From assembly GCA_030595715.1 (NCBI GenBank), contig JAUVCN010000003.1, positions 1-32,000 on the forward strand: a stretch of 32,000 nucleotides of DNA. Direction: 5' to 3'. This document shows, one piece after another, positions 1 through 32,000 of this stretch. The position numbers and the translations under genes were made by a program. Position 1 is the stretch's first letter. Every line of letters starts with the position of its first letter. The DNA is from Thermoplasmatales archaeon (GTDB taxonomy: Archaea; Thermoplasmatota; Penumbrarchaeia; Penumbrarchaeales; Penumbrarchaeaceae). The notes beneath the pieces are model-generated. The model ran no database searches, was not told where the DNA came from, and saw only the letters and a list, made by a program, of their open reading frames with translations.

Positions 1-1
1 C

Positions 2-1543
2 GATGTTCATGATGAATACTATCGCATCGGATATGTCGGTTCCAGATGGAACATCTGTGATGTTCAGTGTATAGATCTTCTTTACAAGATCATTCTCCGC
101 TGTTACAGGAATATTGCTGAAATCTTCAACGATGGGCTGGACGAACTTGTTTCCGACCTCATCCGATATTGTCAATGAATAGGCACCGGGCATTGGCTGA
201 AGCTCCGAACCGGGATATACCGCTCTGACACCCTGGAAGAAGAATTTCTCAGCACCCATCACCCAACCTCCGTTCTCAATGAATCCCACGTTTTCGGAAA
301 ATGCCACCATGGATCCTTTCAACTCCAAATGGTTCTCCACCCAAAATGCATCATCAATTAACTGGGAGGCTGGCATTGTCCCAGCACCCAAAATGGTCAT
401 TTTCAGGTCCTGGAAAACCCTCATGGGATAATCAAACGTAGGTGTGAATGCGAAAGTGATGACAAGATATCCATTTTTAATCACCGCACTGGAGGCCTTG
501 GGATTGAGTTCAATGAAACTATTGGGGTCATTTTTTGAGAAGAAATATGACCCATCCAGGTTCTGGAAGTAGATCACATCCGCAAATCCGTTACCCAAGG
601 TGGCTCCGACCACCCTTATCATATCATTGTTGATGGGGTGGCGAACCTCTGCTGTTATCTTATAATCTTTATGCATAGCATAGAGCGCGCCTCCTTCTTC
701 GGTGTCTATGGAGGCCTGTCTCATCTCCGCTATCTCCTTGCCGTACATCACAGCAAGTCCCGATCTTAAGTTCGTATCCGCACGTTGAGTGTATGCAATT
801 CCTTTTGTGCCGGTTATATCCTCTATGCCAGCCGTTGAATATCCTCCGTTTGAGTAGGGAGCGTATGACGTATCCGCGTCCAGGTACTGCATCTTTATCA
901 GACCGGATTCATAGATGATTATCTCGAATGTGATCTCATACTGGGAGGGTTGGGGTTGGCCGCCGTAGGAACCGGGTGCAAGGGCCTTGTGCCATTCAAA
1001 ACATACCCATTTCTCACCGTATGTTTGACCCTCCAGCGCGAATACCTTGAAATTATGAGTCGGATAAGATTGGTATCCTCCGATGGCATATCCCCAGGCG
1101 GCGACAACACCATTCTCATATGAGGGTGATGGGAACGAACTGCCGAAATTGTAATATCCTGGCACACTGGAATACTGCCACCCTCCGAAATCGATATAAC
1201 CTCCGCAGACAACATTGCAGGTGTCGTATGAACCATCATAAAAGGGGAACAGAAAAGGAAGATCATAGCTTTGGAAGACGTTCAGGGAATAATAGTACTT
1301 AATATCCTTTAGGTGCTCGCTATTCGGGTTGCCTGCTGCATCGATCCAATCGAAATCGATCTTGGGTTCCGGGTCAAGGTTATCGACCCACATGTACCCC
1401 CCCCCGTCCTTTTCAAGGGACATTGCAGCTTCAACATTGAGATCCTCCTCATTCGTAAGGAGGTTGAATGAAACCAATCCGCCAGATATGATCAAAAAAC
1501 CAGCAATAATTATCCCGATATAACTACACGACAATCTACCCAT
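2..1543 (-). CDS. Hypothetical secreted/membrane-anchored protein, N-terminal 514 codons (C-terminus lies beyond the left window edge)
   Basis: Absent from the ORF track because it is open at the window edge. I translated the minus-strand frame by hand (codons at 2,5,8...). There is no stop between the ATG at 1543..1541 and position 2. The N-terminus MGRLSCSYIGIIIAGFLIISGGLVSFNLL is a signal-anchor helix. The remainder is acidic and Gly/Tyr-rich, like the neighbouring surface proteins. Family not recognised. Confidence 0.6.
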   Translation of the reverse strand, partial: MGRLSCSYIGIIIAGFLIISGGLVSFNLLTNEEDLNVEAAMSLEKDGGGYMWVDNLDPEPKIDFDWIDAAGNPNSEHLKDIKYYYSLNVFQSYDLPFLFPFYDGSYDTCNVVCGGYIDFGGWQYSSVPGYYNFGSSFPSPSYENGVVAAWGYAIGGYQSYPTHNFKVFALEGQTYGEKWVCFEWHKALAPGSYGGQPQPSQYEITFEIIIYESGLIKMQYLDADTSYAPYSNGGYSTAGIEDITGTKGIAYTQRADTNLRSGLAVMYGKEIAEMRQASIDTEEGGALYAMHKDYKITAEVRHPINNDMIRVVGATLGNGFADVIYFQNLDGSYFFSKNDPNSFIELNPKASSAVIKNGYLVITFAFTPTFDYPMRVFQDLKMTILGAGTMPASQLIDDAFWVENHLELKGSMVAFSENVGFIENGGWVMGAEKFFFQGVRAVYPGSELQPMPGAYSLTISDEVGNKFVQPIVEDFSNIPVTAENDLVKKIYTLNITDVPSGTDISDAIVFIMNI

Positions 1544-1782
1544 TTCTTTCAACTCCAATAAGTTGAATTACGTTCCACTCTTGGAAAGCAATTCAATTGA
1601 ATATACATTTGAATAGTATATATCAATTTCTCTCATTACCCTATACATTCTAATACATGCCCACCTGATCGGTGTTTCTTATATGGGAGAGGTTGCTTTC
1701 GTATCTACAAAATCTTCTATTCCACATAATGTTCAATGATGGATGCTGGAATAGTATTGTAAATAAAATATGGATTTTAATA

Positions 1783-4700
1783 TCACTCTTCATATTCAAG
1801 TGAATTCTGTTTTCTTCTTGTCAATATCAGGACGATGGTTCCCAATGCCAGAAGCAGCCCTGTCATTATCAAGATCAAGAAAAGGGGAGTGTTGTCCTTG
1901 TACTCATCATCATTCCCTTTCGGGTCATTCGGATCGGTTGGATCGCTTCCGTTCAGATACTCATCGAGGTTGGAGACCCCATCAAGGTCCAGATCACCTG
2001 CTGAATCATCATCCGTTGGATCCAATCCGACAGTATCGATCTCGAACTTATCCGGCATGCCGTCATCATCGGTATCGATCTTCAGGGGGTCCGTTCCATT
2101 CAGGAACTCATGTAGGTTGATCAACCCGTCAAGGTCCGGGTCCTCTGATGCATCTGACGGATCATCATCATCAAGTGAATTCAGGGTCTCCCACCATCTT
2201 GGCATTCCATCTTCATCATTATCGAAATCAATGGCATCCACCACCTGTATTGTCCAGTTTCTCCGGACCTCCCCTCCATCCTCATCGAATATCCTGACAA
2301 GTATGGTATGATCGCCTGGATCGAGGAACCTTATATTGAGATCGGAACCATTCGACTCCGTTTCGATCGATGGCAACCCTGGCCACTGCCAATCTACCGT
2401 AACAGTATCGGATGGAACATCGAAGGTGGTGATATTGAACGTCATCCAGGTCCCCTGGGGCAATTGGTCGAACTCATCAAGACCAACAAGGTTCACGGCC
2501 GCATCGGGAGCCAAGTTCAGTGCACAAACAGTGATATTATCGAATGTGAATCCGCCATCATCGTCCATTACCTTGACCTGGACAGTGAAGTTTCCATCAT
2601 CCGGTATGGTTATCTCAAAGGTCCGGTTCTCAACTGAATCGGTGCGAGCCTCACCCCATTCACCCTGGACCCCCCACTGGAACAGCAGTGGGTCGGCATC
2701 AACATCGGAAATGTTGATCTTGACCTCGATCACATCTCCTTCGTGGAAGGTCCTGTTGGTCCCACCGACCACCATCATTTCGACGGTGGGAGCCTTGTTT
2801 AAAACCTCTACAAGTTTGAAAGCTTTGAACTCTCTTTCCTGCCCGTCGGTCATTGTTAATGTGATATCGTAGGTTCCATTCTCGAGGAATGAATAATTTA
2901 GATAGGGTAGAGTTGTATTCGCTACCTCGGAACCTATCTCCCAGGAATAGTTCCTTGAATTTGCGGGAATATGATCAATGAACGTTGCATTCAATGTGAT
3001 CTCCTCACCTTCATTGATTAGGTCAGGAGCTTCTATCTCTGCCGAAAAAGAATCATTGACAAAGGTTATAGTGAATATCTCCCAATCTATCTCGTCCTCT
3101 TTATCCGGATCATTTCCTGGTATAACAACAAGGGATCCGTCTTCAACTGTCATTTCATGAGTGGTCGTTGAGTGTTCCAGATACATCCAGTCGTTGGGGA
3201 TCGGAAGATACATTTTGATATCCTCATTATCTTCCCTGTATGTGGAATTGACTAAAAGATCAATGGAATAGGTATCCTCTTCCAGGGTTCCGTTCATTCC
3301 ATATTCTGATCCCATCTGAAGTTCCATATTGGACTCTGCCTGCACAGGTCCGGAAAGGTTTGTCATGACATTATCAAGTGAATCTGGAACAAGATCGAAA
3401 TGATTTCCATTGATCGTCATGTTCTGTTGTGTGCTGTCCCCAAATGGTCCCTCTTTGAGGTCATCATTATCTTCAAAGAGCATCCCACGGAATAGCTCTT
3501 CTTCTTTTTCAGAAACAATAAAATCGCAGTTGCCCATCATCGAGTCTACAAAGGTTCGCACCGCTTTGCTGGAATTCAGGGGAAGTCTCATTCTTGATGA
3601 GGTCTCCAATGATGTCCAATTATCAAATATAACGGTTATCAGACCACTGTTCATTTGTGCAGGAAATAGAGTGATATCAACATCAGTATCTTCGGTCAAA
3701 TTCCACTCAGGGCTGAAATAAATATCGTAGTTCTCGGTTTCGAACGGATCGTCCTCCATCGCAAACAAGAAACCCTTACCTTGAGGTAGATTGATGGAGA
3801 ATTCACCATTAACATCGGTCTTCACTGAATTCGCTTGAAGGAAAGTATGTTCCATTGCGAATTGGACCGACATATTCTCGATAGGATAGCTGTCCATATT
3901 GTTGACTGTCCCATTAATCCAGATTTCCAGCTTCTGGATCGAAAAGTTATTCCATACGTTGGCTCCATCTTCGATCTCGATGGTATTGTGATATGATGCA
4001 TATCCTTCGAACATTGTAATGAACATGAAATTTCCGGGCCATATATCCAATTGGAAATAACCATCAGGACCCGAGAGCACATGTGATCTGATCTGAAGAT
4101 CGAGATCATGGATCATTATGACAACACCTACAACCGGGGAGGATCCATCTGCCACATATCCTTCGATCGAAGAATTTAATGGAGGAATTATCGGAACCTC
4201 TATGGAAAGAACATTGTTTCCTGATCCATCCTCTACGATGAATTCTTCTCCGTAAAGATCGATGCCTTCCTTCTTCACACTGACATGATATTCTCCAGGA
4301 AATACTATGAAAGAGAATCCACCGCCGGTTCCAGTTAGGTTGTTGTATTCATGACGCCCTTCCACACCATTATATTCAAGCATGACCTCGGCATTGGCAA
4401 CCGGTGATCCATCTGTATCCACAACGGTTCCAGATACCTGTTCATCCTCTGTTGGGATCACATACATCTGATGTTCGCCTATGTTGTTCGATCCTCCAGA
4501 TACAGATGTTTCATTATGACCTTCGAAATATCCATCCTTCTGGAACACGAAAAGAATATCGGAAGGTCCGGATGGTATCTCGATCTCCATTTCATATTCA
4601 CCTGATGCGTTGGTCCATGTAGCGTTCAGGATCGTCGTACCTCCAAAGATAGCGATCACTGTTACGCCCGTGATAGGGGAAGCTACCCCATCTACAACAT

Positions 4701-4830
4701 TTCCACTGACAGTTGCTGTAACATCCCTGGTCCCCGATCCTTCGGAAAGGGACATGAAAGGAGCTGAGATCAATAATGATACGATGAACAGGATACCAGC
4801 GGTTCCCGAACCCATATATCTGGCCAACAT
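1783..4830 (-). CDS. Large type-I membrane-anchored surface protein: CarboxypepD_reg-like/Ig-like and PKD-like repeats, thrombospondin-type-3-like Ca-binding repeats, C-terminal TM anchor
   Basis: 1015-aa ORF with an N-terminal hydrophobic signal (GILFIVSLLISAPFMSLS). It has repeated beta-sandwich starts such as VSGTVVDTDGSPVANAEVML and IEGYVADGSSPVVGVVIMI. PKD-like units include GTYDITLTMTDGQ, VKVMDDDGG and LVRIFDEDGG. DxDxDG repeats are present (DNDEDGMPRWWE, DPDLDGLINLHEF, DTDDDGMPDKFE, DLDLDGVSNLDEY). The C-terminal helix LFLILIMTGLLLALGTIVLIL is followed by RRK. By my manual count there are about 30 N-x-S/T sequons. Confidence 0.85.
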   Translation of the reverse strand: MLARYMGSGTAGILFIVSLLISAPFMSLSEGSGTRDVTATVSGNVVDGVASPITGVTVIAIFGGTTILNATWTNASGEYEMEIEIPSGPSDILFVFQKDGYFEGHNETSVSGGSNNIGEHQMYVIPTEDEQVSGTVVDTDGSPVANAEVMLEYNGVEGRHEYNNLTGTGGGFSFIVFPGEYHVSVKKEGIDLYGEEFIVEDGSGNNVLSIEVPIIPPLNSSIEGYVADGSSPVVGVVIMIHDLDLQIRSHVLSGPDGYFQLDIWPGNFMFITMFEGYASYHNTIEIEDGANVWNNFSIQKLEIWINGTVNNMDSYPIENMSVQFAMEHTFLQANSVKTDVNGEFSINLPQGKGFLFAMEDDPFETENYDIYFSPEWNLTEDTDVDITLFPAQMNSGLITVIFDNWTSLETSSRMRLPLNSSKAVRTFVDSMMGNCDFIVSEKEEELFRGMLFEDNDDLKEGPFGDSTQQNMTINGNHFDLVPDSLDNVMTNLSGPVQAESNMELQMGSEYGMNGTLEEDTYSIDLLVNSTYREDNEDIKMYLPIPNDWMYLEHSTTTHEMTVEDGSLVVIPGNDPDKEDEIDWEIFTITFVNDSFSAEIEAPDLINEGEEITLNATFIDHIPANSRNYSWEIGSEVANTTLPYLNYSFLENGTYDITLTMTDGQEREFKAFKLVEVLNKAPTVEMMVVGGTNRTFHEGDVIEVKINISDVDADPLLFQWGVQGEWGEARTDSVENRTFEITIPDDGNFTVQVKVMDDDGGFTFDNITVCALNLAPDAAVNLVGLDEFDQLPQGTWMTFNITTFDVPSDTVTVDWQWPGLPSIETESNGSDLNIRFLDPGDHTILVRIFDEDGGEVRRNWTIQVVDAIDFDNDEDGMPRWWETLNSLDDDDPSDASEDPDLDGLINLHEFLNGTDPLKIDTDDDGMPDKFEIDTVGLDPTDDDSAGDLDLDGVSNLDEYLNGSDPTDPNDPKGNDDEYKDNTPLFLILIMTGLLLALGTIVLILTRRKQNSLEYEE

Positions 4831-4887
4831 GAGGTGACAATGTTCGATCGATCCTAATAAATGTTATTGTATCATTGGTTGAGCCGA

Positions 4888-7800
4888 TCACTCTTCAAGA
4901 CCATACTGTTCGACCTTTGGACCCGACCAGAAGATCACCCCGATCACTGCCAGAAGCAGTATTGCCACGATAATACCGAGTATCAGGTAAAGTGTTGTAT
5001 TCTCCTTCTGCCCCGCTTCTATCTCGAGATGGAAGGTCCTCTCTATCGTGGTATTACCCGAGACGATGGTTATCGTGATCCAGTGCTCACCGATATCCTG
5101 TCCCGATGGTTCGAACTCGATCTCACCCGTTTCGGGATCTATGTCGAAAAGATGTGTGTCATCACTGAATCGAGCCCCGGGGACCAGGTCCCCCTCGATA
5201 TTGATCTTGTAACTGAACTTGCTTCCGGTCCTGGCATCAGGAAGGTGTATCGATGGTTCGGAGAAATGCAATCTGCCACTTGGAGCCAATATCTCGAGCA
5301 TGAAGGAATAGGTAGCATTGCCTCCCTGATCATCCTCTATCGTGATCTGGACGAAGTGGGTTCCGACATCCTCCGAATACGGGACTATTCTGAGAGTACT
5401 GCCTGATATCTTGAGCCTCTCCAGCGTTGTGTTCATCGATACTTCGATAAGGTCCCCTTCCGCATCGGTCATTTGAAGGACGACGCTGAATGGAATGTCC
5501 ACGGAGGCCGTGTAATTATCCAGGATGCCAATGATCCTCGGTGGGTCGTTCACAGGCGATACGAATATACTTGCGGTCGTAATATCCTCGGACAGGCCAT
5601 CTGAAACACGTAAAGTGATATCGAAGGTTCCGGACCAATTGGAAGGAGGTTTTACCAGAAGATCGGAACCTACCAACATACACCATTCTGGAGCTCCGGT
5701 TGCCATGGAATATGTAAGGGTCTTTTCATCATCATCCGGGTCATATACATTCCGGGAAAGATCGAACACCCCCCCACCTGGAGCGTCCTCTTCCATCTCG
5801 AGCAGACCGATGGAGAGGAACCTGGGCCTGGCATTGACTTCCATTACAATGCTCCCTATGTTGTTCAGAAGATCGTTCTCGACCTGAGACGAAATAACAC
5901 CGACCGAGATCCGCTTCCAGGACCTCATGGGATCTACCATGACATCAAGTTCAACGGTATCTCCTTTGCTGATGGAAATGGTCGTCGAATGATATGGCAG
6001 GCTCCAATCATTGATGTCGTCCGGGGCATCACCCGGAATTACCATTGCGGTAACATTTTCAGCATCCCGCCCTCCTACATTCTTGATACTAAATGATAAG
6101 GTCGCAGTTGTCCCTTCCGTAAGAGGTAACGGTGATATTGACATGGAAGATCCATCCACTTCAAGGTCCATAGGTTCATCCAGAGCTGTTACATATGAGA
6201 TATGGGGGATGTAATTCTTCCCGGTCACCGATACCGTTACATTACCACCGGTGGAGAAAAAGGTGGGGACATCTGCGTAACCGTCAGGACCTGTCAATGC
6301 CGTGAACACCTCATCGGTATCTTCGAGGTACATTGTGACAAGCAGGCTCGGTATTGGTGATCCGATCGGATTGGTAGCACGAACCGTATGAATGTCGCCT
6401 CCGGCGTAAAGATCGCTCTCAGCGGTGGAAACCATCAACTCTTCAGGATCCCCGATCCATGCATGGATCGCTGGATCCCCAAGGAGGTTGTAGGTGTAGA
6501 GCTCTATCAATAGAACCTCCTTCGTTGCTATCTCGTCCCATTTGGAATCGATGTAATGCTGCTTCAGCCAGTACAGGCTATCTCCTGGCATATGGGTTCC
6601 GATCATGTTCTGCCAGAACTTCGATAGCAGATACCAGTTCCCGAGAGAGTAATCCACACCTTCTCCCCTCCAGGATACACCGGTGGATCCTATCAAACAT
6701 ATAGCTCCGCCGTTCGGCGCATACACCAGATTCTCCAGGCTCGTGTCTCCCGGAGATGAGAAATTTACCGAATCACAGGAGGATAGGTAGACGACCGGCA
6801 TCTTTCCTCCATTGGTAAGGTTCCAGTTATCCTCGTATGTCAAGGCTTCGGCGAAAGCCCCTCCTCCCGACATCAAACCATTCGGATCGATGTATTGGGC
6901 CAATGAGTATGCGATCGGAGGCGAATGCCCATAGTCGATATCATAATATGATTGGCCTGCAAATGTGAAGAATGAACATCCCTCATTCAATGCACCTGGT
7001 ATGTCTCCTACATTGAATCCATCCGTTGTGTTGGAATAAAGGCCGCCTTCATATTCAGTGTAATCATGGAACTCTGTGAGATCCAGGGCCCTTGGCAGAT
7101 ACCTTTTGGTGTAGTTTGCGAATGCCTTGTATGCATTGTCCTTGTAAGGATCGAATCCCTCATCCTCCGTGGTGTTCGGATCGTTCAAGACATTCGGTCT
7201 TTCCATGAGAGAGGTTGCTATAACTCCTTTTTTGGTCCAGTTGCCGGGTTCGGGGTCCGACTCATATTCAATGACATTTCGGACCATTCTCAATGCTTCT
7301 GTTGAGTTGCTTACCGGAAACCTTCCGACTTTCAATGGGAATGATAGATTCTCGACCCCGACGATCTCGATATCATCCCTCTCCCCATATCTGCCGTCAC
7401 CATCTGCGTCCCACTCGGTTTCCGGTGAAGAATAGTATACATCCGATAGATATGTGTCATCATATCCCCATCTGGAAGCATTCGCCCACAGATACCTGGT
7501 AGGAATTATCTCGGAGTCTCCACCCAGAAGAATATATTCCAGTGATCCTCCCGAAGATCCATATATCTCATTGATGGCTTCAAGAAGCTTTTCAGCATCA
7601 TCAGCACCGGATCTGCCTGAAAGTATGCTATCCTGACCGTCAATGGTGAATATCTCTGCTTTCAATCCAGTGGAGGACCTCCAGGTGGCCAGGTCCTCGA
7701 ATTCATCGGACAGACCTTCTGTGGTGATGATGGCATATTTCAACGACTGGGGGAGGACCTCCTTCAAGGACCTGGTCTCAACCTCTGACATACCAATGGA

Positions 7801-7926
7801 GTTTCCAGAAGATGTTAAAATTGGAATTTGAATCAGCAAGGAAATGATGATCAAGATCACGCCAAAGGTCCGAGATATGCTATTTTTCAAGGTTTCCACC
7901 TGCTCCATTCGAAGTGATGGTTCCAT
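4888..7926 (-). CDS. Peptidase C25 (gingipain)-like surface protein with Ig/cadherin-like repeats and C-terminal TM anchor
   Basis: 1012-aa ORF with a signal anchor (FGVILIIISLLIQIPILTS). C25-type motifs in order: YAIITTEGLSDEFEDLATWRSSTGLKAEI, YILLGGDSEIIPTRY, SDVYYS, KVGRFPV, MPVVYLSSCDSVNF (catalytic Cys context, codon 6775..6777). The C-terminal part has Ig/cadherin-like repeats (VSPVNDPPRI) and the TM helix LYLILGIIVAILLLAVIGVIF. Confidence 0.8.
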   Translation of the reverse strand: MEPSLRMEQVETLKNSISRTFGVILIIISLLIQIPILTSSGNSIGMSEVETRSLKEVLPQSLKYAIITTEGLSDEFEDLATWRSSTGLKAEIFTIDGQDSILSGRSGADDAEKLLEAINEIYGSSGGSLEYILLGGDSEIIPTRYLWANASRWGYDDTYLSDVYYSSPETEWDADGDGRYGERDDIEIVGVENLSFPLKVGRFPVSNSTEALRMVRNVIEYESDPEPGNWTKKGVIATSLMERPNVLNDPNTTEDEGFDPYKDNAYKAFANYTKRYLPRALDLTEFHDYTEYEGGLYSNTTDGFNVGDIPGALNEGCSFFTFAGQSYYDIDYGHSPPIAYSLAQYIDPNGLMSGGGAFAEALTYEDNWNLTNGGKMPVVYLSSCDSVNFSSPGDTSLENLVYAPNGGAICLIGSTGVSWRGEGVDYSLGNWYLLSKFWQNMIGTHMPGDSLYWLKQHYIDSKWDEIATKEVLLIELYTYNLLGDPAIHAWIGDPEELMVSTAESDLYAGGDIHTVRATNPIGSPIPSLLVTMYLEDTDEVFTALTGPDGYADVPTFFSTGGNVTVSVTGKNYIPHISYVTALDEPMDLEVDGSSMSISPLPLTEGTTATLSFSIKNVGGRDAENVTAMVIPGDAPDDINDWSLPYHSTTISISKGDTVELDVMVDPMRSWKRISVGVISSQVENDLLNNIGSIVMEVNARPRFLSIGLLEMEEDAPGGGVFDLSRNVYDPDDDEKTLTYSMATGAPEWCMLVGSDLLVKPPSNWSGTFDITLRVSDGLSEDITTASIFVSPVNDPPRIIGILDNYTASVDIPFSVVLQMTDAEGDLIEVSMNTTLERLKISGSTLRIVPYSEDVGTHFVQITIEDDQGGNATYSFMLEILAPSGRLHFSEPSIHLPDARTGSKFSYKINIEGDLVPGARFSDDTHLFDIDPETGEIEFEPSGQDIGEHWITITIVSGNTTIERTFHLEIEAGQKENTTLYLILGIIVAILLLAVIGVIFWSGPKVEQYGLEE

Positions 7927-8099
7927 TAACCCCGTGATATATATTATAAGACTTCCCGTTCGTATGTCGAACGGTTCTACAGGTTAAGGCTTATAACAAG
8001 GTATATAACCAACTTCTTATTTAGGGCGTTCTCACGGGAGAAACAGGGTCCCTATCCAGGTCCATACCTGATGGGCCCGGGGTCCCTGGCAATATGCTT

Positions 8100-8174
8100 G
8101 GGCCCGTGGCCTAGCCAGGATATGGCGCCGGCCTTCTAAGCCGGATGTCGAGGGTTCGAATCCCTCCGGGTCCG
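8100..8174 (+). tRNA. tRNA-Arg (anticodon TCT)
   Basis: Hand-folded cloverleaf. Acceptor GGGCCCG/CGGGTCC. Anticodon stem CCGGC/GCCGG with loop CTTCTAA (anticodon TCT). T-arm GAGGG-TTCGAAT-CCCTC. Discriminator G. CCA is not encoded. Confidence 0.85.
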
Positions 8175-8210
8175 CTGATATATCCCGCAGAAAAAAAAAG
8201 AGGCTACCAA

Positions 8211-8315
8211 ATGAAACGCAGCTCACGTGCATGGAAGAAAAAAGGGAACATGCGGTGGAAGTGGCGCAAAAAGAGAATGCGCCGCAGGAAAAGAGCCGCC
8301 AGATTGAAGAAGTAA
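8211..8315 (+). CDS. rpl41e: Ribosomal protein L41e (34 aa, below the ORF-track cutoff)
   Basis: ATG..TAA encodes MKRSSRAWKKKGNMRWKWRKKRMRRRKRAARLKK. The extremely basic RWKWRKKRMRR core matches the eukaryotic L41 peptide (MRAKWRKKRMRRLKRKRRK...) and the archaeal L41e N-terminal KRSSR-WKKKG extension as I recall it. It sits between two tRNA genes. Confidence 0.75.
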   Translation: MKRSSRAWKKKGNMRWKWRKKRMRRRKRAARLKK

Positions 8316-8387
8316 TTCTATCTCGGTCCTGTTGGTAGGTTCTTGTATTCATTCTGAAACTCCATTGGTAGTCTGATAGAACCCTTC

Positions 8388-8595
8388 GGGGGCATGGTGT
8401 AACCAGGTAGCACAATGGGCTCCAGTTACGAGAATGATTGGAAACGGGTCTGCTGAAGACCAGGGACGCTTGGTCGATGATGATTGACTGGAGCGATGAC
8501 CCGTAAATGAGCCTAGAGGTCTGTTGGCCTCAGCTACATACGCTCAAACGTAGGTGATACCCGTTTGTCTGGGTTCAAATCCCAGTGCTCCCACC
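8388..8595 (+). tRNA. tRNA-Trp (anticodon CCA) interrupted by a ~133-nt intron (8426..8558) at the canonical 37/38 position
   Basis: The 5' exon is GGGGGCA-TG-GTGT-AACCAGGTA-GCAC-A-ATGGG-CTCCAG. The 3' exon is A-CCCGT-TTGT-CTGGG-TTCAAAT-CCCAG-TGCTCCC-A(CC). The acceptor (GGGGGCA/TGCTCCC), D, anticodon (ATGGG/CCCGT) and T stems all pair. Intron boundaries are inferred from the cloverleaf and I did not verify a bulge-helix-bulge fold. Confidence 0.8.
8434..8499 (+). ncRNA. Box C/D-like guide RNA inside the tRNA-Trp intron (guides aimed at tRNA positions 39 and 34)
   Basis: Elements in order: AUGAUUG (8434..8440, degenerate C), guide 8442..8449, CUGA (8453..8456, D'), AUGAUGA (8477..8483, consensus C/C'), guide 8485..8494, AUGA (8496..8499, degenerate D). 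Guide 2 pairs 10 bp with 8419..8428, and the 5th nt upstream of the D-like box faces C34 (8422). Guide 1 pairs 8 bp with 8559..8566, and the 5th nt upstream of D' faces C39 (8560). Confidence 0.6.
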
Positions 8596-8612
8596 TATTG
8601 ATCCTTATTATT
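8580..8612 (+). repeat. Direct repeat copy 1: 3' end of tRNA-Trp plus 17 nt of flank (att-like)
   Basis: TCCCAGTGCTCCCACCTATTGATCCTTATTATT. It recurs at 8927..8959 with 1 mismatch in 33 nt, and its first 17 nt recur at 8764..8780. Confidence 0.8.
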
Positions 8613-8645
8613 TTTGATTTTAAAATAGGTGCCTTAGAGACGCAA

Positions 8646-8658
8646 TGGGATTTGAACC
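8646..8658 (-). repeat. Inverted copy of the tRNA-Trp T-arm (GGTTCAAATCCCA)
   Basis: The reverse complement of 8646..8658 is identical to 8572..8584. A further direct T-loop fragment TCAAATCCCAGT at 8738..8749 is identical to 8575..8586. Confidence 0.7.
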
Positions 8659-8664
8659 GAAGGT

Positions 8665-8711
8665 GGTTGAGCATTAGGCAATCCATCATCAACGACATAT
8701 AATGCTCAACC
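8665..8711. repeat. Perfect 12-bp inverted repeat with 23-nt spacer
   Basis: GGTTGAGCATTA (8665..8676) pairs with TAATGCTCAACC (8700..8711). An 8-bp hairpin follows: GCAAAATC-tct-GATTTTGC (8715..8733). Confidence 0.8.
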
Positions 8712-8763
8712 TGAGCAAAATCTCTGATTTTGCGGAATCAAATCCCAGTTAACACTTTGAATT

Positions 8764-8780
8764 TCCCAGTGCTCCCACCT
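8764..8780 (+). repeat. Direct repeat copy 2: 17-nt tRNA-Trp 3' end fragment
   Basis: TCCCAGTGCTCCCACCT is identical to 8580..8596. Its CCACCT end forms part of the left arm of the 12-bp inverted repeat at 8775..8821. Confidence 0.75.
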
Positions 8781-8821
8781 TTCTTCTTTCGTCAATTTCA
8801 TTAAGCTACGAAGAAAGGTGG
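8775..8821. repeat. Perfect 12-bp inverted repeat with 23-nt spacer
   Basis: CCACCTTTCTTC (8775..8786) pairs with GAAGAAAGGTGG (8810..8821). Confidence 0.8.
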
Positions 8822-8839
8822 TAAACATTAATTGCATAC

Positions 8840-8921
8840 GATGAAAAGATAATAAATAGAAACTGGTTCGCTTTTCATCTCACCTCCCTAACTTTGGTAT
8901 CGTCAATTAATTGACAGTTAG
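8840..8921. repeat. Two further inverted repeats, each with a 22-nt spacer
   Basis: GATGAAAAG (8840..8848) pairs with CTTTTCATC (8871..8879). CTAACT (8888..8893) pairs with AGTTAG (8916..8921), enclosing the 14-nt perfect palindrome GTCAATTAATTGAC (8902..8915). Confidence 0.7.
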
Positions 8922-8926
8922 AGGGG

Positions 8927-8959
8927 TCCCAGTGCTCCCACCTATTGATCCTCATTATT
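8927..8959 (+). repeat. Direct repeat copy 3: tRNA-Trp 3' end plus flank (att-like)
   Basis: TCCCAGTGCTCCCACCTATTGATCCTCATTATT is identical to 8580..8612 at 32 of 33 positions. Confidence 0.8.
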
Positions 8960-8995
8960 CATAATCGAAAATATATTCATTTGATCTGTAATGGA

Positions 8996-9805
8996 TCAAA
9001 CATTGAACTTCTCGAGGAAATGAGAGATCCTCATGTTCGGTTTGCCAGGGTCCTGAGCCCTGATAACGATGTATTCGAGCTTCCCCCCATACTGCTCGGC
9101 AGTGGATTTATGCGATGAAATGATATGAGGGATATTCTTGTAATTGGACCATGTCTCGAACCTGTGTTTATGACCGAACAGAAGCAGCTCACAGTTCCCC
9201 CCGAGGACCTTCATGAGTGCATCTGCTCCCTTCAGTTTCAATCCTATGGTTCTCTGAAAAGGATGATGATGAAGGATCACGACCCTCATCTTGTTCACAG
9301 AGTGGATCTGAAGGGCCCTTAGCAGAGCGTTCCTCTGGACCTCGCTCACATATCCTTCAGCGGTGCCAACTTCATCATTGGGATCCCCGGTGTCAATACC
9401 AATGAACACGATATCGTTGTAATGCCAGATCCCTATCCCATCGATACCCTTTGGGTCCTGTTCGGGTCCAAGCCAGTTCCCTCTCTCCTCTTTCCATCCA
9501 TGAGGTGTTCCCAGATATTCTTTCCAGGTCCTATTGGCCTTTGGTTTTCCGATGATACCGAACCAGTTGTAATCATGATTTCCGGGAACGGGGAGGACTG
9601 GGTTGGTCTTTGACAGGTCCTTGAGTATCGACCTTGCCTTCCTGCACTGACATCTTGCACCGGAGTCTGTTATATCTCCGGAAATGATCACTGGAACTTT
9701 AGGGTAGAGCTTCGATATCTCCGCGACCAGCTTCTTTGCCATTCTGGTCTCCTTGAATCCACGTCCGATGTGCAGGTCACTCAGGTGTATCAGCATCTGT
9801 TCCAA
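8996..9805 (-). CDS. Calcineurin-like metallophosphoesterase
   Basis: 269-aa ORF with the full ordered motif set: HLSDLHIG (DxH), ISGDITDSG (GDxxD), PGNHD (GNHD/E), ILHHHP (H), FGHKH (GH). No signal peptide. Confidence 0.85.
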   Translation of the reverse strand: MEQMLIHLSDLHIGRGFKETRMAKKLVAEISKLYPKVPVIISGDITDSGARCQCRKARSILKDLSKTNPVLPVPGNHDYNWFGIIGKPKANRTWKEYLGTPHGWKEERGNWLGPEQDPKGIDGIGIWHYNDIVFIGIDTGDPNDEVGTAEGYVSEVQRNALLRALQIHSVNKMRVVILHHHPFQRTIGLKLKGADALMKVLGGNCELLLFGHKHRFETWSNYKNIPHIISSHKSTAEQYGGKLEYIVIRAQDPGKPNMRISHFLEKFNV

Positions 9806-9995
9806 GCTATCATCTCCTTTCTAACTTTTATCCCACACTCTTTTCCCAATTGTCACTTTTAACCCAGGGGCTCAATTCGTATTGTAAGAATATATATGTT
9901 CTTATCGATCTTCCCTTGTCGATCAATTGAACAGCTGAATTTTCTTGATATTATTACAAACTATTTCCACTGTCCTGTTGTCTTCTTTTACATTA

Positions 9996-12900
9996 TTAGT
10001 CCAACCAATCATCATCGGTATCATCCTGTGGTCCATCCCTAAGTCCGATCACCAATTCATTCTCCTTTCTGGATCTAATGATCATGTAAAGTACAACAAT
10101 GACAACCAATGTCCCGATCAAGGAGGCCAGTAACACCATCCAGGTGATATCATCGTCCTTATCTTCAGGTATCGGATCTCTACCACTACCGCCTCCTCCG
10201 TCGCCATCGTCATCAGGATCGAATACTATGATCGAAACCGAGGTGCTTACATTTTGGCCGGGGATACCATCATCAACTGTGAGAGTGATCTTATGATGTC
10301 CTACCGGCAAATATGTTATGACCTTTCCCCCTGAGATAATATATCCTGTAATATTTGACCACCATGTGATACTGAGTTCTTTATTCTCATCGGGATCATA
10401 TGTTGTACCTGTAGAATCCAGCAGGATCGGGGAGTACATCGAGAATTCCGACCCGTTCTCAGGAGATAGAATGAACGGGACAGGGGGGAGGTCGAAAATT
10501 GCAATTGAAATAGAGATCAAATGCTCCATTGAAGTGCCAATGTTTCCTACAATATCAAAAGCTCTTAACTGGAGATAATAGCTCCCCTCTGCCAGCAATA
10601 GACTTCCATTTACAATGATATCATGACCATCGGTTCCCGAACCAAAATCACTCCAATCCGACCAATCATTGTTTCCCTCTTTGATCTTTATTTCAACGGA
10701 ATCCCCGTCGACACCAGAACCACCCATGTCCTTTATTCTCGCTGAGATCATGAAAGGACCGTCTGGTGGCAAAAAGAGATCCGGACCACCCATAACTTCG
10801 ATCTCCGGCCCATCAATATCCACATTCAAGCGAAATAGGTTGGAAATTGAAGGATTTCCAATGATATCTGATGCCTCGAACTGAATATCGCCTTTCCAAT
10901 CAGGATGAAGTATGGGATAGCAAACAGTTGTCACTTTATTGTCCAATTTGACATTGTCCGTGGGAATTGTCCAATCACCAATGTTTCCAAATCGATCGAT
11001 CAGACGATAATGAACAGACCCCGGATCCACACCGGCACCAACACCCAGATCTGTTGCCCTATCCATGATATCAACTACCACCCTGGGAACAAGAGAAGTT
11101 GTCCATTCTGGTACCTGGATCGGATAAAAAACCGGACCTTCAGTATCCATTCTACCAAAATTATTGATCACATCCGAGGACCGTCCAACCCAATCTACAA
11201 GTCTGGCGTTGATCTCGATCCTTTCAAGGGATGTGTCGAGATCAAATATCGACTCATTTGTTGGATAGAAAAGATGGTTCTCATCAATTGTTGTGAACCT
11301 GCCATCATCCGACCATTGAAGATCAATACCTGATAGAGGAAATGGATTTGTGGGTTCATGGAAAAAGTAGTGGACAACTATGCTGTGATATGTATCAGGT
11401 TCGAGATCCAATTCTGATGATGTGGGGCCTCCTTCGATCGATGTCCATGGAATGATCTCCTGGCCGTCCAGTTCAAGTCTTGCAATGCTCTTCCCGGTTA
11501 GTTTGAATGAGATAGGATAATCCCATGGATTTCTTATCCAACCGTGCCATCTGATCGAAAAATCATTGCTTGGTACGTTTTTATCATATGGACCAAAACC
11601 ATCATTCCAATTGAAATCAATACAGGGATCGATCATCTCTTCTCCGATAACCTTGAAATCACTCCTTTGCCAGTATGTTCCGAAAAGGCCGCCCTGTGCC
11701 ATAACGGGATGGAATCCTCCTTCATTGATCTCCATCTCGATACTGTGGACTCCCGATCCTTCCGGATCCATGTCCTCAGAAATGGTTGCATTAATGGCAA
11801 TGATCGTTCCTTCACCGGAAATTATATTTCCAGATCCCAGGGACCCTTGTTTGAACGTTACATCATTTGGAGGTAATGGTTTTTCCTTATCAACCCTGAT
11901 CTCTATCTTTTCAGCTCCATGGAATCCAGGCAGGAAACCTGCCGGATAAGCAGGTGGGAAAACACTTTCATTGAGCGATGGAGTTAGAATTATTTCTCCT
12001 GTTTCCAGGTCCAGAGCATCAAAGAAAAGATCCTCATCATCGGAAAAGATGTTATCGATAGATCCGCCGGATGAGGAGATCACTCCTATTCCGATATCCC
12101 CTGGTTGGATCTTGATCTCGGGATATTTCAGGTGAACAAGGTTCAAATTTGTGATCATCAGGTCTGCATTCCCCGAACACCAGTCCCACCTATGTCTGAT
12201 CTCTTCATCAATTCCCTCTATCTTCCAATTAGATCCCAAAAGGACATCTTTCTCAACATTTGATATTTCATTGAAAACAGATGTGATGGAATTTCCTTCT
12301 GAATCGATCAACTCAACTATGATGTCGAGGGGTCCCTTTATAGGAATGTCCCAACCAATATTCAGGTCTATCATGCTCCAACCAATATTGGCTGTTCCAC
12401 CAAGAAAACTGTCGATAACTTCAATGGAACCACGATCATCTCCATCGATCCGAGCAGATGAGGGATCGATCGAAATATTGATCATTGAACCATCCGGATC
12501 CAAAGAGAGAATGACCTCCTTCACTTCACCCCAACCCTTCGTATGTGTGTAGGAGAGGTTCATACGCAACGGACCCGATCCAGGCAAGATACATCCATCA
12601 TGGAAACCTTCACCTGACAGTATTAAATCGTTCACTCTGAGGTTCTGTCCCATTATCACATAGACCTCGCCGCATTCGGGTCTGAAATTATCTGTACCAT
12701 CTCCCCCTGGTACGGATATCATCAGATCGTATACACCATCACCGTTCACATCTCCGGTTTCAAGTTGCCATCCCGTGGAATCACTTGGATCTGTCCCCTC
12801 AACCGTGAAAACCTTTGATGGGTAGTCCAATTTCACCAATTTACCATTTGATGGAAATGCGTCAGCGGTCTCATGAACAGTGACTACTCCTGCACTCCGA

Positions 12901-14198
12901 ACCACGGGCAAACCATTGCCCCCCATGTGCTTTCCCGCAGCAGATACAATGAGCTCCTGTTCCGAATCTCCATCGATATCTGCGATCTCGAACATCCTAC
13001 CCAGTCTGTCTCCCGAATAATCAGGATCTCCCGACACTCTTCCGGTTGCTCCGTAGATGACCAGGTCCGCCCCTGCATTCGATTCCATGGTAGATGGAAA
13101 GGATTCCGGAATATCCCCATAGAACACATGAAGAGCTCCACAATCATACTCCATGTTCAATGGATCATCAGATCCTGGGGAGCCTGCAATAATATCGTCC
13201 TTCCCATCCTGATCAATATCGATCACCTGAATGGAAAATCCCAGGTAATCTCTCTCCGAACTTCCCCTGATCCAGCATCTTGCAGCATCTCTAGGATCAA
13301 TTGTCGATTCATTCTTGAGTGAAGATGCATTGAATATAAGAAAGACCGATCCGGTGAGGTCAATATCCCTCCCATCATCGTCCCAGTTGTTCGCTCCGAT
13401 GATCAGGTCCGTATTGCCATCACCGTCTATGTCACCGGTTTCGATGGCCGAGCCCAGCATCTTGAAATCGTTTTGTGTGATGGTGGTTTCTTCACCTGTA
13501 CCCCATTGAATATTCACACTGTGAGGGGGTGGACTCGGAATTATTGGATCATTGAAGAAATATCCGGATATCACCTCAACCAAACCGTCCTTATCCAGAT
13601 CCTCAATGATCAAATGGTCGTCATATTGGTAATTGTTCGGAAACTCGGGTCCGCCTCCCAGGAAACTCCGATAAGGGTTCAAGGAATCTCCATCTCTCAT
13701 GTAAATCCTTCCTGAACCTTTGTATCTGGCCATTGCCATGTCCAGGTCACCATCACCATCGATATCCCCCACATCGAATGATGTTGTACCGTATATCGGG
13801 TAAGAATGATCAGGATCTGCCGAAGATAGGTCGATCGATCCATTTATGTGGGATTCCCCTCCTGAGAATGCGATCATTCCCGCATTTCCGGGTAGAAGAC
13901 CGTAAGGAAACACAATGTCATCATATCCATCACCATTGATATCCTTCAGATCCAAAAGAGAGCCGAATCCCGACTGGTCCCCTCCGTTATAAATCCCTGT
14001 AAAACTAATATCTGCTACATCTTCAAGTATCTGGATCCCTGAATTCGAGGTTTCAGCATTTACCTCATACTCATTGATCGGAATGGGAATGTCAATTAAA
14101 GGCAGGGTCAAATGTAATACTAGCAGCAATGCGATACCAGTTATGATTACTGATTTCTTCGGAATGGGCCCCCCTCCGAATATTACATATCCATTCAA
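9996..14198 (-). CDS. Giant surface protein: FG-GAP/VCBS (integrin-alpha-like) repeats, PA14 domain, Ig/PKD-like repeats, C-terminal TM anchor
   Basis: 1400-aa ORF with a signal anchor (VIITGIALLLVLHLTL). There are at least 7 Ca-binding FG-GAP cores (DINGDGYDDIV, DIDGDGDLDMA, DLDKDGLVEVI, DIDGDGNTDLI, DIDQDGKDDII, DIDGDSEQELI, DVNGDGVYDLM; approx. 12640..14020). A PA14-like segment is GLFGTYWQRSDFKVIGEEMIDPCIDFNWNDG...FSIRWHGWI...LELDGQEI (approx. 11400..11700). A PKD-like unit is HKITLTVDDGIPGQNVS. The TM helix is WMVLLASLIGTLVVIVVLYMII, followed by an acidic tail. Confidence 0.85.
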   Translation of the reverse strand: MNGYVIFGGGPIPKKSVIITGIALLLVLHLTLPLIDIPIPINEYEVNAETSNSGIQILEDVADISFTGIYNGGDQSGFGSLLDLKDINGDGYDDIVFPYGLLPGNAGMIAFSGGESHINGSIDLSSADPDHSYPIYGTTSFDVGDIDGDGDLDMAMARYKGSGRIYMRDGDSLNPYRSFLGGGPEFPNNYQYDDHLIIEDLDKDGLVEVISGYFFNDPIIPSPPPHSVNIQWGTGEETTITQNDFKMLGSAIETGDIDGDGNTDLIIGANNWDDDGRDIDLTGSVFLIFNASSLKNESTIDPRDAARCWIRGSSERDYLGFSIQVIDIDQDGKDDIIAGSPGSDDPLNMEYDCGALHVFYGDIPESFPSTMESNAGADLVIYGATGRVSGDPDYSGDRLGRMFEIADIDGDSEQELIVSAAGKHMGGNGLPVVRSAGVVTVHETADAFPSNGKLVKLDYPSKVFTVEGTDPSDSTGWQLETGDVNGDGVYDLMISVPGGDGTDNFRPECGEVYVIMGQNLRVNDLILSGEGFHDGCILPGSGPLRMNLSYTHTKGWGEVKEVILSLDPDGSMINISIDPSSARIDGDDRGSIEVIDSFLGGTANIGWSMIDLNIGWDIPIKGPLDIIVELIDSEGNSITSVFNEISNVEKDVLLGSNWKIEGIDEEIRHRWDWCSGNADLMITNLNLVHLKYPEIKIQPGDIGIGVISSSGGSIDNIFSDDEDLFFDALDLETGEIILTPSLNESVFPPAYPAGFLPGFHGAEKIEIRVDKEKPLPPNDVTFKQGSLGSGNIISGEGTIIAINATISEDMDPEGSGVHSIEMEINEGGFHPVMAQGGLFGTYWQRSDFKVIGEEMIDPCIDFNWNDGFGPYDKNVPSNDFSIRWHGWIRNPWDYPISFKLTGKSIARLELDGQEIIPWTSIEGGPTSSELDLEPDTYHSIVVHYFFHEPTNPFPLSGIDLQWSDDGRFTTIDENHLFYPTNESIFDLDTSLERIEINARLVDWVGRSSDVINNFGRMDTEGPVFYPIQVPEWTTSLVPRVVVDIMDRATDLGVGAGVDPGSVHYRLIDRFGNIGDWTIPTDNVKLDNKVTTVCYPILHPDWKGDIQFEASDIIGNPSISNLFRLNVDIDGPEIEVMGGPDLFLPPDGPFMISARIKDMGGSGVDGDSVEIKIKEGNNDWSDWSDFGSGTDGHDIIVNGSLLLAEGSYYLQLRAFDIVGNIGTSMEHLISISIAIFDLPPVPFILSPENGSEFSMYSPILLDSTGTTYDPDENKELSITWWSNITGYIISGGKVITYLPVGHHKITLTVDDGIPGQNVSTSVSIIVFDPDDDGDGGGGSGRDPIPEDKDDDITWMVLLASLIGTLVVIVVLYMIIRSRKENELVIGLRDGPQDDTDDDWLD

Positions 14199-14516
14199 AG
14201 AATTCGCTTCGCTACCGAGATATACTTATCGGTTCAGACCTGAATTCAAATTGAATATTCACTGGTTTGTATGAAATTCATATTATTCAAGGGGGAACAC
14301 ATTAAAAATAAACCTTCCACAATGATTTCCTTGCACTCGATCTCAAGGTCTATCATTCACCGGTTACAATCTCGATATCAGTGGTATTTTCCAGCTTTAA
14401 CTCGGTCCAAGGATCATAAGCTGAGAAAGACCCGAGCTCATATCTTATGACCAGTTACTACTTGAGGAAAATGACCTGTTTCATCGACGATATGAACGAG
14501 CGGCAACCTTGTTGAA

Positions 14517-16238
14517 TTAGTTCTTCTTGCGATAGATGCCGTAACCACCGGTCCTCAATATCAAAGGAACATTTCTAACGGCTTCACGATCATATTCCCT
14601 GATCTGTTCTGAAAGGTCCTCCCATGGAACAAGGTATGGGCTTTCCAACCTATCTCGATCCTTCCCGAGGACCCAGCCATTGAGATATTTCTCGGCATTC
14701 CACCTGAAATGTTCCATTTTTGCAAGGAATTCCACCTCATCATCCTTGAATCTCTTCAGGGCTTTATTGGAGATGCCTTTTTTCTTGAATGCTCCGATCG
14801 CCCGGACCTTTACGCTGATATGATCGGCTTGCTGGCGGTTCGATTCCTTGAATATCTCCGGTAGACGTTCCCATGGATTGTGGCTAACTTTGTTATTGTC
14901 AAGGGTCTTCTCCTTGATCCTTGCCCTGATGAACTTTTCATGGATCCATTTGGCAACCCTGTCCATCTCCCCACCAATTATTACCGATTCCGTGCAGATC
15001 CTTTCCAATGTCTTGAAAACGTACAATCTGGCATTCCTCTCGGTATTTTCAAGCTCGGATTGCAGAATGGATGCAAAGTCAACCTTTTCATTGATACTGA
15101 TTATCACGGGAACCTTTTCCATGATCGCCCTGGTATTGAGATGATATCCTGTTGTAACGTTCTTGATATCATCCTCGAACGAGAGGAAGACCGTACTGGG
15201 AACCGATCTGAGAGAGGACTCCACCTTCCTCCAGTTGAACAATCCTGAATTATCCATATCGATCTCGATGAACTCCAACTCGATATTGTCAATATTCTTT
15301 ACCTCTGGGAACCTGTCATGGAAGATCGTTCCCTTCGTCTTCGCCTTTTCATCGATCACGGTGATCTGGAGCTTTCTTCCATCAGGGTAATGTCCAATTT
15401 TCAATGCCTGGATGACAACGCTCTCACCGAGGCTGTCAAAACCGAATACCAGAATATGACAGGGTTTGCCCTTCTCTTTCGGTAAATATGCATCCGGAGG
15501 GTGTTTTTCGAACAATCTCCTGGCGCTGTATTCGAAGATATTGAAATACTTTACAGATGATCCGCTTGTATCAAGTGATCTGTGGCAGCTCTTTTCGATC
15601 ATATCACAGAATTTCTTGTTGGATAGATGTATGTAACTTTTCACATTGCTTCTCCTTTTTGACGCTTTGACCACTTTATCACAATTGACCGCGATCTCGG
15701 TGTTGGTGATATCATTGTCAGAAACTCCCAGCAGATATTTTGCTTTGAGTACACCTGCTTTATACAGAGTTTCGGATTCGGTAGCATCTCCAATGATCAC
15801 ATAGATACCCTTGGCTTTGCAGGAATTGAGCAGAATATTGCCGGGATCCTTCTCTATTACAACGATCCTGTTCCTTTTCTTGAAATCCAGGGCCATGAGA
15901 TATCCTTTATGGCTCAAGCCGCAAATGATCACATGACCCTTCCAGGATCTGATCTTTATCAGGTTGATCTTCTCGCTGAAAACATTCATCAGGGTAACAA
16001 AGACGATGTACCATGTCATGAGGGGCAGGATGAACCTTGCTGCCTGGAGCTCCCATGGAATATCTCCATCTGTTTGAACATTGATGAGAAACAGCCTCAT
16101 AGTGTAATAGAATATATCAAAGACCGTTTTTGTTTCCGAATAAAGAATGTAATAGCCCCTAAAACCCAAAATGAAGCCAGCCATGGCGATCGAGAAGATC
16201 AGCAGCCATTTGTTCTCCTTTATCCACCTGAAGATCAT
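14517..16238 (-). CDS. Membrane protein: 2 TM helices + two TrkA-N/RCK-like Rossmann domains + two C-terminal RyR (ryanodine-receptor) repeats
   Basis: 573-aa ORF. TM1 is WLLIFSIAMAGFILGFRGYYIL and TM2 is AARFILPLMTWYIVFVTLMNVF. Rossmann 1 is HVIICGLSHKGYLMALDFKKRNRIVVIEKD. Rossmann 2 is HILVFGFDSLGESVVIQAL...ITVIDEK. The RyR-like repeats are at 14793..14969 (VAKWIHEKF...NPWERLPEIFKESNRQQADHI) and 14553..14741 (FLAKMEHFRWNAEKYLNGWVLGKDRDRLESPYLVPWEDLSEQIREYDREAVRNVPLIL). Confidence 0.85.
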   Translation of the reverse strand: MIFRWIKENKWLLIFSIAMAGFILGFRGYYILYSETKTVFDIFYYTMRLFLINVQTDGDIPWELQAARFILPLMTWYIVFVTLMNVFSEKINLIKIRSWKGHVIICGLSHKGYLMALDFKKRNRIVVIEKDPGNILLNSCKAKGIYVIIGDATESETLYKAGVLKAKYLLGVSDNDITNTEIAVNCDKVVKASKRRSNVKSYIHLSNKKFCDMIEKSCHRSLDTSGSSVKYFNIFEYSARRLFEKHPPDAYLPKEKGKPCHILVFGFDSLGESVVIQALKIGHYPDGRKLQITVIDEKAKTKGTIFHDRFPEVKNIDNIELEFIEIDMDNSGLFNWRKVESSLRSVPSTVFLSFEDDIKNVTTGYHLNTRAIMEKVPVIISINEKVDFASILQSELENTERNARLYVFKTLERICTESVIIGGEMDRVAKWIHEKFIRARIKEKTLDNNKVSHNPWERLPEIFKESNRQQADHISVKVRAIGAFKKKGISNKALKRFKDDEVEFLAKMEHFRWNAEKYLNGWVLGKDRDRLESPYLVPWEDLSEQIREYDREAVRNVPLILRTGGYGIYRKKN

Positions 16239-16261
16239 TGAAATACATCTCCATGGTTCAA

Positions 16262-19200
16262 TTACGGGGCTCCTTCATTCATCCTGGGTGGTTCCTGTGG
16301 CTGCGCTACGTTCTCGGCAGCAGGTAATTCAGGCAAAGTATCCTTGCCGGGTTCCTTCAGAGCTTCCGGAGGTTTTGAAGCATTTATACCTGGCCGATCG
16401 CCCCCATCAATTATCGCATCGGGGGCCAGCATGGTATCGATGGTCTTTGTCAGATTATCCAGATGGTCCGAGATGGGCTCATTGAACGCATCCAGCCAGT
16501 GGAGGGCACTGATATAATATTCCAGCTCCTCGGACGGCATAATATTTGATATTCTGAACAGGATGATCGGAATGTCCTTGTTCACAGCTCTCTCGATCTC
16601 CCTTAGAACCTGCTGGGATTCGTTGGATTCCGAGGAGAATACAAGGACCATCACTTTCGCGGAATTTATTGCCATGATGATAGATTTGGCCCAGGCCATT
16701 CCAGGGATCACATCTCTGGGGGCGATCCAGCATTTGTAACCGCCCTCCTCCAATTTATTGCAGATGGAATAGGCGGTATTCTGATCTGTATGCGCATAGC
16801 TGATGAACACATCTTTTGGACCTTCTACCGCTTTCTGTCCGATCAATCTTATGATCTTTCTCCTCTTGCGAATGATGAAAAATACCACCAATCCAATGAT
16901 CACTGCTATCACAATGGGCGTGGTCAGAAGGGTGATCAATAATGCCATGGTCCCCTCATCTTTTTTGGCCTTGGTTGGATCCGTTCCATCCAAATACTCC
17001 TGAAGATCGGTCTTTCCATCGCCATCCTCATCGTTGGTAGACGTGTTCAGCAACGGATCCAATCCATGGTCTATCTCCCAGACATCAGGCATCAGGTCGT
17101 CATCAGTATCGGGATCGTCCAATGCTGTTCCGTTCTCGTACTCTGCGATATTGGTCAATCCGTCATTATCAAGATCGTTCATTGCATCTTGTTGTTCGTA
17201 TATATTCAGACCATATTGGATCTCGACAAGATCGGGGATGCCATCTTCATCAATATCGTTTGTGGAAGATAATACGGTGATCGGGAATGTTGTCTGATCA
17301 AGATTCCCTTCCCCATCCGTAACGGTGACCGTCATTGTATATTCACCGGATTGATTTGTGTATCCCTCGATGACGGACCCATAATACGTGGTTGGAAGCC
17401 CACTCCACTTGATCTCCTGTATCCCAACGTTATCGGTAGCATTGATCTGGAAAGAGAATGGGACCCCTGAATATATCGTCACACCGTCCAATTCTCTGAT
17501 GGTCGGGAGGTCGTTATCGGTTATGGTAACGATGCGAACCGGTCCGGTTATCGTGTTTCCCGAGGAATCGATCAGTTCAATGTCGTAAGAGAAGGAGGCT
17601 ATGGAATGATCCAGAATGATCGACAGGCTCCAGGTCCCATCACCATCATCCAACAAGGGAATGTCCGTCCCATTCAATGAACCATGTGACCACGTAGCGG
17701 TCACCATCTCCAGATCGACCCTATCGGATGCTGTGATCTCGAAGATGAACTCATCACCGGTTGTTCCCGTTGAACTGCTGTCATCGGCTTCCAGGACCGG
17801 GTCATCATCATCAGATATCAAGATCATCCTCATTTGAGTAATACCCCAATTTCCCTGGATATCACTGGCATGAAAAATATATTTCAAAGGATCTGTAGAA
17901 TCATCTGGCAATGTGATATCAAGATAATATATTGAGGTTCCAGTCATGGATACATTAATGACATCTCCGTTTCCAAACCAGTATTCAACAAATACACCAC
18001 TCACACCGATGTTATCGGATACGGTGACATTGAAAAGATAGGTATCTCCAGTCGTTCCAAGGTCGGGGCTTCCATCAACGAATAATATCCTATCGTTATC
18101 ATGGATGGTCACGATGGCCTCATCTGTTTGGGCCCAATTGCCCTGAAGATCAGTTGCATGGAAGATGAAATGCAAAGGATCGGTGGAATCTGCTGGAAGG
18201 GATACTATGTCATAAGTATAGGGTCCATCTCCGGCCATTGTGACATTGATCCTTGAGCCTGATCCGAACCAATACTCGACAACGACTGTATTGATGCCGA
18301 TATTATCGAATGCAATTGCTGAAAATCTATAACTATCTCCGGTCGTACCATTTGAAGGTACGTTGCCTGTGAAGATGGGTCTGTCGTTATCTGTGATCGT
18401 GATCGTCTTTTCTGTTGTATATGCCCAGTTTCCCTTTTCATCAGAGAAATGAAAACTGTAATGAAGCCCATCGGTCGAATCGGACGGGATATCCAATTCA
18501 TATGAATATGGGCCGCTCCCTTCCATTGAAATATTGACAACCGATCTTGTTCCAAAGTGGTAATTTACGAAGACCGTATCAATGCCAATATTATCATTCA
18601 CACTGATGTTAAAAAGGAACGTATCGCCTGTTGTTCCTTCGGCATCACTTGTTTCCTCATCCCATGTGGGTTTATCATTGTCAGTGATCATTACAGACTT
18701 CTCGACCATCTGTGCCCAATTTCCTTGAGCATCAGTGGCATGGAAAATATAGTGTAGATCATCGGTTGAGTCTGCTGGTAAGGTAATATCAAGATAATAT
18801 ATTGAGGTTCCAATCATGGATACATTGTCGGCCTCTCCATTTCCATACCAGTATTCAACATATACCATCTCAACACCGATGTTATCATTCACACTGATAT
18901 TGAAAAGGAAAATATCGCCTGTTGTCCCCACAGTATCACTTGATTCAATACCCCAGGTCGGCCTATCATTATCAGTGATCAATACAGATCTTTCGACAGT
19001 AATGTCCCAGTTACCTTGAGCATCACTGGCATTGAAAAAATAGAAGATCGGATCGGTAGAATCTGCAGGAATATTTATTGTCTTCTCGAAATAAAGATTT
19101 CCAATTATGTTCGCTATATGGTGGGATCCAGTACCAAACCAATACTCAACATATACACTAGTTACCCCAATATTATCTGTCACGGTAACATTGAAAGTAT

Positions 19201-20803
19201 ACTGATTTCCAGTAGTACCAGTCGTTGGACTTTGATCAGTGAATGACGGAGCATCATTATCTGTTATGATGATAGTTTTCTCTTTCTCGGCCCAGTTGCC
19301 TGCAGAATCACGAGCGGAGTAAATGTAGTGGATCTTTGTAGCGTTTATTGGAATGAGTACTGAAGAGGTGTTGGTTCCAGACGATCCTATCATGGTTGAA
19401 TTAATATGATTGCCGAAATTGAACCAATACTCAACATATACTACCGGGACATCAATATTGTCGGTCACACTAATTGAGAAACTGAAGGTCTCTCCAGTTG
19501 TCCCAGAGGTATCGCTACCGTCAACACCAAACACCGGTTTATCATTGTCTGTTATTGTTATATCGGTCTGGGCCATGTTGGCCAAGTTGCTTGCAGAATC
19601 ACGGGCGGAGAAAATGTAGTGGATCACGGCAGCATCCGAAGGAACTGACACGGATGAGGTATACGGACCGCTTCCGGTCATTATAGAATTTGTATGAGGA
19701 CCATCCCCAAACCAATATTCTACAGATGCTACAGTCACGCCAATATTATCGGTCACTCCAATAGAGAAACTGAAGGTCTCACCGGTTGTCCCGGTTGTAT
19801 CACTGTCATCTGTCCCAAACACGGGTTTATCATTGTCTGTTATTGTTATATCGGTCTGGGCCATGTTGGCCCAGTTGCCTGAAGAATCACATGCGGAGAA
19901 AATATAGTGGATCACAGCAGCATCCGAAGGAACGGTCACTGAAGAGGTATTCGTTCCGGATGATCCCGCCATAGTTGAGTTTGTATGACTTCCCGTCCCG
20001 AACCAATACTCTACATACACACCAGGTGTATCGATATTATCGGTCACACCAATTGAGAAGTTGAAGGACTCACCAGTAGTGCCAGAGGTATCACTACCAT
20101 CAATCCAAAACACCGGTTTATCATTGTCTGTTATTGCTATATCGACCTGGGTCATGTTGGCCAAGTTACCAGCAGTATCATTTGCGTGGAATATGTAATG
20201 GATCACAGCAGCATCCGAAGGAACATTCACTGAAGAGGTATTCGTTCCAGATGATCCTGCCATAGTTGAGTTTGTATGACTTCCCGTCCCGAACCAATAC
20301 TCTACATACACACCAGGTGTATCGATATTATCGGTCACACCAATAGAGAAACTGAAGGTCTCACCAGTTGTCCCAGAGATATCGCTACCGTCAGTGCCGA
20401 AGATGGGTTCATCGTTGTCCGATACCACCCTGCTGTACCGGCCTGATTCTATTGTATTCGTTCCATCAGTTCCATTATAGGTCCAGTAAAGATAATCTGT
20501 ACTATCATCCGGGAAATCATTTGCTGAAATTGTATGTGTGAAGGTACCAGATGTATTGGACATGGTATTGATCGTTGTTGTTGACGATCCGATACCGAAC
20601 CAGTATGTGACATCAACTGTAATATCATCCTCTCCTCCTGAACTATCCACCTGAAAGGTGAATGGATCACCGGTAGTCGCAAAGGTTGTGGAGGATTCAT
20701 TGGAGAAAGTTGGAGCACCTTGGGCAAAGAATGTGAATAAAACCGTCATTGATGAAAGGACCAAGATCAAGCCAATTACCAAAAAAACTACTCTCTTGTA
20801 CAT
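16262..20803 (-). CDS. Giant receptor-like surface protein: 11 tandem ~97-aa repeats + Ig/PKD-like unit + thrombospondin-type-3-like repeats + TM helix + cytoplasmic TIR domain
   Basis: The ORF is open to 20959 (1565 aa). The likely start is the ATG at 20803, with a GGGTG SD-like motif 7-11 nt upstream and a signal anchor directly after it (MYKRVVFLVIGLILVLSSMTVLF). The TM helix is at 16871..16948 (MALLITLLTTPIVIAVIIGLVVFFII) followed by RKRRK. The TIR-like module is at about 16480..16813: DVFISYAHTDQNTAYSICNKLEEGGYKCWIAPRDVIPGMAWAKSIIMAINSAKVMVLVFSSESNESQQVLREIERAVNKDIPIILFRIS. Confidence 0.9.
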   Translation of the reverse strand: MYKRVVFLVIGLILVLSSMTVLFTFFAQGAPTFSNESSTTFATTGDPFTFQVDSSGGEDDITVDVTYWFGIGSSTTTINTMSNTSGTFTHTISANDFPDDSTDYLYWTYNGTDGTNTIESGRYSRVVSDNDEPIFGTDGSDISGTTGETFSFSIGVTDNIDTPGVYVEYWFGTGSHTNSTMAGSSGTNTSSVNVPSDAAVIHYIFHANDTAGNLANMTQVDIAITDNDKPVFWIDGSDTSGTTGESFNFSIGVTDNIDTPGVYVEYWFGTGSHTNSTMAGSSGTNTSSVTVPSDAAVIHYIFSACDSSGNWANMAQTDITITDNDKPVFGTDDSDTTGTTGETFSFSIGVTDNIGVTVASVEYWFGDGPHTNSIMTGSGPYTSSVSVPSDAAVIHYIFSARDSASNLANMAQTDITITDNDKPVFGVDGSDTSGTTGETFSFSISVTDNIDVPVVYVEYWFNFGNHINSTMIGSSGTNTSSVLIPINATKIHYIYSARDSAGNWAEKEKTIIITDNDAPSFTDQSPTTGTTGNQYTFNVTVTDNIGVTSVYVEYWFGTGSHHIANIIGNLYFEKTINIPADSTDPIFYFFNASDAQGNWDITVERSVLITDNDRPTWGIESSDTVGTTGDIFLFNISVNDNIGVEMVYVEYWYGNGEADNVSMIGTSIYYLDITLPADSTDDLHYIFHATDAQGNWAQMVEKSVMITDNDKPTWDEETSDAEGTTGDTFLFNISVNDNIGIDTVFVNYHFGTRSVVNISMEGSGPYSYELDIPSDSTDGLHYSFHFSDEKGNWAYTTEKTITITDNDRPIFTGNVPSNGTTGDSYRFSAIAFDNIGINTVVVEYWFGSGSRINVTMAGDGPYTYDIVSLPADSTDPLHFIFHATDLQGNWAQTDEAIVTIHDNDRILFVDGSPDLGTTGDTYLFNVTVSDNIGVSGVFVEYWFGNGDVINVSMTGTSIYYLDITLPDDSTDPLKYIFHASDIQGNWGITQMRMILISDDDDPVLEADDSSSTGTTGDEFIFEITASDRVDLEMVTATWSHGSLNGTDIPLLDDGDGTWSLSIILDHSIASFSYDIELIDSSGNTITGPVRIVTITDNDLPTIRELDGVTIYSGVPFSFQINATDNVGIQEIKWSGLPTTYYGSVIEGYTNQSGEYTMTVTVTDGEGNLDQTTFPITVLSSTNDIDEDGIPDLVEIQYGLNIYEQQDAMNDLDNDGLTNIAEYENGTALDDPDTDDDLMPDVWEIDHGLDPLLNTSTNDEDGDGKTDLQEYLDGTDPTKAKKDEGTMALLITLLTTPIVIAVIIGLVVFFIIRKRRKIIRLIGQKAVEGPKDVFISYAHTDQNTAYSICNKLEEGGYKCWIAPRDVIPGMAWAKSIIMAINSAKVMVLVFSSESNESQQVLREIERAVNKDIPIILFRISNIMPSEELEYYISALHWLDAFNEPISDHLDNLTKTIDTMLAPDAIIDGGDRPGINASKPPEALKEPGKDTLPELPAAENVAQPQEPPRMNEGAP
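17520..20715 (-). repeat. In-frame tandem coding repeats (period 288-291 bp, 11 units) inside the TIR-tailed surface protein gene
   Basis: Unit boundaries are marked by I-T-D-N-D-(K/R/A)-P. Conserved motifs are GTTG, (V/S)TDNIG(V/I), VEYWFG and GNWA. The string ATCATTGTCTGTTATTG recurs at 19541, 19829 and 20120. Units between about 19440 and 20420 are near-identical at the DNA level. A higher-order 870-bp (3-unit) similarity links about 17915 to about 18785. Confidence 0.85.
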
Positions 20804-21209
20804 TGAAACACCCACTTCAGACCTGAACCTTCTATAGGAACATATTTCGATACTCGGGACACAGTCGGTCGATCTGACCGATATTACCAAACAAAAAGGA
20901 TTCCGCATCCGTATCAGGAATCGCATTATCCTTTTCAAATAAAAGTAGGAATAGACCACTCAGGGGAGATGTATCTCTTCATACCTCTATTTGGAGATGG
21001 CCTTTCTTAATAGGATCAATTGATATATATTCTTAATCGAACACATTACTGGCTGTAACGGACCTGCCCGCCCATCGATCCACGATGGACAGATACCCTA
21101 TGGGATCGGATTCATTCGATAGATCTAAAAACAATATAGAAGGTGGTCACTGCTCCTGTGACTATCCCGCTCGCAAAAGCCAGGAATACATAGAAAACGA
21201 TAGGATCGC

Positions 21210-21431
21210 TCATCTACGTCCCACCGGGGAAAAATTGACCGGGTCTGCTCTTCTCATGTCAAGGTCCCCCTCATCATAATGATGTCTCAACAGTGAAGAA
21301 ATGATCGATCCGCCTTCACTCTCTTTCAATCTTCTTGAGCAACCAGGACACCTGTATACGGTTATCAGGCCCCTGAAGATGCTATCTTTGTGTGATTCTT
21401 CCATTCTTGTACCACATCGGTCACATCTCAT
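21210..21431 (-). CDS. Small zinc-ribbon protein (73 aa), hypothetical
   Basis: MRCDRCGTRM...YRCPGCSRRL has two CxxC pairs 22 residues apart. A GGAGG motif lies 8 nt upstream of the ATG. The gene is on the same strand as, and upstream of, the TIR-tailed gene. Confidence 0.5.
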   Translation of the reverse strand: MRCDRCGTRMEESHKDSIFRGLITVYRCPGCSRRLKESEGGSIISSLLRHHYDEGDLDMRRADPVNFSPVGRR

Positions 21432-21664
21432 AGAGTTTCCTCCGTGACATACTATTGAAAACGTATGGATTTATACTTGTCAGGGAGGTCCCGGGGGGTC
21501 ACCAATTCCATTGGATCTGATATATGGGGCGCATTTTTTGAGCCGACCGTCCAATTCTCAATAATGGACATCCGAATTATTGGATCATTTGTCCATGTTA
21601 TAGGGTCTGATCAGAGAATTGGATCAAGGCAAGAACTATGAAGAAACTATGTGATCGGTCATGG

Positions 21665-22672
21665 TCAGTATCCTCTCTGTTTATCGATCATATTAAGCAG
21701 GTTCTCACCATTGAAGAACTTTTCAAGATTAACCATGAACAAACAAACTATTCGATCATCGGCAGGGTCCCCCCCTACAGAAGAATGAGGAGTGATCAGT
21801 ACATTTTCCATCGACCACAATGGACTGTCATTTCGAAGAGGCTCTTTGGAGAAAACGTCGAGACCAGCACCTGCGATCCAACCTTCATCAAGAGCCCTGA
21901 TGAGGTCATCCTCAACCACGACCTCGCCTCTTCCTATGTTAATAAAGAAGGCGGTTTTCTTCATTGATCTCAATTCCTCGGCGCCAAAGGAACCTTTTGT
22001 CTCGCTTGTCAATGGGGTTGTCAAGACCACATGATCGCAAAGAGGCAGCATTTCCAAAATATCCCCAGGACCGAATATCCGATCAGGAAGTTCACCCTCT
22101 ACATCACAACGAGTATCCTCATGATAGTTCTCAATTGATCTTTTCATTGGGTTCTTCTTCAATGCCAGGACATTCATATCGAATCCTCTGGCGATCCGGG
22201 CAATTGCTCTCCCGATCCTACCGTAACCAATTATCCCTATCGTGGAGCCCGCCAACCTTTGCAATATCGGTTGGTCCTCCCATCCAAGCCATTCATTCCG
22301 TTCCTGATATTTTTCATACAACCTGGTCTTCCGGCTAAAATTGAGCATATAGGTGAAAGCATGTTCGGCCATATGGACTGAATGGGCGCCTCCTGCATTT
22401 GTCAGGATGATGTCACTTTTCCTGAATTCATCTGTCATCCGGTCAACACCTTCCCAGATGAATTGGACCCATTTCAATTTTGGAGCGATCGAAGGGTCCT
22501 TTGGAAGTATCCGGGTCATCAGGATATCTGTGTCGGTGATCTCTCTTTCCTGTTCTTCCTCATCGGTTATCTTAACGATATCAAGCCCTGGAAACCTTTC
22601 AGCGATCATTGAAATATACTTCTCATCGAGATCCTTACCAATGACGAGCTTCAAGGTATGTTTGTTGTTCAT
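21665..22672 (-). CDS. D-isomer-specific 2-hydroxyacid dehydrogenase family (NAD-binding; glyoxylate/hydroxypyruvate reductase or PGDH-like)
   Basis: The ORF is open to 22738. The likely start is MNNKHTLKLV at 22672. The NAD fold is TIGIIGYGRIGRAIARIARGFDMNVLA. The catalytic Arg/Glu/His contexts are NIGRGEVV, DVFSKEPL and ITPHSS. Confidence 0.85.
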   Translation of the reverse strand: MNNKHTLKLVIGKDLDEKYISMIAERFPGLDIVKITDEEEQEREITDTDILMTRILPKDPSIAPKLKWVQFIWEGVDRMTDEFRKSDIILTNAGGAHSVHMAEHAFTYMLNFSRKTRLYEKYQERNEWLGWEDQPILQRLAGSTIGIIGYGRIGRAIARIARGFDMNVLALKKNPMKRSIENYHEDTRCDVEGELPDRIFGPGDILEMLPLCDHVVLTTPLTSETKGSFGAEELRSMKKTAFFINIGRGEVVVEDDLIRALDEGWIAGAGLDVFSKEPLRNDSPLWSMENVLITPHSSVGGDPADDRIVCLFMVNLEKFFNGENLLNMIDKQRGY

Positions 22673-22774
22673 AGGCCTGCCTCGAACAATGAATCGTTCA
22701 ATATCACATAAAACCTGCCCTTTCACCATAACTATCAAGTATCGAACCCGTCAATTGATACCGAGGGCAAAATA

Positions 22775-22936
22775 ATGTTCGATCAAAAAGATGTGTCCAA
22801 TATTGGCGATGAATATGAACGAGGTCTTTCTGTCTACAAAGGTGCTTTTGATAAGGAGCAGAAAAAGGCATTGAGAACCGCTTTCGAAATGGCAATGATG
22901 AATGCTCTTGTGACCATAGAGGGAAGATTAAAATAA
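22775..22936 (+). CDS. Hypothetical small protein (53 aa, below the ORF-track cutoff)
   Basis: ATG..TAA encodes MFDQKDVSNIGDEYERGLSVYKGAFDKEQKKALRTAFEMAMMNALVTIEGRLK. The composition is balanced and helical-looking. It fills an otherwise empty intergenic gap. No family recognised. Confidence 0.35.
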   Translation: MFDQKDVSNIGDEYERGLSVYKGAFDKEQKKALRTAFEMAMMNALVTIEGRLK

Positions 22937-23128
22937 AAGCCCGCATCACAAATCTATAGAATTATACATAATGTTACATTATTATACATCATTGTCAAAA
23001 TCATTTGGCCTGATGTAGCTATTTATTCAATAATCCTTGATTAATTTGTATAATTTACATTAATGTCCCATATTGGAACTCAGTATGAAACCTTTTTAAG
23101 GAATTGGTCTGGTTTTAAAAACTAACCT

Positions 23129-24955
23129 ATGATATCTATGACCGAGGATATTGAGCCAGAAAGGGATCTGTTCAGGATGATCTTTGAAAATGCAAACGAC
23201 GGCATTATCATCTTGAATGAAGAAGGAAAGATCGTGCTGGCCAATCAAAAAGCAATTTCATTTGCTCCAGATGGGATCATACGGGAAGGTATGAAACTTA
23301 TCGATCAGAAGATATTCAATGAAAAAACGATCAAGAACCTGGGACCGTTCTTCAAGAGTACCCTTGAAAAGGGTTCGAATGAAGAAGAGGTCAAGGTAGG
23401 TTTTGTAACCGGCGAGGAAAGGTGGTTCGGCCTCTCTTCATCGGTGATAAAGGAGAATGGCACTGGACCAAGAAGGGTCATCATGATCATTTCTGACATC
23501 TCGAAACAGAAAATATATGCTGAAATGCTAAGAGAGAACCAGATGAAATACAAAATGGTCATGGAGAACCTGCATGAAGGACTTGGAATGGTCGACCTGG
23601 ATGAAAACCTCATCTATGCCAATCCTGCTCTTTGCGAACTCCTGGGATACAGTAGAAGCGATCTGTTGAAGTTGAACATCGGTGATGTGGCCCATGATGA
23701 GGAGTTCAAGTTATCATCGCTGTTGAACGAAAAGGGAAGGAAAGGAACGTACGATACATATGAAATATTGGTTACCACTTCGAACGGGGTCAAGAAGTGG
23801 ATGCTTCTTTCAGCTGCACCATGGTTCAATGAAAATGGGGGCCATAAGGGATCCGTAGTTCTTTTTTTGGATATCATGGATAGAAAGACCAACGAAAAGG
23901 CCCTTATTGAAAATGAGGAAAAATATCGGGCAACTGTCGAACAATCCGCAGAGAACATCTACATCTATGATGTCAAGAAAGAAAGGGTCGTTGAATCCAA
24001 CAAAGCCCTCCAGAACCTGCTAGGGTACACTGCGAAGGAACTTGAAGGAAAGAAAGCCGCCGATTTTGTGGCCCATACATCCAAGGATATTGGAAACCGC
24101 ATCAATGAAGTGATCGGAAAAGGGCAGGCCATGATCGGCGAGAGAAGCTACATCAAGAAAAATGGAAACTATGTTGATGTGGAGGTCTCTGCCAGCCATT
24201 TGATACAGGGAAACAGGTCTATGCTCTGTGTAGTCTCCAGGGATATCACCGAAAGAAAGCGGTATCAGGCCCAATTGATCGAAGAGAAGAACAGAGCGGA
24301 ATTCTATCTGGACCTGCTTGCTCATGACATGGGAAACCTCCTTCATGGTATCCATAACGGGTTGGAAGTATTCGACATGGTCCGTGGAAACCGACCCAAA
24401 GAAAGAAACATCCTTAACCTGCTCCGATCCCTCACGGGAAGATCGATAAAATTGACCAGTGACGTGATCACTTTCTCCCGATCTAGGAACACGGAGATCG
24501 ACCTGAAGGAGATAGACCTTGGACCAATAATAACATCAGCAATAGAGGCAGCAGAAAGATCATTTCCTGACAGGTCGGTCAGTTTATCACTGGATCTGGA
24601 AGCTACGAATACAGTTTATGCAGATGAGTTCATTGAGAAAGTGTTCTTCAATCTATTCCATAATTCGATCAAAGCCCAGCAGAATGATAAGGTGATCATT
24701 GGACTGAAGACCTCAAAGCTGGAAAATGGGACATTGATCGAGATCTGGGACCATGGCGGAGGAATATCAGAGAATATGAAACCCATGCTCTTTGATCGCC
24801 TGGGCAATGTTGAGCTGAAACGCCACTCGGGGATGGGGATGGCCATTGTCCACATTACCATATCAAGATATAAAGCTACGATCGAGGTGGAGGACCTCGT
24901 CAAGGATGGCATGGTCATCGGATCATTGTTCAAGATATTACTCCCATACAAATAG
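23129..24955 (+). CDS. Multi-PAS sensor histidine kinase
   Basis: 608-aa ORF with three PAS-like blocks (FENANDGIIILNEEGKIV..., MENLHEGLGMVDLDENLIYANPA..., VEQSAENIYIYDV...). The H-box is LLAHDMGNLLHGI. The HATPase_c motifs are FNLFHNSIKA (N), IWDHGGGI (G1) and GMGMAIV (G2). It has no TM segment and no response regulator is present in the window. Confidence 0.9.
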   Translation: MISMTEDIEPERDLFRMIFENANDGIIILNEEGKIVLANQKAISFAPDGIIREGMKLIDQKIFNEKTIKNLGPFFKSTLEKGSNEEEVKVGFVTGEERWFGLSSSVIKENGTGPRRVIMIISDISKQKIYAEMLRENQMKYKMVMENLHEGLGMVDLDENLIYANPALCELLGYSRSDLLKLNIGDVAHDEEFKLSSLLNEKGRKGTYDTYEILVTTSNGVKKWMLLSAAPWFNENGGHKGSVVLFLDIMDRKTNEKALIENEEKYRATVEQSAENIYIYDVKKERVVESNKALQNLLGYTAKELEGKKAADFVAHTSKDIGNRINEVIGKGQAMIGERSYIKKNGNYVDVEVSASHLIQGNRSMLCVVSRDITERKRYQAQLIEEKNRAEFYLDLLAHDMGNLLHGIHNGLEVFDMVRGNRPKERNILNLLRSLTGRSIKLTSDVITFSRSRNTEIDLKEIDLGPIITSAIEAAERSFPDRSVSLSLDLEATNTVYADEFIEKVFFNLFHNSIKAQQNDKVIIGLKTSKLENGTLIEIWDHGGGISENMKPMLFDRLGNVELKRHSGMGMAIVHITISRYKATIEVEDLVKDGMVIGSLFKILLPYK

Positions 24956-25021
24956 TGATACTTCATCAAATACCCCTAAACCTTTTTACCGAACTAACGA
25001 TTATTCATTAGAGGTGATCTC

Positions 25022-26086
25022 ATGGCCGGATCGAAAAAAAGAAGAAAGGTTGATCTCGATGATGAGGTCAAGGTAAAAATCACCCATCCTATTCTTGTAA
25101 TGGCTGTTATTGCGGTTATTGTTATCATCGTTGTTGCGATGATCTATATGATAATTGGAAGCGGGGGGATCTCGTCCATTGTTGTAGGTAATGTGAACAA
25201 GGATATGGATGGGATATCCTTTCCGATCTATACATCCAAAGACGGATTTGGAGAATTCAATGGTGAAATCAAGATCCAAATATTCTACGAGGAGATGAAA
25301 GGACCGATCTATGAAAAGATGATCCCGACCAAGGGTGGGAGTGGGGACCATCGAGTGCATTACGATGAGTTCGTATGGGGAAATGGAAATTACAGCATCG
25401 TGGCATCGGCGAATGGGAAGAGCGATCATTATCCCATATCGATCCATTCGGTGGCAGATAGGATCTTGGTCGAATGGAAAGGTGAGAACTTTGATGAGGA
25501 CAAGATGGAGCCGGATTACAAGGTCGAGGTATCAATGGGATACCAGTTTGGAACAAGGCCCTCCCCTTACCATGACGATCCTCAGTGGTATTCCTTCTTG
25601 GGTAAGATGACAACTCCGGACGGCCGAGAATTGGAGATGGATTCAGACGATTATCCCTCCAATCTTCTTTGGATCAGTATGTCCACCGATCACACCAAAG
25701 CTGGAACATATTCATTGACCGGGGCGGTGACAAATACGTTCTGTCATCCCAATTCACCATATAGGCATGTCTATATCGAAGAAGATCGTAAGTTCAAATT
25801 CGATGCCGATCCGTTTGCAGTATTGGGTGATGATGTGACCATATCCCTCGTCGATGGTGAAGCCACAGTGTTACTGGATGCTTCCGGTTCATGGGATGAC
25901 TCACATATCATCAAATACACATGGCAATTTGATGAGGGGTGGAACAAAACCACATCCTTACCTACACTTGCACATACGTTCTCAAAGACAGGGACATATT
26001 TTATCTCACTCTCCTTGGAAGATGACAGTGGTAACTATTCCGATCAGAATGGTGATCTTTCATCATTGACCGTCAAAGTTGAATGA
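25022..26086 (+). CDS. Membrane-anchored extracellular protein with C-terminal PKD domain
   Basis: 354-aa ORF. A strong SD (GAGGTGATC) ends 2 nt before the ATG. The N-terminal TM helix is ILVMAVIAVIVIIVVAMIYMII. The PKD signature is LLDASGSWDDSHIIKYTWQFDEGWN...HTFSKTGTYFISLSLEDDSGN. Confidence 0.8.
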   Translation: MAGSKKRRKVDLDDEVKVKITHPILVMAVIAVIVIIVVAMIYMIIGSGGISSIVVGNVNKDMDGISFPIYTSKDGFGEFNGEIKIQIFYEEMKGPIYEKMIPTKGGSGDHRVHYDEFVWGNGNYSIVASANGKSDHYPISIHSVADRILVEWKGENFDEDKMEPDYKVEVSMGYQFGTRPSPYHDDPQWYSFLGKMTTPDGRELEMDSDDYPSNLLWISMSTDHTKAGTYSLTGAVTNTFCHPNSPYRHVYIEEDRKFKFDADPFAVLGDDVTISLVDGEATVLLDASGSWDDSHIIKYTWQFDEGWNKTTSLPTLAHTFSKTGTYFISLSLEDDSGNYSDQNGDLSSLTVKVE

Positions 26087-27256
26087 TCAACTCATGATCC
26101 ATTCGTCCAATCTTTCGAGTGCAATTACAATTTCATCGAAATTTACATTTCCATAAGCTATCCTGAGACCGGGCGGATCATCGGCTCCGAATGATCTCCC
26201 GGGAACCAGCAGTACCGCAGTTTCCTCCAATATCCTCACGGAAAGGTCCATTGAATTGGACCCGACAGCGATCTCGGACGAGATCGCCGGAAATGAATAG
26301 AAAGCACCGGTGGGTCTTGGTGCTGTTATACGGTCTACATGCGAATCCAACCATCCTATCACCTTCCTTCGTATTCGATCCAACTCGGGTATGTAATTCT
26401 TCGTATGGTCCATATGATCACGTATACAGTGATAAGCCAACCTCTGACCTATCCTGGAGGGACATATGACAGTAGTATCCTGGACCTTGAGTATCGGGGC
26501 ATGAAGTGCATTTGGGTAGGCCATGTACCCCTGCCTCCATCCTGACATTCCATGGCTCTTGGAAAATGAGAACAGAGAGATGACCGGAAGGTCCTCTTCG
26601 AGGGAAGCAGGAGATACATGGTTGCTTTCATAACAGAATTCCTCATATGTCTCATCGGATATCAACCAGAGTTCATGATCCAAACAGATCTCCAGGAGAC
26701 ACTGTACCATCTTCTTGGAGGCCACTTCACCAGTTGGATTGTTGGGGGAAACAAGAACGATCGCCCTCGTCCTCTCTGTAATCCTTTCGATTATCATCTC
26801 ATTCAACGTTTGGTCCGGTCCTTCAAAAGGTACATGAACATGACCCACACCAAGGATATCCAAGGTCATTCCATGATTGAAGTAGTATGGATCGAGCAAG
26901 ATCACATTATCTCCCACATCACATATGGCGGATATCGCATTCAGGAATGCAATATTTGCGCCAGCTGTCACCATAACGTTATCGGCGGCAAGGCCGGGTA
27001 TTCCATTTCTCTTGGACAGTTTCTCAACTATCTCCATCCTCAGGTCCGGATCACCGGCATCCGGACCGTATCTGTTCAAAGAACCGGATTCTGAGATCGC
27101 CATATCAACTGCTTCCCTGGGAGGTCCAAAGAAAGGGATGCCCTGGGATAGGTCGATCGTCCCCTCCGGTCTGTTCAATGACCCCATTACCTGCATTATC
27201 GGCATTTCCGTTTCCACGGCCCTTCGTGAGATCCGGGGTAAATGTCTCTTTCTCAT
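26087..27256 (-). CDS. Class I/II PLP-dependent aminotransferase (aspartate/aromatic aminotransferase-like)
   Basis: 389-aa ORF with LVSPNNPTGEV, the PLP-lysine motif SFSKSHGMSGWRQGY, and C-terminal PGRSFG...LRIAY. Its start overlaps the stop of the upstream methyltransferase by 4 nt. A later start (MPIMQVMG) is possible. Confidence 0.85.
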   Translation of the reverse strand: MRKRHLPRISRRAVETEMPIMQVMGSLNRPEGTIDLSQGIPFFGPPREAVDMAISESGSLNRYGPDAGDPDLRMEIVEKLSKRNGIPGLAADNVMVTAGANIAFLNAISAICDVGDNVILLDPYYFNHGMTLDILGVGHVHVPFEGPDQTLNEMIIERITERTRAIVLVSPNNPTGEVASKKMVQCLLEICLDHELWLISDETYEEFCYESNHVSPASLEEDLPVISLFSFSKSHGMSGWRQGYMAYPNALHAPILKVQDTTVICPSRIGQRLAYHCIRDHMDHTKNYIPELDRIRRKVIGWLDSHVDRITAPRPTGAFYSFPAISSEIAVGSNSMDLSVRILEETAVLLVPGRSFGADDPPGLRIAYGNVNFDEIVIALERLDEWIMS

Positions 27257-28479
27257 CGGGAATGCCTTCTCTTTTCAACCTTTGAGGTGAGAATATGATC
27301 CTCACCTTTGAAAAGCTGTGTCTTGATCGTTCCGGAAAGATCCTTCTCCAGGCCGTTCCTTACATTCCAGTACTCGGAAGGTTCCACTGGAAACCTAAGG
27401 GTCACCGATCGTGCTTCCACATCTTCAAGCAATCTCTTGACTCCCGATAGGTCCTTCGATCGGCCCAATATCTTGAATGATTCTTTTATGAAAGGAGATG
27501 AGATCGGAGCAGTGGAAAGAAGCATGGTCCTTCTCTTATCCATATCCATCCTTTCTATCTTTCCATCAAGATCGGTGATCAGCAGCTCTATCAGGCCGGC
27601 CTTCACCAGGCTTGGATCGACCTCGTTCATGAACCGTAGATCGCCCCTATCCTCGATCTCTTGAAGCCGGCCCATGGGAGAACCTGCGATCCTATCACCT
27701 TCCGGAAGGATCACAGCAGACCTGTCATCCTTTTTCAGATCTCCCAGATACAGGTTCAATCTGTTTATCCTTCCATCGATCGAAACATATTCTGCTTCAC
27801 AATCGAATGGTACCTTGTCAAGAGATAGATATGGTGGGACCTCGAAACAGAATCCCTCGACCTTTGATCGATATCTATCTTCGATCTTTCTGGGATCGGG
27901 TAATAGCTCATCCATGCTTCTCTCAACAGCCCCCGGAGGTCTGGCAGGATCACTGAAGACCGCACACCCCTTTTCGGCGCGGGACAATGCTTTATCGGAA
28001 AGACTATCCATATTGAGAATCTCTACATTGTCAATATCCAAGGAGATCGCGTTCATCCTTGTCAAGAGACAGTTCAATGGATCGATGTCGAAGGCGATGA
28101 CCCGATCACAGGTCCTTGCTAGTGAAAGGACCTGGCCGCCCTGGCCGCAGGTCAGATCCATTACAAGGTCCCGTTCCAATCTATCGGCACAGTGGTCTGC
28201 TGCGAATTGGGGTGTGGCCCATCGTAAGCCTTCTGAAGTGAAGAATGGAGATCTTAGGCCGGGAAACTTCGAACTGGCCTTCTTCCGGGTCATGCAGATA
28301 TCAATGATCATGTCGGCTCCTTCTGGACCGATCCTCTTCTCTTCAATACCTTTCCTGATCTCATCCATACCCGTCCCATCGCCCATTGAGACACTTGTAC
28401 GATCGATCAGGTCCATCAGGTCCTCAACAGGGATCCTTTTAAAGACCAAAGACGCTCCATCATCAATACCGATGCTCAT
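27253..28479 (-). CDS. Class I SAM-dependent methyltransferase (probable RNA methyltransferase with a THUMP-like C-terminal region)
   Basis: The ORF is open to 28572. The likely start is MSIGIDDG at 28479, which leaves about 120 nt for the divergent promoter. Motif I is VMDLTCGQGGQVLSLA, the motif II acidic end is VIAFDIDP, and then NMDSL follows. The family assignment beyond SAM-MTase comes from memory of similar ~400-aa proteins. Confidence 0.75.
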   Translation of the reverse strand: MSIGIDDGASLVFKRIPVEDLMDLIDRTSVSMGDGTGMDEIRKGIEEKRIGPEGADMIIDICMTRKKASSKFPGLRSPFFTSEGLRWATPQFAADHCADRLERDLVMDLTCGQGGQVLSLARTCDRVIAFDIDPLNCLLTRMNAISLDIDNVEILNMDSLSDKALSRAEKGCAVFSDPARPPGAVERSMDELLPDPRKIEDRYRSKVEGFCFEVPPYLSLDKVPFDCEAEYVSIDGRINRLNLYLGDLKKDDRSAVILPEGDRIAGSPMGRLQEIEDRGDLRFMNEVDPSLVKAGLIELLITDLDGKIERMDMDKRRTMLLSTAPISSPFIKESFKILGRSKDLSGVKRLLEDVEARSVTLRFPVEPSEYWNVRNGLEKDLSGTIKTQLFKGEDHILTSKVEKRRHSR

Positions 28480-28518
28480 ATCACTACCTCGATGCTCAAT
28501 ATACCAGACTGTAATAAA

Positions 28519-28528
28519 CTTTTTAAAT
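28519..28528. promoter_or_regulatory. TATA-box-like element CTTTTTAAAT in the divergent intergenic region between the methyltransferase and rpl18e
   Basis: This is the only strongly AT-rich TATA-like motif in 28480..28598. It lies about 70 nt upstream of the rpl18e ATG and about 45 nt upstream of the 28479 ATG on the other strand. Its near-symmetry could serve both directions. Position-based guess only. Confidence 0.3.
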
Positions 28529-28598
28529 GATGTGTCCGTAGTGGGGCTTCCTTCCGCAAGGGAGAAAGACATTTGAACACGATGTCGGAGGAGTCAGA

Positions 28599-28961
28599 AT
28601 GACAAGCCCAAATAAAACCGACCCGGGGCTTGTATCCCTGATCATGGACCTAAAAACATGGTCGAGGGAGAACAAGGCCCCGATCTGGCGAGACATCGCG
28701 AAGCGCCTGGAAAAACCTTCCAGGGTATGGGCGGAGGTAAACATCTCCCGTATCACCTACCACGTGAAGAAGGGTGAAACGCTCATAATCCCCGGAAAGC
28801 TCCTTGGTGCTGGCGATATCGATTATCCAGTTACAGTGGCCACTTTCAAGGCCACCGATGGAGCGAGAACAAAGATCACCGAAGCCGGCGGAACCGTCAT
28901 TACCATTCCCGAACTGGTCAAGAAGCACCCGAAGGGGAATGGAGTAAGGATCATCGGGTGA
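28599..28961 (+). CDS. rpl18e: Ribosomal protein L18e
   Basis: 120 aa. The sequence TDPGLVSLIMDLKTWSRENKAPIWRDIAKRLEKPSR...ETLIIPGKLLGAGDIDYPVTVA..FKATDGARTKITEAGG is typical L18e. A GGAGGAG SD lies upstream. It is followed by rpl13 and rps9, as in archaeal operons. Confidence 0.9.
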   Translation: MTSPNKTDPGLVSLIMDLKTWSRENKAPIWRDIAKRLEKPSRVWAEVNISRITYHVKKGETLIIPGKLLGAGDIDYPVTVATFKATDGARTKITEAGGTVITIPELVKKHPKGNGVRIIG

Positions 28962-28966
28962 GATAA

Positions 28967-29389
28967 ATGGTCGAAATAATTGATGCGACCGGTCTTATCA
29001 TCGGAAGGCTTTCCACACACGTTGCAAAGAGCCTTCTGAATGACAAAGAGCTCGAGATCGCAATAATAAATTCCGAGAAGGCCATCGTTTCCGGAAACAG
29101 GAAAATGGTCCTGAACAGATACAAGGATAAAAGGGCCCTGAACCATCCAAGGAAGGGACCATATTTCCCCAGGTTCCCTGACAGGATCCTGAAGAGGACC
29201 ATCAGGGGAATGCTCCCTTACCAGCAAGATAAGGGAAGGACCGCCCTTAAAAGGGTCAAGGTCTACATGGGCATCCCAAAGGAATTCGAAGGAAAGAAGA
29301 CAAAGACCGTTGAATCCGCAGTGAACAAGGATCTCGAACAATACGTTGAGCTCGCGGAGATCGCAAAGGTTCTGGGAGCGAACCTATAA
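28967..29389 (+). CDS. rpl13: Ribosomal protein L13 (uL13)
   Basis: 140 aa. The sequence IIDATGLIIGRLSTHVAKSLLN...RTIRGMLP...GRTALKRVKVYMGIP is typical. A GGTGA SD lies 6 nt upstream. Confidence 0.9.
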   Translation: MVEIIDATGLIIGRLSTHVAKSLLNDKELEIAIINSEKAIVSGNRKMVLNRYKDKRALNHPRKGPYFPRFPDRILKRTIRGMLPYQQDKGRTALKRVKVYMGIPKEFEGKKTKTVESAVNKDLEQYVELAEIAKVLGANL

Positions 29390-29401
29390 GGAGGTATGAG
29401 A

Positions 29402-29803
29402 ATGGGAAAGTTAGTTAACACAAGTGGAAAAAGAAAGTCTGCCATTGCCAGAGCAGTCGTTAGGTCAGGCAAGGGCAGGGTAAGGGTAAACCACAAGCCC
29501 ATTGAGCTCGTCGAGCCAGAGATCGCAAGGCTCAAGATGATGGAGCCGCTCATACTTGCCAGGGAGAGATCCCAGACAGTTGATATCAACATCAATGTCG
29601 AAGGTGGTGGCTTCATGGGCCAAGCAGACTCCGTCAGGGTCGCAATTGCCAGAGGTCTTGTGGAATTCTTCAGTGACGATGAACTGAAAGAGCGCTATCT
29701 GCATTATGACAGGGCTCTTCTCGTCAACGATCCAAGAAGGCATCTACCGAAAAAACCACTCGGTCGTGGTGCAAGAAAGAAGAGACAGAAGTCATATCGT
29801 TGA
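29402..29803 (+). CDS. rps9: Ribosomal protein S9 (uS9)
   Basis: The ORF is open from 29396, but the GGAGGT SD (29390..29395) is correctly spaced for the ATG at 29402. The sequence is [22 protein letters not shown]...[19 protein letters not shown]...[10 protein letters not shown] (canonical S9 C-terminus). Confidence 0.9.
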
Positions 29804-29822
29804 TCTTTTGTGTCCATAATAT

Positions 29823-29855
29823 GGGCTCCCTGATAGGGAGCCCCGTTCTTTTTTT
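29823..29855 (+). terminator. Hairpin plus T-tract terminator after the rps9 operon
   Basis: GGGCTCCCT-gat-AGGGAGCCC is a 9-bp perfect stem. It is followed by CGTTCTTTTTTT. Oligo-T tracts are the archaeal termination signal. Confidence 0.6.
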
Positions 29856-29967
29856 CCTGGTCAGAGTTTTACTGAGGGACCAAAAATATTAAGAGGAATG
29901 TACCTAAAGTACAGTAATGGCAGTGTGCCCCATTAACAACCCATGACAGTGTCAGGGGGGCAGTTCA

Positions 29968-30726
29968 ATGAAAAGAAGGGACAAGAAAAAGATCATGATC
30001 ATTGGAGGTGCCGTATCATTGGTCCTTCTGATAACCATGGCATCGGTCGCTATCTTCAGCGGGAAGTCCGAGCTCGAAGAGGAGAAGATCCCGGGATTGG
30101 AGGAATTCGGAGAAGATTTCTTCGATCTGAGCGTCGTTAACGTAATGGTCGAAGATGAGCAAACTTTGTACTGGGACATTTCAGTTCCATCCAACAGCAC
30201 GGATATTATCGTCATTACGGGAGTTCAGATCCTGATGACCTGGAGTGATGATGAGAATCCCCCCGCATTCAGACCGACGTATGCCAATACCCCTGATACA
30301 TTCATCTTATCGGTTGAAGGAATACCACTTCTCGGCAACGGAGGCGGAGGAGAAGGTGACAATTCTACAAACGTTACCACAACAGGTGTCATCAGGATCG
30401 CTTCCATTTCCAACATGGGCAATACCAGGGTCAACCTGGATGCCCTTAATAATCCGATCCTCCTGAAAACTACAGGAAATGGATCGAGCAACACCACAGC
30501 TCAATCGGAATGGGAAGAAGGGGCATCCGAACCAGGAGATACTGGACTCTTCATCAATGTAACCTGCATTGCCGGAGACATTGTTTCGAACCGACCTGCT
30601 CTTCTGATGTATACTGACAATGGAGATGAGGTGACAATGACCATAAAGGTATTCTACAAATCCATTCCACAGGAAGTTCTTGATAATTGGATAGAACTGA
30701 ATTCCAGGGCAGAAACAGGTGGATAA
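29968..30726 (+). CDS. Hypothetical secreted/membrane-anchored protein
   Basis: 252-aa ORF. The N-terminus is basic followed by a TM helix (MKRRDKKKIMIIGGAVSLVLLITMASVAIF). It is acidic and carries several N-x-S/T sequons. No family recognised. Confidence 0.65.
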   Translation: MKRRDKKKIMIIGGAVSLVLLITMASVAIFSGKSELEEEKIPGLEEFGEDFFDLSVVNVMVEDEQTLYWDISVPSNSTDIIVITGVQILMTWSDDENPPAFRPTYANTPDTFILSVEGIPLLGNGGGGEGDNSTNVTTTGVIRIASISNMGNTRVNLDALNNPILLKTTGNGSSNTTAQSEWEEGASEPGDTGLFINVTCIAGDIVSNRPALLMYTDNGDEVTMTIKVFYKSIPQEVLDNWIELNSRAETGG

Positions 30727-30730
30727 GTAG

Positions 30731-31081
30731 ATGATGGTCAAAAATGCAGATCAGATAGATACGGCAGAGGTCCAGATGGATGGTGTCAAGGGGACATCTA
30801 TCCAGTGGCTGGCATCCAAAACGGATGGAGCCCCGAACTTTGCCATGAGAAGGTTCAAGGTAATCCCTGGAGGGAAGATAGATCTGCATCAACATCCCTG
30901 GGAGCATGAGATATATATCCTGTCAGGCAAAGGTATTGCCTATAATGATAAAGAAAAAAGGGATATCGGAACAGGTGATGTTCTATTTATTCCAGTTGAT
31001 GAACCCCATGGCTATGACAATACGGGCGATGATGACCTCATATTCATCTGCATGGTCCCGAACTCCGGAGATCCCAGGTAA
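30731..31081 (+). CDS. Cupin domain protein
   Basis: 116 aa with both cupin motifs: GKIDLHQHPWEHEIYILSG and GDVLFIPVDEPHGYDN. Confidence 0.8.
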   Translation: MMVKNADQIDTAEVQMDGVKGTSIQWLASKTDGAPNFAMRRFKVIPGGKIDLHQHPWEHEIYILSGKGIAYNDKEKRDIGTGDVLFIPVDEPHGYDNTGDDDLIFICMVPNSGDPR

Positions 31082-31146
31082 GATTGTTTTCCGTTCGAGC
31101 AAAAGGTATTAAGAGTTGTGTGTTTGATTAGGAGTCGATAGGTGGA

Positions 31147-31575
31147 ATGCTGGTGGTTGTATTTGCAGATACCATACATTTTATAACGAACGGCGAAGGA
31201 GAGATCCCCAATATCACAGATCGGATCGAGGACATCGTTTCTCGATCGAAGATAACCACCGGGATCGTCAGTTGTTCCGTGGCGGGAGCAACTGCCGCCT
31301 TGACCGTGATAGAATACGAACCCGGGTTATTGGAAGATTTTCCTGCAATGCTCGAGAGAGTCGCACCAAAGGAAATCGAGTATGCCCATCACAGGACCTG
31401 GAACGATGGGAATGGCCATTCCCATGTCAGGGCCTCACTGATCGGACCTGATGTCACAATGCCCATAAGAAAAGGAAAGATGGTGCGTGGGACCTGGCAA
31501 CAGATCATCTTCCTTGAATTGGACGCAAGAGAAGAAAGGGATAGGGTTGTCCATGTCACTGTTATCGGAGAATGA
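31147..31575 (+). CDS. YjbQ/UPF0047 family protein (secondary thiamine-phosphate synthase-like)
   Basis: 142 aa with IPNITDRIEDIV...TGIVSCSVAGATAALTVIEYEPGLLEDF...GNGHSHVRASLIGPDVTMPIRKGKMVRGTWQQIIFLELD, the characteristic YjbQ pattern. Confidence 0.8.
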   Translation: MLVVVFADTIHFITNGEGEIPNITDRIEDIVSRSKITTGIVSCSVAGATAALTVIEYEPGLLEDFPAMLERVAPKEIEYAHHRTWNDGNGHSHVRASLIGPDVTMPIRKGKMVRGTWQQIIFLELDAREERDRVVHVTVIGE

Positions 31576-31917
31576 TGTCCCCGGAAACTAACGAACCTGA
31601 TCATTGACGGGCGGTATACCCACTCCAGGTTCTGACCCGTTCCCGGGGGATCTGTACGATGCCTGGGTTGGCCTTCACATCATTCCTTGACGTCACGTCT
31701 GAGCGGTCAGTGAGGGACCCTTAAAGACACCAATGTTGTTCATTTGTTGCCTCAACATTGCCAAGGCGGATCACTGATCACCGCCGTCTTCGAAGCTTGA
31801 GGCAGATATGGATTGGAAAGCAACCTATTTATCCATATCGCACACAGAAACACATGTGACAACCCTGGAATGTGCTCTATCCACTGGTAAATGTAATATA
31901 ATCGATTCCAATAAGGG

Positions 31918-32000
31918 ATGGGAACACACATGACCAATCCACTAGAACCCATCGGAAAGGCCTGGAAGGGCTTCTGGCAGAAGAACAAGCGTGGCAAGCT
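31918..32000 (+). CDS. Possible 5' end of a CDS continuing beyond the right window edge
   Basis: The open frame runs from the ATG at 31918 (or 31930): MGTHMTNPLEPIGKAWKGFWQKNKRGK..., with an in-frame stop just upstream (31912). It is too short to identify. Confidence 0.25.
   Translation, partial: MGTHMTNPLEPIGKAWKGFWQKNKRGK

Follow-up and report, generated by a model that had tools for sequence, protein, structure and literature searches.

Within the window, the whole 32,000-nucleotide stretch of DNA that was analysed, two neighbouring minus-strand genes, termed A and B, form what on balance is probably a two-gene TIR-to-RyR signalling module that follows the logic of Thoeris, in which a signal-making TIR is paired with a ligand-gated effector. 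Gene A encodes a surface protein ending in a TIR tail and gene B a channel-like membrane protein ending in a RyR/R12-like domain. The pair could represent a prokaryotic counterpart of cADPR-to-RyR signalling, a parallel that is proposed because binding of TIR-made cyclic ADP-ribose signals by the RyR fold was demonstrated in 2026. Much of the initial annotation was borne out, namely the module, the recurrence of TIR genes, the catalytic Glu and the channel-like and Rossmann folds; its choice of the Rossmann folds as receiver and its view of the RyR domain as not known to bind cADPR call for revision.

Arrangement of the gene pair

16262..20803, minus strand: gene A (ORF and translation), a 1513-aa type-I-like surface protein
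16239..16261, minus strand: intergenic spacer of 23 nt; the gene B ATG is preceded, at 10 nt, by an SD-like GGAG
14517..16238, minus strand: gene B, a 573-aa membrane protein, with its ATG at 16238 and its stop codon ending at 14517

The ORF of gene A extends over 16262..20959, and the ATG at 20803 gives a protein of 1513 aa, in line with the 1515-aa and 1519-aa orthologues of loci L001 and L002; its TAA stop codon occupies 16264-16262. Inspection of the spacer identified no run of four or more T, and the RNA fold across the junction was no better than that of shuffled sequences (z = -0.28), with no significant hairpin, confirming the same-strand pair and the spacer free of hairpin and T-tract that had been described. 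A terminator-like site between the genes was not found. In three orthologues the SD-like motif is kept as GGGAG, 8 nt before a TTG start of gene B, and the intergenic regions that border the pair measure ~860 nt upstream of gene A and 318 nt downstream of gene B, the latter with TTTATTTTT. Given this anatomy, in which a short spacer, an SD-like motif and the lack of a terminator are combined with long flanking intergenic regions, genes A and B are probably co-transcribed as an operon.

Gene A, a surface protein with a TIR tail

16859..16957, minus strand: single TM helix of gene A, aa ~1283-1315 (Kyte-Doolittle scan and sequence), with RKRRK directly after
16424..16828, minus strand: TIR domain of gene A, aa ~1326-1460 (Pfam TIR_2 at aa 1332-1442, E 1.2e-20)

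Hydropathy identified a hydrophobic anchor at the N-terminus of gene A (aa 1-30), and the ectodomain of ~1250 aa is composed of ~95-aa Ig-like repeats and TSP3-like Ca-binding repeats; the Pfam matches are TIR_2, DUF4625-like and LapB repeat. Given the RKRRK that follows the TM helix, the positive-inside rule would place the TIR domain in the cytoplasm. The catalytic Glu is conserved as E1402 (codon 16598-16600) and corresponds in alignment to the Glu in the SxWxxFE motif of oyster TIR-STING; its retention speaks against the catalytically dead TIR that the initial annotation had allowed for. Orthologues share 67-70% identity in the TIR and 28-47% in the ectodomain repeats. Gene A looks to be a receptor-type protein with a large, fast-evolving ectodomain and a catalytically competent TIR. 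Its likeness to Toll-like receptors is one of topology only, in that an ectodomain rich in repeats is joined by one TM helix to a TIR in the cytoplasm, whereas the ectodomain repeats, Ig-like/DUF4625-like and TSP3-like, are not the LRRs of those receptors; furthermore, since the Glu is conserved, the TIR of gene A is expected to consume NAD rather than to act as an adaptor scaffold.

Gene B, a channel-like protein with tandem RCK lobes

15942..16238, minus strand: membrane domain of gene B, aa 1-99 (DSSP of AF2 models, loop alignment)
15489..15941, minus strand: RCK1/TrkA_N Rossmann lobe, aa ~100-250 (Pfam TrkA_N at aa 103-195, E 1e-14)
14994..15467, minus strand: RCK2-like Rossmann lobe, aa ~258-415 (AF2 secondary structure, Foldseek)
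14529..14969, minus strand: RyR/R12-like four-helix domain, aa ~424-570 (Pfam RyR at aa 492-568, E 1.5e-10)

Pfam, the family alignment and the AF2 model (pLDDT 86.8, pTM 0.81) give the order of gene B as a 2TM P-loop-like domain, RCK1, RCK2 and a C-terminal RyR/R12-like domain, the TrkA_N and RyR matches both exceeding the Pfam gathering scores, and the family comprises 1,774 cluster representatives at E<=1e-30. In the membrane domain, TM1 (10-33) and TM2 (62-86) flank a short re-entrant-type helix (39-51) and a variable loop (52-61, INVQTDGDIP), and a conserved PWEL..ARF motif goes with TM2. Foldseek of the full model returned GsuK as the top match (E 4e-10), with GsuK, MthK and Slo1 the leading PDB matches; with the TM part only, nearly all top matches were P-loop channel pores, the model being similar to the NaK and MthK pores (NaK at a TM-score of 0.53-0.59), but these matches, at E-values of 0.4-1.6, are not significant. 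The RCK1 motif is ICGLSHKG (family consensus GLGxKG), with the acidic E129 ending beta2, and sequence matches in the PDB are the Kch RCK (1id1) and KefC. The second lobe was not called by Pfam and is visible in the AF2 model and the Foldseek match to GsuK; its motif is GFDSLG (family consensus GFGxMG), with D296, and it matches the tandem-RCK proteins GsuK, TrkA and Slo1. These results support the channel-like fold with two Rossmann lobes that had been proposed. As in GsuK, MthK and Slo1, a 2TM pore-type domain precedes RCK/KTN Rossmann lobes, and the single-chain tandem RCK is that of GsuK and Slo1. Gene B nevertheless differs from these channels in the absence of a TVGYG filter, in a pore loop that the alignment shows is not conserved across the family, in the additional RyR domain and in an identity of only ~10-18%.

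The RyR domain as candidate sensor

The RyR domain of gene B carries H433, W456, an S466-NRQQADH motif, E509-H510-x-x-W513, W522 and D550, and its PDB matches are Repeat12 of RyR1/2/3 and B. thetaiotaomicron 3nrt. Comparison of the family with the phage RyR Tad gp68 by hhalign (probability 95.4%, E 2e-8) aligned H129/W132/D171 of gp68 with H510/W513/D550 of gene B, residues that are conserved in 86, 83 and 75 of the 86 family members, respectively. The catalytic dyad of RyDEP (His and Asp) is thus retained; the His that contacts the ligand phosphate (RyDEP H100, RyR Tad H154) is a Ser in gene B and a His in only 24 of the 86 members, which counts against the sensor reading. According to two preprints of 2026, RyR/R12 domains from phages either bind 2'cADPR, 3'cADPR and cADPR, with affinities from nM to sub-uM, or cleave them (PMC13232231; 10.64898/2026.06.04.730250), and this work has overtaken the remark that no binding of cADPR by the RyR domain is known. 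The phage proteins RyDEP and RyR Tad share with gene B the PF02026 fold and the conserved H-x-x-W and Asp, but they are small soluble viral dimers that sequester or cleave the signal, whereas gene B, a cellular membrane protein, carries the RyR domain as its C-terminal module, and the motif (K/R)xSNRQQADH, specific to the family, stands in place of the KDSARAGVRF of gp68. A C-terminal RyR module is, moreover, common to channel, NUDIX, RelA_SpoT-SLOG and AAA proteins within the same TIR-rich loci, and its presence on several unrelated effector-like proteins fits a shared ligand sensor.

Given that phage RyR domains bind 2'/3'-cADPR, that the pocket is near-invariant and that the Rossmann glycine motifs are degenerate, the RyR domain is the likelier sensor. 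It had been proposed instead that the RCK/Rossmann lobes receive the signal and gate the pore, either by binding the TIR product or by sensing the drop in NAD+ that the TIR NADase would cause; in this version a rise in ADPR could also be the cue. TrkA/KTN domains bind NAD(H) and ATP, which counts in favour of this proposal, as does the family-level GxGxxG, with an acidic residue ending beta2, in both lobes. Furthermore, structures of GsuK, the nearest structural match, contain bound NAD (4gx2) or ADP (4gx1), and DUF4062, which is encoded beside some family members, is reported to be a TIR-like NADase, the partners being plain NADases that make ADPR (10.64898/2026.05.01.722283). However, a Rossmann receiver is unlikely and that part of the initial annotation needs revision: first, the second Gly of both motifs is replaced, by Ser in RCK1 (GLSHKG) and by Asp in RCK2 (GFDSLG), which is unfavourable for pyrophosphate binding. 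Second, these motifs are less conserved than the RyR pocket, and it would be unexplained why RyR rather than RCK is common to the NUDIX, RelA_SpoT and AAA proteins of TIR loci. Sensing by the Rossmann lobes and by the RyR domain are not mutually exclusive.

Conservation of the pair and recurrence of TIR genes

The two genes are adjacent in all five Thermoplasmatota relatives compared (the window, L001, L002, L089 and L090), with identities of 51-56% among their gene B orthologues. Flanks can be compared in the long loci, namely the window, L001 and L002, since L089 and L090 lie on short contigs; the genes on either side of the pair differ among these three, consistent with the conserved two-gene module first suggested. 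The window resembles a surface-protein cluster; it is not a defence island, its neighbouring genes being those of surface proteins and metabolism.

A survey of 67 non-redundant loci of the gene B family, from at least six phyla, counted 14.2 TIR genes per 100 kb in the nearest 1 kb around gene B and 0.9-3.5 at 1-10 kb, a ~7-fold difference that, for loci gathered via gene B, is measured against an internal distance control rather than a genome-wide background. A TIR gene lies within 1 kb at 15/67 loci, a TIR gene or one for the reported TIR-like NADase DUF4062 at 22/67, and a TIR, DUF4062 or second RyR protein at 34/67. The recurrence of TIR genes beside gene B homologues, as anticipated, reaches distant bacterial phyla: clustering of the TIR-adjacent members gives 8 groups at 40% identity and 12 at 50%, their partners are TM receptor, CHASE2-TIR, TIR-NB-ARC, TIR-FHA, TIR-FGE-sulfatase and TIR-Sel1 proteins on either side and either strand, and the catalytic Glu column is kept in 18/18 adjacent TIRs. 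Since the remaining 31/67 loci are without a TIR, DUF4062 or RyR neighbour, the family is not obligatorily tied to TIR.

It is conceivable that there is no signalling link, gene B being a housekeeping RCK-regulated cation channel or regulator of K+ transport, gene A an adhesin whose TIR tail serves as a scaffold or works independently, and the adjacency a matter of archaeal-clade synteny and of chance elsewhere. The half or so of the loci that lack such neighbours, the database label of potassium channel for the family, the two TrkH genes just downstream of gene B in L001 and the surface-protein character of the window are all in keeping with this. However, it is distinctly unlikely, given that the flanking genes change around a constant pair, that the TrkH neighbours are not conserved, and that TIR genes are enriched close to gene B in 8-12 divergent lineages with unrelated TIR architectures. 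That the RyR domain is instead a RyDEP glycosidase-like enzyme or a sponge that removes the TIR signal, making gene B a damper, off-switch or membrane-anchored immunity factor, is very improbable: H510 and D550 match the RyDEP dyad and, in Verrucomicrobiota, small stand-alone RyR ORFs adjoining gene B represent cellular RyR proteins without an effector part, but the dyad is not diagnostic, because phage homologues of the sponge type have this His and Asp but no catalytic activity, the other RyR fusions bear typical effector modules, and the fusion to a conserved 2TM and tandem-RCK body in >1,700 clusters would be unexplained.

Proposed mechanism

For the TIR-to-RyR module, it is suggested that the gene A receptors would be clustered from outside the cell by a multivalent ligand, for example a viral particle, an adjacent cell or damage to the surface. 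Their TIR tails would thereby be brought together, switching on cleavage or cyclisation of NAD+. The nucleotide that the TIRs release at the membrane would be derived from ADPR, either an isomer of cADPR or something related to it, and gene B, as a 2TM P-loop-type tandem-RCK channel-like protein and putative tetramer, would bind it in the C-terminal RyR/R12 domain. The change in the RyR domain may be relayed via the RCK ring to open a cation pore, probably not K+-selective, and so shift the ion content or the potential across the membrane. Growth arrest or abortive infection may result, or else a signal that is not lethal; abortive infection is only one of these candidate outputs, and a role in defence is possible.

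Comparison with known systems

In the TM effectors of CBASS and the CARF-TM proteins of type III CRISPR (such as Cam1), as is proposed for gene B, a cytoplasmic ligand sensor is fused to a membrane-perturbing part. These effectors use other sensor folds (SAVED, CARF, SLOG) and other signals, and none is known to have an RCK ring or a RyR domain. Eukaryotic ryanodine receptors and the oomycete PKDRR channels (PMC7399828) also carry RyR repeats on the cytosolic side of a cation channel, and cADPR has long been proposed as a modulator of the former; in the A-B pair a candidate cADPR-type synthase, the TIR, is encoded beside gene B. Direct cADPR binding has yet to be proven for the R12 domain of eukaryotes, the pores belong to unrelated families and the protein sizes differ by orders of magnitude, and no descent is claimed beyond the common RyR domain.

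The precedent for a TIR with an ion-channel effector is type X Thoeris, with the ThsB TIR and ThsK (Sorek-lab preprint 10.64898/2025.12.03.692087). Both systems place a TIR with the catalytic Glu next to an ion-channel-like membrane partner, and the logic, a TIR-made NAD-derived signal that activates an effector, would be the same in the A-B pair. ThsK (L094:3369-3995), however, is a protein of 208 aa with a TLTYGG filter-like motif and neither RCK nor RyR, and hhalign identified no homology between it and gene B (probability 0.2%). The A-B pair differs further in its archaeal host and in the lack of a PADLOC match for gene B. In addition, type X uses a small soluble TIR, ThsB_TIR (PF08937), whereas gene A carries its TIR_2 domain as the tail of a transmembrane surface protein of 1513 aa. 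We read the combination of a RyR-type sensor with a receptor-type TIR as what is new, relative to Thoeris, in a module that would lead from a TIR signal to a gated channel.

Organization of the gene pair

The reverse strand between 14517 and 20959 is occupied by two large open reading frames:

16262-20803, reverse strand, gene A, surface protein with a cytoplasmic TIR tail
14517-16238, reverse strand, gene B, channel-like membrane protein with a 2TM domain, RCK1, RCK2 and RyR

Gene A ends at a TAA stop codon (16264-16262); its most plausible start is the ATG at 20803, which yields a product of 1513 residues, given that its orthologues are 1515 and 1519 residues long. Gene B, with its start at 16238, has a product of 573 residues. 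The initial annotation described a close same-strand pair whose spacer lacks a hairpin or T-tract, and this holds: the spacer is 23 nt long, contains neither a T-tract nor a terminator-like site, and its RNA fold does not surpass that of shuffled controls (z = -0.28). The ATG of gene B is preceded by a Shine-Dalgarno-like GGAG, with GGGAG ahead of the start in three orthologues, and the pair is bounded by intergenic regions of ~860 nt and 318 nt. Taken together, the spacer, the Shine-Dalgarno-like motif, the missing terminator and the bounding intergenic regions confirm the observation of a two-gene unit, and co-transcription of gene A and gene B can reasonably be inferred from the anatomy of the junction. 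A sigma-70 promoter scan returned 19 sites against 19.4 expected and is uninformative for an archaeon.

Gene A comprises a hydrophobic N-terminal anchor (aa 1-30), an ectodomain of ~1250 residues built from repeated Ig-like units (weak DUF4625 and LapB-repeat matches) and TSP3-like acidic repeats, a single TM helix by hydropathy (aa ~1283-1315) followed by RKRRK, and a TIR_2 domain (Pfam, aa 1332-1442, E 1.2e-20). Judged by hydropathy and domain order, this is the succession of ectodomain, single TM helix and cytoplasmic TIR found in a Toll-like receptor; however, the Toll-like receptor has a leucine-rich-repeat ectodomain, whereas gene A has no LRR matches and its repeats are DUF4625/LapB-like and TSP3-like. 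Glu1402 aligns to the motif Glu of TIR-STING, and the catalytic Glu column is kept in 18/18 TIRs adjoining gene B homologues (the B family), so that by this residue check the tail, previously proposed to act as an enzyme, is predicted not to be catalytically dead. Among orthologues, identity is 67-70% in the TIR domain versus 28-47% across the ectodomain repeats. When the TM segment and TIR tail served as query, ~950 proteins were recovered, for the most part short TIR_2 proteins of bacteria with identities of 45-61%. The TIR of gene A is of a common type that says nothing about the product formed. The TIR motif does not occur in the examined part of the Thoeris supplement.

Recurrent association of TIR genes with the B family

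In all five of the closest loci (the window and L001, L002, L089 and L090 of other genomes, the named relatives being Thermoplasmatota) a giant gene with a TM helix and TIR tail lies directly upstream of gene B on the same strand, with gaps of about 23-124 nt and gene B identities of 51-56%. The genes flanking the pair differ among the window, L001 and L002; L089 and L090, being short contigs, offer no flanks for comparison. The adjacency noted by the initial annotation is thus kept in these relatives and it extends to distant lineages; the module of gene A and gene B is real and conserved.

A wider survey covered 80 loci from species-representative genomes, scanned with locally built TIR, DUF4062 and RyR profiles, and the counts refer to a non-redundant set of 67 loci in which the B gene is nearly full length. 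The density of TIR genes is 14.2 per 100 kb up to 1 kb from gene B versus 0.9-3.5 at 1-10 kb, and 15 of the 67 loci have a TIR gene within 1 kb. DUF4062, reported as a TIR-like NADase in 2026 preprints (10.64898/2026.05.01.722283), is found near gene B in nine loci, usually as DUF4062-STAND-TPR/WD40. Either TIR or DUF4062 is present in 22/67, and 34/67 have TIR, DUF4062 or a second RyR-domain protein. The remaining 31 loci had none of these neighbours, and Pfam scans revealed no other recurrent partner; neighbours in TIR-less loci include nSTAND5, TPR-M48, FHA-GGDEF, GH116 and unknowns. Bacterial relatives of the B family sit among STAND, TIR and DUF4062 genes, surroundings that are typical of conflict systems.

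It could be argued that the adjacency is nothing but inherited synteny. This is rejected for three reasons: first, the adjacency recurs in 8-12 divergent lineages, as the TIR-adjacent B genes form eight clusters with a 40% identity cut-off and 12 with one of 50%. Second, the partner TIRs have unrelated architectures (TIR alone, TIR-AAA_16, TIR-NB-ARC, TIR-FHA, TIR-FGE-sulfatase, TIR-Sel1, Asp-protease-TIR and membrane CHASE2-TIR). Third, they lie on either side of the B gene and on either strand. Genome comparison therefore indicates a repeated functional association of TIR with B genes.

The CHASE2-TIR protein of 669 residues from a Verrucomicrobia MAG (L049:4762-6771) is encoded 147 nt downstream of a B-family gene. 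Since CHASE2 acts as an extracytoplasmic sensor associated with the membrane, this protein would be another, independent TIR partner of the receptor type.

The channel-like body of gene B

The architecture of gene B was derived from 25 aligned homologues together with an AF2 model (pLDDT 86.8, pTM 0.81), all structure predictions being of monomers. Four parts are predicted: a membrane segment of TM1, short helix, variable loop and TM2; RCK lobe 1; RCK lobe 2; and a four-helix RyR/R12-like domain. Pfam places TrkA_N at aa 103-195 (E 1e-14). The best structural match by Foldseek is the tandem-RCK channel GsuK (E 4e-10, up to 531 aligned columns), and further top matches are TrkA rings, MthK and Slo1, the top set spanning E 4e-10 to 1e-7. 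RCK-gated tetrameric cation channels of the MthK/GsuK type share with gene B the RCK/KTN Rossmann domains placed after the pore region. When the membrane part was modelled alone (pLDDT 87), nearly all Foldseek matches were P-loop channel pores, namely NaK (TM-score 0.53-0.59), the MthK pore, Slo2.2 and iGluR, which is suggestive of a P-loop pore fold and, given E-values of 0.4-1.6, no proof of one.

A reading of gene B as a canonical K+ channel was rejected: channels of the MthK/GsuK type carry the K+ filter TVGYG, whereas the corresponding loop of gene B reads INVQTDGDIP and varies across 86 homologues. Since the filter is missing and the loop variable, it is unlikely that gene B, if it conducts ions, would be K+-selective. 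Conservation in the membrane region of the family is limited to Y..(R/Q)LF and PWxL..ARF. The B family is both large and uniform, with 1,774 representatives (50%-identity clusters, E<=1e-30) in a library of 1.84 billion proteins and lengths mostly of 570-630 residues among the best matches listed; it was not found in IMG/VR viral contigs.

The RyR domain as the probable sensor

The initial annotation took the Rossmann folds of gene B as the receiver of the TIR-made signal. This is the weaker assignment: the second Gly of the GxGxxG motif is replaced in both folds (Ser, Asp), whereas three ligand-contact positions of the RyR domain are largely kept across the family. The RyR domain (aa 492-568, E 1.5e-10) scores 41.6 bits against a Pfam gathering cut-off of 27.4, and its sequence matches in the PDB are the RyR1/2/3 repeats and 3nrt. 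The earlier statement that RyR domains are not known to bind cADPR has been overtaken by two phage anti-Thoeris proteins described in 2026 preprints. RyDEP (PF02026) cleaves 2'/3'-cADPR, and its sponge-type homologues bind 2'/3'-cADPR with nM affinity, the contact residues being H75, W78, H100 and D117 (PMC13232231). For RyR Tad gp68 the Kd for 3'cADPR is 43 nM; 2'cADPR and cADPR are bound as well, and the contacts are H129/W132, K147/H154 and K170/D171 (10.64898/2026.06.04.730250). The parallel with eukaryotic cADPR and ryanodine receptors, first offered as an analogy, now goes beyond one at the level of the domain.

Profile comparison relates the B family to gp68 with a probability of 95.4% and aligns H129, W132 and D171 of gp68 with H510, W513 and D550 of gene B, which are conserved in 86, 83 and 75 of 86 family members, respectively. 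The position of the phosphate-contacting His is Ser533 in gene B and varies in the family (S 37, H 24, T 13, N 10 of 86). A tblastn search of phage genomes with the RyR domain of gene B gave two weak matches only, and missed RyDEP and gp68. A further stretch, (K/R)xSNRQQADH (aa 464-473, within 14529-14969), is near-invariant in the cellular RyR-domain proteins of these loci (N467 in 86/86) and family-specific, with no clear phage counterpart, the equivalent of RyR Tad being KDSARAGVRF; it may reflect a different ligand or ligand specificity.

RyR is also a common C-terminal module of otherwise unrelated proteins in TIR-rich loci, in the combinations NUDIX-RyR, NUDIX-RelA_SpoT-RyR, RelA_SpoT-TPR-SLOG(LSDAT_prok)-RyR and AAA/MoxR-RyR (~850 aa), and their NUDIX and RelA_SpoT parts match the PADLOC candidates PDC-S07 and PDC-S33.

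Effector-like RyR fusions in loci of other genomes
L051:3268-5757
L086:1805-4324
L085:1580-2494
L003:8050-11064
L063:5742-8687
L027:11709-14252

CARF, SAVED and SLOG are known signal sensors, each being one sensor placed on many outputs. Given that RyR recurs on varied outputs in the same manner, comparison of these architectures makes RyR more likely than the Rossmann folds to be the signal sensor of gene B, with the RCK lobes likely acting as a transducer and possibly as a second nucleotide site.

In Verrucomicrobiota, a stand-alone RyR-domain ORF of 90-111 residues lies directly upstream of a B-family gene, overlapping its start in L058:

L055:9935-10228, stand-alone RyR ORF, Verrucomicrobiota
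L058:9890-10225, stand-alone RyR ORF, Verrucomicrobiota
L070:3-275, stand-alone RyR ORF, Verrucomicrobiota
L071:9935-10222, stand-alone RyR ORF, Verrucomicrobiota

This ORF retains each of the four residues with which the phage sponges contact their ligand (AHDxW ... KKHP ... YDR), and it could be a host-encoded buffer, a threshold-setter or an accessory subunit.

Comparison with Thoeris

The nearest described system to the pair is Thoeris, and type X in particular, in which a TIR protein is paired with the ion channel ThsK and the signal is still unknown (10.64898/2025.12.03.692087). Shared with Thoeris are a TIR with a conserved catalytic Glu and an adjacent, co-oriented partner gene, here one whose RyR domain is homologous to binders of cADPR isomers. 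Gene B has no match in PADLOC or among the described Thoeris effectors (ThsA, ThsC-ThsL), and neither RyR nor TrkA is mentioned in the Thoeris survey text or the examined parts of its supplements. A search of the open literature found no paper linking cellular RyR-domain proteins to TIR systems.

In the type X locus of Vibrio sp. JCM 19052 (L094), the gene between two ThsB_TIR genes (L094:3369-3995, no Pfam match) is taken to be the ThsK effector; it encodes 208 residues with a K-channel-like pore motif, TLTYGGFSP. ThsK has neither an RCK nor a RyR domain, whereas gene B has both, and kinship between the two was rejected as they show no homology. The two best matches inspected from a plasmid search with the type X TIR were type II (TIR and Macro) systems. 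On comparative grounds, the pair is a putative variant of the Thoeris kind in which both sensor and effector would be new and the TIR is of the receptor type.

Proposed mechanism

At the core of the original proposal stands a gated membrane protein driven by a TIR signal, an idea to which genome comparison lends good support. In the mechanism suggested here, clustering of the gene A ectodomains would bring the TIR tails together, and these would convert NAD+ to an ADPR-derived messenger at the membrane. The messenger would bind the RyR domain of gene B, upon which the RCK ring would move and a non-selective cation pore would open, the output being either abortive infection or a physiological signal.

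A broader reading, advanced tentatively and with rather more doubt than confidence, is that RyR/R12 is a widespread bacterial and archaeal sensor of ADPR-derived messengers made by TIR or DUF4062, mounted on interchangeable outputs (RCK channel, NUDIX, RelA/SpoT-SLOG and AAA ATPases). The archaeal operon would then be a complete outside-in pathway, from a Toll-like TM TIR receptor through a nucleotide messenger to a RyR-domain cation channel, and a prokaryotic counterpart, possibly the evolutionary source, of the animal link between cADPR and the ryanodine receptor. If so, RyR/R12 would be a new ligand-sensor domain for TIR-based signalling and the tandem-RCK channel-like protein a new effector class of >1,700 sequence clusters. 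The phage RyR sponges would be copies of the host's own sensor, which would explain the origin of phage RyR-domain sponges and glycosidases and what they mimic. Furthermore, an archaeal TIR enzyme would be wired to an extracellular receptor, a topology otherwise tied to animal Toll-like receptors, and there would be a tractable prokaryotic model for the old question of whether RyR repeat domains are direct targets of cADPR-type molecules. Small bacterial two-gene versions (e.g. loci L023 and L066) are directly clonable; in L023 the B gene and that of a 371-aa TIR are separated by 27 nt, and L003 is another compact bacterial operon.

Genomic surroundings

No defence-island context surrounds gene A and gene B in the window. 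One Thermoplasmatota MAG locus, L001, carries two TrkH K+-transporter genes (L001:7163-10278) immediately downstream of its gene B orthologue; neither the window nor L002 contains them. A small ORF lies in the 860-nt intergenic region that precedes gene A, and a run of giant reverse-strand surface-protein genes extends over 1783-14198, with a metallophosphoesterase gene between them:

1783-4830, reverse strand, surface protein with CarboxypepD_reg/PKD
4888-7926, reverse strand, peptidase C25 with cadherin/Ig domains
8996-9805, metallophosphoesterase
9996-14198, reverse strand, FG-GAP surface protein
~21210-21431, reverse strand, small ORF of ~73 aa, zinc-ribbon-like with two CxxC pairs

What the first reader, a model, noticed from the sequence alone, without database searches (positions are those of the whole stretch)
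16262..20803. Giant surface protein ending in a cytoplasmic TIR domain: Toll-like-receptor topology in an archaeon
Seen in sequence: a single ORF encodes these parts in order.
- A signal anchor.
- About 1,300 aa of predicted ectodomain: 11 tandem ~97-aa beta-rich units, a PKD/cadherin-like unit, and DxDxDG thrombospondin-type-3-like Ca-binding repeats.
- One TM helix (16871..16948) with an RKRRK stop-transfer.
- A ~110-aa tail (about 16480..16813): DVFISYAHTDQNTAYSICNKLEEGGYKCWIAPRDVIPGMAWAKSIIMAINSAKVMVLVFSSESNESQQVLREIERAVNKDIPIILFRIS.

The tail shows the TIR_2-type hallmarks. These are a (h)FISYxxxD first strand, W-I-x-x-R-D-h-x-x-G, a hydrophobic strand followed by S-x-x-S, and a Glu (in REIE) at the position of the catalytic glutamate of NAD-cleaving TIRs.

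Established knowledge: bacterial and archaeal TIR domains are NAD+ glycohydrolases/cyclases. They act as sensors or effectors in antiviral systems such as Thoeris and as TIR-containing CBASS/Pycsar-type effectors. Those proteins are soluble or carry only small sensor domains.

Inference: attaching TIR to the cytoplasmic end of a huge, variable, glycosylated ectodomain gives an outside-in topology formally equivalent to animal TLRs. Ligand-, cell- or virus-driven clustering of ectodomains could oligomerise the TIR tails and switch on NAD+ cleavage. I know of no characterised prokaryotic example.
Basis: partly seen in the sequence, partly recalled or inferred. Interest (0 to 1): 0.85.

Follow-up and report, generated by a model that had tools for sequence, protein, structure and literature searches.

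The report
Archaeal surface receptor with TIR tail
An archaeon encodes a giant cell-surface protein whose short intracellular tail is a TIR enzyme domain, the layout of animal Toll-like receptors, and the next gene encodes a channel-like protein with a RyR domain, a module recently shown to bind TIR-made cyclic ADP-ribose signals, which suggests an outside-to-inside signalling pathway not described in prokaryotes.

Summary
ORF 16262..20803(-) encodes 1,513 aa: a signal peptide, 11 tandem ~97-aa repeats, a PKD-like unit, DxDxDG repeats, one TM helix followed by RKRRK, then a TIR domain. The TIR scores 74.7 bits against Pfam TIR_2 (cut-off 28). Its AlphaFold model matches only TIR structures. 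Its family-invariant Glu (E1402) aligns with the catalytic E642 of SARM1.

The architecture is conserved in about ten archaeal-type proteins (those with a source name are from Thermoplasmatota). Two unrelated ectodomain types carry the same TM-TIR tail.

23 nt downstream lies a 573-aa protein with a 2-TM pore module, tandem RCK domains (GsuK-like) and a RyR/RY12 domain. The pair recurs in three of five archaeal loci. Among 80 distant homologues of that protein, TIR_2 is the commonest family in the next gene (10 of 60), and a further 5 of 46 second genes have it. None of 43 upstream genes does. Preprints from 2026 show phage RyR domains bind or cleave 2'/3'cADPR.

Best model (inferred, confidence about 0.5): an ectodomain event clusters the TIR tails, they convert NAD+ into a cADPR-type signal, and the RyR/RCK channel responds.

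Caveats: two sampled bacterial relatives of this TIR lack a RyR partner, the window is not a defence island, and no activity has been tested. I rate it a new variant of TIR signalling, of high interest.

The parts
16262..20803 (-). Gene for the 1,513-aa ectodomain-TM-TIR protein (stop TAA at 16262-16264; alternative GTG start at 20815 gives the 1,517-aa version held in the public collection)
20717..20803 (-). Signal peptide, aa 1-29 (MYKR + hydrophobic core + AQG)
   Evidence: hydropathy 2.83; K/R on the N side
17516..20716 (-). Eleven tandem ~97-aa beta-rich repeats (aa 30-1096; motifs GTTG...DNIG...VEYWFG...DND), distantly DUF4625-like
   Evidence: HMM finds 11 units; full units score 119-154 bits; the same repeat occurs in more than 100 giant proteins, all named ones from Thermoplasmatota
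17264..17515 (-). PKD/Ig-like unit (aa 1097-1180)
   Evidence: weak DUF4625, PKD_4 and K319L-like_PKD matches at aa 1112-1177
16949..17263 (-). Membrane-proximal DxDxDG thrombospondin-type-3-like Ca-binding repeats (aa 1181-1285)
   Evidence: DIDEDG 1183, DLDNDG 1210, DPDTD 1230, DEDGDG 1258; throspo3_MtsD, weak
16871..16948 (-). Single transmembrane helix (aa 1286-1311, MALLITLLTTPIVIAVIIGLVVFFII)
16856..16870 (-). RKRRK stop-transfer / positive-inside signal (aa 1312-1316)
   Evidence: 7 K/R in the C-flank, 3 in the N-flank
16427..16816 (-). Cytoplasmic TIR domain (aa 1330-1459), including the subfamily-specific C-terminal helix with the HWLDA motif
   Evidence: TIR_2 74.7 bits; AF2 block-mean pLDDT 82-97, mostly >=90, across tail residues 11-140; Foldseek: SPARTA TIR-APAZ, Hydra TRR-2, SARM1, RPV1/RUN1, AbTir, all probability 1.0
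16598..16600 (-). Codon GAG for E1402, the putative catalytic glutamate (REIERA)
   Evidence: invariant in 101 family members; aligned to SARM1 E642 by hhalign at probability 91%
16265..16426 (-). Predicted disordered P/E-rich C-terminal extension (aa 1460-1513)
   Evidence: block-mean pLDDT 57-70
16239..16261 (-). 23-nt intergenic spacer between the TIR gene and the partner gene, with a GGAG upstream of the partner ATG; consistent with co-transcription
14517..16238 (-). Partner gene: 573-aa protein with a 2-TM pore module, tandem RCK domains and a RyR (RY12) domain
   Evidence: TrkA_N 55 bits, RyR 41.6 bits; AF2 pLDDT 86.8, pTM 0.81; GsuK, TrkA, MthK, Slo1; adjacency conserved in L001 and L002
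15981..16211 (-). Partner pore module: TM1 (aa 10-33), pore helix (39-51), loop, TM2 (62-86). The K+ filter TVGYG is replaced by the non-conserved NVQTDGD
14994..15941 (-). Partner tandem RCK/Rossmann domains (RCK1 aa 100-215, dinucleotide loop GLSHKG, GLGxKG in relatives; RCK2 aa 258-415)
   Evidence: best structural match GsuK, which was crystallised with NAD+ and with ADP
14529..14969 (-). Partner RyR/RY12 module: two RyR half-repeats (aa 424-480 and 499-563). H510 and W513 are invariant in the family; D550 is present in this clade
   Evidence: roles of the ligand residues from PMC13232231 and 10.64898/2026.06.04.730250

Best explanation
The gene encodes a type I, single-pass surface protein of a Thermoplasmatota-type archaeon. 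About 1,250 aa of repetitive, probably glycosylated and Ca-binding ectodomain is joined through one TM helix and a ~20-aa linker to a cytoplasmic TIR domain of the NAD+-cleaving kind.

It most likely works together with the co-transcribed downstream gene. That gene encodes a tetrameric-channel-like protein (2-TM pore, two RCK domains, RyR/RY12 domain).

Proposed mechanism:
1. An extracellular event brings the tails together. Candidates are binding of a virus, another cell or a surface ligand, or disturbance of the envelope.
2. The TIR domains, held close under the membrane, self-associate. Self-association is what switches on TIR catalysis in characterised systems.
3. The TIRs convert NAD+ into an ADP-ribose-derived signal such as a cADPR isomer.
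4. The signal is read by the RyR domain of the partner, and possibly by its Rossmann-type RCK domain. This gates a non-K+-selective pore and changes membrane potential or ion content.

What is shown: domain identities, topology signals, catalytic-residue conservation, conservation of the architecture, and the gene linkage.
What is inferred: enzyme activity, the identity of the signal, the RyR domain acting as receptor, channel activity, and the trigger.
For: 1. TIR identity and fold: TIR_2 74.7 bits. The AF2 model has block-mean pLDDT 82-97 (mostly >=90) over the TIR core, and every top Foldseek match is a TIR domain.
2. Catalytic type: Glu1402 is invariant in 101 relatives and aligns to SARM1 E642. 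The nearest relatives include TIR + cNMP-binding fusions, the domain pair of Pycsar TIR effectors.
3. Topology: signal peptide; one TM helix; positive-inside charge in 10 of 10 proteins of this architecture; sequon enrichment (p about 0.01); acidic, K/R-poor ectodomain.
4. Selection on the architecture: about ten ecto-TM-TIR proteins exist (the named ones are from Thermoplasmatota). The TIR is 46-70% identical among them, the ectodomains only 22-50%. An unrelated ectodomain (Glug + He_PIG/cadherin-like Ig) carries the same TM-TIR tail in P0296 and P0298. Related ectodomains also occur fused to cytoplasmic Ser/Thr kinase domains in P0185 and P0194, so these tails are used for signalling modules.
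5. Linkage to the partner: same strand, 23-nt gap. The pair is kept in L001 and L002 although the other neighbours differ and the TIR proteins are only 39-43% identical.
6. Linkage in distant homologues: among 80 metagenome loci of partner homologues (24-43% identical), TIR_2 is the top Pfam family in the +1 gene (10 of 60) and is present in 5 of 46 +2 genes. It is in 0 of 43 -1 genes (Fisher p = 0.004) and in 0 of 18 RCK-only loci. All ten TIR neighbours examined pass the TIR_2 cut-off and carry a Glu at the motif position by eye.
7. Same subfamily in bacteria: five of those ten neighbours are of the window's TIR subfamily, and four of the five have a TM helix after the TIR.
8. The RyR domain as a cADPR module: phage RyDEP (PF02026) cleaves 2'/3'cADPR using H75, W78, H100 and D117 (PMC13232231). 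Phage RyR Tad binds 3'cADPR at 43 nM, and also 2'cADPR and cADPR (10.64898/2026.06.04.730250). The RY12 domain of RyR1 is an adenine-nucleotide sensor, and prokaryotic RY12 'putative tetrameric cation channels' have been noted (PMC13642953).
9. Partner residues and fold: the partner keeps H510-x-x-W513 (invariant in 25 family members) and D550. Its C-terminal module matches phage Ryr-domain proteins at probability 1.0.
10. Partner body: GsuK-like (Foldseek E = 4e-10). GsuK was crystallised with NAD+ and with ADP.
11. Neighbourhood of partner homologues: other ADPR/nucleotide-signalling modules are present (SLOG/LSDAT, NUDIX, RelA_SpoT, STAND NTPases).
Against: - The linkage is asymmetric and incomplete. 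Two ecto-TM-TIR loci (L003, L105) have no RyR gene within 10 kb. Two bacterial TIR-TM relatives sampled on long contigs stand alone among housekeeping genes. The TIR may therefore act without a partner.
- The window is a surface-protein and housekeeping neighbourhood, not a defence island.
- Neither PADLOC nor the Thoeris catalogue lists an RCK-RyR effector.
- The counterpart of RyDEP's phosphate-binding His (H100) is Ser533 in this clade.
- The pore loop is not conserved, so ion conduction is uncertain.
- The three archaeal pairs could partly reflect shared ancestry rather than selection.
- No activity, ligand or trigger has been measured.
Confidence: 0.5

Rival explanations
1. Stand-alone membrane-tethered NADase. 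The TIR tail is itself the effector. On activation it depletes NAD+ and arrests or kills the cell, as PycTIR, SPARTA, TIR-STING and TIR-SAVED do. The neighbouring RCK-RyR protein would then be functionally unrelated, or would only sense the resulting drop in NAD+ through its Rossmann-type RCK domain.
For: The closest relatives are bacterial TIR_2 proteins that include TIR + cNMP-binding fusions, the domain pair of Pycsar TIR effectors. Both sampled bacterial members of the subfamily, and two of five ecto-TM-TIR loci, lack a RyR partner. GsuK-type RCK domains bind NAD+ and ADP.
Against: TIR_2 is the most frequent +1 neighbour of distant RCK-RyR genes and is absent upstream. The pair is kept at a 23-130 nt spacing in three divergent archaeal loci. 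The partner carries a domain now known to bind TIR products (PMC13232231; 10.64898/2026.06.04.730250).
Confidence: 0.22
2. The partner is an off-switch or buffer, not the effector. Its RyR domain acts like phage RyDEP or RyR Tad, hydrolysing or sequestering the TIR-made signal to set a threshold. The real effector would be elsewhere, or the output would be NAD+ loss itself.
For: RyDEP's catalytic pair H75/D117 has counterparts H510/D550 in the partner (PMC13232231). Extra RyR-domain genes cluster beside RCK-RyR genes (8 of 60 +1 genes, 6 of 46 +2 genes), together with NUDIX genes.
Against: The RyR module is fused to a membrane pore and an RCK gating ring. That is the architecture of a ligand-gated channel and is unnecessary for a hydrolase or a sponge.
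Confidence: 0.13
3. Tether-and-release model. Membrane anchoring keeps the TIR monomeric and inactive. Cleavage of the tail or shedding of the ectodomain, by a host or viral protease, frees the TIR to form active filaments.
For: In Dictyostelium TirC, a TM helix restrains a horizontally acquired bacterial-type TIR NADase, and removing the helix is toxic (PMC13142454). A C25 cysteine peptidase with surface domains lies in the same window at 4888..7926.
Against: The linker is short (about 20 aa) and conserved in length across homologues, with no evident cleavage motif. The large, diversifying ectodomain is not explained by a simple tether.
Confidence: 0.08
4. Non-enzymatic scaffold. The TIR tail only mediates protein-protein contacts, as in animal TLR-MyD88 signalling, or anchors a surface adhesin or S-layer-associated protein to a cytoplasmic partner.
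For: TIR domains in animal TLRs and IL-1Rs act as scaffolds. By sequence, the best PDB hits include Hydra TRR-2 and an oyster TIR-STING.
Against: The catalytic Glu and surrounding motif are invariant in the family. No second TIR (adaptor) gene occurs in the window or in the homologous loci. The nearest relatives are bacterial TIR_2 proteins, including fusions of the Pycsar TIR-effector type.
Confidence: 0.07

Closest known systems
Animal Toll-like receptors and IL-1 receptors
   Same: Type I single-pass topology: signal peptide, large repetitive ectodomain, one TM helix, a short juxtamembrane linker and a C-terminal cytoplasmic TIR. Activation by bringing tails together is the natural reading.
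   Different: The ectodomain is not LRR; it is ~97-aa beta repeats, a PKD-like unit and TSP3-like repeats. The TIR belongs to a bacterial/archaeal TIR_2 subfamily with the catalytic Glu. It is not in the TLR clade, which signals through adaptor scaffolds. No adaptor TIR gene is present. The similarity is convergent in architecture, not orthology.
Thoeris anti-phage systems (ThsB TIR + effector), including the recently proposed membrane and 'ion channel' effector types V-X (10.64898/2025.12.03.692087)
   Same: A two-gene logic in which a TIR protein sits next to a protein that carries a domain able to bind NAD-derived signals. Membrane-perturbing effectors are common. Type VII responds to canonical cADPR and type X uses an ion-channel effector.
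   Different: Here the TIR is the tail of a giant extracellular protein rather than a soluble ThsB. It is of a different TIR subfamily (FISY...CWIAPRD...HWLDA). The effector candidate is an RCK-RyR channel that is absent from PADLOC and not named in that catalogue. The locus is not a defence island. Whether the type X effector contains a RyR domain could not be checked.
Phage RyR-domain proteins RyDEP and RyR Tad (anti-Thoeris)
   Same: Same Pfam family (PF02026) and fold as the partner's C-terminal module. The H-x-x-W and Asp ligand-contacting residues are conserved.
   Different: The phage proteins are small soluble dimers that destroy or sequester 2'/3'cADPR. Here the module is a tandem repeat fused to a membrane pore and RCK ring in a cellular genome, and it sits next to a TIR gene.
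GsuK, MthK and Kch: RCK-gated 2-TM K+ channels
   Same: TM1, pore helix, loop and TM2 followed by RCK domains. GsuK has tandem RCKs and binds NAD+ and ADP.
   Different: The TVGYG selectivity filter is absent and the pore loop is variable. There is an additional C-terminal RyR domain. The genetic link to TIR has not been reported for these channels.
Animal ryanodine receptors and the cADPR-RyR axis
   Same: A RY12-type domain sits on a cation channel. A TIR enzyme (SARM1 in animals) can make cADPR, which has long been linked to RyR activation.
   Different: RyRs are ~5,000-aa six-TM channels. Direct cADPR binding to RY12 is not established. Here the channel body is a small RCK-gated 2-TM protein.
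Pycsar PycTIR and other sensor-fused TIR NADases (TIR-SAVED, TIR-STING, SPARTA)
   Same: Closest TIR sequence relatives (about 50% identity) and the conserved catalytic Glu. Oligomerisation-dependent NADase activity is expected.
   Different: Those proteins have cytoplasmic nucleotide- or nucleic-acid-sensing domains. Here the attached 'sensor' is extracellular, across a membrane.

Membership tests
TIR domain superfamily (Pfam TIR_2, PF13676) | Profile match above the curated gathering score | tested here: met
   74.7 bits against a cut-off of 28, E = 1.2e-20, aa 1332-1442; also PF01582 at 31.2 bits against 21.3
TIR domain superfamily (Pfam TIR_2, PF13676) | Flavodoxin-like alternating beta/alpha TIR fold | tested here: met
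   The AF2 model has strand-helix alternation betaA-betaE with block-mean pLDDT 82-97 (mostly >=90). All 50 listed Foldseek PDB hits are TIR domains at probability 1.0
NAD+-cleaving (enzymatic) TIRs | Catalytic glutamate in the helix after betaC | tested here: met
   E1402 is invariant in 101 relatives.
NAD+-cleaving (enzymatic) TIRs | NADase or ADPR-cyclase activity on oligomerisation | not testable with these tools
   Needs a biochemical assay of the tail
Toll-like receptor / IL-1R family | Type I topology with an extracellular N-terminal domain, a single TM helix and a cytoplasmic C-terminal TIR | tested here: met
   Signal peptide, one TM helix and positive-inside charge in 10 of 10 proteins of this architecture. 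This is a prediction only; no dedicated topology predictor was available
Toll-like receptor / IL-1R family | LRR (TLR) or Ig (IL-1R) ectodomain | tested here: not met
   No LRR or Ig-family hit in Pfam; the ectodomain gives DUF4625-like/PKD-like and TSP3-like signals instead
Toll-like receptor / IL-1R family | TIR belongs to the metazoan receptor/adaptor clades and signals through TIR adaptors | tested here: not met
   The nearest relatives are bacterial TIR_2 proteins at about 50% identity. PDB sequence hits to metazoan TIRs are weak (22-26 bits). No second TIR gene is in the window or the homologous loci
Thoeris-type TIR signalling systems | TIR gene adjacent to an effector gene that carries a signal-binding domain | tested here: met
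   The TIR gene and the RyR-domain gene are adjacent in the window, L001 and L002. TIR_2 is found in 10 of 60 +1 and 5 of 46 +2 neighbours of distant RCK-RyR genes
Thoeris-type TIR signalling systems | ThsB-type TIR, or an effector matching a catalogued Thoeris component | tested here: inconclusive
   ThsB_TIR scores 20.8 bits for the full protein and 25.5 bits for the tail, around the cut-off of 21.2. NCBIfam ThcB4 scores 20-25 bits against a cut-off of 220. The partner has no PADLOC hit. No RyR or TrkA term appears in the Thoeris catalogue preprint. The type X 'ion channel' effector sequence could not be retrieved
Thoeris-type TIR signalling systems | Location in a defence island and an anti-virus phenotype | tested here: not met
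   The window neighbours are surface proteins, a dehydrogenase, a histidine kinase and ribosomal proteins. The phenotype itself cannot be tested here
RyR / RY12 domain (PF02026), for the partner | Profile match above the cut-off, and the adenine/ADPR-contacting residues H-x-x-W, His and Asp | tested here: met
   RyR scores 41.6 bits against a cut-off of 27.4, and PDB RyR repeats match. H510 and W513 are invariant in the family and D550 is present, but the second His is Ser533 in this clade. The module matches phage Ryr-domain structures at probability 1.0
RCK-gated 2-TM K+ channels (GsuK/MthK/Kch), for the partner | 2-TM pore with pore helix, plus an RCK gating domain | tested here: met
   AF2 helices at aa 10-33, 39-51 and 62-86, followed by two Rossmann domains. 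Foldseek finds GsuK at E = 4e-10, and also MthK, Slo1 and TrkA. TrkA_N scores 55 bits
RCK-gated 2-TM K+ channels (GsuK/MthK/Kch), for the partner | T-V-G-Y-G K+ selectivity filter | tested here: not met
   The loop reads LINVQTDGD and is not conserved among 25 family members. No Pfam ion-channel family was reported for the protein

The most novel reading that the evidence does not exclude
This is the sensor arm of a previously unrecognised outside-in signalling pathway in prokaryotes. A surface receptor's cytoplasmic TIR makes a cyclic ADP-ribose-type second messenger, and that messenger opens a RyR-domain (RY12) cation channel encoded next door. If so, the animal 'TIR/cADPR to ryanodine receptor' connection and the TLR-style receptor topology both have counterparts, and possibly roots, in archaeal and bacterial two-gene modules. 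It would also explain why phages carry RyR-domain decoys: they mimic the host's own receptor for the signal.
Probability: 0.3. Interest if true: 0.92.

Novelty: new variant of a known kind. Interest (0 to 1): 0.78.

Why it matters
All characterised prokaryotic TIR systems sense events inside the cell. A TIR placed at the inner end of a giant surface protein would be the first case in which a prokaryotic TIR is positioned to report an extracellular event, such as virus adsorption, cell contact or envelope damage, using the layout of animal TLRs.

The statistical link between TIR genes and RCK-RyR channel genes gives cellular RyR-domain proteins a candidate function as receptors for TIR-made ADPR signals. 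It appears within months of the first demonstrations that phage RyR domains bind and cleave 2'/3'cADPR.

It also makes an old question testable with small, expressible proteins: does cADPR act directly on the RY12 domain of ryanodine receptors? And it would add a new effector class, and an archaeal example, to TIR-based signalling.

Tried and rejected
- Exact-match look-ups of the window proteins found no contig. The window's own contig is not retrievable, so its organism is inferred from homologues and the ribosomal-protein cluster.
- The genome-contig scan with the full protein found nothing. With the partner alignment it recovered only the two known Thermoplasmatota MAGs plus RCK-only bacterial loci, which I used as a negative control.
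- The first metagenome scan with the 3-sequence partner alignment found nothing. The 25-sequence alignment worked.
- Sequence and profile searches of the PDB did not reach NADase TIRs. BLASTP against SARM1 mis-aligned the Glu region because of a loop insertion. hhalign resolved it.
- I tried to learn whether the type X Thoeris 'ion channel' effector has a RyR domain. Plasmid homologues of its ThsB were all type II (macro-domain) systems, so the question stays open.
- PHROGs gave only marginal hits for the RyR module.
- The TIR-side reciprocal test (P0056, P0082) found no RyR neighbour. I therefore rejected the idea that this TIR subfamily is obligately paired with RyR channels.
- I rejected homology with the TLR clade, and rejected calling the partner a K+ channel (no TVGYG filter).
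- No dedicated topology or signal-peptide predictor was available. Topology rests on hydropathy, charge bias and sequon distribution.

Full report

Yes. The minus-strand ORF 16262..20959 is open. A public NCBI-sourced copy of the protein uses a GTG four codons upstream (P0121, 1,517 aa, 100% identical).

A hydropathy scan finds exactly two strongly hydrophobic segments:
- an N-terminal signal sequence (MYKR, hydrophobic core, AQG);
- a 26-residue segment at aa 1286-1311 (nt 16871..16948), followed by RKRRK.

An HMM built from the repeat units detects eleven tandem units of 96-97 aa between aa 30 and 1096. Eight full units compared pairwise are 43-84% identical. After the repeats come a PKD-like unit and three DxDxDG motifs plus one DxDxD motif.

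The tail matches Pfam TIR_2 at 74.7 bits (cut-off 28; E = 1.2e-20) and Pfam TIR at 31.2 bits.

The window is archaeal. It carries an L18e-L13-S9 ribosomal-protein cluster. Every homologue of the giant protein that carries a source name is from Thermoplasmatota.

**2. The TIR domain**

An AlphaFold2 model of aa 1320-1513, built with a 101-sequence alignment, is confident across tail residues 11-140 (block-mean pLDDT 82-97, mostly >=90). It shows the alternating strand/helix TIR pattern.

Foldseek against the PDB returns only TIR domains at probability 1.0. They include SPARTA TIR-APAZ, Hydra TRR-2, SARM1, plant RPV1/RUN1/RPP1, MyD88, TLR1 and AbTir.

The family alignment shows a tight signature: FISY..D, CWIAPRD, SS.xN.S, REVERA and a C-terminal HWLDA helix. 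The Glu of REIERA is invariant in all 101 sequences. hhalign places it on SARM1's catalytic E642, aligning KEIVTAL with REIERAV at probability 91%.

The closest relatives, about 50% identical, are short bacterial proteins with the TIR at the extreme N-terminus. Some are fused to cNMP-binding domains, the domain pair of Pycsar TIR effectors. This is therefore a catalytic-type prokaryotic TIR, not a member of the animal receptor clade.

**3. Topology and conservation of the architecture**

An exhaustive search of 1.8 billion representative proteins finds 24,475 relatives of the tail. Among the best 150, only a handful match through the TM segment with the TIR at the C-terminal end (P0121, P0125, P0273, P0282, P0296, P0298, P0310). 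Adding P0126, P0167 and P0173 from the full-length search gives about ten proteins with the ecto-TM-TIR order.

In all ten:
- the flank after the TM helix is K/R-rich (3-7 K/R) and the flank before it is not (0-4);
- the TM-to-TIR linker is 19-32 aa in nine of them, and 86 aa in P0173;
- the TIR is 46-70% identical to the window's, while the ectodomains are only 22-50% identical.

P0296 and P0298 carry an unrelated ectodomain (Glug plus He_PIG/cadherin-like Ig repeats) on the same TM-TIR tail.

More than 100 giant proteins share the 97-aa repeat, and all of those with a source name are from Thermoplasmatota. They normally end in a TM anchor with a short or acidic tail. Two of them, P0185 and P0194, instead carry a cytoplasmic Ser/Thr kinase domain after the TM helix.

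So in this lineage, signalling domains have repeatedly been added to the inner end of surface proteins. The tail is the conserved, selected part. NxS/T sequons are moderately enriched in the ectodomain (28 observed, 18.7 +/- 3.8 in shuffles).

Membrane anchoring is common in this TIR subfamily. 54 of the 120 closest relatives (45%) have TM helices after the N-terminal TIR, giving a type II order with a cytoplasmic TIR.

**4.

The TIR gene's stop codon is followed by 23 nt containing a GGAG, and then the ATG of a 573-aa protein at 14517..16238. Pfam finds TrkA_N (55 bits) and RyR (41.6 bits, cut-off 27.4) in it.

Its AlphaFold2 model (pLDDT 86.8, pTM 0.81) shows:
- TM1 at aa 10-33;
- a short pore-type helix at aa 39-51, then a loop;
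- TM2 at aa 62-86;
- two Rossmann/RCK domains;
- two RyR half-repeats at the C-terminus.

The best PDB matches are GsuK, TrkA rings, MthK and Slo1. GsuK is a 2-TM K+ channel with tandem RCK domains that was crystallised with NAD+ and with ADP. The best viral matches are a phage K+-channel-domain protein and several phage 'Ryr domain-containing' proteins at probability 1.0.

The K+ filter TVGYG is absent and the pore loop is not conserved among 25 family members. If the protein conducts ions, it is not K+-selective.

**5. Is the pairing meaningful?**

The same gene follows the TIR gene in both Thermoplasmatota loci that hold the closest homologues. These are L001 (GCA_049472195.1) and L002 (GCA_049472215.1). 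The TIR proteins there are only 39-43% identical to the window's, and the other neighbours differ.

I then fetched 80 metagenome loci that encode distant homologues of the partner (24-43% identical) and scanned their neighbours against Pfam:

| Neighbour position | Genes scanned | With TIR_2 | Other notable families |
|---|---|---|---|
| +1 (downstream) | 60 | 10 (most frequent family) | RyR (8), AAA_16, TPR, WD40 |
| +2 (downstream) | 46 | 5 | RyR (6), SLOG/LSDAT (4), RelA_SpoT (4), AAA_16 (4), NACHT (2), NUDIX (1) |
| -1 (upstream) | 43 | 0 | PfkB (3), NUDIX (2) |

None of 18 RCK-only bacterial loci has a TIR. Fisher's test of downstream against upstream gives p = 0.004. Against any plausible genome-wide TIR frequency the excess is overwhelming.

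The ten TIR neighbours I examined all pass the TIR_2 cut-off. They have an N-terminal TIR and a variable C-terminal module: TPR, zinc ribbon, caspase + CsgG-like, FHA or beta-propeller. All carry a Glu at the motif position by eye. Five of them (L052, L043, L045, L064, L086) belong to the window's TIR subfamily, and four of those five have a TM helix after the TIR.

The link is not reciprocal:
- two ecto-TM-TIR loci (L003, L105) lack a RyR gene within 10 kb;
- two bacterial TIR-TM relatives on long contigs stand alone.

**6. Why the RyR domain matters**

[quoted passage not shown] The ligand contacts are H75, W78, H100 and D117, which are conserved across the family (PMC13232231).
- A June 2026 preprint shows that phage 'RyR Tad' binds 3'cADPR at 43 nM, and also 2'cADPR and cADPR, through H129/W132 and neighbouring residues (10.64898/2026.06.04.730250).
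- A September 2026 paper identifies the RY12 domain of RyR1 as an adenine-nucleotide sensor. It notes prokaryotic RY12 homologues in 'putative tetrameric cation channels' of unknown role (PMC13642953).

The partner keeps H510-x-x-W513, which is invariant in 25 members, and D550. The second His is Ser533 in this clade.

None of these papers, nor the 2025 Thoeris catalogue preprint, links cellular RyR-domain channels to TIR genes. PADLOC has no model that matches the partner.

**7. Most likely mechanism**

Shown:
- a type I surface protein with a catalytic-type cytoplasmic TIR held about 20 residues from the membrane;
- a co-oriented, closely spaced gene for an RCK/RyR channel-like protein;
- recurrent TIR-RyR gene linkage across distant lineages.

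Inferred:
- clustering or rearrangement of ectodomains drives TIR self-association, which is the established activation principle of TIR NADases;
- the TIR converts NAD+ to an ADPR-derived messenger;
- the RyR and/or Rossmann-RCK domains of the partner read the messenger, or the fall in NAD+, and gate a non-selective pore.

The biological output could be abortive defence against viruses adsorbing to the surface, contact-dependent signalling, or envelope-stress signalling. Nothing in the window decides between these. I put about 0.5 on the coupled model as a whole. I put about 0.9 on 'type I membrane protein with a cytoplasmic enzymatic-type TIR'.

The rival explanations are:
- a stand-alone NAD+-depleting tail;
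- a partner that acts as a RyDEP-like signal terminator;
- a tether-and-release mechanism, as proposed for Dictyostelium TirC (PMC13142454);
- a purely scaffolding TIR.

**8. Comparison with known systems, and novelty**

It works like a TLR in topology, but it fails membership on ectodomain type and on TIR clade. It works like a Thoeris system in gene logic. However, the sensor is extracellular, the TIR subfamily differs, the candidate effector is uncatalogued, and the locus is not a defence island.

The partner resembles GsuK without a K+ filter and with a RyR domain added. I could not determine whether the 'ion channel' effector of type X Thoeris shares the RyR module.

I rate the finding a new variant of a known kind, TIR-based signalling. 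It has two unreported features: a prokaryotic ectodomain-TM-TIR receptor architecture, and a TIR / RCK-RyR channel gene pair.

**9. Verdict**

It is extended by the partner gene. Interest is 0.78.

Noticed in passing
P0185 (1,404 aa) and P0194 (2,035 aa), homologues of the window ectodomain: Thermoplasmatota-type giant surface proteins with the same ~97-aa repeat carry a cytoplasmic Ser/Thr protein-kinase domain after their single TM helix (TM 1034-1052 then Pkinase 1135-1388; TM ~1690-1708 then Pkinase 1732-1980). This is a receptor-kinase-like architecture in archaea.
   Followed up: partly
window 1783-4830(-), 4888-7926(-), 9996-14198(-), 25022-26086(+): The TIR gene sits in a cluster of very large predicted surface proteins: CarboxypepD_reg + PKD (1,015 aa), Peptidase_C25 + Ig/cadherin-like (1,012 aa), FG-GAP (1,400 aa) and a PKD protein. 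It is a surface-protein island rather than a defence island.
   Followed up: partly
L025-L104 (loci of RCK-RyR homologues), +1, +2 and -1 genes: Besides TIR, the neighbours of RCK-RyR genes are enriched in additional RyR-domain proteins (8 of 60 and 6 of 46), prokaryotic SLOG/LSDAT (4), RelA_SpoT (4), NUDIX (3 in all) and STAND-type NTPases with TPR or WD40 (AAA_16, NACHT). This looks like a nucleotide-signalling or conflict-system neighbourhood that has not been described for RyR-domain channels.
   Followed up: partly
L064:4017-6485(-): An 823-aa protein combines an N-terminal TIR of the same subfamily, a TM helix, a caspase (Peptidase_C14) domain and a CsgG-like region. It lies two genes from an RCK-RyR gene.
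   Followed up: no
P0269, P0270, P0271, P0274: Some of the best-scoring relatives of the tail contain 4-5 tandem TIR domains in one 620-880-aa polypeptide.
   Followed up: no
L001:7163-10278: In one Thermoplasmatota locus the TIR / RCK-RyR pair is followed by two TrkH K+-transporter genes. This hints that the RCK-RyR protein might also interact with Trk-type transporters.
   Followed up: no
P0137 and P0186: Other members of the giant repeat-protein family have ~300-aa cytoplasmic tails that begin RKRRLYRRYRTRLSEIEDPEELKELYKSEV. Pfam found no domain in the P0137 tail, so this may be another uncharacterised intracellular module on a surface protein.
   Followed up: no
window 20960-21664: About 700 nt upstream of the giant gene has no ORF of 120 aa or more on either strand. 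It presumably holds the promoter and regulatory region; it was not analysed.
   Followed up: no
window 8100-8175(+) and 28599-29803(+): A tRNA-Arg(TCT) gene and an L18e-L13-S9 ribosomal-protein cluster. The cluster is useful as evidence that the contig is archaeal.
   Followed up: yes
L003:14210-15592(+): In the more distant ecto-TM-TIR locus (P0167), the downstream gene encodes a 460-aa single-TM protein with an N-terminal zinc-ribbon-like CPxC motif pair and no Pfam match. It could be an alternative partner.
   Followed up: no
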